64,000 nt of DNA from Macrostomum lignano (taxonomy: Eukaryota): assembly GCA_002269645.1 (NCBI GenBank), contig NIVC01000869.1, positions 1-64,000 on the forward strand, written 5' to 3'. The notes beneath the pieces are model-generated. The model saw only the letters and a list, made by a program, of their open reading frames with translations. It had not been told where the DNA came from and made no database searches. Below are positions 1-64,000 of this stretch, piece by piece. Both the position numbers and the translations under genes were made by a program. Every line of letters begins with the position of its first letter. Within the stretch, counting starts at the first letter, position 1.

Positions 1-166
1 GAATTAGCAGTGCATAATCTGAGTGATGGGTGTGCTTTTTTTCTGAGTGGTGTGGTCTGATTAAATTTTTCTATACTCAAACTAATATTTGCGATTTCAG
101 TTTTGAAATAAAGAAAAAGTCGATCGAAGTCTGATTTTCAGGTATATTGATAAAAATGCATGCATC

Positions 167-648
167 TCAATACGTGACGTTTTGCATACAAATTATTACA
201 TTTTTGTTCAGCTGTCGTCTTTTTATTTTATTTTTGAAACATATGGTTATTATCACAGAAAACGGACAAGAGCTGGTCTCCGGTAGAGCGCGGTCTCCAC
301 CTGATACAATGCGCTGGTTGATGCTCACGATTACATCTGAGAATGCCGTAGACAGGACAAAGTTTTCTGGGTGCACCCCACTGTCTCTGCGCTCAGTGAC
401 AACTCCATCGGCATTTCGAACCTCCTCCATCATCAAAGTCCCGCCAAGCCGGACTAGGCGACAGCGAATATACAGGAATGACTCAGCAGATCAGCGTACT
501 CATCAGCCGATGAATGGCAGTCGAATTCAATTGGTGAGTTAGCAGTAATAGAGTTCACGGGGTGAATATCAACGTATGGATTTTCAATGGCAGTCTGCAG
601 CACGGGGGACTTGAACAAATCGAGTCTCGGGTTAAATCCATAAGCCAT
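167..648 (-). pseudogene. Polinton/Maverick major capsid protein N-terminal remnant (frameshifted)
   Basis: MAYGFNPRLDLFKSPVLQTAIENPYVDIHPVNSITANSPIEFDCHSSADEYADL and FSDVIVSINQRIVS resemble the LDLF..P..QT.I...P......PIEF.....Y.DL start of Polinton capsids. Split over two frames and collinear with the penton and integrase remnants at 11.9-14.0 kb. Confidence 0.65.
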
Positions 649-1094
649 TGCTACGCTCGTATGAGAGGTGCGAGTGGATACGACGGTCCTCTGTACAGCA
701 AGTTTATTTGTGCAGTACAGAAAATATAAAAGCAAAACAAAATTTCATGCAGCGCGAGAAAGGTGAGGCAGGCTGAGTAAAAGCTAGGTGATATAAACCT
801 CACGGCGGAGGGGTGCAGTGCAGAGGGGGGTTGACTTGGGGTGGGTGTTTACAACGAATCAGCAAACGCCGATTGGACACGTCTTACTCTTTTCTTCTTT
901 CTCGTCTGCTTCTTACTGCCCTATTTGATTAGTCGCTGCTTTGGTCTGTTTCTATTGCTTCTGCTGTTTCTGCTGCTGCTGCCGCTGGTGGTGATATGGG
1001 CTGGCTTTGATAGCAATAATGACTGTGTGGAAGCTTCTGGAGGAGGCTGGTAAGTCATGATTCCTGGAAAACTCCCACAGCCATAGAGCGCCGG

Positions 1095-1958
1095 TGTAGA
1101 GTGTTCTACCTCCCGTTAAAAAAGGTAAAAAGAAGATAATCGTATAATGCTACTATAAGTAAGTAAGTACACGCATGTGCGCCTAAGCTTTGAATGAATC
1201 ACGCTACCAGAAAAAGATGTTACCAGAATAATACGCCATGAGCCATTTTCCCCTTTTAGCGCAACACGTGAATTGTCATGATACTATTTTGGATCAAAAA
1301 CTTGTCTATAAATACAAGCGATCTGAAGCGGTACCGGAGCCATTCTCCCCACGGAAGAGGAGCGCTCCGAAGAGGAAGCCTTAGGAGGACTTCCTGATCT
1401 ACCAAGTCAATCGAGACTCGGTCGAGTTGTTGCGGTAAGCCTTCCTTATTTGCGCCCGTTGTGTTAGAGACGTCTCGCTCAAGTCTATTGAGACTTGAGT
1501 CTAATTGAGTCTGTTGAGACTCTTGAGTCTGTTTAGACTCCATTGGTTGCAGTCTCCAGAAGGACTGCCCCTGATAGATCTTAGAGGACTATCAGTGGTT
1601 TCCGGAGCTATACCTAGAGTGCATAGAGGCACTGCTAGAAGAAGGAGGCTTAATTTAGACCGCAGTTTGGCGCAGGGTACCCATTGTTGCTACGAGGCCT
1701 CTGATTGGTCCTGACGGAAGATACCGGCCGGAAGAACTTATCGGAAGTACAAGAGGAACCAGGACCAGAGCAACTGAAGAATCAAGGCGCCTGATCTACG
1801 AGATCTACTGACAAGTTCCTAGCGAGAACTACTCAAGAAATTCAAATCCGGATTAAAGGTAATTGAATACCTTCGTTTGACTTACTGGGTTGCCTAGCTG
1901 TTGAGCTAGAAGTGATTGTTCCTTGATTATCGAAAGTCGGGTAATAAGGAACACATCA
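1095..1958 (+). repeat. 5' LTR (864 bp)
   Basis: Starts TGTAGAGTG and ends ACACATCA. Repeated at an offset of 9740; the only difference I noticed is A1416 vs G11156. Confidence 0.97.
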
Positions 1959-1960
1959 AT

Positions 1961-1978
1961 TGGTGATCTCGCCCTCTC
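1961..1978 (+). promoter_or_regulatory. Candidate primer-binding site (tRNA unassigned)
   Basis: TGGTGATCTCGCCCTCTC begins 2 nt after the LTR end; TGG is complementary to the tRNA CCA end. Confidence 0.6.
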
Positions 1979-2674
1979 GGCACTACTCAAACCTTGAGCA
2001 ATAGCCTGGCCAAGCTATTGTAAAGTGACGACAGAGCGACTTCATTAATTTTGCGCGCACGTGTTAGAGTTAACACTTTTTAAGTCCGTTACGTTTTGAA
2101 ACTCGAGTAAAATTTGGTGTACAGGTTTGAGCACCTGTCAAATTTGAGTACAGTTTGAGCACGCGTGTTAAAATTTTGTTTTGACGAGCTCGAGCAAGTG
2201 TGAGTTTAAAACAAAACCGAAATTAACTTCGTCGGTACACTGAAAACAAACCAAAAATAAAAAGAATCGTCGACGCAAAACAAACAAAAAATAACTGAAA
2301 CATTTTGCCGGCACAAAAACTAAAACAAAACCGAAATTAATTGAAACTTCGTGGAGAGCAGAGTTAATTGACAAAAGAGAGAGAGTCAAAGAAGAGAAGA
2401 AAGACTTTGCAAAGCAAGAAGACAAGTCCACTTCAACTTGAAGATACACTTTGCGGGACGCCGCATAAGTGCGAAATCAGCAAGCGAACAGAACAAGTTC
2501 ATTTGAGGACAACCAGTGGCAGCAAGCCACACCGCATCCGAGGCCAGCGAATAACAAATCGACACCACAAGGCAATTCGTTACAGTCGAGGTTTATTCCG
2601 AGGCAAACACCACACTGGACGATCCGTTACAAATCGATCCAGATCTTGAACTACCGTTCTACCCTATCAACAAC

Positions 2675-3850
2675 ATGGCGCGGCGCAATCCAACGGTACA
2701 CAGAGACATCAAAGAAACGGTCGGTACTTTCTCGATGGAGAAAGATTTTAACACATTTGTCGACCATTTTGACCTGGTATGTAGGGAATACAACCTACAA
2801 AATCCAGAGAAGGCACAGCTGCTGCCACCTCTTCTCCAAGGTACTGCGCGAGAAATTTACGGCAAGCTGGATGCGGCAACACAGCAAAATTATCCAGCAC
2901 TAATCATTCAACTGCGCGCGCATTTCAACCGTTGCGGCACAAACAGATCAGTGCTGCTGCACAAGTTGCATAACAGAAGGATGCAAGCAACAGAATCCTT
3001 CCTCGCCTTTGTGGACGATATCCGCCAGATAATTAAGGCACTGCATCAGCCACCGCTGCAAGCTGCGGACCAACCACCACTGGGAGCGGCAGAATTGGCC
3101 GCCAGAGAAAGACAACGATTGATGGATCGTGAACAAAACCTCATCCTGCACGTAATAAACAACGCACAGCCGTCACTTCGGGATAGACTTTTGCGTGAAA
3201 ATATCGAAACCGAAGAAGACCTTTTGCGTTGCGGAATGCAATGGGAAGCCAGTGCCCCATTAATGACGACAGGCAACAATGAAGTGCAGAAACTGACGCA
3301 GCAATTAAACAAGTTAATGCAGCACCAGACAGCTGCTATCGCCGAACAAAAAAGACGAAATGAACAAGCCTCAGCCAGATGTTACTACTGCGGACAAGAA
3401 GGACATTATCAGATTAATTGTCCTCATTGGTCAACAAGATACGACAAGCCGCGACAGATATTCAACAATCAGAAGCCGCAGAAACCATGGCAGCACTATC
3501 AAAATCGCCAACAACAAGGAATGAGACGCTTCGGAAATGATAGACGCTTCGGAAATAATGACCGCTCCGGAAATGATGGCCGCTTCGGAAACGAAGGCCG
3601 CTTCAGAAGTAATGGCTACAGGCCACGCAACGTCAGATACACACAAAGACAGCCGACGCAAGCAATGCCACGATACGCGAATGCCATCACGTACACACCG
3701 GAAAATGAACAGCAAGAACAGCAAGTGTTCACAATTGACGACTTGGAAATGGACTTCACAGTCCCGGAACTTGACATCAGCTTGATCGAAAAGAAGACGA
3801 CGCACGAGGACAACACTGACAACACGAAGAGACGAATGAAACCGAAATGA
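2675..3850 (+). CDS. gag: Gag (capsid, CCHC zinc knuckle, RFG-rich basic tail)
   Basis: 391-aa ORF with CYYCGQEGHYQINC (C-x2-C-x4-H-x4-C, 3380-3421) and a Gypsy-like capsid N-terminus. Confidence 0.9.
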   Translation: MARRNPTVHRDIKETVGTFSMEKDFNTFVDHFDLVCREYNLQNPEKAQLLPPLLQGTAREIYGKLDAATQQNYPALIIQLRAHFNRCGTNRSVLLHKLHNRRMQATESFLAFVDDIRQIIKALHQPPLQAADQPPLGAAELAARERQRLMDREQNLILHVINNAQPSLRDRLLRENIETEEDLLRCGMQWEASAPLMTTGNNEVQKLTQQLNKLMQHQTAAIAEQKRRNEQASARCYYCGQEGHYQINCPHWSTRYDKPRQIFNNQKPQKPWQHYQNRQQQGMRRFGNDRRFGNNDRSGNDGRFGNEGRFRSNGYRPRNVRYTQRQPTQAMPRYANAITYTPENEQQEQQVFTIDDLEMDFTVPELDISLIEKKTTHEDNTDNTKRRMKPK

Positions 3851-4548
3851 TCAAATTAAAAGAGACCACCGGAGACAGCAGAGAAAACAGGAAGAAAGTA
3901 AATCACAAGACAAGGGAGGAGGCGGAGAGCGACATCGGCAACGAAGAAAAGATGAAAACCGGCGAAGAAAACAACTATGAATCGACAACAGTGGATGACG
4001 ACAAAACGAGCATGAAAGACAAAGAAATGAAAGAAGAAGAAGAATGTAGAAGTTACGGCAACGACCACGACTGCGAGGTGCGTGATGACACGAACGACTA
4101 CCAAGCCGAAAGAGGAATGCAGGAAGAACCGAGAGCGGAGAATCTAAGTTCCGACAGCGATCAAGGCTACGAAATACAATGGAAAGATGAAGAAATGGAA
4201 AAAGAACAGGTGAAAGAAAAGCCGAGTTCCGACAGCGACGAATGCTACGAGATCCGATACAAACGAAATGGTGAAGCCTATATTCAAACGGTCGACTACA
4301 AGACAGAGAAAAGATACCAAACGCAATGGAGTGAAACAACGGAAACATCGGAAGAAGCCGCAGACGAAGATAATGAAATAACCAAAAAGCAAAGCGAATC
4401 AGAAGCCTTCCGCCTGGATCAGCCAATGGAACAACCGAAAGAATATGATGCGGACATGGAAGATAACGAATGGCGATCGCAGCCAATGCAGCAAGGACAA
4501 CGGCAAAATCCAAGAAGTGGAAAAACTGGCTATTCTGGATCATCGTGA
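3847..4548 (+). CDS. Acidic low-complexity spacer ORF between Gag and Env (probably part of the polyprotein)
   Basis: 233-aa E/D/K-rich ORF in the -1 frame from gag; its ATG overlaps the gag stop (ATGA, 3847-3850). Confidence 0.55.
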   Translation: MIKLKETTGDSRENRKKVNHKTREEAESDIGNEEKMKTGEENNYESTTVDDDKTSMKDKEMKEEEECRSYGNDHDCEVRDDTNDYQAERGMQEEPRAENLSSDSDQGYEIQWKDEEMEKEQVKEKPSSDSDECYEIRYKRNGEAYIQTVDYKTEKRYQTQWSETTETSEEAADEDNEITKKQSESEAFRLDQPMEQPKEYDADMEDNEWRSQPMQQGQRQNPRSGKTGYSGSS

Positions 4549-6380
4549 TACTACTGATAGCAGTAGTCGCCAAAGCAACGGCAACGGAAAAGCCAATGAT
4601 TTGTCCAACGGATGCGCATATCCAACCGATGATCTACAAGATACCAACCGACATCAAATGCAGTTACTTCAAGACAAACCAGACAAAACCAAAGAAGATT
4701 ACACTCGATCTCTACAAGGCTAACATCAAGAAGCATCGACAACACGGGATAGTATGCTTCAGAGACAAGCACCTGGTGGAAAAAGTTTGCGCGGACAATG
4801 GAACCGGATCCGATTTAAACAACATGAGCTACATGTGTCGCACGCGGAATGCCTACAATGGAATCAAACACTATTTTCAAAGGATGGTGAACTGGAACCA
4901 GATGAGAAGGTCGGCAACGCACAGCTGTTCAGAACAAAGAATTCAGCCAACGGTCGATATATTCACTTCTTCGGAAAATGGAAAGAATATATGGCACGCA
5001 ACAGCTACTTGATCAGAAATATTCCATTCTACTACAATCCGTACGAGAAAATGGAATCGTTACAGCTGCAACTAAGCGAATGTCGATACAGTGAAGGATG
5101 GTGTCCAACGCCGATTCTACGGAAGGAAGAACTACACAGTCTACCACTGAGTCCAACATATCATCAAGACTATCGATGGCAGATTGAGCACAGAGCACAA
5201 TCACACTATGAGGAACCGTACAAATCACGACAATATTTCTTCGCATGGAAAGTAGAGCCGGAAATTGACTGCAAGCTTCAAAAGTATCACAAAGTGGAAG
5301 GAGGACTACTGTCGAATACGTTTTTGGCAAAGCAGGAGACTTGGCCTTGACGTTTCAAAAGAAGCCGGTTGAACAGGAACTCAAATGCAAGGATACGGAC
5401 AAGACGCTATTCATCTCGGAGCAAGAAATACCAGTCTACGTGAAGGATGGTGACAAACAAACCTTCCTGGCAATCATAAACGGAACATATCAGCAACAAG
5501 AGAGACAACGACGCGACATAGAACGTCCACGATTGGTGTCAAACCGACTGCTGTCAGCAAAGATCACGGCGCTGGATCACAACCTGCATAACCAGCTTAA
5601 CCACTTACATCGGTCACTGGTTCAGCTGACTTGCAAAATGCACGCAATCAACTTGAACTACGCAAGACAGAACTACTATGTCAACCCTACGATGACATTT
5701 CGCAAGATCACGGAATGAGAGAAGTTCTAGCAATTCCGATATATGGCATCTCCTGATATACAAGTGCACGCCGATACAGCACTTCAACATCTTACCGTCG
5801 AACACTCCAACAACTTGCTACGACAAGCCGAGAATTGAAGCATTCTACGAAGGCAAAAGGATACAAGGATTCTTGGACACGGTACACAACATCATCGTTG
5901 GAACCGCAATACCAAGACCTTGCACCACTGCAGCAAACTACTATCAACTGGACGATGCACTACATGTCATTACAACGACAGGAACGACAGCAACATCACA
6001 GAACCGAGTGATTGTCGATGAAACGTACGACATGGAGGATTTGAAGATACGATTCAACAGAACGAAGTACACACCATTCGCCGATATCCAACTCGATGAG
6101 ATAACGCCAGGATGGACCATCAACGACTTCTTACAAGCGTTCATCACTCAACGAAAGATGATTCGTCAACTCTTCACACGAGAGAATAAGGAACAGGCAC
6201 AAGCAGTTTCCCGTCCTTGTGTCGATGGACAACGCCATCCAATCGTTTTGGACAAACAGCTTCTTGGAGCTGCTTAACGGAAGAGGCAGCCTATATCAAG
6301 GCTTCATCTTCTACAGCGCCTGCGTTGTTTGGATAGTCACGACGATCTTTATCATCTCGTCGATAGTACGATGCTTCAGC
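4470..6380 (+). pseudogene. env: Envelope/fusion glycoprotein-like gene, frameshifted in this sequence
   Basis: Hydrophobic signal/anchor WLFWIIVILLIAVVAKATA (4527-4586), Cys-rich ectodomain in consecutive overlapping ORFs, furin-type RQRR (5503-5514), N-glycosylation sequons (NQT, NGT), and second TM FIFYSACVVWIVTTIFIISSIV (6303-6368). Confidence 0.75.
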
Positions 6381-9300
6381 AACACTTGTCCCACAGCGAA
6401 ACGAACAGTGAACGCCATCATGCAGAAGATACCAAGGGAAGAAGACAACAACTTGGAATTGACAGAGGATGCACGTCAAGAAACTCAAGGACAGCCGACA
6501 CCATCAACGCGAATGTATCCATCGATTCCGACAACACCAACAGCACCGAGAATTCAGCCACCTACTTATCAGCCTGAACAACACGAGCCAAAATGGCCGG
6601 AAAACTACGTCTGCACGCTACACGCCGAGATTGGCAAAGCAATGGCTCAGGTCATTGTCAACAACTTGCCATGTCGAGCACTACTGGATTCAGGCAGCTC
6701 GATCACAGTCATCTCGCAACAATTATGCAACAAGCTACGACTCGCGGTACGACCAGCAGCAATCGCAGTTGCAGGAGCAGGAGGACATTCGCTCAACATC
6801 CTAGGAAAAGCAGATATTGACTTGAAAATTGCTAATAAACAGCTGACGGTCCCGACGTACATCATCGACAGACTACCAAACCAAGACGTCATCGTTGGAA
6901 TAGACACGTTCAAACAGCTTCGACTACCATTGACCTTCGACTTCAACAAGCAAACGTTTAGGATCGACGCGGTGGAGCAACCACTGATCAATCAGATTCG
7001 AGTACTACCGAAAGTAACTCTGCAGCAAGATGTCATCATCCAGCCTGAAAGCGCATGCTGGGTCAGAGCGAAAACGACCAGCGCGGCAGATGAAGCAATG
7101 ATATTTGATCCACACAGGAGAGTCACGGCAAAACATCAAATCATGATGCCTACGGCACTAGTGCTGGTTGCAAAGGATAAGCAACTGCCAGTACAAATCT
7201 TCAACCCGAACACAGAAACGGTTCATCTACGACAAGGAATGTGCATCGGTCATCTCAACACCCAAGCATCGGTTATGCTGATTGAACAAGCGACTCCACG
7301 ACTAACAGAGGAAGAATTTCAAAAGAAGATCAATTTGGATGACAGCCCGATTACGGAACAGCAAAAGAGGAAAGTTCGACAGCTGTTGTGGAAGTACAAC
7401 GAAGCCTTCTGCCATCATGATTACGACATCGGACGAGCCAAGGACATCAAACAGGAAATCAAACTTCTGCCGCACACGGAACCAATTCAGTGCAAGCCGT
7501 ACCCGATCGCCAAGCATCTGCAACAACACTTTGACGAAATCATCGATAAAATGCTAAAGCACGGCATCATCAGCAAAGCTATTTCGGCTTACTCCTCACC
7601 GTGCCTACTGGTACAGAAGAAGGAGACAAACGAAAGACGACTCGTATGCGACTTCAGACTGTTGAACAAGTACATACCGACGGATCAGCAAAGCCTACCG
7701 AAGATCTCCGAACTACTAGCAAAGCTCAACACGGCAAAATTGTTCACGGTGTTCGACCTACGTCATGGATTTTGGCAAATTGAAATCGAGAAAGAGTCAC
7801 GACAGTACACGGCTTTCAAAACCTACAATGGACAAGTATACGAGTACAATCGATCGCCGATGGGACTTAGCAACAGCCCAGCAACGATGAGTCGACTAAC
7901 AGCATACATGCTAGCAGGATGCACGAACCTGCTGCACTATGTCGACGACATTTTAGCCTACGGAGAGGATTTCGAGCGACTCTACGAAGCTACGGAGAAG
8001 GCCCTAGCGCTCATTCAACGCCAAGGTCTGAAGCTACAACCAACTAAATGCAAATTCTTCCGAGACAACGTGCGTTACCTGGGACATCAGGTGACAGCCA
8101 AAGGAATCTCACCGGACCCAGACAACGTGGAAAAGGTGAAGAAGTTTCCTACGCCAACCAGTATAACGAAGGTCCAATCATTCCTTGGACTTGCGCAATA
8201 CTTCAGGAAGTTCTTACCTAACTTCGCAAAGACAGCAAAGCCACTGTACGACCTGCTCAAGTTCGACAAATGGAAGCAAGACAACTGGACACAGAGACAA
8301 CAGGAAAGTTTCGACGAAATCAAACGACAGCTGACATCAGACGCACTGCTACAGCATCCGGACTTCGACAAGCCCTTCATCATCGAGACAGACGCCTCAG
8401 GAACGGGACTCGGAGCAGTCCTACTACAGGAAACCGAGGACAAGAAGGAACGACCTATTGCCTACGTCAGTCGAGCACTCAAACCAAATGAAACAAAGTG
8501 GTCAGCTACGGAACGAGAGCTACTAGGAGTCTTGTTCGCCCTGCGACAGTTTCATTACTACATCTATGGTTCTCCAATACAGACGATAGTACGCACGGAT
8601 CATGCACCATTGACCTACGTCGTAACTACAAAAGGACAGACCAACAACCGACTCATCAGGATGACACTCAAGATCCAGGATTACAACTACAAGCTCGTCT
8701 ACAAACCAGGAATTACCAACAAAGCCGCGGACGCCCTGTCAAGAGCCTATGAAGTCAACGCCATTCATCCAATCCCTAACATCAAGGAGCTGGTGGATGA
8801 AACCGAGCGCGACAACTTCTACCAAGCGGTTAAAGACGACGACAAGAACATCAAACTCAGTCCCATGGAACGAAAATTCCTACGCAAGCAACGACAACAC
8901 CTAACAATCAATAAGTCACGGCTCTACTGGATGAGCGACAATAAACCCAAGATCTACATACCATATTCGTTTCGGCAAGCAATTCTCAACGAGCTACACG
9001 ACAACCCACTCGCTGGACACCTGTCGGCAGCAAAGACCATCGCGAGAGTGGAACAATACTACTTTTGGCCAACTATGTACGGCGACATCAAGCAGTATTG
9101 CAACAACTGCCATTCATGTGCTGCATCAAAGACAGGACGACGACAGAAACCGCAGCTACAGTCCATTCCGAAGTCGACTACAATGGACTGTCTAAGCATC
9201 GACATCACCGGACCGCTACCACCGAGCTGTCTCCAGGGCATCGCCTACACCTACATTCTAACCGCCTTGGATATCTTCTCGAAGTTTGCTATCGCCATAC

Positions 9301-10151
9301 CGATACCGGACATCACAGCTCAGACAGTGGCAATGAGTTTCTTCAACGAAATCATTTGCAAGTACGGCACGCCGAAGAACCTCACATCGGACAACGGATC
9401 GCAGTTTACATCGCAACTGTTTCAGCAAGTCGTAAGGATTCTCAACATTACGCAGATCTACACATCGACCTACAATCCGAAGGCAAACATGGTTGAACGG
9501 TTTCACCGCAACCTGCACGAGATGATTACACATTTCGCGCACCAACAGCCGGAAGACTGGATCATCTACCTGCAATCTGTAACAATGGCCTACAACAGCG
9601 CTATTCATCGATCAACGGACAATACGCCATTCTTCCTAATGTTTGGACGAGACTTCCAACCGCCGAATCTGCTCGCACAGCAATTGCTACCATCGCAGTA
9701 CGTGGAAGTACCGACTTCCATTCAGAAATTCGTCACGCAACTACACCTCGCATGGAAGATCGCCAAGCACAACATTGACAACCAGGTGGCTCTGACCACC
9801 GGCAACGACGCGAGATCGACAACCCTGACGGCCGGCGACATCGTCTACCTACACTACCCGCCACAGCAGACGCATAAACATGCACAGAAGTACAAAGGAC
9901 CCTATCGAGTGGTCCAACTAACGTCACCAACAACGGCACGCCTGGCTAATGTACAAGATCCACATCAGCACCAGTTCTACGTACACATTCATCGACTAAA
10001 GAAGATCAACACTGACACAGCGACGTTTCTACCGACATTAGACAACGCTGATCGCACGCGTTCAACGAACCGCCACATCGCGACGAAGCACGAGGAGACT
10101 CAAACGACAGATGTGAGCCAGCCACATGGCTACAACCTACGACCACGCTAG
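6219..10151 (+). CDS. pol: Pol polyprotein (Env TM/tail-protease-RT-RNase H-integrase)
   Basis: Uninterrupted 1310-aa ORF: LLDSGS protease (Asp codon 6687), YVDD RT (7938-7949), ETDASGTGLGAVL RNase H, HHCC, DITGP/DNGSQF/ERFHR integrase and a GPY motif. Confidence 0.97.
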   Translation: MSMDNAIQSFWTNSFLELLNGRGSLYQGFIFYSACVVWIVTTIFIISSIVRCFSNTCPTAKRTVNAIMQKIPREEDNNLELTEDARQETQGQPTPSTRMYPSIPTTPTAPRIQPPTYQPEQHEPKWPENYVCTLHAEIGKAMAQVIVNNLPCRALLDSGSSITVISQQLCNKLRLAVRPAAIAVAGAGGHSLNILGKADIDLKIANKQLTVPTYIIDRLPNQDVIVGIDTFKQLRLPLTFDFNKQTFRIDAVEQPLINQIRVLPKVTLQQDVIIQPESACWVRAKTTSAADEAMIFDPHRRVTAKHQIMMPTALVLVAKDKQLPVQIFNPNTETVHLRQGMCIGHLNTQASVMLIEQATPRLTEEEFQKKINLDDSPITEQQKRKVRQLLWKYNEAFCHHDYDIGRAKDIKQEIKLLPHTEPIQCKPYPIAKHLQQHFDEIIDKMLKHGIISKAISAYSSPCLLVQKKETNERRLVCDFRLLNKYIPTDQQSLPKISELLAKLNTAKLFTVFDLRHGFWQIEIEKESRQYTAFKTYNGQVYEYNRSPMGLSNSPATMSRLTAYMLAGCTNLLHYVDDILAYGEDFERLYEATEKALALIQRQGLKLQPTKCKFFRDNVRYLGHQVTAKGISPDPDNVEKVKKFPTPTSITKVQSFLGLAQYFRKFLPNFAKTAKPLYDLLKFDKWKQDNWTQRQQESFDEIKRQLTSDALLQHPDFDKPFIIETDASGTGLGAVLLQETEDKKERPIAYVSRALKPNETKWSATERELLGVLFALRQFHYYIYGSPIQTIVRTDHAPLTYVVTTKGQTNNRLIRMTLKIQDYNYKLVYKPGITNKAADALSRAYEVNAIHPIPNIKELVDETERDNFYQAVKDDDKNIKLSPMERKFLRKQRQHLTINKSRLYWMSDNKPKIYIPYSFRQAILNELHDNPLAGHLSAAKTIARVEQYYFWPTMYGDIKQYCNNCHSCAASKTGRRQKPQLQSIPKSTTMDCLSIDITGPLPPSCLQGIAYTYILTALDIFSKFAIAIPIPDITAQTVAMSFFNEIICKYGTPKNLTSDNGSQFTSQLFQQVVRILNITQIYTSTYNPKANMVERFHRNLHEMITHFAHQQPEDWIIYLQSVTMAYNSAIHRSTDNTPFFLMFGRDFQPPNLLAQQLLPSQYVEVPTSIQKFVTQLHLAWKIAKHNIDNQVALTTGNDARSTTLTAGDIVYLHYPPQQTHKHAQKYKGPYRVVQLTSPTTARLANVQDPHQHQFYVHIHRLKKINTDTATFLPTLDNADRTRSTNRHIATKHEETQTTDVSQPHGYNLRPR

Positions 10152-10271
10152 AGTTTAGAGAACAACCCCGTGTAGTGACCGGGATAAAGAATAGCACTAC
10201 AGCTTCGCAAGCTTGTCGTAAAAGGCGACTAATCCGAGCGACACAAAGACAGCGACAAATTGACAACAATT

Positions 10272-10706
10272 ATGGGCAACGCACTGTCGAAACAGGCGCC
10301 CCAGCCTCAGCAGCTATATGACTGCCCGATATGTTTAACTGATGACTTGGCTGTCAAGCCACCGACTATTTGCATCAATGGACATAAAGTTTGCGGACAA
10401 TGTTTAAGTGATTCACACTATATTCAGCCCTGGCAGAGTTGTCCCCTCTGTAGAGAAAGTTTGCGACAATGCGCCTATTGTTATTCTTGGCGCACGTTTC
10501 AATATGGTAACCATCAACATTTTATTTGCATGCACTGTTTGAAGCAAACCGCTAGTAGGGGCGTTATAGGATGCCCCTTATGTAATAGTATGCCGCGAGA
10601 CTGCACGTTTCGAAAGTGGTGTCGTATCAAACCTGATGCCACCCGATGTCTACGCGATATTCGAGTTTTGACCGCAATATGTACTGAAAAGTTTTTAGAG
10701 TTTTGA
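10272..10706 (+). CDS. Accessory tandem RING-finger protein with N-myristoylation motif
   Basis: Starts MGNALSK. C-x2-C-x12-C-x3-H-x2-C-x2-C-x12-C-x2-C fits RING-HC; a second unit reads CAYC...HQH..CMHC...CPLC. Lies inside the element, between pol and the PPT. Confidence 0.75.
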   Translation: MGNALSKQAPQPQQLYDCPICLTDDLAVKPPTICINGHKVCGQCLSDSHYIQPWQSCPLCRESLRQCAYCYSWRTFQYGNHQHFICMHCLKQTASRGVIGCPLCNSMPRDCTFRKWCRIKPDATRCLRDIRVLTAICTEKFLEF

Positions 10707-10819
10707 CCAAACCCTCGCTTCTCTAGACGCGCACAAAATCAATTGTTTATTTCCTATATTAACTGATCACCACAGAATTTTATTATTTTATTGTTAAAAC
10801 TCGGGACGAGTTTTTTCGT

Positions 10820-10830
10820 AAAAAAGGGAG
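10820..10830 (+). promoter_or_regulatory. Polypurine tract
   Basis: AAAAAAGGGAG, 4 nt upstream of the 3' LTR TG. Confidence 0.75.
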
Positions 10831-10834
10831 ATTT

Positions 10835-11698
10835 TGTAGAGTGTTCTACCTCCCGTTAAAAAAGGTAAAAAGAAGATAATCGTATAATGCTACTATAAGT
10901 AAGTAAGTACACGCATGTGCGCCTAAGCTTTGAATGAATCACGCTACCAGAAAAAGATGTTACCAGAATAATACGCCATGAGCCATTTTCCCCTTTTAGC
11001 GCAACACGTGAATTGTCATGATACTATTTTGGATCAAAAACTTGTCTATAAATACAAGCGATCTGAAGCGGTACCGGAGCCATTCTCCCCACGGAAGAGG
11101 AGCGCTCCGAAGAGGAAGCCTTAGGAGGACTTCCTGATCTACCAAGTCAATCGAGGCTCGGTCGAGTTGTTGCGGTAAGCCTTCCTTATTTGCGCCCGTT
11201 GTGTTAGAGACGTCTCGCTCAAGTCTATTGAGACTTGAGTCTAATTGAGTCTGTTGAGACTCTTGAGTCTGTTTAGACTCCATTGGTTGCAGTCTCCAGA
11301 AGGACTGCCCCTGATAGATCTTAGAGGACTATCAGTGGTTTCCGGAGCTATACCTAGAGTGCATAGAGGCACTGCTAGAAGAAGGAGGCTTAATTTAGAC
11401 CGCAGTTTGGCGCAGGGTACCCATTGTTGCTACGAGGCCTCTGATTGGTCCTGACGGAAGATACCGGCCGGAAGAACTTATCGGAAGTACAAGAGGAACC
11501 AGGACCAGAGCAACTGAAGAATCAAGGCGCCTGATCTACGAGATCTACTGACAAGTTCCTAGCGAGAACTACTCAAGAAATTCAAATCCGGATTAAAGGT
11601 AATTGAATACCTTCGTTTGACTTACTGGGTTGCCTAGCTGTTGAGCTAGAAGTGATTGTTCCTTGATTATCGAAAGTCGGGTAATAAGGAACACATCA
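10835..11698 (+). repeat. 3' LTR (864 bp)
   Basis: Copy of 1095-1958, followed by the CCGG TSD. Confidence 0.97.
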
Positions 11699-11899
11699 CC
11701 GGCTTTTGGCTTCCGGTCAGAGTCCCTGAAAACTGATGAATCAGCTGTTGGTAGTTCATTGTATGAGCTTTTCCCGAATATAAACTGTGAGCAGATCAAG
11801 GCTGCTGCTCCGAGCAGTCGGTGAGTAGCCAAAGATGTCACGCAGTTGAAATCTAATGCCATGTAGAAAATTAGCTTTCTGAATTGGGAAGAAAATTGC

Positions 11900-12500
11900 T
11901 TTCTTAAACACTTTGCTCATGTAGCTGCCCCATTCGACATAGGATGACATGCTCACAGTTCGCAGCACGGAGTTCCAGTTGCATTTTGTTGACTCCACAA
12001 TGCTGCATTGCAAGTTGATCAGGTTGGTGGGCGGACAACCGATGCAGCAGCGTGACACTTGCCGTCCAGGTGGGATCTTTACGGACTGATTTCCGAATGC
12101 CAGCCACTGTAGAATTTTACGAGGTACTTGATGGAAGGAACAATTCTGCTCGAGCCGTGTTGTTGAGCACTACTGTTCTCAACTCTTGGATTTCAAACTT
12201 TATGCCAATATCTCTAGCGCTGCTCCGCCCCATTAAACCGGACTCATCAGCTTCCATTTCAGACTCCCTGTCGCTCATTGCATCGAAGAACAGTGACTCA
12301 GAGTTGGCCAGCAGCTCATTCATGCGCTCAACCAGTTCCTCCATTCTAGCAAAGCGTCCGGGTTGAAGAACCAGGGTCTCATGCTCTCTTCCATCTGAGA
12401 CAGTGAAGCAGTAAGGCTCGTCAACATTGAACCATGCAGCAGGCAGATGGATTTCAGCCAGACCTGCCTCATAGTCCACATTTCGATCCAAGTAAATAGG
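11900..12500 (-). pseudogene. Polinton minor capsid (penton)-like remnant
   Basis: YEAGLAEIHLPAAWFNV matches the (W/Y)EVGL.EI..P..W.N motif of Polinton penton proteins; the C-terminus is degenerate. Confidence 0.65.
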
Positions 12501-12676
12501 TGAAGGCAGGTAAAAATGAAAGTCACTAGGAGTACTGAAATAAAGTCAAGACAAAACTTTATTTTGGCTCAAAAGCACGAAAAACTTTACCGGCTAAAAA
12601 GCCTGCTTTATATTAAACTATTTGATATTGATCGGCATACTCACCGCACCCCCCAACCCGCGCTAGCAAGTACATG

Positions 12677-12808
<132 letters not shown>

Positions 12809-12934
12809 AAAACAACTCAACCTAGCCCCGCCCCCAGCGCGCACGCAGGCCAAGCTATCACAAGTACCTTCAGCATTTTCGCTACAAATGATGATGCTTC
12901 TCATAGTTGGGAATGGCTGCACAATGTCGGCATC

Positions 12935-14014
12935 TTACACTTTTCTCAAGTCCTTCTCATCCACCCAGACAGTGGACTTGTAGCCGGCCCACTTGACGAG
13001 ATATCGGATCTTACCCTTCCGTTTCTCAGTCTTTAGAACCTTCTCGATTACATACAGCCGCTGTGAGTCTGGAACAGCTTGCAGCTCATGCTCGTGGAAG
13101 AGGCCTTGAATGTCTTCTCCCTTCATATCTCGAATCCTGTACATGTAGGGATAATGCTTTGGTGCCCTAGACACTATGGTGTACACCTCTTCGCTCCAGT
13201 TCGCCTCATATCCCTTCCTGAAAAGTCTAGGTGCATTGGAAATACGCACTGATTAGCTTTCACAGAACTTCGGGTTTCTCAGTTTCTCAACTGTCTCAAT
13301 CGCTTTCCCATCTTAAAGGTTCATCCACACTTCAGTCTCGTTTGCTTTGCTGACATTCATTGGTGCAGTCTTGATGCTTCTGTGGAAAGTATTGTTATAG
13401 GACTTGACCAGTTTAGGCAGCACATCAAGCCATTGCAGAGTGCTGTTGTAAGTAAAGTAACGCCACATCTTGCTTTTTAAAGTTCGATTCCATCTTTCTA
13501 TAATGGCTGCTTTGTGCTCACTGCTAGTTGGAAACGCCAGAATCTCCCGGTCTATGCAGAACTGGCGAAAAATTGCGTTGACAAACTCCTTTCCCTGATC
13601 TGTGCGGACAGTGCGCGGCTGCCGCTTTGAGCTCTTCAGCATGCTCTCAAACGCAGATTTCACTTCTGCTGCGCTTTTAGACTTCAGTGCTCGGGCCATT
13701 GCAAATTTAGATAAAACATCAATGCAGGTGAGAATTTATTTATGCCTGCGATTATACTTTGCAAATGGAATCATTTCCACCAGATCCATCTCCCACTGAT
13801 CATCAATGGCCCTCACTATTATTGGCGCCCTTGGAAATCGTACTCTAGCTGGCTTATGCAGAGTGTGTACTGACTGCTGACTTAGCCACTGCTCAATGCT
13901 CTTGACTCCGATATGATGACCTCTTTTTCGCAGTTCATATCGCAGCTTTAAAGAACTACAATAGCTTGCTCGTTGATTTGGGTTGAAATAATTTTTTTCC
14001 ATTTTCAGAAACAA
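12935..14014 (-). pseudogene. Polinton/Maverick retroviral-like integrase with C-terminal chromodomain
   Basis: DQWEMDLVEM, RTDQGKEF, IIERWNRTLK, FRKGYEANWSEE and YVIEKVLK...YLVKWAGY. Broken into three ORFs by stops or frameshifts. Confidence 0.85.
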
Positions 14015-15719
14015 AGAAACACTTTTTTATATTTCGGTTTTCTTAAGACATTGAAAAATGCATTGCGCATGTGAAAGCAAGCATATATATTTTTATTTTC
14101 AAACAAAGAGATGGAAAGCAGGTCTGGATAAAAATAGCTCAGAGTTTGTCTCAATGTCAGAGAGTCAGCAGTCAGTCGAGGCACGGCCTGGGCAGCTTCA
14201 TGGCGTCCAAGCTGCGCAGAGCGAACGGTGGCTGCTTGCGTTTTCTGGCGTTCTCAGCGGCGGCTGCTTGAGCTCGGAACTGGTACCAGACTGGGTCCTC
14301 TTGCAGATCAGTGTCCTGCTGAGGAATCGCTCCAGCTGCAGGCTTGGTCAGTTGCAGAGGCGTTGAAGTGGCAAACGCTGTGTCGATTTGCAGATTGGAT
14401 GGCATGCCAGCCACATCGCCAGCAGCGGCAGCATCGTCCTCCGCATTCACTACCGGCTTGGTCTCTTCCGCGTTTTCGCCAGCACCGTCTTCATTTTCGA
14501 TGCTGTTGGAGGCAGATCCCTACTCCAGCTCGTATACATCGGAAATCTCAAGTGGAGCCGATAGCTGCTCGTCGATCCAATCCGCGTACTGCCACAGCTT
14601 TCACCACAGCGGCGGTGTCAGCGGCACGGTGTTCCGCTTAAGAAACTCGTCGCAGCAGTCCTCCGGCAATCGCTTTAACCAGATCGCTTTAACTATGTTC
14701 TCTCACTAAGGCCCCATAGAATTTCCATGGCTTTCCCTCCGGCGGAGTCCACCAATGCATTTACATAGGCGCTATGTTTACACACTATAGGCCCGTGGTT
14801 TTCCCACGGAAATTCCTGCGGCAGAGTCCACATTTCCCCTACTACTACCAGCCAATCATGCAGCGACGTGGGCCAGACCGTACCATTTTCTTACTACTAC
14901 TATAGCAGACTTTAGCAGAATTAGCTTATGCAGCTTGTTGCTATTCAACTCTCAGAATATTTTATGATGTCTCTGTTATTGGCTGCGCTCGTCCTAAAGG
15001 CTACTCGGGGTATTTCTGGACTGAACGATGTCATTGCTGAGCTGACCTCAGGGCATGGAGAGCAGCAGCAGTTGCCGCCTTCGTAGCCGCCTCCGCAACT
15101 ACGACCAAATAATCCTCAGGACCCCGAAGATGGAGTTGGCGGAGGAGTCGACGGTGGAGGTGGCAGCGGAGTCGATGGTGGTGGCGGCGTTGGAGGTGGC
15201 AGCGGAGGCGGCAGCGGAGGTGGCGGTAGAGGTGGCGGTAGAGGTGGCGGTGGCGTGGGAGCAGAAGAAACCTTAAAACTTCCTATAAGCAATGGACCGA
15301 TCTATATCCAGTATGGACAGGGTAGCCACATACATGTCTACAACGGGCAGCCACCGTCTTCTTGACTTGACTTTGAGCTACTGACATTGAGCGAAGGCAT
15401 ATGTGCGTATGCAAGTTAATGGATTGATGAGACAACATGTATGACAGCTATTTGTGACATTGGCCGTATGAATAAAGTGAGTAGTAGCTCAAAATCGGCG
15501 AGATTCTCAAATCAGTATAAATAAAATGAGTGCGTCTTCCTGAGCAAGTGCTCAAAATCAATCTTTGTAGAGACTCGCTTCAGTATGAATAATTATAAGG
15601 TCATAGACAAAATATCTTGAGATCTTGCTCAGCAAAATTCGAGTCTCCTCTGTAGTAGACTCACTGGTTGAGCAGCATCCAACCACTGCAAGCCACTGGC
15701 TACTTGTGTTATTCCAGAT

Positions 15720-15909
15720 GGCCGAATTCATTCCAGACAGAGTGCCTGCGGAGCGAAAACTGTATATGGAGCGACACAATATGGACGTGTATCGCGACGA
15801 TGAGCATAAGCGGCTCTTTCGTTTCTCTCGTGAAAGCGTTGGGTTCTTGATTCATATGAACATTGAGCAACTGCTCGAGTTCGAGCTCTTGCGCAATCTC
15901 AGAGTTTGA
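15720..15909 (+). pseudogene. PIF/Harbinger transposase N-terminal fragment
   Basis: YRDDEHKRLFRFSRESVGFL resembles the D..F...FR.S motif near the start of HARBI1-type transposases; truncated. Confidence 0.4.
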
Positions 15910-17240
15910 GGTGAAATTTGCCAGTTTTTGCTCACTTTATTCATACGGCCCTATAGAAGAGACGTGTATTTCTGTTTCCTTTGGCTATTGGTCCCCTGCT
16001 CAAAACTAATGGTTCTTATAAATAATCCTGCTATTTTGAGTTACATTTGCTGAAAGAATCAATGAAGCATCTTGAGATGCACGATCAATAATGTCTTTCT
16101 TCTCGAAGCCATGGACAAATTCTACAAGCAGACAGCGACACCAGAGATCTGTTTACTCAATATAAATAAATGTAAGTTAGGGATTTCAGTGCTGGGGTAC
16201 TGGCGCTGTAATCGCGTTTAGCTGACAGGACGGTCGCCTTTGTGCGTGCTTGCACGGGCTGTTCTTTGTGCCGGCGAGTGGGGTGTGGGGGTGCGTAAGG
16301 GGGGCCGTAGCCAGCGGTAGCGCTGCTGCTCTGGTGTGCCAGCGACCCAGGCTCGATTCTTCCAAGTGCAGTCACATTAATTTGGGGCTGAATTGGAATC
16401 TCGGCTTGGCTCTGCTCGTGCAATTAACGGCCTTGAGAGCCAACCCCCCCCCCCCCCAAGGCGCAGTGAAGTGTACATGCCTAACGATAATATAAAGTTA
16501 GGGCCGCTGTACACTCCTGTGAGTGTGTGCCTGCGTACGTATCCGCGCGCTTGTATGCCTGCTCAGGGGAGTCGGCGGAATGGGCAGTAATGCCTCTCGC
16601 CGGCTGTGTGCCTATGTCGCTTAAAGTGCGCCAGGGTGCACACAACCCCCGCCTCTAATAAAAAAGTGGGGGGTGCGTGGGGTGGCGGGGCGGTTGGCCT
16701 TTTAAGTGCGTGCGCGATGGTCTGAGCAGCGCGCTCTGCCCTCGCAAGTTTTCGCGCTTTGAGGCGCTTGTTCTGCTCGTCTCCCCGGTGTTATGCCAAC
16801 CATTATCCTAGGCATAAAAGTATTCGGCTGAATAACTTTGGATGCGTTACTTTATCTGGGCCCAGATTGAATATGGCACGACATAAGTCGTGCCAAGGGC
16901 ACTCCTAGGCTGATTTCTCTCTGGGGTTTACGAGATTAAAAACTTGTGAATAATCAGTTTAAGCTGTGATCTGATATCACATACATGAACACTGCCAAAG
17001 TTTTTATAGCTGTGCATTCCGTCTGCAAGTCTGTTGACAAGATTTTAAAGTCCTCTGACTTTCAGTACATCGAAATCTATGCAGTATACGTACAATGTAC
17101 ATTTTGTTACGCAATACGTTGCCTATCAATAACTGTAAGTTTAAATATATCGACTACACTGGACTTCGTGCACTTGGCTTCCTTATTTTGAGATACTAAT
17201 ACATAAACATGTCTGTCGCGTTTTCCGACATAAACTTTAT

Positions 17241-17775
17241 TTGCTTAGTGACGCATACGACGTCCCTGTGTCTTTAACAACAACTAAGGAGAAGAATAAT
17301 TTCAAAAGCAAGGTTCGGCAAAAGGCGCGCAACTTCAGGTACGAGGGCCAGCAACTGTTCTATCAGCTCTCAGCTCGGGATGATAAGTCAGAAGAAGCGC
17401 CATCGGTCAAGGGAGCGTCGCCTGGAGGTTGAAGAACAAGAAGAACGGAGTCGATTAATTCAAGAGTATCACACCTCTGCGACTGGATGAGCTCATCAGG
17501 GGATAAAGTCCACCCTATCAAAGCTGCAGGGGCGACTTCATTGGGACGGCATGACGAAATCTGTGCAAGATTACGTTCAGAAGTGCGCTGTCTGCCAGCG
17601 CAACAACAAGAGGGCCGTGGCGAACGAACCCCAGTTGACGCCAATTTTGATTCCGTCGATGGCCGAACGAGTATTCGGTTTTGTCTGCGTTGACTACGTC
17701 ATGTTCGAGCCATCTTCGAAACGATTGATTAAGCGATTAATAGTTTTTGTGGCTACGTGTATCAAATCTAAGTAA
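17241..17775 (+). pseudogene. Gypsy/Ginger-like integrase fragment (H2C2 zinc-binding domain)
   Basis: One frame reads SRLIQEYHTSATG*AHQGIKSTLSKLQGRLHWDGMTKSVQDYVQKCAVCQR, with an internal TGA; truncated after VCVDY. Confidence 0.7.
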
Positions 17776-18363
17776 TTTGGTAAATAAATTAGTGATAAGC
17801 GTGCCCCTTTCGGGGTGAAGTTTAAGCTGGTTTATGCCCGGTCGGTCACCGACTCCTCCGCTCTGGTTTTAAGGCCTTCTGGCGTTGACTTTGCTCGCCT
17901 CTTCCGCTGGTGCCGTAGTCTGTTTTTTGTATTTTTATGTGGTCTCATTTATCGTTGTTCACAATTGCTACTCTCTTCCCTTGATTCTTGTTAATCGCAA
18001 TTTTTACGCTTCGAAATAAATTCGATCTATCCTTGCCAAGCCTATGGGCCTTTTTGTTCGTTTGCGCGCCTCGCTTCCCCATGTTAGTGTCTGCGTCTGG
18101 CTTCTTTCATGCTCCGACAGTGGAATTAATCAAAATAAAGTCTTCATTATGAATTTTTGGGCAAAGAAATTTAACCAACATCTTTTAACTTGCAGCAGGT
18201 CGGTAGAAACCAAATTAGAGAAATTATATAGGCGGAAATATATTCGAAAGCTGCTGAACGATTTTGCCTTAGCTAATAAAATCTGCGAGTCCATGCCACA
18301 ACCCATACCAGAAAAAGCGCAACACGAGCTGGAAACACCTGGCGGCTTCGCACTGCAACTTCA

Positions 18364-21300
18364 TCATTTGTCCAGCCGCCGCAAACTTTTCCTCTCTCGA
18401 TGGAACTCTCGACTCATCTGTCGAAACTTCTCTTGGAGCTGGTCCTCCGACAGGCCGACAATGAGGTCGTCGCTCATGTAGGAAGGCTCCTTCTGCATTT
18501 CGGGTAGCGGGGCACGAATCAACAAAGCTACACAACTAAACAAGGGCATTTTTATTCATTTTGCTCAGTACAGATGTCAGTATTCCAAACTTATTTAATA
18601 CTAATGCTATCTACCTCTATAATAGCTAGTAGGTATTTACCCTGATTGGGACACTGCTGTTCAATGCCGCAGGCTCTTCAGCGTCTTCGCTGTCATTAAC
18701 AGCGTTTCCCGATGTGGCTACGGCTGTCGCAATGGGGATGGCGCTGGCGATGCTCGCTGCATTTGAAAATTTGCCGTCCAGCTGATCTGCGTGCTTCAAG
18801 ATGACGCGTATCGCCCTGTTCACGTCAGCCTCGACGGCCCGCTCGCGCACGATGGCGTAGCGAATAATGTAGCGGTCGCGCACGCTGGCGGGCATGAGGT
18901 GCAGGTCACGTGATTGGTTAATCCGGCACACCAGCAGCCGGCTGAGGGCGTCACTGTCCTGCTGGAGTATTATTTCATACGTATAGATGGAAGCCAACTG
19001 AGAATCCCACAAGTTAAAATGCGCAAATAAGTAGAAATAAGTAGTAGATTCCCACCCGAAATCGGAAGCACACTAGCGAGAAGCGAGTCTTGGCGGCCAG
19101 CTGAAATCTCCCATCCTTCAGAAGCTGGGACTCAAAGCTCTGTGCAAGTCGGCAGTGCTGGAAGGAAGAGATAAAGAACAGCGACTTTAAAAGCTAATTA
19201 GCTATTGTTTGTGCATGCATGCCACCATGAACAGTCATTTGTGTTCATGGTAGCATGCCACTAGGCTCACCAGTCTGATGTGCCGCTGCAGCCCCTCGAC
19301 ACCGTACAGTCGAATCACAAACCAGAGCTTGAGTGAGCGAAATCGTCGACTTAACGGGATGCCCCAGTCTTTAAGGTCGCAGATCTGCTCTGAGAAATCC
19401 GCAAGTCTATGCATGGTTAGTTCAAGCTAAAAACCCAAGTATGACTTTAAATATATATTTTTCTTTTAAAATATATACTTTAGACTCATGAAAAATTTTA
19501 AGTTAGCTCTAAAGCTGTAGTATCCATAAGCCGGAAGGCATATTATTAGCATATAAAGCACGCATGGAAAAATGACAGCGAGGACTGTATTAATCCGAGT
19601 GTAGAAGGTTTAACACTAGGAATAAAAAACCAGGGGAGAATCCTCCCTGACAATTTTTGCTTCACCAGAACGGAGCAGCGCAGGGACACGAAATTCAAGA
19701 ACGACTAATTGGCTAATTGGCTAATTGGCGCACAGGGGTGAATTGAATACACCAGCGCTTATGGTAAAAGTCGGAGCTTCTGGCAGAGTTGTTGAATTTC
19801 TCCCACGGTTTGAAAGTCTGGCGACTTGATTCTTGTTCGCGAAGGTGCGCAACAAAACAATTAGTCTGTGTTCTTAAATTTCGCGTGCCTGCATGGCTAC
19901 GCTGCTCCGTTCTGGCGCAGCAAATTTTCAGGGGTCAAGGTGCTAGATTTACTGTTTCGAGCGTAAAATGCATTTCTTTTAACAATAAAATCAGAAATAT
20001 TAAAGGACTCTCAAAGAAACCAGTCAATGATGTTTTATGCATGCAGTTTTATGTTGTTGTCCAACATGGCTTTTCAGTCTCACCTTAATGAGCAAAAACT
20101 CACCCAGTGGATTCGAAATCGGAGCGTCATCGACCGGAATCGATGCCCGAGGACCGGAAACAAAGGCGTCCTTCAGCTTGGCTTGACTTTTAACCCTGTG
20201 AGTGTGTGCAGAAGTGGTGCTGTCTATTAGATAGTTACTCTACAGATCGCATATTACTGGTTACTCTTACTTTTTACTACAAAAAATTGGTTTCCCACTC
20301 ACCAGAGTACGCTGGCGTCGAAAGTGCACAGCAGCCATTTGCTCGGATTGAAGTTGAACGAGTCGACTAACTGGAATGCCGAAAATAGATTCATAATATT
20401 CAAGCTTCTGGGTTTATAGTGCAACATCTGATCATATGTTATGAATGGCTACTATGCTCATAAAATACAAATATCAAAAACCTCAATGCCTTGTAAGAGC
20501 GGACGGAACTCCGGGCACACCAGGGCGCCACCGGAGTACGCGGCGTCAACGTGGCACCAGAGCTGCTCGCGATGACAAACTGCGCCGACATCGCTCAGGT
20601 TGTCGCAAGAAGCGCAGGCTGTGGTGCCGAGGACAGCGCATACCTGAGAAAGCATGGATAGCGTGGGTGTGAAGATGCCATGTTGGAATGCGTGAGTTGC
20701 CTAGTTGCTCTTTTAGCCTGTTCGCTACTCAATCAAGTCGTTGAGTAACCAAAAGTCAATATGCCTAGATTCTGAGTACTTTATGACATTTTTCATTGTT
20801 AGTTAGGGCTCAATTGATCTCGCATAAAATTTAAATGAATAGATAGGTAGAGACCCAAGGGATAGAAAAAACGGACCAAATATGTACCGTAGGTTACTGT
20901 CAGAGGAAGAATGACGATGAACGAGATTAGAAGGAAACAGACAACATCCTCTCAAGCAAGCACTTAGCGCAACTGCGCCAGCTCACGTAAAATGGCACCA
21001 GGCCGAGCTGCCGGTCCTCCAGTACCGCGGATTCAAGCAGGTCGCATCGCAGGGCCAGATTTTCGTCGTCGTAGCCAAGCCGGCGCAGCCGGACTCCGCA
21101 GATCACGGCCGCTTTGTCAACGCACGGGTGCGCCAGCTGGGAGCAGTAAGCCACCAGCCGCGACACCGGCAGCGGTTCAGCATCCTTGCCGATGAGCTGC
21201 GTCAGCTTCTCCTTGCGAGCGGCGAGCATGCTGACCAGGACGCAGTCACTCGCTGAGCCCTACGCGGTGTTCGAGGGACATAAGTTTTATCGAATATTCT

Positions 21301-22425
21301 GCTGATTAAATATTCAAGTTTTACTTCTTTTCGTAACTGTTTGAGAGACAATTATTCGAAACTACATGTATCATTATGTGAGCCTAAAATACTAAAAAAG
21401 TTTTCGTGTAGTGTAGTGTAAAACCTAAAGGCGAAAGTATGCTACACCTGATGACACCAACTTGCCACTCATGCCTGATCTGAGCCTGGACTCGCAAAGC
21501 TGCGGTTTTCTTTGCCTATGCGGGTCTGCTTATATCACGTGACTTGGACAGACAACTACGGAACTATTTTCTTAGGACGTTGATAAACTTTCTTTCACTT
21601 TTCGAAGCAAACTGCATCAGGATTTGAGGCTTAAGGCCAGCTTTTACACAGGCAGTCTTGGATGCTGACTACAGCCCACCCGCACGGCTTGGGTTCGAAT
21701 ACCAGGCAGCACGGCCAGCCATTGTAAGCCGACTTTCCCGGCAGCAGGGTGCCTGAGTCACAGGCATCGTGAGGCATGTAAGCTTGTCTCTAATCTAATC
21801 GGCCGGAATCAATCCAATAAACTACTCCAAGAAATGCCAAGCCAAACCTGCAGCGCTCCACCGCCAATGCCGCTGTCATTGCGGAAGTGCGCCGGCATGC
21901 CCATCATCTCCGCTAGCCAGTCGAGCATCAAGCGCTCCAGCTCGGTTAGAGCCGGGTTCGAGCGCCAGGTGAAACCGACCCCAAAGCTGGAGGAGAGCAG
22001 GTCGCCAAGGACTGAGGCGTAGCTGATTCCGATCGGGAAGTAGGCGTTGAAGTCAGGGTGGAGCCAGTGAGCAGTCTGAGGGCAGAAAGTGTTAGCGGTC
22101 ATGCGGTGGAAATTACGAGCTACAATCAAGGCCACCCCAAAAATGACTGTCCGCTAACTGAATGGTAGTGAGTGGGAGTGAGGCGGAGCGCCATAAGTTT
22201 AAAAGATGTGCGTCATACCCCGCTGAGTATGTGCTCCTCCACGTCGCTCATGACCCGCTCCCAGGTCTCTGGCATGTCCGGCGGTCTCAGGGGCAGCCTT
22301 TGCCGAAGATACCCAGGCAGCACTCGAGGCATCGCCTCCCGCCTGTTGCCATTCAAACTCTCGATGTAGTCGGCAATAAAATCAATCAGCTGCTTGCCGC
22401 ATCGGCGAAATTCTGCGGCATCCAT
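18364..22425 (-). CDS. Group II PLP-dependent aromatic amino-acid decarboxylase, tyrosine-decarboxylase-like (multi-exon)
   Basis: GT-AG exons at about 22425-22219, 22075-21848, 21259-20987, 20643-20482, 20370-20303, 20195-20104, 19389-19271, 19168-19053 and 18963-18641, plus an uncertain last exon ending at 18364. Motifs: [37 protein letters not shown] (PLP Lys), [19 protein letters not shown]. Confidence 0.9.
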
Positions 22426-22638
22426 TGCGTCAAGTTGCAGCTCTATGCATCGGCAAAAGAGGAATAAATGCTTTCTGCTTCGTTTTGCTTGGCTTATTAA
22501 TCCCTCTTGTAGTCTATGGCAGAGGAACTGGGCTCCGGCTTCTATTTTATTATTAGAACATTGCAAGTGCAAACGTACTCAACGGAAGTAATAGTAAGTG
22601 AATTTTGGTGTAAAATGTTGAGCTAATTGAATTAATTT

Positions 22639-22684
22639 TCAGACAGACAGACGCTAAGACAGACAGACAGACAGACAGACACTA

Positions 22685-22765
<81 letters not shown>

Positions 22766-22768
22766 CTA

Positions 22769-22861
<93 letters not shown>

Positions 22862-22862
22862 C
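22639..22862. repeat. (ACAG)n microsatellite
   Basis: Tetranucleotide run with ACTA interruptions. Confidence 0.97.
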
Positions 22863-22874
22863 ATAGACGCGATC

Positions 22875-22965
22875 AGATTAGACTAGATCAGATTAGATTA
22901 GATTAGATTAGATTAGATAAGATTAGATTTGATTAGATTAGATTAGATTAGATTAGATTAGATTA
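22875..22965. repeat. (GATTA)n microsatellite
   Basis: Pentanucleotide run directly after the ACAG array. Confidence 0.93.
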
Positions 22966-23539
22966 CCGTAGACAGCCTATCAAAGTAATTTATCGCAGAA
23001 GTTTATGTTTTTAGATCAGTTCTTTAAAAGGAACAAAGAGGGGTTCTAAAAACTTAGTTTGTAGCATAGATATTATATTCCCTAGATAGGCAACTTTGTA
23101 TTGTGGCAATAGGGAAAGCGCGACCGCTGTTTTTCGTCACTTGTGCAAAAAAAGCCGACATGGGTTGCTTTAATTTTGAGTTCACTAGCTTAGGGACATA
23201 AACACTCTTTTGAGAATTTGATACAACTCTCAGGAAGTTAAATAAAAAGCTACTCAATAAAACAAATAAGGATGCATGAACTGCAGAGACTACTGACCAA
23301 ATTGAGTTCAGTAGTTGATTTTTGCGCTGTCGCGAGTTTGCAGAATTTCTGACACGGGCTTCTACAGCCTCACAAGTGGTTAATGAGTGACCCATCTTGT
23401 GTAATGTGATCTGTGGCCTGCAGTTCCTGGTACGTATAACTGAGTGCTTATCTGTCTATGGTAAAATCTGTCAAGGAAGAGCGCTGAGTAGAAAGTTTTG
23501 CTGGTCAGCCGGCGTCAACTCTTGCCCCATCCTCAGGTT

Positions 23540-26500
23540 ATGTCGAAATACGAGTAAAGCTCTCCCTCGGCAGCTTAGAGACGGATGGAAGCCCCCGACG
23601 TATCGAAACCGCGACTGCTGCAAAAGCCGAACGATTCGCAGCGCTCCGATGGCTCATTGTCCAAGAGCACACGGTCTGCTACGAAGCCGTTGCGGCGGAG
23701 CCAGCGGGACCTCAGCGACACGACGGACGATGAAATTGACGACCTGCCCAGCAAGGAATTGCGGCGGACCCGGCGGGCGGACCGGTCCGGCTCCAGCGAG
23801 TCGGTGAAAAGTGAGAGACGTTTGCAGCTTTCGGAGACTGTGGGCTCTGTGGTGTTAAATTGAATATTGAATCAGTTCTGCTTGAAGTTGGAGTTTCTTC
23901 ATGAGCAGCTCAGCGATGAGAGACGCATGTTCGATAAAGGTTTAAATATACGAGTAAGCAAGGACCGCACAACTGAGGGAAAATAAGACAACGAAAGACA
24001 TTCAAGTACGAGTACTTCAACTGATTTCAGGGTCTTCTTCTTTTCTTCTGATTCTTTACTTCTTAAAAATCATCCAGTCAGTCTATAATTGAGTTTTCTT
24101 TCAAATTCACAATTTTATAAATTTTCAAGCTCGGCATTCTAGTATGGGACGCATATGAATATCGCGAGTATTTGGTACCCTTTCGCAAGGAAACTCGGTG
24201 ATAGTGCCTGACGCACTCGGCAACCAGATGCCCAGTGACGATTACCGTATCCAGTTTTTCAAGGAGCTGGACTACTGCAGCCTGCTGCAGATGCAGCCGG
24301 TGACGCGCGAGCTGCTCTCCGGATGCAGCGGCGTTAACGGGAAACTCAGCGCCACTGGGGACGATGCTTACAAGCAGAACAAGGTAGAGTTCACTACCAG
24401 GTGAGTCACTGCTTTTGAATCGGCAGGGGTGTTTTAGGTGCCATAGTTATTAATTAGGTTTCCTGAGCTGCTCTAACGCTCGTATCTAAAATAGAATTTG
24501 TAGAGAGCTGGCACGAACAAGAGTAGAGGTTGAGAGAGTTTCCATGGGCAGTAAAACGACATGCAAGGCTTTATTGTCCTTTTACCTCAAAGCATGTCAG
24601 TTTACAGCAATATTTGGAAGCAGCTGCTATGCGAAACCAGAAAAGCGTCAGCTTTAAAAGTGCACGGTCTGGAAAAAGCTTCTTACCGCGAAACCATCTT
24701 TTTCGCATGAGCGCACTCCAAGTCCAGTTCATTCTAGTCTTTCAACGCAATCCCTCAGGCCGACTCGCAGTCAGCACCGGTTCAGCCGGGTGCGGCCGCT
24801 GCACGTGTGTGCAGAGCACAGCTTTGTCTGCTTTCGCTGCAACGGAGACCTGGTGGCAGCGACGCCGAACTCCGTACTGGTGTACGACAGGCCGCCGGCC
24901 GCTTGCGAGCTGAGCTACAAGGAGCCGCTGTACAGCATCCCGATCAGCGGGGTGAGCATGGCGGCTGACCTCAGCCACAGCCGCATCCTGGTGCTGCGGC
25001 AGGGCAGTTATATGGCTTCTGATGAGGTTTGTCTGCAGCCATCTATGTAATAAATTTTCTTTAATGGGATTTGCAGAGGAGGTGCGCGATAAAACAGAAA
25101 AAAATTATCAGAGACTTTAAGAACTACTGTTTATACTAGCACAAAAACAGTGCTGCATCGTCTTGACTTAGCTTAGGGTTCATGGTCCTAAAGACAAATG
25201 GATTCGGTAGCCCTAAATGCTTCCTTTATCAATGAGTAGCAGCCGAAAAACGATGGCTCCTTTCGCCCTCCCATCAGCGAGCGGCAGACGAGCTGCTGAT
25301 GGCAGAAGTGGCCACAGGCGACACCCAGTTGATGGCGAAGATCGCCCTGCCTCAGTATTCGATACTGCGCAGCAAGTCCGACGACCACCTGCTGATGCGG
25401 GAGACGGCCTGTAGGCGAGGTGAAGCCACAAATTAAGACTTGTTTCTTGCACGAGCTACCATTTTTTTTACTTGTGAGAGTATTGTATAAGAAAATAACA
25501 CGTTTCTTTCTCTTTTACAGAAGTTACTAGTCATAAGGCACACCTAGACTGTAGATCATACCAAACTCATTTTGCGTGTTAGATGATAACTAATCAAGAA
25601 ATTTTAACTTCAAAGTACGCCAGCTTAGTTCTGGACAGTCTGTCTTATTCGCGCCTTGCGAGTGCTCGAGACTGAGATTTAGTATGAAAAAGAAACAAAG
25701 TCAACTTACATGTAGACAGCAAAAGCCCATTAAAAGCAGGGCAGGCACCGGTTCTCCAGACTATTGACCAGTTTAGTTATCAGCAGTTTACTGTTCAACA
25801 TGCAAAACGGTTTCCAGATGGGGCCGAGTGCCGCGGAATGCAAGTCAACCAGACTGAACACAAAGTTTATCTGCTTTACGAGCACCACCTGCTGGTTATT
25901 GACCTGGACATGCAACTGGAGCCATTGGTGATCCGGCTGAACTGTCAGAGCAGCTATGTGAGTTTTTTTAATTTGCTCATTCTTAGCAGATAAAAAAAGT
26001 GTTGGTACTATAAAACCAATCCACATGCAGTTGAACTTGGCGATTGCGGTCAGGGAAGGCCGGTTCACATTATCGCCAGCACGAGCTCGTTACTCCAAAG
26101 ATTGCTCAAATCAAATTTAATGTTTGTTTGAACCAACTGTATATTGATTTGACCTCGGTAAAACTGGACCTTTAAGGCTGATTCACATCACCCCCAGTAG
26201 CTCTGGGGGCCAAAGATTGCTCAAATCAATGTGCAGTTGGTTCAGACCCTTTTTAAACTTGATCTTTTTAACTGAAATTTTTTAACTTTTTAAAACTTGA
26301 ATTTGATTTGTTTGTTTGAGCAATTTTTTACCTGCATAGTTACTATCGGCAGTGTGAACTTTTAGGACCGGTTAATGGTAAATTTTCACTCAACAGCTTC
26401 AACTCCACTGTGTACGCAGCAGTTTGAAGCCAGATCAGAACTCAGAGAAGTTAGAAGGCTTAAGCTCCGGCGTACACAGTGAAAGGGTTGAAGTTATTGC

Positions 26501-28560
26501 AGTAAAGCAATGCAAGCACACTAATGTACATATTAACTATTGAGTGGCTGAGAGAATTGCAGCTTGAGAAATACTAAGCTTGAGACTGGGTTACAGCATA
26601 CTTTCCGCGACACCATAGAACTTTCTCCCTACGACCTCCGAAAATCTCGGTGGCCCTGCCGTCGCCCTGATGGAATTCGACCACGCAGTCTACGTGCTGA
26701 CGGCTGGATCGCTGCTCCTCGCCTCCAACAAGACCAGTCTGTTCAGCCCTAGCCCAAGCGCCTGCTGCCTGCCGGTGCTGCAGCGACTCGACGACCGCCT
26801 GGCAGCTGGAGAAATTCGCAGTTGCGTGGTGGACCGGCGCCAGGCCACAGCTTTTTTCAGCGTGCCGCACGGCTGCAAGCTGATCAGCCTGGCCTTCCCT
26901 GTGCCTCCGAGTGACAGTGAGGCGGCCAGCGCTGCCACCTCGGGCTGCCCCGTGCTGCAGGAACGCCTGTACGCTGTTGCGAGCTGCTCTGATGGGGCCG
27001 CGGCTGTGCCATGTAAGACATCCCGTGGTTAACATCATAATACTCAGTGGTGTGGTGTATCGCCTGACGCTAAAGGCCTTCATAACTTGCGGTGAAGATG
27101 AGCTGAAGCTGACCGATGTGAAATGTTGTTATAAAAATGCCGTGATTCAATAGTGAAAGAACACGGAGAAAACGAGTATTGCGCGAGCAATTAAGAGGAA
27201 TAATTTGATCCGTAATTTATTAAAAACTCAAAAATTCTATGCCGATGCATTTTGACCAGTTCGGTCATCTTCAGGGCAGCTTTTAAAGAAGACAGTAAGT
27301 TATATTCGTACATGTTTAATAACAACACGATTTACAGTATAATTTGTGCAACAAAAGTTAGGCTGGATAGAAGAGGGGCAGATAGAGAAAATAGGGTGCA
27401 ATAGTGTACACCCCAACCCAGAGCACGTTGAGTTAACGGCTGGCACCCCCGTAGCTAACTGACAGTTCAAATTAGGTTTTTCCGAGCTTTAACTGTTCAA
27501 AAAGAGTCTCAGCGTTCAGCTCCGGATCAATTTTTGCATTGAGGTGTCTCAGGATGTCTGCAGCTTGAAGTCCCATTTCCCTCTACCGCTTACTGCAGGT
27601 GTCGTTAATACGAGGGGTGTCCCAAAAGTCGGTGCACTTTCTTTTCTACAGCCTTTTCTGACCGATCAGAAATATTTATTTTGTAGCAGTTAACAAGAGA
27701 ATTATCTGCCCGTTAAAATGAGTTTCTGTTTATTTCTGTATCTGCTGGCATTCTTGAGATATGAGCACTTTTCTGCCCAACCCCTGGGCTACTTCTACAA
27801 ATTGCCATAGACTACGAGCGTAAAGCTTTGTACCTGATGCACGAAACAACGAAACATTCAACGAATCAACAAAACATCCGCAACATGAAAGCTGAGGAAA
27901 GAACATTCAAAGTTAATCATCAACATCATCAACATCAACATCGGTCAGAAAAGGCTGTAGCGAAGAAAGTGCACCGACTTTTGGAACACCCCTCGTAAGT
28001 TTCAGTGCTCTGAAGATCAGATTCTCCTATATAGTGAAAATCAAGCGACACCTGTACACTAGGATTAAGGAGCATTGGACTATGAGTAAAAGATCAGCAA
28101 TCCAAGAACACCTGCTCACTCACGTGTGATTCGTGAGAACGGTCGCAATTTCTATGCTCCAATAACTTCATTTCCCAAAACTCTAGCTGAGAAATACGAG
28201 CGTAGATTTAAAAAACCTTTTCTAATTATTTAAGAGCTAATATTGGGTGCAAATTTGAAGTGCCTAAATATTGCAACTCAACACTTTCTTGCAGCTGCTA
28301 TGGCTTGGGACCCCACCACTGAGCACCTGCTGGTGCTGGAGTGGGGCTCCGAGAACAACGGCGTCCTCATCACCGTGGATTTCTCACCCGACGATGGAAT
28401 CAGCAGCTCCAGACCGGATCGAGAAACCCCGCAGTCCGAGGCGTGGTTGCTGCAGCGGACTTCTGAGAAGCTGCCCGTTGTGAAGACCTTTGGTCCGCAG
28501 GTGCTGAACCCGATGGCGCAGCGGCTGGGTCTGAAGATCTCAGGGGGTCATGCCTGCTGA
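23540..28560 (+). CDS. Unidentified multi-exon gene (approximate exons 23.54-23.80, 24.19-24.40, 24.78-25.03, 25.2-25.42, 26.65-27.01 and 28.30-28.56 kb)
   Basis: GC-rich open segments bounded by AG/GT in AT-rich flanks, e.g. MEFDHAVYVLTAGSLLLASNKTSLF and AMAWDPTTEHLLVLEWG. No family recognised and boundaries are approximate. Confidence 0.5.
27611..27995. mobile_element. Tc1/mariner-type MITE (385 bp)
   Basis: About 55-bp TIRs (CGAGGGGTGTCCCAAAAGTCGGTGCACTTT and its complement) flanked by a TA TSD on both sides. Confidence 0.9.
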
Positions 28561-29715
28561 GTCACAATGGAATTCGACTCCAGTGCCAGCGACCGATCGA
28601 CTGACTACCGTTGTTTAGGATTTATCTGTCTCATTGTTTCTATTCTCCCGTTAAACGCGTATATATCATACACCCCATGATTATTTTGAACCAATGCAGT
28701 TCCACAGGATCAGATAAACAGTTTTACTCATTCGCTGAAAGTAATAAAATCTTCTAGTTAAAGTTAAAAAACGATTAATCCTCCCGAACCCAAAGAACCC
28801 AAAAAAATTGCTGTCTATTTTAGTACTCTAAATTTAAATTCTGTAAGCAAGGAAGAAGCCCAAGCGTGCCGTCAAACACAGGCGAATCTAACACTGGAAC
28901 GATTTTAGAACGTGATGTAACCGCCCTTGACGTCCGTCCGCTCCACTCGGAGGCGAACGTATGACCATAGGGGGCAATGACCGTAGGCTGCCGATGACCG
29001 GGCAATGACCTGACGGACCTCCAGCACCAGACAGTCCCGCCCACATGATTTATAGCTTTGGTGACCAGAGGGCCAAGGACCCACATGGACCCACCTGTAG
29101 CCAAGGTGCAATAGTTGGTCACTCGGTCATAGCATGACCGAGTGGCCGCCACCACTCCATGTGACCTGGCGCACCTGGATCTTACTACCAGACCTCTCGA
29201 GGCTAGAGCCCCGCCTGGATTGGTTACTAGGGGATTTAGGCTAACAGGGGAGACGCATGCAGCCGATCGAGTACAGGGACTCTGCTTGGAGCATGATCGG
29301 GAACTCTGGGCTCAATCTGGAGGATTTCTCAGCAGGGGATCCTTTGTGGCTGTGAACGAGGCGGACTTACGGTTTCAATTACTAAGAGTAGTGTGAGGCG
29401 AACATGTACTAGCTATAGTTTAGATTGCTCAGGGCGAAGGGACGCGTAAGCATGGGGTTGCAACCTTCCTACTGCCATTCTGTGCCAAGACCCGCTACTT
29501 CCCTCTACTACACGCACACGCGGACCCGCAGCATGCACACACAGGCGGGATTTGTACGGGGAGAGGCCACTAGCTTACCCAAATGCTTTTCCACCCAGGG
29601 GGGTGCTTTACGAACCAAAGTTCAATCTTAAGATCAAACTTAGGATTGAGTTTAGGATCGACGTGTTCTATGAAGATAAAAGTCGATCTTAGCTGGGATC
29701 CAACTTAGGTCTAAC

Positions 29716-31111
29716 CAAAGAGTATTGAGGTCGCCTAGTATAGAGTGCCAATAAGGATGAAAATCTGAAGCCGATTTTTAGAATCCACCCACCCCCTCCG
29801 GTCACCAAGCTGTTTAGTCTATGGCACAAGTTGTGGCTAGAATGGTGTACAAAGCCGATGCTCAGAAATATACATAGAGTGCATGAGAAAAATACAAGTA
29901 GCTAATGTAGCTGGACGAATACCATGTATGCTTAAAACATCCTCAAGACTTTATTTCTGTATCTATACTGTAACCGTACGTACGATGATTGCATTGTGTA
30001 AGGAGAAAAGATGTTGAGCAGGATTCTTGCAGCAGAGTCAGAAAGACAAAAGCATAAGTAATAAACAGGCAGAGTAAAGGTGCAGCAGTGGGAAAAGCAA
30101 AAAACAAAAGTAATAAACCTGCAGAGCGAAAGAAAACAGTACTATGAGCAAATAAGCAGGAAGTAATGTAGCAAACATGTCAAGTAAGAGAGGAGATGAG
30201 TCATAGCCTCGATCGCCAGAAGAATATCAAAAAATTCATGAAGATTATTGTTCTGTGCAACCGATTCCGCACAGATAGACCATGAAGCTTGTCGCGACTG
30301 GCCTTTTCGATGTGTTTAGAACGCAGGAGGAAAACGAATTCGGCAAAGAAGGAAATTAGCTGCGGTCCGTGGTTGTTGCTTAAACTGTTGCAGGTCAGTG
30401 AGTCAATGAGTTGCAAGTCCATTGCTCGCCACTCTCTCAGACGATCGACTTCCTTGAAAGGCAGACGAAAGAAGGATACAGATGCATCAGAAACGCAGTT
30501 ATTGCAATTAGCTACCGCGCACTTTAGTGGCATGGCTGTTGTTGTTCAGACGTAAGGGCTATATGGCATGGCTGTTACGGAGTTGTGTATCGACGACGGC
30601 AACTGAGTCTGGTGACTGAGCGATGTTGTCTTGCTTATTTGATACATGTGGCGGCCAGACTGTACGCGACCGGCAGCACCAGTGCAGCCGCACTGGAAAC
30701 CCCCCAACCTCTGCCTAGCTGAGGTGGGGTGGTTGCGCACCGCGCTAGCCGGCTCGCTAAGCCAGGGGGTTGGCGTAGCCAATCACGCCACGCCACCTGT
30801 TTCGCACCTCCCTTGCCTTGGCCCCTCAATCTGGCGTTGTTTGTAAATATATAAATACCCGCGCAAAGCAGCACAAACTCTTTGCTGCCATTCCATCTAT
30901 TGAAACAAAAAGGCCTTCCGCCTCATACATGCATTTTCTAAGTGTGAAATGTCTTATATTTCTGAGCATCGGCTTTGTACACCATTCTAGCCACAACTTG
31001 TGCCATAGACTAAAAAGCTTGGTGACCGGAGGGGGTGGGTGGATTCTAAAAATCGGCTTCCGATTTTCATCCTTATTGGCACTCTATACTAGGCGACCTC
31101 AATACTCTTTG
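29716..31111. mobile_element. Non-autonomous P-superfamily element with THAP remnant
   Basis: Long TIRs (about 160 bp, starting CAAAGAGTATTGAGGTCGCC) and an 8-bp TSD GGTCTAAC/GGTCTGAC (7 of 8 match). Confidence 0.8.
30201..30533 (-). pseudogene. Truncated THAP-domain ORF
   Basis: MPLKCAVANC...SFFRLP.....LREW matches the first half of a THAP domain; the distal C/H ligands are absent. Confidence 0.65.
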
Positions 31112-31540
31112 GGTCTGACCTAAGGGAAGATAAGATCGAACTTACGACTGGTGCGTTTTATCAAGAGAGACTGTCTATGACCAAAACTTTCATGGTCAAT
31201 CTTAACTTTAGGACACATCTAGAGTTGTCCTAAGTTTCAAGTCGCTATCTGAACAGCAAGAGCCGATCTTTTGGAATAAAATGCTTGCCGTTTTAATTGC
31301 TCGTCGTGCGACCGAGAGGCAAAGGATTCCTCGGGTTTCTTTCAGTCAAAACAGTCAATATATGCAATGCATCGGTTTGCGCGAGCCCGCGAGGGCTAAC
31401 CGCTGTTAGTGCAAGGGGGGCTGTTTGGGTGCTGGCTGTCTGGTGGGGTGGTGGGTGCGTTGGTGCGTGCGCGTGCCTTTTTAGGCCGCCACCTTTGTGG
31501 CTGCGCGGGGTTGCTCGCGGTTGAATTTTTTTGCTGAATC

Positions 31541-32632
31541 ATGGCAGATAGCCTTGTACTGCCCGCAACTAACAAAGCGCTACGAGAAGCCCTTAGTGAG
31601 CGCGGCCTGCCTACTAATGGCAATAAGCAAGAGCTAACAAGTCGTCTAAAACTCAGCATTGCCAAGGAGCTTGAGCGGCAGGCGTTGGAGCAGGACAGAA
31701 GCTCATCTCGTCGTGCTCAAGATGACAAGACATCACCGACGAATGCGGGCGCACCCGAGCTAAGTCTGGCTCCACCTGAGGACGAGATGCTTCCGGCGGT
31801 GGGCGCCTCGGCCGAGGGTCGGGCGGCGACGGGAGGCGGTCTCGAGGATCAGCTGCGAGAGGCTGAACTGCGCATTCGGCTGCTGGACCTGAAAAAAAGA
31901 GAGGCTCAGCTCGAAGCCGAGCTCGCTGAAGCGCGTCACAGTGGCACGGCAGCTGCGAGAGAACGTGATCAGACTCCCGGTGAGTGGCATGATTTGGTTG
32001 GCGAGTGTATACTCGGGCAGGCTGGGGCTGCAACTTCGCATGCTCAGGCGCCGGCGGTGTACAGAGTCGTTGATTTTATCAGTGAGCGTAAGCGGAGACA
32101 AGGAAGCCAGTCTGTTGTGGGAGCGGCAAAGCCAGAGAGGTTGAGACACGTCAGTCCCGAGTCACTGTCGTTTGGCGATTTCATCTCCGGTAGCTGTAAC
32201 TTACTGGTGCAAATGCTGCGTGATGGCAAACTGCTGCGCATTGTTGATGGCAGAATCGATTCATCCGAGTTGATCGATCATCTCCGACATAACGCTAGAA
32301 TTGGTGACCTGCTAGATTTAGGCTTCGATCGCACTAAAGTCATGAGATATGATGACGAATGTCGGCTTCTCCAGCATGATGGAACGCGGTGGAGCGCTGT
32401 TAGCGCAGACCTGGGTCTGGTGGCAACACACTTGATGGCACCAACAAAAATGATAAATGCAACAGCGCCTAAAAAGCGAACGCAGCCACCTGTCTGTTTC
32501 GACTTCAACAGTCTTAGCGGCTGCAACAGAACTCACTGCCGCTTCGCCCATCAGTGCCGCAGGTGCTCACAGCCGCACTCTGAAGCCCGAGCCCACGCTG
32601 ATGGGGACCCGGGCCAATTTTCAAAAAACTAG
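31541..32632 (+). CDS. Ngaro ORF1 (gag-like) with SAP domain and CCCH-like finger
   Basis: LREALSERGLPTNGNKQELTSRL is SAP-like; CFDFNSLSGCNRTHCRFAHQCRRCSQPH is a C-terminal zinc finger. Confidence 0.8.
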   Translation: MADSLVLPATNKALREALSERGLPTNGNKQELTSRLKLSIAKELERQALEQDRSSSRRAQDDKTSPTNAGAPELSLAPPEDEMLPAVGASAEGRAATGGGLEDQLREAELRIRLLDLKKREAQLEAELAEARHSGTAAARERDQTPGEWHDLVGECILGQAGAATSHAQAPAVYRVVDFISERKRRQGSQSVVGAAKPERLRHVSPESLSFGDFISGSCNLLVQMLRDGKLLRIVDGRIDSSELIDHLRHNARIGDLLDLGFDRTKVMRYDDECRLLQHDGTRWSAVSADLGLVATHLMAPTKMINATAPKKRTQPPVCFDFNSLSGCNRTHCRFAHQCRRCSQPHSEARAHADGDPGQFSKN

Positions 32633-32640
32633 CGTGCGAG

Positions 32641-34539
32641 GTGGGGGCACAGGACTCAATGTCTGCCGTCGGGTCGCCCTCCTGTGCCCCCACGGGGGAG
32701 CTCCCCCTATGTGACCCGAGTTCAACTGAGTTGTCGAGCGACCTTGTGTTTGCGGTTTGGCGGGAAGAGCTGGCTGGGACCGAGATGCCGGAGGACCGTG
32801 TCAGGTTCGTGCTCGATGGTGTGAAGAATGGCTTTCGAATTACTAATAAAGTGATGGATTGTAAGAACCACACTGAGATGGCAAATCACAGATCAGCTAC
32901 CATTCACCAGCAAGCTGTTGAGGCCCAGGTGCGCCAGGAGCTCAAGCAGGACCGCTACAGGCGCTGCCAGGCAGGCAATCGGCCGCTCATCGTTAGTGCA
33001 CTTGGTGCGATCCCTAAGGCGGATTCGTCTTCCATCCGCCTTATTCACGACTGCAGCCTGCCAACTGGCGCCTCTGTGAATGATTTCTTTGAGTCGAAAC
33101 GGAAGTTGCGTTTTACTTCGGCCAGCAACTTTGCCTCGAAGCTGTACAGCGGCGCGTACATGTGCAAAGTGGATCTGTCGCAAGCATATCGTTCATGTGG
33201 TGTGCACCCTGATGACCACCGGGTCACAGGCATGAAGATTCAGCTCCAAGGCGAGGGCCAGCCAGTGTACCTGTACGACACGCGGCTCCCGTTTGGTGCT
33301 TCGGCTTCCGTCTTCTGCTTTTACGAGCTGAGCCAAGCTGTGCGTTTTATGATGTTGAAGCATGGTTTCTACGCTATGGAGGCCTACATGGATGACTTCG
33401 CCTTTTGTGGAGATCTGGAGTCCTGCTGGAAGTTCTACAACCATCTCATCGATCTGCTCGAGCGGCTAGGCTTCACCGTTAACCGTAGCAAGTGTGTTCC
33501 GCCGACAACGCGGATGACCTTTCTGGGCATTTTATTTGATAGCGTGGCAGGCCAGATGTCTCTTTCTGCCGAAAAAGTCCAAGACTTGTTGCATGTTTTA
33601 TCTCTCTGCTCTTCGAAGAAAAGGCTGTCAAAGTCGTGTTTGCAGAAGTTGATCGGCAAGTTAAACTGGGCGTCGCAAATTGTTCGGCACGGGAGAGTTT
33701 TCCTCCGACCTCTTATCGACATTGTTAACAAGCTGCATCGGCCTCATGACAGGGTTCTTGTTAGTCCCTCCATGGTGCACCACCTCTCCTGGTGGCGGTT
33801 GGCTTTGCAGCATCGCATCGGTGTTGGCCTGTGGACTTCGCCGAGGGCTTGTGTTGCCATAGAGACTGACTCGTCGTCTTCAGGCGCCGCGGCGGTGCTC
33901 CGTGACGGTGATGGGATTCGTGATTGGTGCTTTATTGACTGGCAGATCGACGCAAATGGTGTTTTTCAGAATTACTGCATCAATTACAAGGAGGCTGTGG
34001 TTATATTGCTGGCTGTTTTGAGATGGGGCCAATCCTTGGCTGGTTGTCGGCTTGCTGTGTACTGCGACAATGAGACGGCGTGTTGGATTCTAAGGCGAGG
34101 TGTCTCCAAGGACTCGCGTCTGATGTGGTTGCTGCAGTCTTTGGCGTTGCTCTGTCTGCGTTTTGACGTTGATTTTGAGGTCTTTCACGTTCCTGGTGCT
34201 TATCAGCTGTTTGCTGATGCAGGGTCCCGCCTGCACTCGCGTCATGAGTTGCTTAATTTTATTTTCCGTGTTTACGGGTCTGTACCAGTTTGCCCTGTGG
34301 AGTTTTCGGATCACGCGTTTTCTGTTTTTGCCTCCCGTTTTTTATTTTCACAGGCCGCCTCCCTGCAACGCCGACCCTCGGCGCCGCCGCCTCCAGCCTC
34401 CTCGCCGCAGCATACGCACCGCAGTCACGCAGGGCGATCTCATCGGCCGTCCGGTCCTGGCACAGCTTCTGCAACGAGAACGGGACCAACCCGGCTCGAT
34501 CCGACCGGTCGGTGCTACTCAACTACCTGGCTCACCTAG
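32641..34539 (+). CDS. Ngaro ORF2 reverse transcriptase/RNase H
   Basis: KVDLSQAYR, RLPFGAS, YMDDF, IETDSS and YCDNETA motifs in a 632-aa open frame, -1 relative to ORF1. Confidence 0.93.
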   Translation: MGAQDSMSAVGSPSCAPTGELPLCDPSSTELSSDLVFAVWREELAGTEMPEDRVRFVLDGVKNGFRITNKVMDCKNHTEMANHRSATIHQQAVEAQVRQELKQDRYRRCQAGNRPLIVSALGAIPKADSSSIRLIHDCSLPTGASVNDFFESKRKLRFTSASNFASKLYSGAYMCKVDLSQAYRSCGVHPDDHRVTGMKIQLQGEGQPVYLYDTRLPFGASASVFCFYELSQAVRFMMLKHGFYAMEAYMDDFAFCGDLESCWKFYNHLIDLLERLGFTVNRSKCVPPTTRMTFLGILFDSVAGQMSLSAEKVQDLLHVLSLCSSKKRLSKSCLQKLIGKLNWASQIVRHGRVFLRPLIDIVNKLHRPHDRVLVSPSMVHHLSWWRLALQHRIGVGLWTSPRACVAIETDSSSSGAAAVLRDGDGIRDWCFIDWQIDANGVFQNYCINYKEAVVILLAVLRWGQSLAGCRLAVYCDNETACWILRRGVSKDSRLMWLLQSLALLCLRFDVDFEVFHVPGAYQLFADAGSRLHSRHELLNFIFRVYGSVPVCPVEFSDHAFSVFASRFLFSQAASLQRRPSAPPPPASSPQHTHRSHAGRSHRPSGPGTASATRTGPTRLDPTGRCYSTTWLT

Positions 34540-35333
34540 TCGAATGCCGCCTGAGATCGTTCAACAGTCTGCGTGTCCATGTCAGTGCACTGTCCAGCTG
34601 GTTCAAAGCCTGTGGTGCTGAGGACCTAACAAAACACCACCTGGTCTCACTGCTCGTTCGCGGCGCTAAACGGAGGATGGGCCAGCGACCAAGACGGAAG
34701 CTGCCGATCTCGCCTGCGATGCTGCTGTCTGTGAAAAACCGGCTTAACTCGAGCAGTTCGCTTGACAGAGTCTGCTGGCTTGTGACGCTTATTGCTTGGT
34801 GGGGGATGTTTCGGCGCTCCAGTCTCCTGCCCAGCCAGCAGTCCGCTTCACCGATTTCCGTCTCAGCCTTTCAACGCCACCCGAAGGGGGTTGTGCTCTC
34901 TGTCAGTTATGGCAAAACGAATCAGTTCGGCGCGAAGCTGCACCGGGTGTTGCTTCCAAGGCTAAAAGAAGGACATCCGCTTTGCCCAGTGGCTGCGCTA
35001 GAGGGTCACCTCCGTGTCAGCAAGCTTGGCTGCAGGCAGCCTGTGTTCTCCTACCAGTTGGCGAGCGGATCCTCTGTTGTCCTGTCTGCCTCAAGATTCG
35101 ACAGGTTCCTCAAGCGCTGCCTAGCAACGGCTGAGCAGGACGCTCGTTCTTTCTCAGCGCACAGCCTGCGCAGAGGTGGTGCCACCTGGGCCTACCGTCT
35201 CGGACTATCTGTTCAAGAGGTGAAGTGCATCGGTGACTGGCGAAGTGATGCTGTGACTGCCTACCTTCCATCTGCTGATTCTGTGCGGGCTGGTTCGCGT
35301 TTTGCTGGTGCTTTTAACGAGAGTTGCCTTTGA
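34290..35333 (+). CDS. Ngaro ORF3 tyrosine recombinase
   Basis: WGMFRRS, KTNQ, HSLRRGGAT and GDWRSDAVTAY give the R-K-H-x-x-R-W-Y catalytic set; overlaps the end of ORF2. True start uncertain. Confidence 0.92.
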   Translation: MPCGVFGSRVFCFCLPFFIFTGRLPATPTLGAAASSLLAAAYAPQSRRAISSAVRSWHSFCNENGTNPARSDRSVLLNYLAHLVECRLRSFNSLRVHVSALSSWFKACGAEDLTKHHLVSLLVRGAKRRMGQRPRRKLPISPAMLLSVKNRLNSSSSLDRVCWLVTLIAWWGMFRRSSLLPSQQSASPISVSAFQRHPKGVVLSVSYGKTNQFGAKLHRVLLPRLKEGHPLCPVAALEGHLRVSKLGCRQPVFSYQLASGSSVVLSASRFDRFLKRCLATAEQDARSFSAHSLRRGGATWAYRLGLSVQEVKCIGDWRSDAVTAYLPSADSVRAGSRFAGAFNESCL

Positions 35334-36737
35334 ATAACTTTTGCTTGTGTTCAAAGTTTTATTTCCGTTCTGATCCCCAGCCTTATTTCCGCCGTTTCGT
35401 AAATTCTCTCCTTCGTTCATTCATTTGTTTGTTTGGCCTTGGGGTTGCATCCTCTGGCTTTTCGCTGCCTCGCCATCGCCGCACTCGGTTTGTCTTTGTC
35501 TTTGCCTCCCCTTCACTAATGCATCGGTTTGCGCGAGCCCGCGAGGGCTAACCGCTGTTAGTGCAAGGGGGGCTGTTTGGGTGCTGGCTGTCTGGTGGGG
35601 TGGTGGGTGCGTTGGTGCGTGCGCGTGCCTTTTTAGGCCGCCACCTTTGTGGCTGCGCGGGGTTGCTCGCGGTTGAATTTTTTTTTCCTCGCTAATTATA
35701 ATTTTTAATCAGTTTAATTCGTTTTAACAAGTCATGAAATAAATACGATCGACTGGGGGTTGCATCCTCTGGCTTTTCGCTGCCTCGCCATCGCCGCACT
35801 CGGTTTGTCTTTGTCTTTGCCTCCCCTTCACTAATGCAATGCATTTGATTTGCAATGCAAAATAAACTCAATGAACAAGAAGTACTATAAGCTGTGACCG
35901 TGTCTCTGCTGGCTAAAAGAAGGCATATATAAAACGGCTAAAGTTTGACGCCACGCGGAATTAGTCTATGGTCAACCCTATCTTAAACTTTCTCGTCCAC
36001 AACCAAAGCTCGACCTTAGCTAAGATCGAGGTTAGAAGTGACTCCTAAGTGTTTGTACAACGCATTTACGGCTCAGTCTTAAGTTCGAGCCTAAGTTGGA
36101 ACTTAGGAGTCAGTTTTAAGACGCAGTTCGTAAAACACCATGAATGAAATGATGGTGAAAGTGTGAATAATGAGGAGTTTAGTAATGGTTAATAATTAGG
36201 CCCTTAGGCAAAATAAACAGGCAATTAGGCGGCTTTACTATTGAATAAAATACAGCTAAGATACGGTAACACAATTGGCTCAGCTCTCTAAGCAAGCAAT
36301 GGGAAATAAGCAAACCCCGGACAAGCAAAGGCAATTAGAGCACAAATCAGTGCAGGAACTTACCGGCAGCTGCAGAGAGAGAGAGAGAGCGACGGAGTGA
36401 CCGAGGGCGACTGTTGGCTGCGAACAGGCAGGTAGTGAAGCGGCGATGCGCTGAAGCGACGAGGCGCTGATGTAGCTCAGGTGATGCTGAGGATGCTGGG
36501 CGGTATCAGACCGCGGGCCGGCAGATGAGCTCGCTTGGGGAGCTAAAGGAACTTGGCGGTATCAGACCGCGGACCGGCAGAGGTTCGTCCTATAGACAAA
36601 TGGGTCAGATCGACGTCTGACAGCAAGTCCAAAGAAGGACCACTTCGAAAAGAATCTGAGGGTTCTCATCATGGACAACTTAAACTGTCCCTGGTTGTCC
36701 CTGGTTCTCATGCCGAAAACCGCTTCTTTAAATAGAC

Positions 36738-37118
36738 TTGACACGGTGACTATTGATTGACACGGTGACTATTGACACGGTGACTATATTGACATGGTGA
36801 CTATTGACACGGTAACTGTTGACACGGTGACTATATTGACATGGTGACTATTGACACGGTGACTGTTGACACGTTGACTATATTGACATGGTGACTATTG
36901 ACACGGTGACTATTGACACGGTGACTATTGACACGGTGACTGTTGACATGGTGACTATTGACACGGTGACTATTGACACGGTGACTATATTGACATGGTG
37001 ACTATTGACACGGTGACTATTGACACGGTGACTATTGACACGGTGACTGTTGACACGGTGACTATTGACACGGTGACTGTTGACACGGTGACTGTTGACA
37101 CGGTGACAATTGACACAT
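36738..37118. repeat. 15-bp minisatellite (GACACGGTGACTATT)
   Basis: About 25 tandem units with minor variants. Confidence 0.95.
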
Positions 37119-38196
37119 TGGCGGGATTCCTAGACTTGCAATTCTGGCCGATTCCCACGGACCTTGCCGCTTGTGCGTCATCTGAAATATCTTACTTAGT
37201 ATTGGATGTAGTTGGATCCCCGCCCCGCATGAAAGACATAAAGACCCTTTAAAGTGGAAGCAGACTTTTAGGGCAGCCTGGACTCGCCCTTCACAATACC
37301 GTCATCAAGCACTTGTGGCTCTTTGTAAGAGTGCAGCTGTCCACAACTGCTACACTCCACCTCGCTCTGATAGCATTGCAATTTCCTAATTTCCTACCAT
37401 TTAATACCTAACCTAAATAGGATTCTTAATAGTCCCTACAATAGTCCCTAAATTATATTAGATTAGATATGATCCTTCATACTGAGGTAATTGAGGGCGA
37501 GTGTGGCGACCCCCCCCCCAGTCAATGGACTGAACAGCCGTACGCAGCGTAGCCTTCAGATGCGCCGCGCAATAGCTGCGGCTGAGCTGTCGGTTGCACA
37601 TCTGGCTCAATTGGGACAGGTGTAATCGAAATTTTTTATTATTTGTTTTATTATGCAAACAAGCTTATGTTTTACATTCACTCTGTTCATTCTGTTCACT
37701 CTGATAACGATTCGAACCAAAAATCATGCATGCCGTTATTTAAACCGCAACATGCAATTTTAGCCACTTCTTCAGTGTTATTTGAAACATGCAGGGCGCA
37801 GGCGGCACTGTATATCTGGACCTACCCTCTATACACTAGCTAAGAAGGCTAAACAGGCCCCTACACTTGAAGCACCGCCGCAATGACACAACACTCGGAT
37901 CAAACTTCTCGATAAGCCACGGTAGCCTTCTAATTATGCGCACAGCAAGCGGTGTTGTTTAGATATTCGCTGCGCATATTGTTTGCCACAACTGGGTTTC
38001 TGCTTAGTTAGTAGCCTCTGCAGTGAAGGATTCAACAGACAGAGCCAGCTGGCAAACTACCCTTAGAGCTGACAGGCAACGCTGCAACCCCAGCGCGGTT
38101 CTGTAGGTTAGTCCGCTGCCCTGGCCCTCCGACCCGACCCTGGATTGGGGAGGTGAGCGGGCTGAAATATTTGTGGCTAGACAAAGAGAAAGCAGA

Positions 38197-38325
38197 GCTT
38201 ATAAAGGAGTGCGACGGAGGGACGGACAGAGACGCCCCCACTTTGCAAGAAGCGGATCAGCTGTGGCCAGAAGAGCTCCACTCTTTAGTGTTCTTAAGAA
38301 CTGTTTTGCTAAGGAGATTTGAAGG
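38197..38325 (+). promoter_or_regulatory. Candidate FTCD TATA box and non-coding first exon
   Basis: CTTATAAAGG near 38197, strong donor GAAG|GTAAGT at 38325, acceptor TTTTTTGTTCTCAG| at 38400, 20 nt before the ATG. Confidence 0.4.
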
Positions 38326-38420
38326 TAAGTAAGGTCCTGCGTGGGTCCTGAGAGTTTTGCGCGTGTATGGTCCTCAAAGCTTATCTTTTTTTGTTCTCAG
38401 TCGAGCAGTGGAGCAGCACA

Positions 38421-41179
38421 ATGTCGCAGAAGCTGATTGAGTGCGTGCCGAACTTCTCTGAGGGCCGCTGCAAGGACACCATCGACCGCATTGCTGCCGC
38501 TATCTCAGTCACTAAGAGCGTCAAACTTCTGGATGTGGACCCCGGCGCATCCACCAACCGCACCGTGTACACCTTCGTGGGCGGTCCAGAAGATGTTGTA
38601 GAGGCGGCCTTCAATGCCGCTCGCGTCGCCCAACAGCTGATTGACATGCGGAATCACAGCGGTAAGGGTTGTGTTCACTTTTGACATCAAGGTTCGAGGT
38701 ATTCACTTGATACCATCCTACCTGGTATATTCTACTCCTCTATATGAATCGTGTTGACGATATGACGATGTAATTTCATTTTTAAATATTTTCTGCTTCT
38801 ACAATATCACAAGTTTCATACCGCACATTTTCCTCTAAAATGTTGCGATACTGCACTGTAACTCACTAAAATATTGATATGATATTGACTATGAATAGCA
38901 TCATCTCATAACCGAGCTAATCCCGATGATGCTGCCTTTACAATCAAGATAATGGCTTGACCAAGCTAAGACAAAGGTATTGCAAAAAATAAAGCACACG
39001 TTTTGATCCCTACTATCCCGAATTTCAGGCGAGCACCCGCGTCTAGGCGCCATGGATGTCTGCCCGTTCGTGCCCGTCCGCAACACCACTACCGAGGACT
39101 GCGTGGACTGTGCGCGGCGACTCGGCGAGCGCCTCGGTCGCGAGCTGGACGTCCCGATCTTTCTCTACGGCTTTGCGGCCTCCGCGGACTACAGACGCAG
39201 CGTGCCGCAGATCCGCAGCGGGGAGTACGAAGGACTGGCAGCTCGCCTTGGCCAGCCGGAGTGGCGGCCAGACTTCGGACCGGCAGAGTCGCGTCCGGCC
39301 TGGGGCGCCTCAATGGTCGGCGCCCGAAAGTTCCTCATCGCGTACAACATAAACCTACTGGGCACCAAGGAGCAGGCGCACCGCATCGCGCTGAACATCC
39401 GCGAGCAGGGCCGCGGCCCAGGACAGCCCGGACGTCTGACTGGAGTGCAGGGTATCGGCTGGTACCTTGACGAGCACAATCTGGCCCAGGTGTCCGTCAA
39501 TATTCTCGACTTTGAGGTGAGCTTTTCGAAACACTAAGAACACATCATTCTTCTTATCCTAGTGAATCGCTTTTTTGTGCTCGAGCGATAAAGCTATTAA
39601 GAACTGGGCTTCTAATAGACAAAATATTCATCTGTGTCTAGCTATGATACTTGTTAGATTTATCACGTGTTCTTGTTCTTGAATCGTAGGATGAAGAAGC
39701 CAAGCCATTCTTCGGGTTGTGTCAATTCATAACCACAATGCTGCTTTACGTGTGGAAAAGGATGGCTGCGAAATACTTCTAGTCTGATGCTAAGCAGCAG
39801 CTATTTTTAAAGTTAAATAGTTGCACGTATTTGTGCAACGCTCTGGGCCATGCCTTTCCATGCGTTCCCATTCAGCCACTAGTGCCTCGGTCAACTCTGT
39901 GGCTCGGGCTGTCTTGTTCCCACGTTACCCCAAACTTGGGTGCTGACCACTTTACTTTTTAGCACATTCTAGCCAATGCGATTCTCCCCAACTCGAGTGC
40001 AAGTGGGAGCGCTGTGAGTGCATTATGTCGGAAAGCCAAAACGCAGTTTTGTTGTTTTTGTTGACCTTTATTTCGTACTGTTTCGTCTTCAGTCCCGGCC
40101 GTTCCTGATCATGGGAGGCTCATGATCTTCAATTCCGAGCCTGCAGATAAACCTTGCTAAACCTTTGCCAGGTGACTCCGCTGCACCGAGTGTTCAAGGA
40201 GTGTTGCAGCGACGCGGCAAAGCTCGGCCTGGCCGTGGCGGGCTCCCAGGCGGTCGGCCTGCTGCCGCTGAAGTCTCTGCTGGACTGTGCCGAGTACTAC
40301 GCAGCCGAGGAAGGCCTCATGCTTCTTGACGAGGACCAGCGGGTGCGTCTGGCCGTTGACAGGCTGGGCCTTGCGTCGCTTGGTCCCTTCGATCCAAAGC
40401 AGCGCGTCATCGAGTATCTGGTTGACAGCGGAGTTGCTGGGCCGCTGGCTGGCCTGAGTGTCGGTGCCTTCGTCCGCGCCGTCGGCTCGCGAACGCCGGC
40501 GCCGGGAGGCGGCTCAGTTAGCGCTCTAGTCGGCGCCTTGGGTGTCGGGCTTGGAGCCATGGGCGGCCTTCTCACCTACGGAAATCGGCGCTTCGAACAC
40601 CTGGACGGCAAAATGCGCCAGCTCCTGCCGCCGATGTACTCCGGCTGCCGCGGTCTGCTGCCATTTGTTGACCGGGATACCGAAGCCTTCGATGCCTACA
40701 TGGCGGCCTGCAAAGCCAAGGCGGAGCCGGCAAAGCAGCAGGAATTGCTGCGCGACTGCGCGCTGGTTCCGCTTGAACTCGCCAGGGAGGTGGCGGCCCG
40801 CTGGGAGCAGCTTGAAGAGCTGGCCAAAGTTGTCAACCTCAACTGCCGATCTGATGTGCAGGTGAGCGGACGAGAAGCTCCATCACTCGGCAGTGAATCT
40901 TGATTCACTCAGTGTCTGGTCAGTCAGACCTGACCATGAGAATGAGCCAGAATTACCTGGATTTATCATGAGTTTCCCCCCTTTTTCCGCTCCCAGGTGG
41001 CAGCCAAGTGCATGGAGACAGCGATCTTTGGCGCATGCTGCAATGTTCGCACGAATCTCGTGAGCGTTGAAGACGCCGATTTCAAAGCGAAAACGGACGC
41101 CGAGGCAGAGGAACTTCAAAAGCACGCAGCTGAGAAATGCCAGGCTGTGCTGAAGCTCCTGGATGACCGAAAGGAGTGA
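38421..41179 (+). CDS. FTCD: Formimidoyltransferase-cyclodeaminase (4 coding exons, 533 aa)
   Basis: Exons 38421-38661, 39029-39516, 40172-40861 and 40997-41179 sum to 1602 nt. Motifs: [52 protein letters not shown]. Confidence 0.96.
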
Positions 41180-41300
41180 ACTTTCTGCTTGAAGCGCTTG
41201 ACAATGCGCAGTTCTCTCTCATGTGGAGGACTAAATCGGCTTTTTCAATAGGTAGCTCGTACATCAATCATTAAATTGTGCACTCATTTATTAGGTGTCA

Positions 41301-42870
41301 TTATTCAATAAAATTGTGATACTGTTCCCTGAACGAATTGAGGGTAGCCTTAAGAACCTCTCTTCGACTGATAACTACGTCCAGTATCGGACTGAATGTT
41401 TCATAAAATTTATCGGACCGGAGCATTTCAATCATATGCCATCTATTGCACAAACGACTGCTTAAAGAAGCGCTTTTCAATCTGAAAATCAGAAACAAAT
41501 CTTGCGGATGTGAAGGGAAGAAAAGCAGAACTTCGAAAAGCATATTAAACTGTGCGTTACCAAGGGCATGTGGCGTAGAGAGAGGCGAAACTGACTACCA
41601 TTTTCTACCGTTTACTGACTACCAGCTTCAAAAAAATTGACATAAGTTGCATAAGTACCAAAATTTCAAACTTTGCATATGGTAATGCACATGGAGTTCA
41701 GATTTAGTACCATCCAAGAACGAAAGAAAGAGAAGGATTGAGAGTAGAGTGGGGCAACTAAGGGCGTAAAGGCGCTTTTTGGTCTCGGAGTGAGTAAAGT
41801 ACTACACTTGGTACTCAGTACACAATAAAAACACTTAACAAACTGTAGCCGGGACTTACAACTTTAAAACTGATAGGACTTGGGAGAGCTGATTGAGGAG
41901 CGAACGGTGACAAGAAAGGAATGAACGAAAAACCGGAACCATTGCTCGGCCGTGACTCCCGTTTAGACTACGTTGGTCTAGTAGCCGTTCAATCTGTAGA
42001 TCGTTGCGCACGTTTATAGACTAGGCACTTAAGCTAGTACATCTTCTGTAGCTTTCTGTTGAAATAGCATTTGTCGCGGATGTTTCAGCTCAAAGAACTT
42101 GGACAGATTGCTGACCAAGGGACCCATTTATTGCATCATGCAACGAATGAAATAGCTATTTGGTATTTATATTTCCACAGTGTATGCATCAATGCAAAGT
42201 AGGTGCGTTGCAACTTTGAGGTGAAATACACGATGATGTACGCCTCCCGTCACCAGCCACCAATGATTTTAACCCTAAAGCTGCCGGGACCAGCCAGTTT
42301 TGCGCGTCCTACGGCCTGTCGCAGCATGTCCTCAATGGGGGTGTTTTCCTCTGACTTCAAAGCCCTGCCCCTAGGGAGTCACTAAGGAGCTCGCGGCCAG
42401 GCTAGAGCGAGTCACCGATGCTGGTCCGCGGTAATCGTAGTTTTGAAGCAAATGAGCACCAGCGCGTGACTGCTAAACTCCTGGGGCGACCGTTTTCTGT
42501 TCCGCACCTTGGGCATTGCTGCCCGTATCGCAAGCGTTGCATACAGCCAGGGTGTTCTCGTGTTTGAGTCCGGCAGCACGCTTCTTCAAGTGATCTGTGT
42601 GACACGCCTGACTTATGCACTGCTGACTGAGCGAGAAAGCCATTGATAGGAGTCTGCTAAGACGGCGTACATGTACGAGTTCATGAGTAACTGGGATGTC
42701 ACCTCGGCTGTTTCGTCCGCGCTCGCAGTTATTTATTTTCAAGTTTATTCTGGGCAAATTCAAGTTAAAAGGTTATCACAGCCGCATGGAATACGGCATA
42801 TGCCGCATGTATGCAAAAAGAAGGTAAGAGATGTCATTCGAGTAGCGCTCACCTGGCTGTCACCGCGGCT
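41301..42870 (-). CDS. Putative unidentified multi-exon gene convergent with FTCD
   Basis: Short protein-like open segments with splice-like ends (RWHMIEMLRSDKFYETFSPILDVV; VRNDLQIERLLDQ; LVSNLSKFFELKHP; ALKSEENTPIEDMLRQAVG). No family recognised. Confidence 0.3.
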
Positions 42871-43406
42871 ATGAATCCAAGCCAAATCATGCATTTATTT
42901 GTCTGACAGCAATATAAAGCTGATCTTATAAGAATGTATTTATTAAAGCGGTGCAAATAGAGGTGCAGAGTTGAATTTGACGACTTTTACATACTCTATG
43001 GAGGGAAGCATTTGAAAATCCCTTTTCCCTTCTATTCCAGAGACAGGTGAGCCATTTTAGTGTCCCATATGCCCTAAGAGGTCTCCCATGACTCCAAGGG
43101 GATGCCCCTCTTGCCCCCAAAGACTTCTCCATGACCCCCCGTAAGGATTTCCCTATTGCCCCTGAAAAGGTGTCACTTTAAAAACACCTGAGATTTCCGT
43201 GTAGACTCAAAGCTACTTCGGTTGAGCCCAACGCTTGAGTATGCAGCACATAGCCAAAATGGGATATGCAGCGATAACACGGAAAAAATTATAATTTTGT
43301 GCAACACACCAATGAATGATCTGATTTCTTCATGAAGTGTCATAGGCATGCATACCTTGTATCAATTGAATGAAAAAGCAGTGCTGAAAAATTCGATAAC
43401 AGTTAG

Positions 43407-43754
43407 TTATAAGTACAGCGCGGTGACCATAGCAGCAAATGTCGACGCCATCACCATGGCAACGCCGGCAGCAGGGCGCGCAGGCCCGGCGTTGCACAGG
43501 GCAGTGTTGCAGCAGTACACCATCTTGGGAATCGAGGTGCAGGAGCTCACGGCGGCCCTGCTGGTCTCGCCCAGCGTCACCGACTTGCGGCAGTAGCGGC
43601 CCGTGGCAGTGGGGGTGGTGATGCCCACCGAGCTGCACTGGTCGCACGAGAAGCACAGGGTGTCGCCTTCCTTTACTTGCGCCGTGGCTGGGGCTGCGAA
43701 GGCCACGAGCAGAAGGCTGACTGCCAGGACTTGAGCCAGAGGGTTTGCTAGCAT
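43407..43754 (-). CDS. Ly6/uPAR three-finger-fold protein, secreted and probably GPI-anchored
   Basis: Signal peptide (MLANPLAQVLAVSLLLVAFAAPATA), LCFSC start, 8 Cys, terminal CCNTALCN motif, hydrophobic C-terminal tail. Confidence 0.85.
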   Translation of the reverse strand: MLANPLAQVLAVSLLLVAFAAPATAQVKEGDTLCFSCDQCSSVGITTPTATGRYCRKSVTLGETSRAAVSSCTSIPKMVYCCNTALCNAGPARPAAGVAMVMASTFAAMVTALYL

Positions 43755-46700
43755 GGTTGCGGGCTTCTGGGTTTGGCAAGCAGAGATTTCTTGGAATTGC
43801 GATCCGCGGCTTCTCAGGGTCCTGCACAGGCGGAGCACAGCTATAAATTATTTTGCCCGTGGCGCATGGATTACTGCACCTAAGCATCTGGATTGGAAAC
43901 CGCTGTTCATTTAACATCGCTATTCCCAGCCCGCGTGTCAATACATTGTGCTCCATGGAACTCCTGGCTTTTTCTGTTTCAATGACTAACAAATGCTTTA
44001 CACACTTGGGTGTGCGCAGCTTGGACATATCCTTTCCCATCAAGTTTGTGCTTTAGTAGTCCATGAAGTCTATTTGTCAGCTTGGGGGTAGAATGTACGC
44101 TCAGCAATGTTTCTGTTGAGAGCGGCGTCATAGATTAACAACTGGTTAATCGCCCACAATGCCCTGGGCTCAGCAACTACCCACACACAAGCAGCAATTG
44201 TTATTCTCCGAAAAAGCTCTGGCGCCAGGGGGCAGCAGGGAGGGTGAGTTGTGCATTCGGTCCTGAGGCTTAGGGCTTTATTCTGCCCTGGCTGCTGTGT
44301 CAGAGTGGAGACGCGAGCCAGTATTTTTGCAAGTTCTTCTTTGCAAGCTTGGAATTTTCTATTGCTTTCATGGAGGACAATCGAGAGGTATTTTCACAGC
44401 TCTTGTTCTTTCGACTGGAACGGCCCGAGGGAGCAAAGGTCCTGCAGCGGGCTCTTGAGCATGAGATAAGATCGAGCAGAAAGAGATCTAAATGCACAAA
44501 GCTTACTCGGAAAAGCGTTATCTAAAGGCTTTTCAAGAATAGGTAAACAGCTTGTTGATCAAACAAAGTACTTTTACATTCTGCCAAGAAAATACCCCCA
44601 ACGTACGGACAAGTCTCTGACGTCACCTGTGTATCCAGCGCCACCAAGTCTCAGTGTGACCTTCAACTGCCCCATTTTTCATCTTCGCGCAAGCCTCCAG
44701 AGTCACCTTAAACTGCCGCCCCTGCCATCTTAGCCATGCCTCCAGAGTCACCTCCAGCTGCTCCACGTGCTTCAGCCGTCACCTGAACGTACGATACGAT
44801 ACAGTACAGCACAGAGCCAACTTGCTGTCAAACCGGGATGCAGTGAGTTAAAGCACTAAAAAGACTCCACAGCGGGATAGTTCGACTTTTTAAGCAATTT
44901 CAAATGAATTTGAATTCTCTAAAGAAATATATTTGCCAGTATATTGAGCACTTTGAACAAGCTTGTAATATTTAATTCGCAACAGTTCTGACAAATTTCA
45001 AAAAGCAAAAAATTGCCGAATTAACAAAGGAAATGACTTTTTTGCAGCATCAGCACAGTGGGTGTTGGTGCACCTTCCGCGGTGACAGCTTCAACCCCCG
45101 CAACCAGCGAGGCCAGCAGTCACGCCCATCCGCTGACCCCTGGCACGGATACATCCGAAGTCACGCATCACCCATTGGAGTGTCATCTGGCTTAACTTTC
45201 CAAGAATCAAGAATTTAGCTCAAGGACGCCAAAATAAGCCAAAATGAGTGCCTGCAGCGCCCAAAATCAGTACTAAAAGCGGATTACCAACACCAATTCC
45301 CAAAATAATATAGGAATTTTGCGTATAGGATTTTTGGTTTAGTTCCCCCGCAACCATGCCCCCAACCATATCATCCATGGCGGCACCCCTGCTGCAGTGC
45401 ATATACTGTCAATCGTTGTCAGTGTACATAATGATATCCTAAAAAAGTCGAGCTTCTTAAACCGAAAAACTAAAGAAGTGAAACCACGTACCGGACGTGC
45501 CAGATGGAGCGGTGGTGAACTCGAAAGGTAGCTCAGAAACAATCAGAGTGGAACATTGGCACTAAACTGACCAGCAAAGTGAAAGGCGGCAGCTAATCAG
45601 CAACAAAGACTAAGCCTGAAATCAAGAAAAATACTAGAAGAAAATAGCAAGGCTCGGAAATATAAAGTGCAACTCCGTGCAGGCGCACAGCGCAATGAAA
45701 AGAGTTTAAAACGAAATAGTGGACCGTTTGAGGCCCCATCTGCTGAGACACAAGAGGCTATTATAAAAAACATATGAACACAAACACAAGAGGTCAAATG
45801 AGTTCAATCCAAGTCGCACAAGGTCCCAAGGGGTCAATCCAAGTCACAGTGGGTCAACCCATATCTCACGGGGTCAATCCAGATCAAGGTCAAACCAGGG
45901 CACCCGAAGCGACACAAGTCGGCCTCAGGTCCACATGGGTCATGCAAAGTTACACTCCGCCGCAGAGCAACTACTCTAACGCGTTAAAGCAGTCACAGCG
46001 AATGAAAGTGACATTGGTCATATCGAATTAGACATCTCCAAGGTCGCTGCAGCTCACACCATTGAGTTGTCGCCACTGAATCCCATCGCTCTCGCCTCAC
46101 GCCGAAGCGCTGCCAGCATCGTCACTCGGGGATCCTCGGCAGCCGAGTCCCGAATCAGGTCCCACTCGTCGCTGTTGGGGTTCGGGGCCCGGGGCTCCAC
46201 CGAGATAAGCACTGCGGATCGGCCAGACTCCGGCAGTGCCTCATCCCGCTGCTGCTCCGACAGCCGCTTGTGGTGCAGCTCCGCCTGGGCCAGGAGGTCC
46301 CGCTCGCTCAGGTTGAAGTGCTTCTCCTGGTCCTGGCGAGTTTGGCATGCATTGAGAGCCTTGAATAAGGCGAGAGCCTTGGATGCACTTGAGACAGGGG
46401 AGACACTGCCCGGTGTAAAAAGTAAAGTCCGAAGGACTCTTATTTGTCAGAGTCCGATAGTATCTTAGCGGTACGACCTTATCTGAGTCCCATGGCCTCT
46501 GATTTCAGGCCGACAAGGGAATGACCGCGGACTGAGAAAGGACTCGTTTTCGCTTACTAGTTTTGCTACTTTTAGTAGGCCACTCAGCCTTTTCTCTTTT
46601 ATCACAAAGATTCAGATAGTTTTTTAACATTTATTACTATTGCATTCATGTGGCTGCTGCCCACATCAGCTATTACGAGCGTATGTATGTATTTAAAAAA

Positions 46701-46927
46701 GTAATAGATAAGTAATAATATTTAGCACGAAAAGATAGTAGGCAATAAATACATGCAAAAATTCTGCAAAACCCAATAAAAAAACTAAGATTGACTAAAA
46801 TTGTTAGTAATAAATAAGTACGAGTAGTTCGATCAAACAGGCTGTTCAGTAAATAGTATTAACTTTCACTGTCCATAGTAATAGATATAAGTACGAGTAG
46901 TTCAAACGGGATGTTCAGTAAATAGTA

Positions 46928-49900
46928 TTAATTTTCACTGTCCAGCTCTACGCTATCGACTGACTGACAATCGTCACTGATCTCGCTGGGCAGGTTTTCA
47001 GCTTCATCACTGTCCTGTAGCACGTGTGCCGTTTTGCGCCTTTTCTGTGGCCGGCCTTCTCCCTTACGTTTGCCAGTAGCAGAGTTCTGCCTATTCTTCT
47101 TGCGCTTGCGGGAGGTGGTGGAGGGAGAAGCCGAGTCAAAGTCAGCAGCAGTAGAGACAATGGCAGCTGTAGCAGCTTCAGCCTGAATCCGGCGCTTCTC
47201 CCTAGCAGCCTCGCGCTCAGTAGCATGCCGCAGAACATCAATAATTGCTTGCTGGATGTCGTAATCTTGATGCACCAGCTTCTTTGTGATTGGGTCCGCC
47301 GGGAATAAGTCTTTTACAGCGTCTGTTGGTAGTTTAATTTTTAGCAAGAATTATTTACGTTAACAAAATTTTTGTTTATGCTCCGTAGTGTCTACTGACA
47401 GTAGTAGGATTACTCGGTGACTTACCAAAAAATAATTTCCTGGCGTTCTCAAATCCCAGCTGTTTTCCGGTCAGGGTGCAGTCTGGAAGCTCCGCCCTGC
47501 AGCGTTCCAGCATGCCGCCTCGGCCGCTCCAGTTAACCAGGCAGAGCATCCTGGGAGAGAGGCATTTGGCCAGCATGCGACGCACTGTTTCCGCCAGTGT
47601 TGGGCAACGGCACCCGCGCAGATGCGGTTCCTATTTGGGAAATGATTAGAGAATGATTGTAAAGACTATTTATTACATTAGCTAATATTCATTGTTTATC
47701 CCTTTCTTTCTCGCAATACTCTCAAAAGTTAAAAATCAGATTATTACTCATTCTAATCCCTTACCAAGCTGCTTTGAATCTGCCGTGATGAAATGAAGCG
47801 AATGTAACTCTCCCAGGAGTCAATTGGCTCAAAGTCTGTGGTTGCTGTGGACGTCGATGCTGCAGATGACGTACACAGGGATGCGCTGATGCCTTCCAGA
47901 AGTGGTAGAACCAGTCTTTCCAGTCGACGGATTCTATGCACAGCGTCACAGCTCTGCCGTGCACTGAGCATCGACAGAATGCTCAAGCCGTTGAGAGAAC
48001 TGGTGTCCACTCCTGACTTGGCCAGACTTCTCTGGAGTCTTTCCACTGCCCTTGGATCAATGCAGTCAATGTCTGCATCTTCGTCAGCATCCGCGTACGT
48101 GTGCTGTCTACCATTTTGAGTCGCTGTAGACATCGGCGTCCTAGATTTGCTGACTGACTGGTTGCTCTGTTGACTGCTGGTTCCGCATGTCTTCGGCGTC
48201 TGCGTCAGTGGGACAATGTGCCCAACCGTTGGCGGTGTCGATGCCAGCGTCAGATTCCGTTGAGCTGGGGTCGGTAGGCGGACCGACTGGGGCAAAAGTG
48301 CCGTATTGAAGGCAGGAAGCTCGATGTCCGACGAAGGGGACGCGTAATTTGAGCCATTTGCCTGGGTGTTCTTCTTCTTTGTAGAGAGAGAATGCACACC
48401 GTCGGCTTCGCTCTCCGATGTGGTAACATTCTGTAATGGCGATGGGTAGTACGTGAGTAGTGACAGTCCGCAGATAATGCTGAGTGACGGAGAGATAATG
48501 CTGAGTGACGGAGAGAGAACGCTGAGTGACGGAGAGAGAACGCTGAGTGACAGAGAGATAATGCTGAGTGACGGAGAGATAATGCTGAGTGACAGAGAGA
48601 TAATGCTGAGTGACGGAGAAAGAGAACGCTGAGTGACAGAGAGATAATGCTGAGTGACGGAGAGAGAACGCTGAGTGACAGAGAGATAATGCTGAGTGAC
48701 GGAGAGATAATGCTGAGTGACGGAGAGAGAACGCTGAGTGACGGAGAGAGAACGCTGAGTGACGGAGAAAGAGAACGCTGAGTGACGGAGAGAGAACGCT
48801 GAGTGACAGAGAGATAATGCTGAGTGACGGAGAGATAATTCTGAGTGACGGAGAGAGAACGCTGAGTGACGGAGAGAGAACGCTGAGTGACGGAGAAAGA
48901 GAACGCTGAGTGACGGAGAGAGAACGCTGAGTGACAGAGAGATAATGCTGAGTGACGGAGAGAGAACGCTGAGTGACAGAGAGATAATGCTGAGTGACGG
49001 AGAGAGAACGCTGAGTGACGGAGAAAGAGAACGCTGAGTGACGGAGAAAGAGAACGCTGAGTGACGGAGAGAGAACGCTGAGTGACAGAGAGATAATGCT
49101 GAGTGACGGAGAGATAATGCTGAGTGACGGAGAGAGAACGCTGAGTGACGGAGAGAGAACGCTGAGTGACGGAGAAAGAGAACGCTGAGTGACGGAGAGA
49201 GAACGCTGAGTGACAGAGAGATAATGCTGAGTGACGGAGAGAGAACGCTGAGTGACAGAGAGATAATGCTGAGTGACGGAGAGAGAACGCTGAGTGACGG
49301 AGAAAGAGAACGCTGAGTGACGGAGAAAGAGAACGCTGAGTGACGGAGAGAGAACGCTGAGTGACAGAGAGATAATGCTGAGTGACGGAGAGATAATGCT
49401 GAGTGACGGAGAGAGAACGCTGAGTGACGGAGAAAGAGAACGCTGAGTGACGGAGAGAGAACGCTGAGTGACAGAGAGATAATGCTGAGTGACGGAGAGA
49501 GAACGCTGAGTGACAGAGAGATAATGCTGAGTGACGGAGAGAGAACGCTGAGTGACGGAGAAAGAGAACGCTGAGTGACAGAGAGATAATGCTGAGTGAC
49601 GGAGAGAGAACGCTGAGTGACAGAGAGATGATGCTGAGAAATTTTGCAATTCAAGATTTTTCTTTGCTCACCTTCAAAGTTATGAACCGGTTTCGCTGAC
49701 CGCAGTTCACTCGAGGCACCAATCTAAGCACACCTTCAATGCTCTTCTTTTTAAGACTTATTAAGTCTCGTATAAACTTAATCGTTGGCTCAGTGTTCAC
49801 CGCCTCATCAAGTACGACTTGCACGATGACGGCGTCGTACCATTCAGATTCATACTCGGCTTTAACCTTTAGTTTTTCATCACAGAATCTTTGCGAAGAG

Positions 49901-50022
49901 CCGAAATTCTCCCATGTCTCTACAGTAAATTCTTGAAATTCACATAGGGAAACTTCATTGTAACCTGCCTCAATTACTTGCTTATCATCTACAAACAACA
50001 CTATGAAGCGGATGCTTTCCAT
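46928..50022 (-). CDS. Transposon accessory gene (DUF4806-like), 4 exons
   Basis: Exons about 50022-49672, 48432-47765, 47630-47425 and 47322-46928. GCRCPTLAETVRRMLAKCLSPRMLCLVNWSGRGG resembles DUF4806 proteins that accompany CMC transposases. Confidence 0.55.
48471..49638. repeat. Intronic minisatellite, 19/21/23-bp units (GCTGAGTGAC[G/A]GAGA...)
   Basis: About 55 tandem variant units between two exons of the accessory gene. Confidence 0.95.
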
Positions 50023-50391
50023 GCTTGTACAGTTGTACAATGGTATAGTTCTTAGAATTTAAAACACAGTTTGAACTAAAAGATTGCTGGTTGGACTACA
50101 GACTGCAGGTTATTGTTGGATATACTTGAAATACAAACGTATGAATAGAGTGCTAATAGAATTTTTGTCCAATAGAATTGGTAGGCTGTAAAAAGCCCGC
50201 TTTTCTGCTCCAATCACGACCCCTCGATTGAAGGAACGTGGTCTTTCCTTCTCGATTCAGTTCATTCCGTTATTCCGCATATTTTTGTTATACTCAGTTT
50301 TATTTACTAACTTAAGAAACAACCAATTAAACAAATTAAATTTAATTCTTCAGTAAAACAGCTTGATTCTATACTACTTTAAACCAGTTCA

Positions 50392-52661
50392 TTGAGTTCT
50401 AGTCTATCCCATTCAATTGTTATCGATCCTACTTTTATAACCAAAGGTATGACTAAAAGGAGAAAGATTTTTGATTCCAACTCTAGGAGAGAATTTAGTA
50501 ATGTGCTATCAGATACCAAATTAAGCGCACAGCAAAATGAAGTAGTAGAAGACATACCCGACGAACTGCTTGACAACCAACCCGACGAACTGCCTCCTTG
50601 TGCTGACAGCGTAACCGCAAATCACGAGTTCGACCCGCAACACCTTGCACAATGCCTGTTGTCCGTAGAACTGCCAGAAGAAGATCTATGCGAAGGAGAT
50701 GGAAGAGTCTTTGAAGAAGAAGAGCCAGCTAAGCCCACTCTGGAATCTCTGGACGAAGAGTTGTTGGTACTCTTCCTGCTCTACAGCATACCTCACAGAG
50801 CGATGCATTTTCTATTAAACGCACTTCACAGCCGCGGATTGCCCGTCTCGAAATCTCTGTACTTGTTAACAACCAAGGACGGGAAAAAGAAGATTCTCAA
50901 GTATTCCATGGGTGCAGGCCATTTCGCTTACCTAGGTATTGCCTCTAACATAGCCTACCTGCTAAAAAACAATCTGCTGAAGTTGAGTCAGGCGGTTGCA
51001 CTTCCGGACGGTTCGGATGGATTCGAACTGGACTTAAAAATAGGCATTGATGGAATGCCTATCTATAACTCATCCAACTTTAGTGCCTGGCCCATCCTAG
51101 CAACAATCGCCGGATTTGCTCGACCCGTCCCCATTGCATTGTATGCCGGAATCGGTAAGTTTGAGAATAGAATTAAAACTTAAAAGAAAAAGAGCGAGAG
51201 ATTGACTAACTGAGATTATGTTAATTAATTTCACTCTAAACTTTAAAATACTACTACCAGGAAAACCACCTCTTGAGGAGTATCTGGCCGAATTCTGTAA
51301 GGAGGCTACAGAGCTGATGTCTAACTTCGCGACGATTGAGGGAGTGAACATCAAACTGCGCAACTTGAATTTTATCTGCGATGCACCAGCTCGTTCCTTC
51401 ATCACGAAAACGCTCGGCCACAATTCACATTTCGGCTGCTTTTATTGCAAAAGTCCCGCAAAGACCGTAGATAGACGAATCGTCTATCCAACAACAGCAG
51501 GAGAGTCTCGTACAACTGAAGATTATCGCGCAGGATGGTCAGTCAATTCCACTTCCTCCCTTTGATCTCCCATCCCCAGCTCCCTTGATCTCTCATTCCC
51601 TTACCTCATCTCCTATTTCCTCCCTTTGATCTCCCATCCCCTCCCTTTATCTCTCATTCCCTTACTTCATTTCTCATTCAAATTGCAGTGAGTCAAACCA
51701 GCGAGCCGGATCCGGTCCACTTATGCAACTGCCGGGGTTGGAGTTCCCTAAGTGCATACCACCGGACTATATGCATCTTGTCTGCCTTGGAACAGTGCGG
51801 AAGCTGTTTCACTTTCTGTTCTCGACAGATGACGGCCGCCATTGTAAACTGAGGCCCGGTGAAATCACAGCGCTGTCCGACGAGATCGAAAGGGTTGCTC
51901 CCTTCACTCCGTCACAATTCCAGCGACGTCCTCGTCGGATTGACCAAGAATTAGCACATTTCAAGGCGTCTGAGTTAAAAAACTATCTTCTTTACTTCGG
52001 TCCAGTTCTGTTCCGGCGATTCTTTCCTGATCAACTTTTCAAGAACTTTCTTCTTTTACATTTCGCAATCTATGTGTTTATGTCATCCGACTACTGCATC
52101 AATCCTGAAGTGTTTGAATACGCCGCAACTTGCCTGAAGAAGTTTGTCGCCCAAGCCCACGAGCTGTACGGTGATACCGTCATGAGTCACAACACCCACG
52201 TACTGCTGCATCTCCCTGAATTCGTTCAAATCTTTGGGTGCTTAAGCAACTTCTCAGCGTTCCCTTTTGAGAACTACTTATCACACATTAAGAAGCGGCT
52301 TCAAGTGACGCGTTTTGTCACTTCACACCTGCTAACGCAAATGCTTAATGTCCGCGACCTGCTAACCAAGAGTCCGCTATCATCTCTGCGATACAGCTCA
52401 AATGCGCCCGATAATTGTTGCATGATTGGAGACCATGTAGTGCGCATAGCCGAAGTCCATGGCAACAAAAAAGTCTATGGAGTTGTTCTCACCCTGACCG
52501 GCACCTTATACAACTACCCCTACCCCTCATCACTCCTACGGATCGGCTACTATTCTGATTCGCGTCAAACTATTACGGGAGTGCCCACGAGGAAGTGCAT
52601 AATGCTGCCGCAGCCAGACTGTTACCTCATTGTACCACTGGTGTCACTGTCAGGTGACTAG
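50392..52661 (+). CDS. CMC (EnSpm/CACTA-Mirage-like) DDE transposase, 3 exons, apparently intact
   Basis: Exons 50392/50449-51154, 51261-51537 and 51689-52661 join in frame. Motifs: IGIDGMP, WPIL, ICDAPARSF, GCFYC, DYMHLVCLG, FKASE, SAFPFEN. TIRs not located. Confidence 0.8.
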
Positions 52662-53005
52662 GTCTAATCAACTAATTCCTGTACGTGTAGAGACGGCGGC
52701 GGGTAGCAAAAGTTGTGTTTAATATCTATTGTTTGTCTGTGGTGAAAAATTTTTTAATGCTGCTTACTGACTGTCTCTCCCGATTGTCTGCTTTTCACGT
52801 GGGGCTTGTAAGCATAGCTTCCGTCATCGATCAATTTTCCATATTCCACAGACAAAGAACTCCCACTTGACTGCGCATCCCGTATTGCGTATGGGCTTAT
52901 TTTTTGTCAAAAATGACTGAAAAAAGGTGCCTACTCATTATATTGCAAAGGTAATTAACCCACCTTCCCTCAGCCCTAACCCCCAACCGAGTGATAGCGA
53001 TGCAC

Positions 53006-54912
53006 CATAGAATTCTAGATAACTAACTGGAAGAGAAGGCTCAGTTTTTTGTTGGCCGAAAGCGGACACAACCGGGCCGAGCCGAGGAATATGGGTGGGC
53101 AGGCTTTTTGACTAGGCTGGGAAGTTTTTTATCCAGAAGACACGAGGGAAACCCTTAGGAGGGGAAGGAAGTTGGAGAGAAAGAATGATAAATCAGTGGT
53201 GTCTCTTTGTCTTTGATGCACACAGGGCAAAAGGCCCTTTACTTGAAAGCCGAACCCATGCACATTGTGTGTACATTTGCACGCATGTTTTTGAGGAAGC
53301 CTTCTCCGAGCTCCAAAATGAAATTCCGTGCTATAAAAATGCGATATGGTTCATGCTTTTTCAGAGACTATAGAGAAAAAGAATGGGTTACAAATGTGCA
53401 GCTTACAACTGCAGTTCAGGCTATACAAGTAAAAATAAAGCGATTCAATCTTCTGAAACAGAAAGCACAAGCAGAATATCTTTTCATGCGTTTCCTTTGC
53501 ATGATCCTCAACTACTTGAAGAATGGTTGCGACGAATTCGAAGGGTAAACTACCAACCCACGGCAGAATCTCGGTTGTGCTCGTTGCATTTTGTTGCCAC
53601 CGATTTTCACACAACGTCACAAGATTCTAAATCACGGCGCAAGCGCAGGAGAAACAGCGACACTCTCAACAAACGTAGGTTAAGGCATGACGCTGTGCCC
53701 TCCATATTCACAGAACTACCTGAGCGTTTGCAGCCAGCCCCGTCTCAGTCCCGAACGGACACTGCCAGTGCACAACGCAGAGCTCAGAATGATGCCCTCC
53801 GGATTGAGGCGGCAGCGATAGAATTCTTGGCGCGGGATGAAGTATTCAACCTTGCCGACATCAATGCACAACTGCAAGAAAATGGTATTCCTACAGATTA
53901 TACTGTCCTTAAAAAAGAGAATGAAATTATTTTTTGCTGTATTGAATCTGAAAGTAGTATTCCGTCATTGAAATGCAGTCTACAGATCTGTAGTGACTTG
54001 ACAGTCTCAGCAAGTGTAAAAGATCAGCCAGTACCGCAATTTAAACTGGATCAGCTATTGCAATGTGGCAAAATTAGACTCTTTTCTCAGATCCAGAACA
54101 TCCTTGCACTTTTAAAATCATGGACGGCCAATAATACTACCACTTGTGTTACGCATATAGACCAGGCTATCAGTCACTTAACTGAATGGATTGAGGCCTG
54201 TGAGAATGCTGAAGATCCAATGTATTCGAAAATTCAGTTTATTCTGGAGCAACTGAAACTGTCCAGCGTCAAGAAACAGTCACTCCGCTACTCACCTGAC
54301 GTAATTGTGTTCGCCATGGCACTGAAATCTACCAGCACAGCTGGTTATCAAGTTTTACTTGACCAAGAAGTCTTGACTCTACCATCTATTCGGCGCCTGA
54401 CTGCCATCGCCAGTCCGCTCTCAGTAAGTCCAGGTGTCACTGATGAGAAGTGACCGCGATCGCCGGAAAGTACCGCGATGTAGTGGCCCTGTTTCCTCTA
54501 ACTAAACTGACTGCAGAAATCTTACATGAGCATTACAAGAGCGTGATGGAGACACTCAGACACACGAATCTTAACGTAGTCACAATCTTGGTAGACAATC
54601 ATGCGGCCAACCGTTCGTTCTTCATTCACAAACTTTGCAATGGTAATCTCAAGCCATCAATTCCACATCCTCACAATGCAGATAAGAAAATATTCCTTCT
54701 CTTTGATCCGACTCACACAGTGAAAAATTCACACAGTAAATTCAATAAAAAATAACTCAAGGAGTTGAATATATTCCATAAAATAATAACAGCCTTATGA
54801 GTTTACTAGTGTTGAATAAGGCAGCCAGAAAACATGCGGGCTCCCACTCGGCCCGGTTGTGTCCGCCCCCCAAAAAAGCCTTCTCTTCCAGTTAGTTATC
54901 TAGAATTCTATG
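53006..54912 (+). mobile_element. Internally deleted P-superfamily element (1907 bp)
   Basis: 36-bp TIR CATAGAATTCTAGATAACTAACTGGAAGAGAAGGCT and a perfect 8-bp TSD CGATGCAC on both sides. Confidence 0.95.
53383..54453 (+). CDS. THAP-domain truncated P-type transposase (356 aa)
   Basis: Complete THAP (CAAYNC...FHAFP...W...LCSLHF...AVPSIF) and RYSP...LTLPS. Ends at a junction followed by an out-of-frame core fragment (VDNHAAN...FDPTH, 54450-54755). Confidence 0.88.
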   Translation: MGYKCAAYNCSSGYTSKNKAIQSSETESTSRISFHAFPLHDPQLLEEWLRRIRRVNYQPTAESRLCSLHFVATDFHTTSQDSKSRRKRRRNSDTLNKRRLRHDAVPSIFTELPERLQPAPSQSRTDTASAQRRAQNDALRIEAAAIEFLARDEVFNLADINAQLQENGIPTDYTVLKKENEIIFCCIESESSIPSLKCSLQICSDLTVSASVKDQPVPQFKLDQLLQCGKIRLFSQIQNILALLKSWTANNTTTCVTHIDQAISHLTEWIEACENAEDPMYSKIQFILEQLKLSSVKKQSLRYSPDVIVFAMALKSTSTAGYQVLLDQEVLTLPSIRRLTAIASPLSVSPGVTDEK

Positions 54913-55768
54913 CGATGCACGGGGACAAAGACCACAGACCAAGAAATCTAACTAGAGTGCGTATGTGGGGAAAAGGTTTTTCCTCCTTTCCAGTAAGTAA
55001 AATGGAAGCTATTGTAACGTTGATAGGAAATAGGAAGAAATTATAACGTTGTACGCAAGCCCCTTGCTCGCCTGGCTGCTGGGTCACGCCACTGCATGCA
55101 CACCTCTCTATTATTTGTCATCGTTTAAAGGCCTATGCTAAACAAATAAACTGGAAACTCGATCTCTTTGCTTGCTTGCTAAATTCTACTTTCTACTAAG
55201 TACTTTAACATACGAGCGTACTAGCTAGCAGTAGCAGATAAGGTCAGTAAAACCTAATATCTAAGAGTTTTGTAAAACTATAAAAAGTTTCGATGTAAGG
55301 TGTCCAAACTACTATCGTTTATTATTGTATACATTTAGTTAGACTCTCTCCGGCCCATTATACTGTTGTTGTTCTGCACATATGAAAGAAGGGGGCAGTG
55401 TCTTTTCCTACTAACATGATCAATAATTTGGGGTAGGGCAGGGGTCGGCAACTTTTTACCCTAAGGGCCAGATAAAGACAGCTCATGGCTGCGGGCCAGA
55501 TGAGAGCTATAATGGAAAGGAGAGAGAAGAAAGAGATAAGAGATGACAAGAGAGAGGCGAGATGAGAGGCTATGAGTAGGGTTTGCAATCCTGGGATCCC
55601 GGGAAACTGGCAATTATATCGAATGCAGATATGCAGAAACTGAAACCTCGATAATGCTAGACTGTTTTTTCTGCTTGGTTCTCTTAGTCTCTTTGTTTTG
55701 AGATGACGAGACAGGAAACAGCTGGTGTGGTGTGGCTATAAAAATGTCGAGAGGCTTTGCGTTGCTCC

Positions 55769-55848
55769 CACAGACCATATAAAATATAGAATTAGAATAG
55801 AATTAGAATTACAATTACAATACAATATAGAATTCTATATGGTCTGTG
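55769..55848. mobile_element. 80-bp MITE with 8-bp TSD
   Basis: 13-bp TIR CACAGACCATATA and a perfect TSD GTTGCTCC (55761-55768 and 55849-55856). Confidence 0.85.
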
Positions 55849-56719
55849 GTTGCTCCATACAGTATAGCTATCCCTCGCAATTCAGTTCGAAATGAAATTG
55901 ATACATACTTCCCCACCCGCTTGCTACTACACTGGCCGCTTGTTTGCGATCATTATCAAACTGGCCTTTGTGAAATGGTTCCTTTTCTGTTCCAACTCGG
56001 TCTCCCATAAAGTAAGCAACCATATAACTTTTAATGAATGTGTAAAGCATACCCTCAATGACTTCTAAATATAGTCTAGAAGTCTAGAAGCCCTTGCATA
56101 CATTTTAAATGTACTAATTTGTACATGTATCATTATGAGTTTATTCAGCTTTATCAGCTTTTGTTTCTTTAATAACTATAACTAACGGGGCACATCCCTA
56201 TTTGCTATAATATATGGAGGTGCGGTGAGGATTTCGTTCTTTTCAGTTTCCTTTTTTCAGATCTCCGTGGGAGAGACAAATCATGGACTAGTAATCATCT
56301 AACCCAGGCTCCCCAAACTTCTACGGGCGGCGGGCCGCATTGACAGCTGGCTTGGGGTAGCTAACCCGACCTTTCCCATTCTTGCAGATGATACATTCAC
56401 TGCATCATAAACGCCTCGATGCGTCTCTGTGTTCCCATGACAGTTTTATTGTCACTCGATCATTCTTCCTTCATTTTCCCGGGAATCCTGGAGTCAATGA
56501 AAAACTGCTGCTGGGCGCCCACATCCACTCACGAATATTCTCACCACCACAATTTTCTTTGTTTGGATCGTCTTTTACAACTCGAAGTCAAAAACCCTGT
56601 GAGCATGTGGTATGGAGCTCTAAATGTAGAAGTTGGAGATAAGCTGCGAATTAATTACAGACGGCAGATAGGAGGCACCAAACCACACGGAACGAGCTTA
56701 CAAGTTACAAGTTACCCTT

Positions 56720-57610
56720 ACGCCCCTCTAATGTATATTATCATGGCACCCTCCAGTGTATATTATGGCGCCTCTCTACTCTAGTGCATATTATGGCGCC
56801 CCTCTAGTGTAATATAATGGCGCCTCTCTAGTGTGTGTTATGGCGCCTCTCTAGTGTATATAATGGCGCCTCTCTAGTGTGTATAATGGCGCCTCTCTAG
56901 TGTGTGTTATGGCGCCCCTCTAGTGTATAGAATGGCGCCTCTCTAGTGTGTATGATGGCGCCTCTCTAGTGTGTATGATGGCGCCTCTCTAGTGCGTATG
57001 ATGGCGCCTCTCTAGTGTGTATTATGGCGCCTCTCTAGTGTGTATTATGGCGCCCCTCTAGTGTATAGAATGGCGCCTCTCTAGTGTGTATGATGGCGCC
57101 TCTCTAGTGTGTATGATGGCGCCTCTCTAGTGTGTATGATGGCGCCTCTCTAGTGTGTATGATGGTGCCTCTCTAGTGTGTATGATGGCGCCTTTCTAGT
57201 GTGTATGATGGCGCCTCTCTAGTGTGTATTATGGCGCCTCTCTAGTGTTTATTATGGCAACCCTCTAGTGTATATTATGGCGCCCCTCTAGTGTGTATTA
57301 TGGCGCCTCTCTAGTGTTTATTATGGCAACCCTCTAGTGTATATTATGGCGCCCCTCTAGTGTGTATTATGGCGCCTCTCTAGTATTATAGCGCCCCTCT
57401 AGTGTGTATTATGGCGCCTCTAGTGTATTATAGCGCCCCTCTAGTGTGTATTATGGCGCCTCTAGTGTATTATAGCGCCCCTCTAGTGTGTATTATGGCG
57501 CCTCTAGTGTATTATAGCGCCCCTCTAGTGTGTATTATGGCGCCTCTAGTGTATTATAGCGCCCCTCTAGTGTGTATTATGGCGCCTCTATAGTATGTAT
57601 TATGGCGCCC
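56720..57610. repeat. About 23-bp minisatellite (GTGTATTATGGCGCCTCTCTAGT)
   Basis: Tandem variant units. Confidence 0.95.
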
Positions 57611-59392
57611 TGCTTCATGTTCGAAGCCCTGAAACCCCGTCATACTTTTTTGTCTGTGACTGGCGGCATGGATGGACCTCCTTTCTATTAGATCCTATTA
57701 GGTTCTATGGACTCCATTATACCGCATGGAGTCCATGCGGTATGCCTGCAGCCCAGCATAGCTAGCATAGCGAGCATACCAAGCCCCCCTCATATCCCGC
57801 CTCTGCTAAAAGAAATTCCCGTCAGTTCGAAGTCGGATCTAATTGGACGATAGTGGCTGAAAGATTCTGAAGAAGCAATTTTTTTGCCGAGAATGATTTT
57901 GATAACATACGAGCGTATTATTCCTTGAAATGAGGTTATAGTCTTGAAAATTGTTTAACGAATAAAACTGTAGACCCAGGAACATTAAATTACTAATAAT
58001 AATGAAATATTACTAATAATAATGACACCTAAAATAATGAAAAGCATGTTTTTACACAGTGCGCCCCACTCTGCGCCCTCTCGATAGTAAGTAGAACAGT
58101 GAAAATTCTGAAAAACTGTTAGATCGGGCGCCAGTGCTCCACTGGGATAGTGCTAGCTACGCTCGATTTGCAGTGCCATTGGCTTCTCAGATAGCTCGGC
58201 TAGCTTGTTAACATCTCAGGGTTGTCACTTGTCATTCCATTCCTTCCCAACAAAATTTAAAAAACTTGAATCATAACATTGAGGCCTACTTCAAGCCATC
58301 GCTACACTCAAAAGTTTACTCAGGCTTGATCTTGGAGAATCTTTGTGGGCCTTCTACCTAAACTCAAGAAAGCAGTTGTACTCTGTGCATAGTGCAGACT
58401 GCCTTCCGTTCCATGTTTCTAGCATTTCTGCATCATTTTCAGCCAGTTGAGTAGAAATAGCAAATAGCGGCTGCATGCTACTGATCCTTGTCCTTACTGT
58501 CCTTGCGTTCGAAATATGCTATTATACTAAGTATAGCACCATGCGCCTTTGTCTCTTCATTTTTTGGCAATTCGCGGGATCTTTCTTAATTTTTAAATAT
58601 GCTCGTAAATATCAATTTCTATACAAGTATTGCACCTAAATGATTTAACATTACATAGATAAGTACCTGATATGGAATTGCATTGGACAGGCGGGATAGA
58701 GGACATAGACAGCGGAATGGGGAAGATAGACAGGGCAGAAAGGGGAAATAGACAGGGGAGAATGGGGAGATAGACAGGGTGGAATGGGGAGATAGACAGC
58801 ACGAGCGTACTTCCCAATTTATACCAGCAGAGGCTAGCGATTTATTTTTTTGGCATATGCATGCGACTGCAAGTTAAAAAAGTACAAAAGTCACTTTTCG
58901 AATAAAAAGCCGGGGCGCACGCTTGAGGCCGACGCCCCAGTGGCCAAAAGAGTGCGCCCCAGATTTTCATCCCACTGGGGTAATACAGTGTGAACATACA
59001 TTTTATATTAGTAATAATTTTGGTATAATTCTTGCCACATATGTTACTTATAGTAGCGCTTTAAGTCTTCTTCAAGACGCGAAATGCAACGGCTGATGCA
59101 TAGGGTGGCTGGGGACTCAGATAGGACTGACGGTAATTGAGCAGCAAACTATTCAACAATGGAATGGAATGCCACCAACTCTTACATGTCATTTTTTATA
59201 TAACTGCGGTTTATGGATCTTAAATTTTATAAACAAAACTTATCCCATTGAAAAGGACTGGCAACGGACTCAGAAAAAAAATCAGTTTTAAGAGGACCGA
59301 ACACGGACTTACAAAAAGAACACTTGCGGGGGTACTTTTGATGGTTTTAAAACTGCAAACTGGACATTTCCAGTCAGAATTCCTGATTTTAG

Positions 59393-60998
<1,606 letters not shown>

Positions 60999-62020
60999 TT
61001 ACAATGCGTTCGTCGTTCTCGCTTGCTTCTCTATTTTACGGTACCGCTACGGTACGGTAATTCTCAATAGCCTATCATGTATAAGCAATGATGGGGGAGA
61101 GCCATGGAAAATGCTGGGATGACTCTGATCGCTGAAGTCAACGCAAAGCTTACTATACAGCTGCTTACCCAAGAGCCCCCTTGTGGGGTCTGACACCACC
61201 ATCTAGTGGCACTCCTGACATCATGAAGTGACACCTTTGACATTATAGCGGAACCATTATAGTACCATCAATTTGTACCTCTGACACCATCAAGTGCAGC
61301 ACTGCTTGCGCTGGTCAGCAACAGACCAGAATCTTACCTGGGTCTAAATCGGAACCTTCGTTTATCAAGCCGCTCCTGTCAGAGGGGTAAAAGTTGTATT
61401 GTTAGATTGCAAAGCTACATAAAACAGCATAAAAGTACTCAGTAGCCCCAAAACCGGCTGCGCTTACCCAGCATCCGGGACAGCCCCATCAACTCGATCA
61501 TAGGCGCCTGCCGGAGCATCGGATGCTGGCCCCACCCTAGAATGACATGGGAGACAAAACTGCCAGGGGAATGACGGCGAGCTCAGAGACATTAAAAAAA
61601 CTTCAGAAATGTCCATACCGGGCCTGCCGCTCGGCAGCCGCTCTTCGTCTCAACCGTTTCTTGTTCCGCTTTCTCTCAGCAGCCTGAAAGTGAAATGACG
61701 CCGTATTGTGAGCGGTGTCTTACCGCAGATGACCTCTGTAAACTCTGCTTAGTTACCTCGTGCTTTTTCGATGACTTCTCAGCTGATCGAGTTCGGTCTA
61801 AAGCGATTTAAGGAAAAATTTTCAGCTTTCAGATCGTAATGAATTCAGAAAGGCACCCTGGCGCAACCCCACAACCAGCGATGGGGCAATTCTGCTCATT
61901 CCGCTGACTGCTGAGCACATCTCCTCTCCTGCGCACGCACACATGCACCCGCTCACACAGGATGTACAGCGACCATGCCTTTGTAATCATCAGGCATGTA
62001 CATGATTATTACAGCTATTA

Positions 62021-64000
62021 ACATCTACTGACAGCTGCTGACACCTAATAACACCTACTGGCATCTACTGACAGCTGCTGACACCTAATAACACCTACTG
62101 GCATCTACTGACAGCTGCTGACACCTAATAACACCTACTGGCATCTACTGACAGCTGCTGAAACCTAATAACACCTACTGGCATCTACTGACAGCTGCTG
62201 ACACCTAATAACACCTACTGGCATCTACTGACAGCTGCTGACACCTAATAACACCTACTGGCATCTACTGACAGCTGCTGACACCTAATAACACCTACTG
62301 GCACCTACTGATAGCTGCTGACACCTAATAACACCTACTGGCACCTACTGACAGCTGCTGAAACCTAATAACACCTACTGGCACCTACTGACAGCTGCTG
62401 AAACCTAATAACACCTACTGGCACCTTCTGACAGCTGTTGACACCTAATAACACCTACTGGCACCTTCTGACAGCTGCTGACACCTAATAACACCTACTG
62501 GCACCTTCTGACAGCTGCTGACACCTAATAACACCTACTGGCACCTACTGACAGCTGCTGAAACCTAATAACACCTACTGGCACCTACTGACAGCTGCTG
62601 AAACCTAATAACACCTACTGGCACCTTCTGACAGCTGTTGACACCTAATAACACCTACTGGCACCTACTGATAGCTGCTGACACCTAATAACACCTACTG
62701 GCATCTACTGACAGCTGCTGACACCTAATAACACCTACTGGCACCTTCTGACAGCTGCTGAAACCTAATAACACCTACTGGCACCTACTGATAGCTGCTG
62801 ACACCTAATAACACCTACTGGCACCTACTGACAGCTGCTGACACCTAATAACACCTACTGGCACCTACTGACAGCTGCTGACACCTAATAACACCTACTG
62901 GCACCTACTGACAGCTGCTGACACCTAATAACACCTACTGGCATCTACTGACAGCTGCTGACACCTAATAACACCTACTGGCACCTACTGATAGCTGCTG
63001 ACACCTAATAACACCTACTGGCACCTTCTGACAGCTGTTGACACCTAATAACACCTACTGGCACCTACTGACAGCTGCTGAAACCTAATAACACCTACTG
63101 GCACCTACTGACAGCTGCTGAAACCTAATAACACCTACTGGCACCTTCTGACAGCTGTTGACACCTAATAACACCTACTGACACCTGCTGACAGCTGCTG
63201 ACACCTAATAACACCTACTGGCACCTTCTGATAGCTGCTGACACCTAATAACACCTACTGGCACCTACTGATAGCTGCTGACACCTAATAACACCTACTG
63301 GCACCTACTGACAGCTGCTGACACCTAATAACACCTACTGGCACCTACTGACAGCTGTTGACACCTAATAACACCTACTGGCACCTACTGACAGCTGCTG
63401 ACACCTAATAACACCTACTGGCACCTACTGACAGCTGCTGACACCTAATAACACCTACTGGCATCTACTGACAGCTGCTGACACCTAATAACACCTACTG
63501 GCACCTACTGACAGCTGCTGACACCTAATAACACCTACTGGCACCTTCTGACAGCTGTTGACACCTAATAACACCTACTGGCACCTACTGACAGCTGCTG
63601 AAACCTAATAACACCTACTGGCACCTACTGACAGCTGCTGAAACCTAATAACACCTACTGGCACCTTCTGACAGCTGTTGACACCTAATAACACCTACTG
63701 ACACCTGCTGACAGCTGCTGACACCTAATAACACCTACTGGCACCTTCTGATAGCTGCTGACACCTAATAACACCTACTGGCACCTACTGATAGCTGCTG
63801 ACACCTAATAACACCTACTGGCACCTACTGACAGCTGCTGACACCTAATAACACCTACTGGCACCTACTGACAGCTGTTGACACCTAATAACACCTACTG
63901 GCACCTACTGACAGCTGCTGACACCTAATAACACCTACTGGCACCTACTGACAGCTGCTGACACCTAATAACACCTACTGGCACCTACTGATAGCTGCTG
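62021..64000. repeat. 40-bp satellite built from four related decamers; runs off the window
   Basis: Unit ACACCTAATA-ACACCTACTG-GCACCTACTG-ACAGCTGCTG, about 49 copies. Confidence 0.97.

Follow-up and report, generated by a model that had tools for sequence, protein, structure and literature searches.

Organization of the element

The window, meaning the whole 64,000-nucleotide stretch of Macrostomum lignano DNA analyzed herein, carries at 1095-11698 a Ty3/gypsy LTR retrotransposon (Metaviridae), in which LTRs, a primer-binding site, a polypurine tract, and a target-site duplication are all present and the Pol domains follow the order protease, reverse transcriptase (RT), RNase H, integrase. 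Env sits between Gag and Pol, as in the GAG-ENV-POL layout, and the parts are as follows.

1091-1094 and 11699-11702: target-site duplication CCGG, ahead of the 5′ LTR and after the 3′ LTR (direct reading)
1095..1958, + strand: 5′ LTR, 864 bp, TG...CA; 863/864 bases equal to the 3′ LTR
1961..1972, + strand: primer-binding site; 12-mer and offset are those listed for Mlig_errantivirus_2 (PMC13524379 supplement)
2675..3850, + strand: Gag, with capsid and a CCHC zinc knuckle at 3380-3421 (zf-CCHC E 2e-4)
3820..4526, + strand: acidic, predicted cytosolic linker from Gag to TM1 (open reading frames)
4527..4571, + strand: TM1, putative internal signal sequence for Env (sister copy, hydropathy 2.4)
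4572..6302, + strand: predicted gB-like class III Env ectodomain (sister-copy structure model, Foldseek)
5503-5514, + strand: furin-type site RQRR in the Env ectodomain (sequence)
6303..6356, + strand: TM2, putative Env membrane anchor (hydrophobic helix)
6357..6596, + strand: predicted cytosolic Env tail of some 80 residues, up to a conserved Trp-Pro (KWP, 6591-6599)
6597..10151, + strand: Pol, with protease, RT, RNase H, and integrase; the Env tail is in the same frame (open frame, Pfam)
6681-6698, + strand: protease motif LLDSGS (sequence)
7938-7952, + strand: RT motif YVDDI (sequence)
10233..10706, + strand: additional ORF bearing two weak RING-like Cys clusters (below Pfam cut-offs)
10820..10831, + strand: polypurine tract (sequence)
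10835..11698, + strand: 3′ LTR (LTR comparison)

The two LTRs are mismatched at one base over 864 bp, and the insertion is therefore very young. Env in the window copy is broken across frames (4467-5012, 4724-5350, 5269-5718, 5696-6277, and 6162 onward), and the acidic linker lies in a frame that differs from that of Gag, whereas the two frames are identical in open copies. Contigs from four public sequencing runs cover the element and, within the broken region, show small indels relative to the window copy, so these breaks are copy-specific or assembly errors. Unbroken copies exist: of 141 Env matches, 9 are at least 90% identical to the family's Env and lie in open frames; these frames, of 2,461-2,538 codons, run from Gag to integrase and encode a single polyprotein of Gag, linker, TM1, Env, TM2, tail, protease, RT, and integrase. 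No GT-AG joint that skips env was found among the joints listed in the contigs of the four runs, which as contigs cannot prove absence.

Gag begins with MARR, without a Met-Gly myristoylation start, and no Met-Gly occurs among its first five Met residues in the six lineages inspected. Past the zinc knuckle, at 3500-3610, it carries short RRFGND/GRFGNE repeats that vary in number between copies. The ORF at 10233-10706, between pol and the 3′ LTR, is retained in sister copies and in a lineage with 63% identity, in which a paralogous ORF comes after it; the window ORF may encode an accessory ubiquitin ligase. Elsewhere in the window, fragments with an integrase-like core and a chromodomain-like end, recognized by eye directly after the 3′ LTR (12117-13735, − strand), resemble a second mobile element, and a Gag-like ORF pair (31538-34536, + strand, by eye), a THAP-like ORF (53374-54450, + strand, by eye), and a 158-bp inverted repeat pair (29715-31112) are probably further transposons.

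For a sister copy, the modeled Env ectodomain (pLDDT 64, nine rows in the alignment) matched herpesvirus gB in Foldseek at E 2e-19; the top matches were all herpesvirus gB, at low TM-scores of 0.2-0.3, and Atlas look-alikes of Env belonged to Monjiviricetes fusion, rhabdovirus G, and gB clusters. On this model, the ectodomain is predicted to have a class III gB-like fold. Pfam recognized no Env family in the Env pieces, a PDB sequence search with one Env piece gave nothing relevant, and the sole match in a word-based homolog search was one chimeric gene model that lacks the tail motifs described below, an absence that may be an artefact of the model. In three lineages of this genome (L078, L080, and L084), a Thr-rich, mucin-like insertion of 200-300 residues, reminiscent of a glycan shield, lies near the furin site of the gB-type ectodomain.

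GAG-ENV-POL elements with gB-type Env have been catalogued in nematodes, bryozoans, and flatworms by Chary and Hayashi (eLife 2026, PMC13524379), who cite Sacco et al. 2022. With the errantiviruses bearing an HSV/gB-type Env in that catalogue (PMC13524379), the window element shares gene order, a gB-type Env, a Ty3/gypsy Pol, and many near-identical copies, and its LTR length and primer-binding site are the same as those of Platyhelminthes_Rhabditophora_Mlig_errantivirus_2. The Env analysis reported there concerns the ectodomain, and the terms “late domain,” “ESCRT,” “cytoplasmic,” and “budding” are all absent from the main text of PMC13524379.

The motif cluster and its conservation in this genome

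The Env tail contains three motifs in close succession.

6513..6527, + strand: MYPSI, ALIX-type PhiYPx[LI] motif (translation, copy comparison, lineage comparison)
6537..6548, + strand: PTAP, TSG101-type motif (translation, copy comparison, lineage comparison)
6558..6569, + strand: PPTY, NEDD4/WW-type PPxY motif (translation, copy comparison)

A preliminary description of this DNA had placed YPSI, PTAP, and PPTY together in a short stretch of the tail about 50 residues past TM2, and both statements are borne out: the translation of 6516-6569 (+ strand), in the open frame 6162-10151, is YPSIPTTPTAPRIQPPTY, and about 50 residues separate it from the hydrophobic helix at 6303-6356. The catalytic Asp of the protease lies 43-58 residues downstream. 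P(T/S)AP binds TSG101, PPxY binds NEDD4-family WW ligases, and YPx(n)L-type motifs bind ALIX. The cluster matches all three patterns, with an ALIX-type motif that ends in Ile. The earlier YPx(n)L-type label needs a correction in that YPSI departs from strict YPxL and fits YPx[L/I], the form reported for PalA/ALIX (PMC4832277). The commonest variant in the family, LYPSI, is one residue away from the LYPSL late domain of Rous sarcoma virus (RSV). None of 200,000 shuffles of the family's 79-residue tail contained all three motifs and, judged from its sequence, the cluster is not a product of chance.

Within the family, 70 candidate copies were identified, 40 were scored, and the best 30 were fetched. 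Among these best 30 of 70, [LM]YPSI is present in 30/30, PTAP in 29/30 (with one PPAP), and PPxY in 30/30, with four residues (T, N, G, and I) at the x of PPxY and only silent changes at its other three positions. Substitutions were counted in 34 in-register copies, comprising 18 distinct DNA variants, out of 45 read, the other 11 having a tail indel or stop. The ten motif-defining residues showed 1 amino-acid change versus 6 silent ones, and the 55 tail positions outside the cluster showed 40 versus 39, a contrast that is not significant (Fisher P 0.07) and no more than suggestive.

An Env query recovered further lineages of this genome at about 63%, 30%, and 24% identity to the window family. 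From the 20 loci fetched, one row per lineage gave nine rows, window family included; the remaining loci were sister copies, one without a readable protease frame. Across the nine, Env is 24-63% identical to that of the window family, and the tails, of 67-103 residues, are 19-55% mutually identical. Conservation of the motifs relative to the surrounding linker, the check put forward in the preliminary description, was found for two of the three: P[TS]AP occurs in 7/9 lineage tails (PPAP stands in one more), where shuffles predict 0.29, and PhiYPx[LI] in 6/9 versus 0.06; PPxY occurs in 1/9, the window family only, versus 0.52. Outside the tails, 17,564 residues contain P[TS]AP once, PhiYPx[LI] never, and PPxY four times. 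The YP motif precedes PTAP in the window family and follows it in the other lineages, one sister copy in the next lineage has PNAP instead of PTAP, and the tail of lineage G is without any motif. Because the lineages are related, these counts are not independent draws, and the shuffle P-values overstate the case.

Two further observations concern regions outside the tail. In lineages without a tail PPxY, a PPxY (or a second PSAP) occurs in the cytosolic linker before TM1, the sites being L074 residue 590, L077 residue 121, L084 residues 501-524, and L080 residue 573. L088 has an acidic region ahead of the capsid, an RGG-rich segment, and a short tail without a late motif, and the CCHC knuckle is absent from the frame read.

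Recurrence in distant relatives

A profile search returned 497 proteins, of which the best 150 were examined and tails could be delimited in 84; excluded were 53 in which no second helix was found, 7 with no protease or too short a tail, and 6 with no match to the C-terminal half of Env. Removal of 2 proteins belonging to this genome's families left 82 tails, scored with patterns fixed beforehand against shuffles that preserve tail composition. In this sample, drawn from the best 150 of 497 proteins, 23/82 tails carry a late-domain motif versus 2.83 expected. Each type contributes, with P[TS]AP in 10 tails (0.72 expected), PhiYPx[LI] in 8 (0.56 expected), and PPxY in 11 (1.66 expected), such that PPxY too recurs in distant relatives. 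Examples include LYPDL, LYPKL, IYPSL, and an overlapping PTAPPTY, and among the 48 protease-fused tails, 14 have a motif versus 1.73 expected. The remaining 59/82 tails have none.

The distribution on a quick Env tree (90 rows, 30 motif-bearing) requires 18 changes of the motif label, 13 of which well-supported branches make unavoidable. Motif-bearing rows tend to group together on the tree (18 changes versus a shuffled mean of 25.5), and sister branches carry different motif types. When 80 tails, a set from which four more close relatives had been removed, were grouped at 35% identity, 16/43 clusters contained a motif versus 2.6 expected; single linkage at 30% gave 2/10 clusters versus 1.05 (P 0.11), a setting at which clusters chain together and power is lost. 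Taken as sequence patterns, late-domain motifs thus appear to recur beyond chance in relatives of the element, though patchily.

An alternative to be weighed here is that the tyrosine motif is an AP-2-type YxxPhi endocytosis signal, such as occurs in herpesvirus gB tails, and that PTAP and PPxY are proline-rich by-products or sites for other proline readers. YPSI does fit YxxPhi, which is found in 9/9 lineage tails of this genome versus 3.15 expected, and Pro and Thr abound in the tails. However, the generic YxxPhi pattern is not enriched among the 82 distant tails (40 versus 35.4 expected, P 0.15), where the narrower PhiYPx[LI] is, and the excess of P[TS]AP stands against shuffles that keep composition and against anagrams found at most twice each, except for [TS]APP (7), which overlaps P[TS]AP. 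We therefore consider an AP-2 signal with proline-rich by-products improbable.

Other parts of the polyprotein served as controls. Capsid regions are not enriched (2/50 versus 1.56 expected), and the linker between zinc knuckle and TM1 shows a weak excess (5/50 versus 1.67), mostly of PPxY, whose carriers include two lineages of this genome without a tail PPxY. A general late domain in Gag was considered and rejected, the Gag-side linker showing only that weak excess. The lumenal ectodomain, intended as a negative control, contained P[TS]AP in 9/102 cases versus 1.29 expected; 8 of the 9 are one inherited site, and therefore descent inflates such counts. The site, conserved in one group of relatives (P0058, P0075, P0085, P0089, P0097, P0104, P0121, and P0126), reads [WF]P[ST]AP, lies about 116 residues into Env, and, being lumenal, is probably structural. 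In Env-less Ty3/gypsy elements, P[TS]AP and PhiYPx[LI] are absent from 10 pre-protease stretches of this genome, while PPxY occurs as PPQY in 3/8 Gag frames, before the protease in 1/10, and as PPPY in the Gag frames of L097 and L098; Env-less status here means no Env match in the stretches fetched, and the controls span few families.

The false enrichment produced by the inherited lumenal site, together with the majority of distant tails being motif-free, lends some substance to a further alternative, namely that the tail motifs arose by chance in a fast-evolving linker and persist through common descent alone. Against this, the motifs persist and swap order although the tails barely align, they are spread over many separate branches and over more than a third of the 35% clusters, and the triple was never recovered by shuffling. 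Chance with descent is, in our estimation, very improbable, and both it and the AP-2 signal fit the data worse than the readings in which the motifs act as late domains or as sorting signals.

Topology, host partners, and possible function

The two hydrophobic helices and the in-frame Pol suggest that the tail is exposed to the cytosol. In the topology we infer, Gag would be cytosolic and tied to the membrane through its C-terminal TM1, Env would be lumenal, and the tail and Pol would again be cytosolic. The preliminary description had assigned the motifs to an “Env tail/Pol leader,” and the first of these terms is the better supported. Specifically, a Trp-Pro lies 22-55 residues upstream of the catalytic Asp in 20/57 protease-fused proteins and 30-37 residues upstream in all eight motif-bearing lineages of this genome, where every motif precedes it; “Pol leader” was accordingly set aside. 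Retroviral proteases often release their N-terminus at an aromatic-Pro bond, and the conserved Trp-Pro is likely the protease N-terminus here. Given this common mode of cleavage and their position upstream of Trp-Pro, the motifs probably remain attached to Env once maturation is complete.

The host genome encodes candidate partners for all three motifs, with a TSG101 UEV domain at three loci (E 8e-45 to human UEV), ALIX V domains, and many WW domains, the last counted as domains and not as parts of NEDD4-type ligases. The host UEV retains Thr58, Tyr68, Asn69, Met95, Pro139, Val141, and Ser143 of human TSG101, while Tyr63 is replaced by His and Phe142 by Val; all of these residues, including the two that differ, presumably have a role in the PTAP groove of TSG101. 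Complex prediction for the host UEV with a 42-residue piece of the tail gave a median of 0.33, against a mark of 0.34, and controls gave 0.00; this result is given no weight here.

We favor, with a probability of roughly 0.6, the interpretation that the cluster represents functional, ESCRT-recruiting late domains on a cytosolic Env tail that serve to release enveloped particles. The polyprotein, whose Gag has no matrix-like N-terminus, would assemble on the membrane via its two anchors, and the in-frame fusion implies one tail per Gag. At the bud neck, the tail would recruit TSG101/ESCRT-I through PTAP, ALIX through PhiYPx[LI], and a NEDD4-type ligase through PPxY, with ESCRT-III scission to follow; the protease would then cut the Trp-Pro bond, freeing Pol and leaving the motifs on Env. 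The tail late domains would thus stand in for those that retroviruses carry in Gag. Among lineages, the three motif types appear to come, go, and change order in the manner of interchangeable late domains, which are reported to be position-independent and exchangeable (PMC2958808).

Because these motifs act in endosomal sorting as well, the “real extracellular infectivity” read from them in the preliminary description goes too far, while its suggestion of budding from membranes is a reasonable inference. The motifs could bind ESCRT adaptors in the service of trafficking and not of virion scission. Delivery of Env or the polyprotein to multivesicular bodies could then permit transfer in the manner of exosomes, dispose of a fusogen that would be dangerous on the cell surface, or support a step of retrotransposition inside the cell. 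Such trafficking accounts for the conservation and enrichment data just as well, and the tail of a membrane protein is the usual place of cargo-sorting signals. Further, ALIX is reported to sort membrane proteins via YPXnL motifs (PMC3341166), and a role of ESCRT in LINE retrotransposition that does not involve budding has been reported (PMC5478143). Nevertheless, what recurs is precisely the set of three classical viral late domains, which lie close together and replace one another between sister lineages; Env-less relatives have no PTAP or LYPxL before the protease; and budding at endosomes would itself be late-domain action. Trafficking without scission is on this balance rather unlikely, if still a serious alternative to particle release.

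More broadly, and tentatively, with odds that we place somewhat below even, the gag-env-pol errantiviruses of flatworms and other invertebrates may be true ESCRT-budding viruses, infectious from cell to cell, that use a budding strategy undescribed for retroelements. Their polyprotein would cross the membrane twice and tether Gag, which has no matrix domain, by its C-terminus, and the Env tail would be both matrix surrogate and carrier of late domains, repeatedly gaining PTAP, LYPxL, and PPxY. If true, a tractable flatworm would harbor ESCRT-budding infectious viruses. According to PMC13524379, it is unclear whether Env-carrying Ty3/gypsy elements outside insects form infectious particles. Alongside the fusogen, and independently of it, the late domains would be a second sequence-based argument for budding at membranes, and they point to candidate host proteins; with the motifs on the Env tail, budding would become explicable for a Gag that has no membrane-binding N-terminus and is fused in frame to Env and Pol.

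Comparison with known systems

While the element family and the motifs are already known, we found, in the titles and abstract openings among the top results listed, no paper that describes late domains on the tail of an LTR-retrotransposon Env. HIV p6 adjoins the protease, as does the window cluster. Reported late domains include PTAP and LYPXnL in HIV p6, YPDL in EIAV p9, PPPY and LYPSL in RSV, and the overlapping PTAP/PPxY of Ebola VP40 (PMC8402826). These retroviral and negative-strand examples belong to the three motif classes seen in the window element and likewise crowd into a short disordered stretch; in contrast, they are reported in Gag, matrix, or nucleoprotein, whereas here the motifs lie on the tail of a putative fusion glycoprotein, two membrane crossings from Gag. 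Closer in placement are the hartmanivirus GP2 tail and the hantavirus Gn tail, through which matrix-less viruses have been proposed to reach ESCRT (PMC6261641), although the motif there is a predicted ALG-2 site, offered by the authors as speculation, whereas the window tail has three canonical motifs. Oropouche glycoproteins are reported to recruit ESCRT without identifiable late domains (PMC9888203), and here the motifs are present. The window element would exemplify all three canonical late domains on one fusion glycoprotein. Bluetongue virus NS3 and hepatitis E virus ORF3 also bear late domains on a membrane-bound protein and not on the capsid; unlike the window Env, they are separate egress proteins of non-enveloped viruses and not fusogens.

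Follow-up and report, generated by a model that had tools for sequence, protein, structure and literature searches.

The gene content of animal LTR retrotransposons is mostly regarded as gag and pol, plus env at most, and few accessory genes have been documented (CERV). What, then, is encoded by a frame of 144 codons that lies behind pol in an LTR retroelement of the flatworm Macrostomum lignano? The frame is part of a stretch of 64,000 nucleotides (contig NIVC01000869.1, positions 1 to 64,000), which is called the window in the following. The initial annotation described it as an intact gene for a myristoylated protein with tandem RING fingers, placed where env normally sits and acting either as a matrix factor reminiscent of arenavirus Z or as an E3 ligase directed against host defence.

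A shortened RING gene in a flatworm errantivirus

The ATG-to-TGA frame starting with MGNALSK was found as described (10272-10706, + strand; Table 1), flanked by the pol stop (10151) and the 3' LTR (10835-11698). Its 144 codons contain six CxxC motifs. When the interior of the element was shuffled, none of 300 shuffles gave a frame of at least 100 amino acids with at least four CxxC motifs, so the window frame is not a chance product. The first finger (RING1, C18 to C60) has the C3HC4 spacing of a canonical RING-HC, in agreement with the initial annotation, with Pfam RING matches below the cut-off (E 0.002-0.003). The second finger (RING2) had been read as having a His in the third ligand position. 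Instead, the window has a glycine (Gly79) at a site where Cys is found in 23 of the 24 proteins of the alignment and in 29/29 other copies. We conclude that Gly79 is a copy-specific loss of a Cys ligand, which leaves RING2 of this copy incomplete, and that the second finger of the family is an ordinary unit of C3HC4 order.

The frame had also been called intact. It stops, however, at the Trp-Pro motif that is conserved in the family, and about 40 bp of remnant coding DNA follow. The distance from the ATG to the polypurine tract is 554 bp in the window versus 1,605 bp and 1,564 bp in two sisters that are intact and have a complete first RING gene (RING-A). Since the similarity switches subfamily from about 10595 on, the window being closer to another subfamily from there than to its nearest sister, the copy is a recombinant. 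It is a shortened RING-A without the helical domain and without all downstream paralogues, and we regard its frame as very probably a relic of RING-A.

The host element has the LTRs, the primer-binding site (PBS), the polypurine tract (PPT) and the PR-RT-RH-IN order of a GAG-ENV-POL errantivirus (Metaviridae). Its LTRs differ at 1 of 864 bases which, together with the CCGG duplication, the PBS and the PPT, indicates a young insertion. The pol of the window is 100% identical to a UniRef retrovirus-related polyprotein of Macrostomum lignano (P0012). The proposal that the RING frame occupies the slot of env did not hold, because an env-like gene is present between gag and pol; the RING ORF is therefore an extra gene. 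One of the sister copies has its env region as a single open frame fused to pol, and this frame matched Pfam PF24664 (Monjiviricetes_fusion) with E 1e-5, below the cut-off. The PDB sequence search with the env-like protein gave no match. At 2675-6400, the window showed up to 11 frame-shifting indels when compared to the sisters, some of which possibly lie in the sisters or in the assembly.

Errantiviruses of the GAG-ENV-POL type with an HSV/gB-type env have been reported in nematodes, bryozoans and flatworms (PMC13524379, main text and supplement as far as accessible). Among them, Platyhelminthes_Rhabditophora_Mlig_errantivirus_2 is typed ENV_HSV and listed with an LTR of 863 bp, a span of 10,591 bp and 16 copies. 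The window element measures 864 bp and 10,604 bp, respectively, and has the same 12-nt PBS and the same gene order, a comparison in which features were matched and not sequences aligned. We conclude that the element is a Ty3/gypsy GAG-ENV-POL errantivirus with features matching the published flatworm family. The catalogued length is that of the form from which the RING genes are deleted. The main text of PMC13524379 has no match for RING, accessory, zinc finger or splice; the RING cassette, the pseudoknot and the acceptors described below were not found in its readable parts.

Table 1. Coordinates in the window of the errantivirus copy, its signals and the RING frame behind pol.
Feature	Position	Strand	Remark
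Target-site duplication CCGG	1091-1094, second copy 11699-11702	.	
5' LTR	1095-1958	+	864 bp, TG...CA; 1 mismatch to 3' LTR
Candidate splice donor in LTR (G/GTAAG)	1434-1435	+	one X8 contig joint; weak, run type guessed
Candidate intra-LTR acceptor (AG/)	1720/1721	+	
Primer-binding site	1961-1972	+	12-mer identical to that of the published family (PMC13524379 supplement)
gag (CCHC knuckle)	2675-3850	+	
env-like region, putative class III fusion glycoprotein	4470-6400	+	between gag and pol; several frameshifts in window copy
Late-domain-like cluster YPSI / PTAP / PPTY	6516-6569	+	Env cytoplasmic tail, ahead of protease
pol: protease-RT-RNase H-integrase, open	6642-10151	+	
Conserved non-coding element: H-type pseudoknot and two short hairpins	10167-10229	+	63 nt
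Pseudoknot stem	10167-70/10180-83	+	loop 10171-77 pairs with 10195-10201
Invariant ACAG/C	10199-10203	+	end of pseudoknot
Truncated RING-A ORF	10272-10706	+	144 of about 222 aa; myristoylation-type N-terminus
RING1 of window RING-A	10323-10454	+	
RING2 of window RING-A	10470-10583	+	Gly at ligand 3 (10506-10508)
Untranslated remnant of RING-A helical-domain coding sequence	10707-10744	+	about 40 bp
Approximate junction of deletion	10745-10779	+	about 1.0 kb (rest of RING-A and whole second gene)
Polypurine tract	10820-10831	+	
3' LTR	10835-11698	+	

Elsewhere in the window, three overlapping long ORFs of 364, 645 and 358 codons lie at 31538-35330 (+), which we take to resemble a DIRS-type tyrosine-recombinase retrotransposon. 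An ORF of 359 codons (53374-54450, +) presumably resembles a THAP domain at its start, and a 128-aa fragment (13313-13699, -) presumably the integrase core of a Polinton/Ginger-like element. Two inverted-repeat pairs at 29715-31112 and 27609-27997 (158 nt, 99%, and 58 nt, 95%) are probably non-autonomous DNA transposons. A 40-bp satellite array with a 10-bp sub-periodicity (61851-64000) and an (AG)n microsatellite (12680-12805) were also seen.

The intact cassette of the sister copies

The genome (G000) was searched with the protein, and 150 matches were scored out of 202 candidates. Since the assembly of the species is described as redundant (PMC12801592, main text), the copy counts may be inflated. 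Among the matches listed, 35 had RING-A in an open frame of at least 200 codons without a stop, 23 were full-length copies of the short type of the window and 21 were of a second shortened type (1-90 type). The intact sisters encode a RING-A of 222 aa, followed by a paralogue (B) of about 210 aa. Three RING genes were found in the C391, C1063 and C272 types and two in the distant C301 and C583 types, where pol has a DNA identity of about 70%. The genes are intron-less, encode about 200-222 aa and lie one after the other between pol and the 3' LTR; the paralogues share about 20-40% identity with one another. Each protein consists of RING1, a compact RING2 and a helical bundle of about 100 aa with the Trp-Pro motif. 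In the tree, the first-position class stands apart from four downstream classes. The real find is the intact cassette of the sister copies, the window copy itself being only a relic.

Homologues outside the genome were searched in several ways. The word-index search with alignment A1 had 587 candidates, none of which received a score, and P0001 as a query matched only itself and no metagenome locus. In the HMMER scan, which covered 1.84 billion representatives, 10 matches were obtained. Four of them (P0001, P0005, P0006 and P0010) are Logan proteins without a name that share the double finger, and the Trp-Pro helical domain was present in four of five (P0001, P0005, P0006 and P0010/P0011); P0001 groups within the first-position class of the tree. 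Judged from these sequences, the double-finger family exists beyond the G000 genome. Another match, P0003, is a Siah-type protein. The UniRef entry P0002, a 'RING-type domain-containing protein', is a gene model in which second-position RING genes have been stitched to pieces of translated LTR, with joins at the same donor and acceptor sites as were found in the element.

Selection was analysed by pairwise dN/dS after Nei-Gojobori, with pairs that are non-independent and were chosen among open frames. For RING-A, the ratio was 0.12-0.30 in 9 of 12 pairs (3 saturated) and for the downstream genes 0.14-0.25 in 9 of 10 pairs (1 saturated). Five of 6 within-clade pairs had a ratio of 0.10-0.16 for the C-terminal part that the window lacks. 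Between the intact subfamilies, purifying selection acts on the RING genes, and the helical domain that is absent from the window is as constrained as the RINGs. A pol RNase H pair with a ratio of 0.39 was set aside as an artefact of a frameshift in that copy. Between two subfamilies, the dS of RING-A was 1.46 versus 0.32-0.85 for pol, which suggests that the cassette has been exchanged as a module.

The element is a recombining mosaic, which would also be compatible with a neutral fragment captured from the host. A partial RING-A without element DNA within 10 kb, possibly a stray or co-opted fragment, was found at L076 (6099-6377, G000:C356, with a twin on C1588). We regard the capture as hardly credible, since it is contradicted by the purifying selection on the family. 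Moreover, 14 of 15 further RING-bearing stretches adjoin 3' or LTR DNA of the element, and no intron-containing donor gene was seen in the part examined of the 150 and 147 matches listed. The initial annotation had named a one-off host capture as a possible objection, and these data speak against it.

The short lineage of the window behaves differently from the intact family. Early stops were found in 17 of 23 window-type copies from the matches listed, most of them downstream of both fingers. The commonest one is at codon 125 (16/23) and leaves both fingers whole, whereas one copy has a stop at codon 82 and the copy L004 a frameshift. Zinc ligands were lost in four of the 23 copies, including the window, and Gly2 in two; 5 of the 26 nonsynonymous variants fall on zinc ligands. 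Counted as distinct variants, 26 nonsynonymous and 2 stop changes stood against 16 synonymous ones in the RING sequence, whereas the integrase of the same copies had 21 against 106 (Fisher p 1e-8). The ratio in the short lineage was about 0.45-0.74, depending on the transition bias. Neutrality was rejected at a bias of 1 (p 0.014) and kept at 4 (p 0.18) or 8 (p 0.33), so that some residual or inherited constraint is possible. Decay in sister copies, which the initial annotation itself had named as evidence against its reading, was thus found for the lineage of the window, and the data do not support the 144-aa copy as the functional unit.

A functional product of 124-144 aa with two RINGs, acting as a minimal ligase or as a dominant-negative, would be compatible with the position of the codon-125 stop and with the ratio below 1 at low transition bias, and the lineage is young and abundant. 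We consider such a product distinctly improbable, since the losses of ligands and of Gly2, the stop at codon 82 and the frameshift in L004 argue against it. In addition, the lost domain is under a constraint equal to that of the RINGs, and the parallel deleted lineage stops inside RING2. This second, independent lineage without the cassette, to which the 21 listed matches of the 1-90 type belong, is represented by L066 (8855-9280, G000:C29); in the single copy read, the stop is at codon 71.

The reverse arrangement was also observed. At L064-L065 (G000:C301:248900-253500), a derivative without most of env and pol has kept gag, the pseudoknot and two intact RING genes and is the mirror image of the window lineage. 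Dense nests of family copies in the same orientation and solo LTRs were seen at L053-L059 (G000:C2121:1-70000) and also on C87, C1130 and C3033. They contain many of the intact cassettes and appear reminiscent of a piRNA cluster or a heterochromatic nest.

RNA signals in front of the RING genes

A non-coding element of 63 nt sits between the pol stop and the ATG of RING-A, with 95-134 nt from its start to the AUG. It matched at 61 of 63 positions in a subfamily in which the match over the last 300 nt of pol is 197 of 300. In 88/88 copies read, 6-7 pairs of its pseudoknot were kept. Only three sequence types with two compensatory changes were found, so the covariation rests on two events. In G000, the pseudoknot pattern was matched 101 times versus 0 for the reversed control, and 98 of the 100 listed matches lay just upstream of a listed RING-A match when the lists were compared by eye. 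A viral contig that matched the pattern was discarded as a chance hit, as it has no pairing partner. Rfam has no family for the element and returned only a chance miRNA fragment (E 7.4). The MFE folding of the intergenic stretch was unexceptional (z -0.55), by a method that cannot model pseudoknots.

The pseudoknot could function as an xrRNA, as an IRES-like element, as a structured acceptor or as a ribozyme. Plant-virus intergenic xrRNAs likewise form a compact pseudoknot with a stem-loop, placed ahead of a 3' ORF at a variable distance to the AUG, and yield coding subgenomic RNAs (PMC6299227, accessible part). Here the element differs in that it has no Rfam match, and the ACAG at the end of its pseudoknot could instead be a structured 3' splice site, which we consider possible. 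Read-through from pol into RING-A was rejected, as in-frame stops occur 13-41 codons upstream of the ATG and the spacing is variable.

A splice acceptor TTTAG at 10154-10158 had been proposed for the RING frame. This was not confirmed, as most sister types have TTTCG or other letters at this place. A YCAG was found at, or 2 nt before, the ATG in 23/23 distinct second-gene contexts from three paralogue classes, whereas it was present in 0/5 first-gene and 0/5 third-gene contexts. By its sequence, the second-gene YCAG would fit cis-splicing from the LTR or spliced-leader trans-splicing. In M. lignano, spliced-leader trans-splicing affects about 30% of the genes (PMC8629364, accessible part).

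Contigs of sequencing runs were inspected for such joints; none of the 19 runs listed is recorded as RNA, and 101 loose contig ends lie outside the listed joints. In one X8 contig, the LTR donor is joined to letters that start like the sequence behind the intra-LTR AG, which is a weak hint, and the exact 20 letters beyond this joint are absent from the loci compared. In the contigs of four runs on the sister element no LTR-to-RING joint was listed, though contigs cannot show its absence. Contigs of X8 and X17 run across the gene-2 acceptor. The 3' junction of the window type was present in contigs of X2, X8 and X17, which may be DNA and indicate presence only.

Predicted ligase activity and relation to known systems

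The alignment of 24 cassette proteins was inspected for catalytic features. Of the 16 zinc-ligand positions, 12 are invariant in 24/24 proteins and 3 more are kept in at least 90%. In RING1, C18, C21, C34, H38, C41, C44 and C60 are invariant. Across the whole protein, C57, C79, C86, P58, W147 and P148 are each present in at least 90%. RING1 ends with the motif CPxCR and has both the E2-binding Pro (P58) and a linchpin Arg (R61), which is invariant in 24/24; we take the linchpin position to be the one directly after the last CxxC of a RING. RING2 has a short first loop of 8 residues and no linchpin Arg. An Arg at the site found in RING1 is the catalytic linchpin of RING E3s (PMC12326332, accessible part), and its invariance points to a predicted E3 ligase activity of the cassette proteins. 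Pfam Sina_RING was matched by 21/24 members at E<=0.1 (best 3e-7), with the window and the full-length RING-A below the cut-off.

The AlphaFold model of a natural full-length RING-A had a pLDDT of 91.5 and a pTM of 0.82. Residues 13-64 were aligned to RING domains including TRIM21 and RNF146 with an rmsd of 2.0-2.4 over 46-53 residues. These matches are weak (Z about 4.2-4.3; Foldseek probability up to 1.0 but E>=0.02); for the TRIM21 RING, the rmsd was 2.3 over 48 columns with a probability of 0.98 and E 0.13. No fold match was obtained with the whole model at E 0.001 or Z 5. The helical domain (pLDDT 84.8) had no clear fold relative in the structure search, with a best Z of 6.8 and 6.0. Its similarity to the N-domain of ATP synthase delta/OSCP (rmsd 3.1 over 84) is within the common range of helical bundles, the search of BFVD gave a best E of 0.82 and that of PDB sequences nothing useful. 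These results are no evidence for a new fold.

In our preferred reading, which we hold to be reasonably probable, the window ORF represents the 5' part of RING-A in a state of decay, RING-A being the first gene in a selected 3' errantivirus cassette, and the intact proteins are putative RING E3 ligases, most likely directed against host factors. The ligase against host defence proposed initially is thus retained as the best reading for the intact family, with a dN/dS of 0.12-0.30 and the invariant linchpin Arg, but not for the 144-aa copy. Each full-length cassette protein would be a RING E3 ubiquitin ligase, in which RING1 would bind and activate E2~ubiquitin, and RING2 and the helical domain would provide structure and substrate choice. 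The myristoylation signal of one RING-A clade would direct the product to membranes. For gene 1, the conserved pseudoknot would define the 5' end or the translation of the RNA. The RNA for gene 2 would be spliced at the YCAG immediately in front of the ATG of this gene, with the LTR donor or by spliced-leader trans-splicing.

The likeliest substrates would be host restriction or silencing factors, and a somatic piRNA pathway is active in M. lignano (PMC4604429, main text, which does not name the element). From their sequences, an E3 activity of the cassette proteins is likely. Host proteins as targets are plausible by analogy, and the element's own proteins would fit equally well. We suppose that the products act in trans, because there are two independent, abundant lineages without the cassette as well as pol-deleted copies that have retained it. 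Such an action would explain how at least two independent lineages, one of them including the window, have lost the cassette and yet multiply.

The same RING evidence would allow for ligases or adaptors with the particle of the element itself as their target, either by ubiquitination of the Env tail or Gag for ESCRT budding or in the control of copy number or superinfection. The PTAP, PPxY and YPxI motifs on the Env tail imply a ubiquitin/ESCRT-linked budding (PMC3509680, accessible part), and one clade has a membrane-targeting N-terminus. However, two to three diverged paralogues suit several targets better than one self substrate, and the PPxY would already recruit host ligases of the Nedd4 type. 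We consider this reading unlikely.

Somewhat similar doubts apply to zinc scaffolds without catalytic activity that would work as regulators, for example as a Rev/CERV-like export or transcription factor on the pseudoknot RNA. The spliced accessory protein CERV of Cer1 has a Cys-rich loop that is needed for gRNA export (PMC10309623, accessible part), a conserved RNA structure adjoins gene 1 and the helical domain is without a clear fold relative. Against this, the linchpin motif CPxCR is invariant in 24/24 (the Pro in at least 90%), the fold of RING1 resembles E3 RINGs and CERV, which shares exons with gag, has a different architecture (PMC10309623). Such regulators therefore seem quite unlikely to us.

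The initial annotation had also noted the N-myristoylation-type start, and by sequence this stands for one clade of RING-A, where G2, S6 and a basic residue 7 are kept in four subfamilies. The motif MG-N-A-x-S-[KR] is conserved across them despite saturating dS. An MG start is absent from the C391 and C301/C583 RING-A clades, from P0001 and from all downstream paralogues. Since it is confined to a single RING-A clade, it would be a clade-specific gain. Arenavirus Z has 90-99 aa, and its defining features are myristoylation, a single RING and late domains at the C-terminus (PMC3509680). The window clade of RING-A resembles it in the myristoylation-type start at Gly2 and the RING, but RING-A has two fingers, a helical domain, 222 aa and an E3-type linchpin. 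Further, the cassette proteins lack late domains: no PT/SAP or PPxY was found in 24/24, with one YPxL-like string in one paralogue. The YPxI, PTAP and PPxY motifs are instead concentrated on the Env tail, where 11 of 13 distinct segments have all three and the two distant types have fewer, and the budding signals may ride on Env in a gag-env-pol polyprotein. No Pfam match to zf-P11 was obtained at E<=1 with the window ORF or at E<=0.1 with family members, and an Atlas row (0.84) is a lead only. RING-A thus differs from Z in size, finger number, late domains and the zf-P11 match. Because the binding of Z to the glycoprotein requires myristoylation and not the late domains (PMC3509680), RING-A could possibly be an Env adaptor. 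We nevertheless regard a myristoylated, Z-like matrix or budding protein as very improbable, because the motif is limited to one RING-A clade and the late domains are on the Env tail; lineages without the cassette also still multiply.

If the cassette proteins are ligases as in our preferred reading, the identity of their substrates would reveal which host factors restrict retroelements in a flatworm, and the active destruction of animal silencing factors by transposons would become directly testable. The intact and the cassette-less lineages provide a natural contrast for a public-goods test, and the conserved, unannotated pseudoknot is a possible new RNA element. A bolder picture, which we find doubtful in its entirety, is a 'complex' invertebrate errantivirus with a diversifying family of anti-defence RING E3s in an operon-like 3' cassette. 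In such an element, gene 1 would be expressed via an xrRNA-like pseudoknot and gene 2 via spliced-leader trans-splicing, and cassette-less cheaters such as the window lineage would share the products in trans with pol-less lineages that have retained the cassette. A description of an xrRNA-like pseudoknot in a retrotransposon was not found in the literature searched.

The element family, which is catalogued, and viral RING ligases are already known. A description of the RING cassette was not found in the literature searched, and the main texts of PMC13524379, PMC12801592 and PMC4604429 have no match for RING. Likewise, no prior annotation of the cassette or the pseudoknot was found; the supplements of PMC12801592, figure panels and Repbase are outside this scope and could hold it. 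Viral RING E3s dominate the matches of RING-A (BFVD best E 0.0036; ESM Atlas 0.91/0.90, weak). Those of herpesviruses (ICP0), baculoviruses (IAP), NCLDV/iridoviruses (RING proteins) and adintoviruses ('oncoid') share the fold of RING1, but the matches span one RING only, and the array of RING-RING-helical paralogues on an LTR retroelement is unmatched among them.

The nearest functional precedent for the cassette, by analogy, is CERV of C. elegans Cer1. It is also an accessory Cys-rich protein of a Ty3/gypsy element, and in the tree of PMC13524379 Cer1 is the sister of a flatworm HSV/gB errantivirus. According to its published description, CERV is set apart from the cassette, as splicing of gag exons gives rise to it and a pair of RINGs is absent (PMC10309623).

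The accessory proteins Vpr, Vpx and Vif of lentiviruses route host factors to ubiquitin as adaptors for host cullin ligases, whereas in the errantivirus cassette the element itself would encode the RING.
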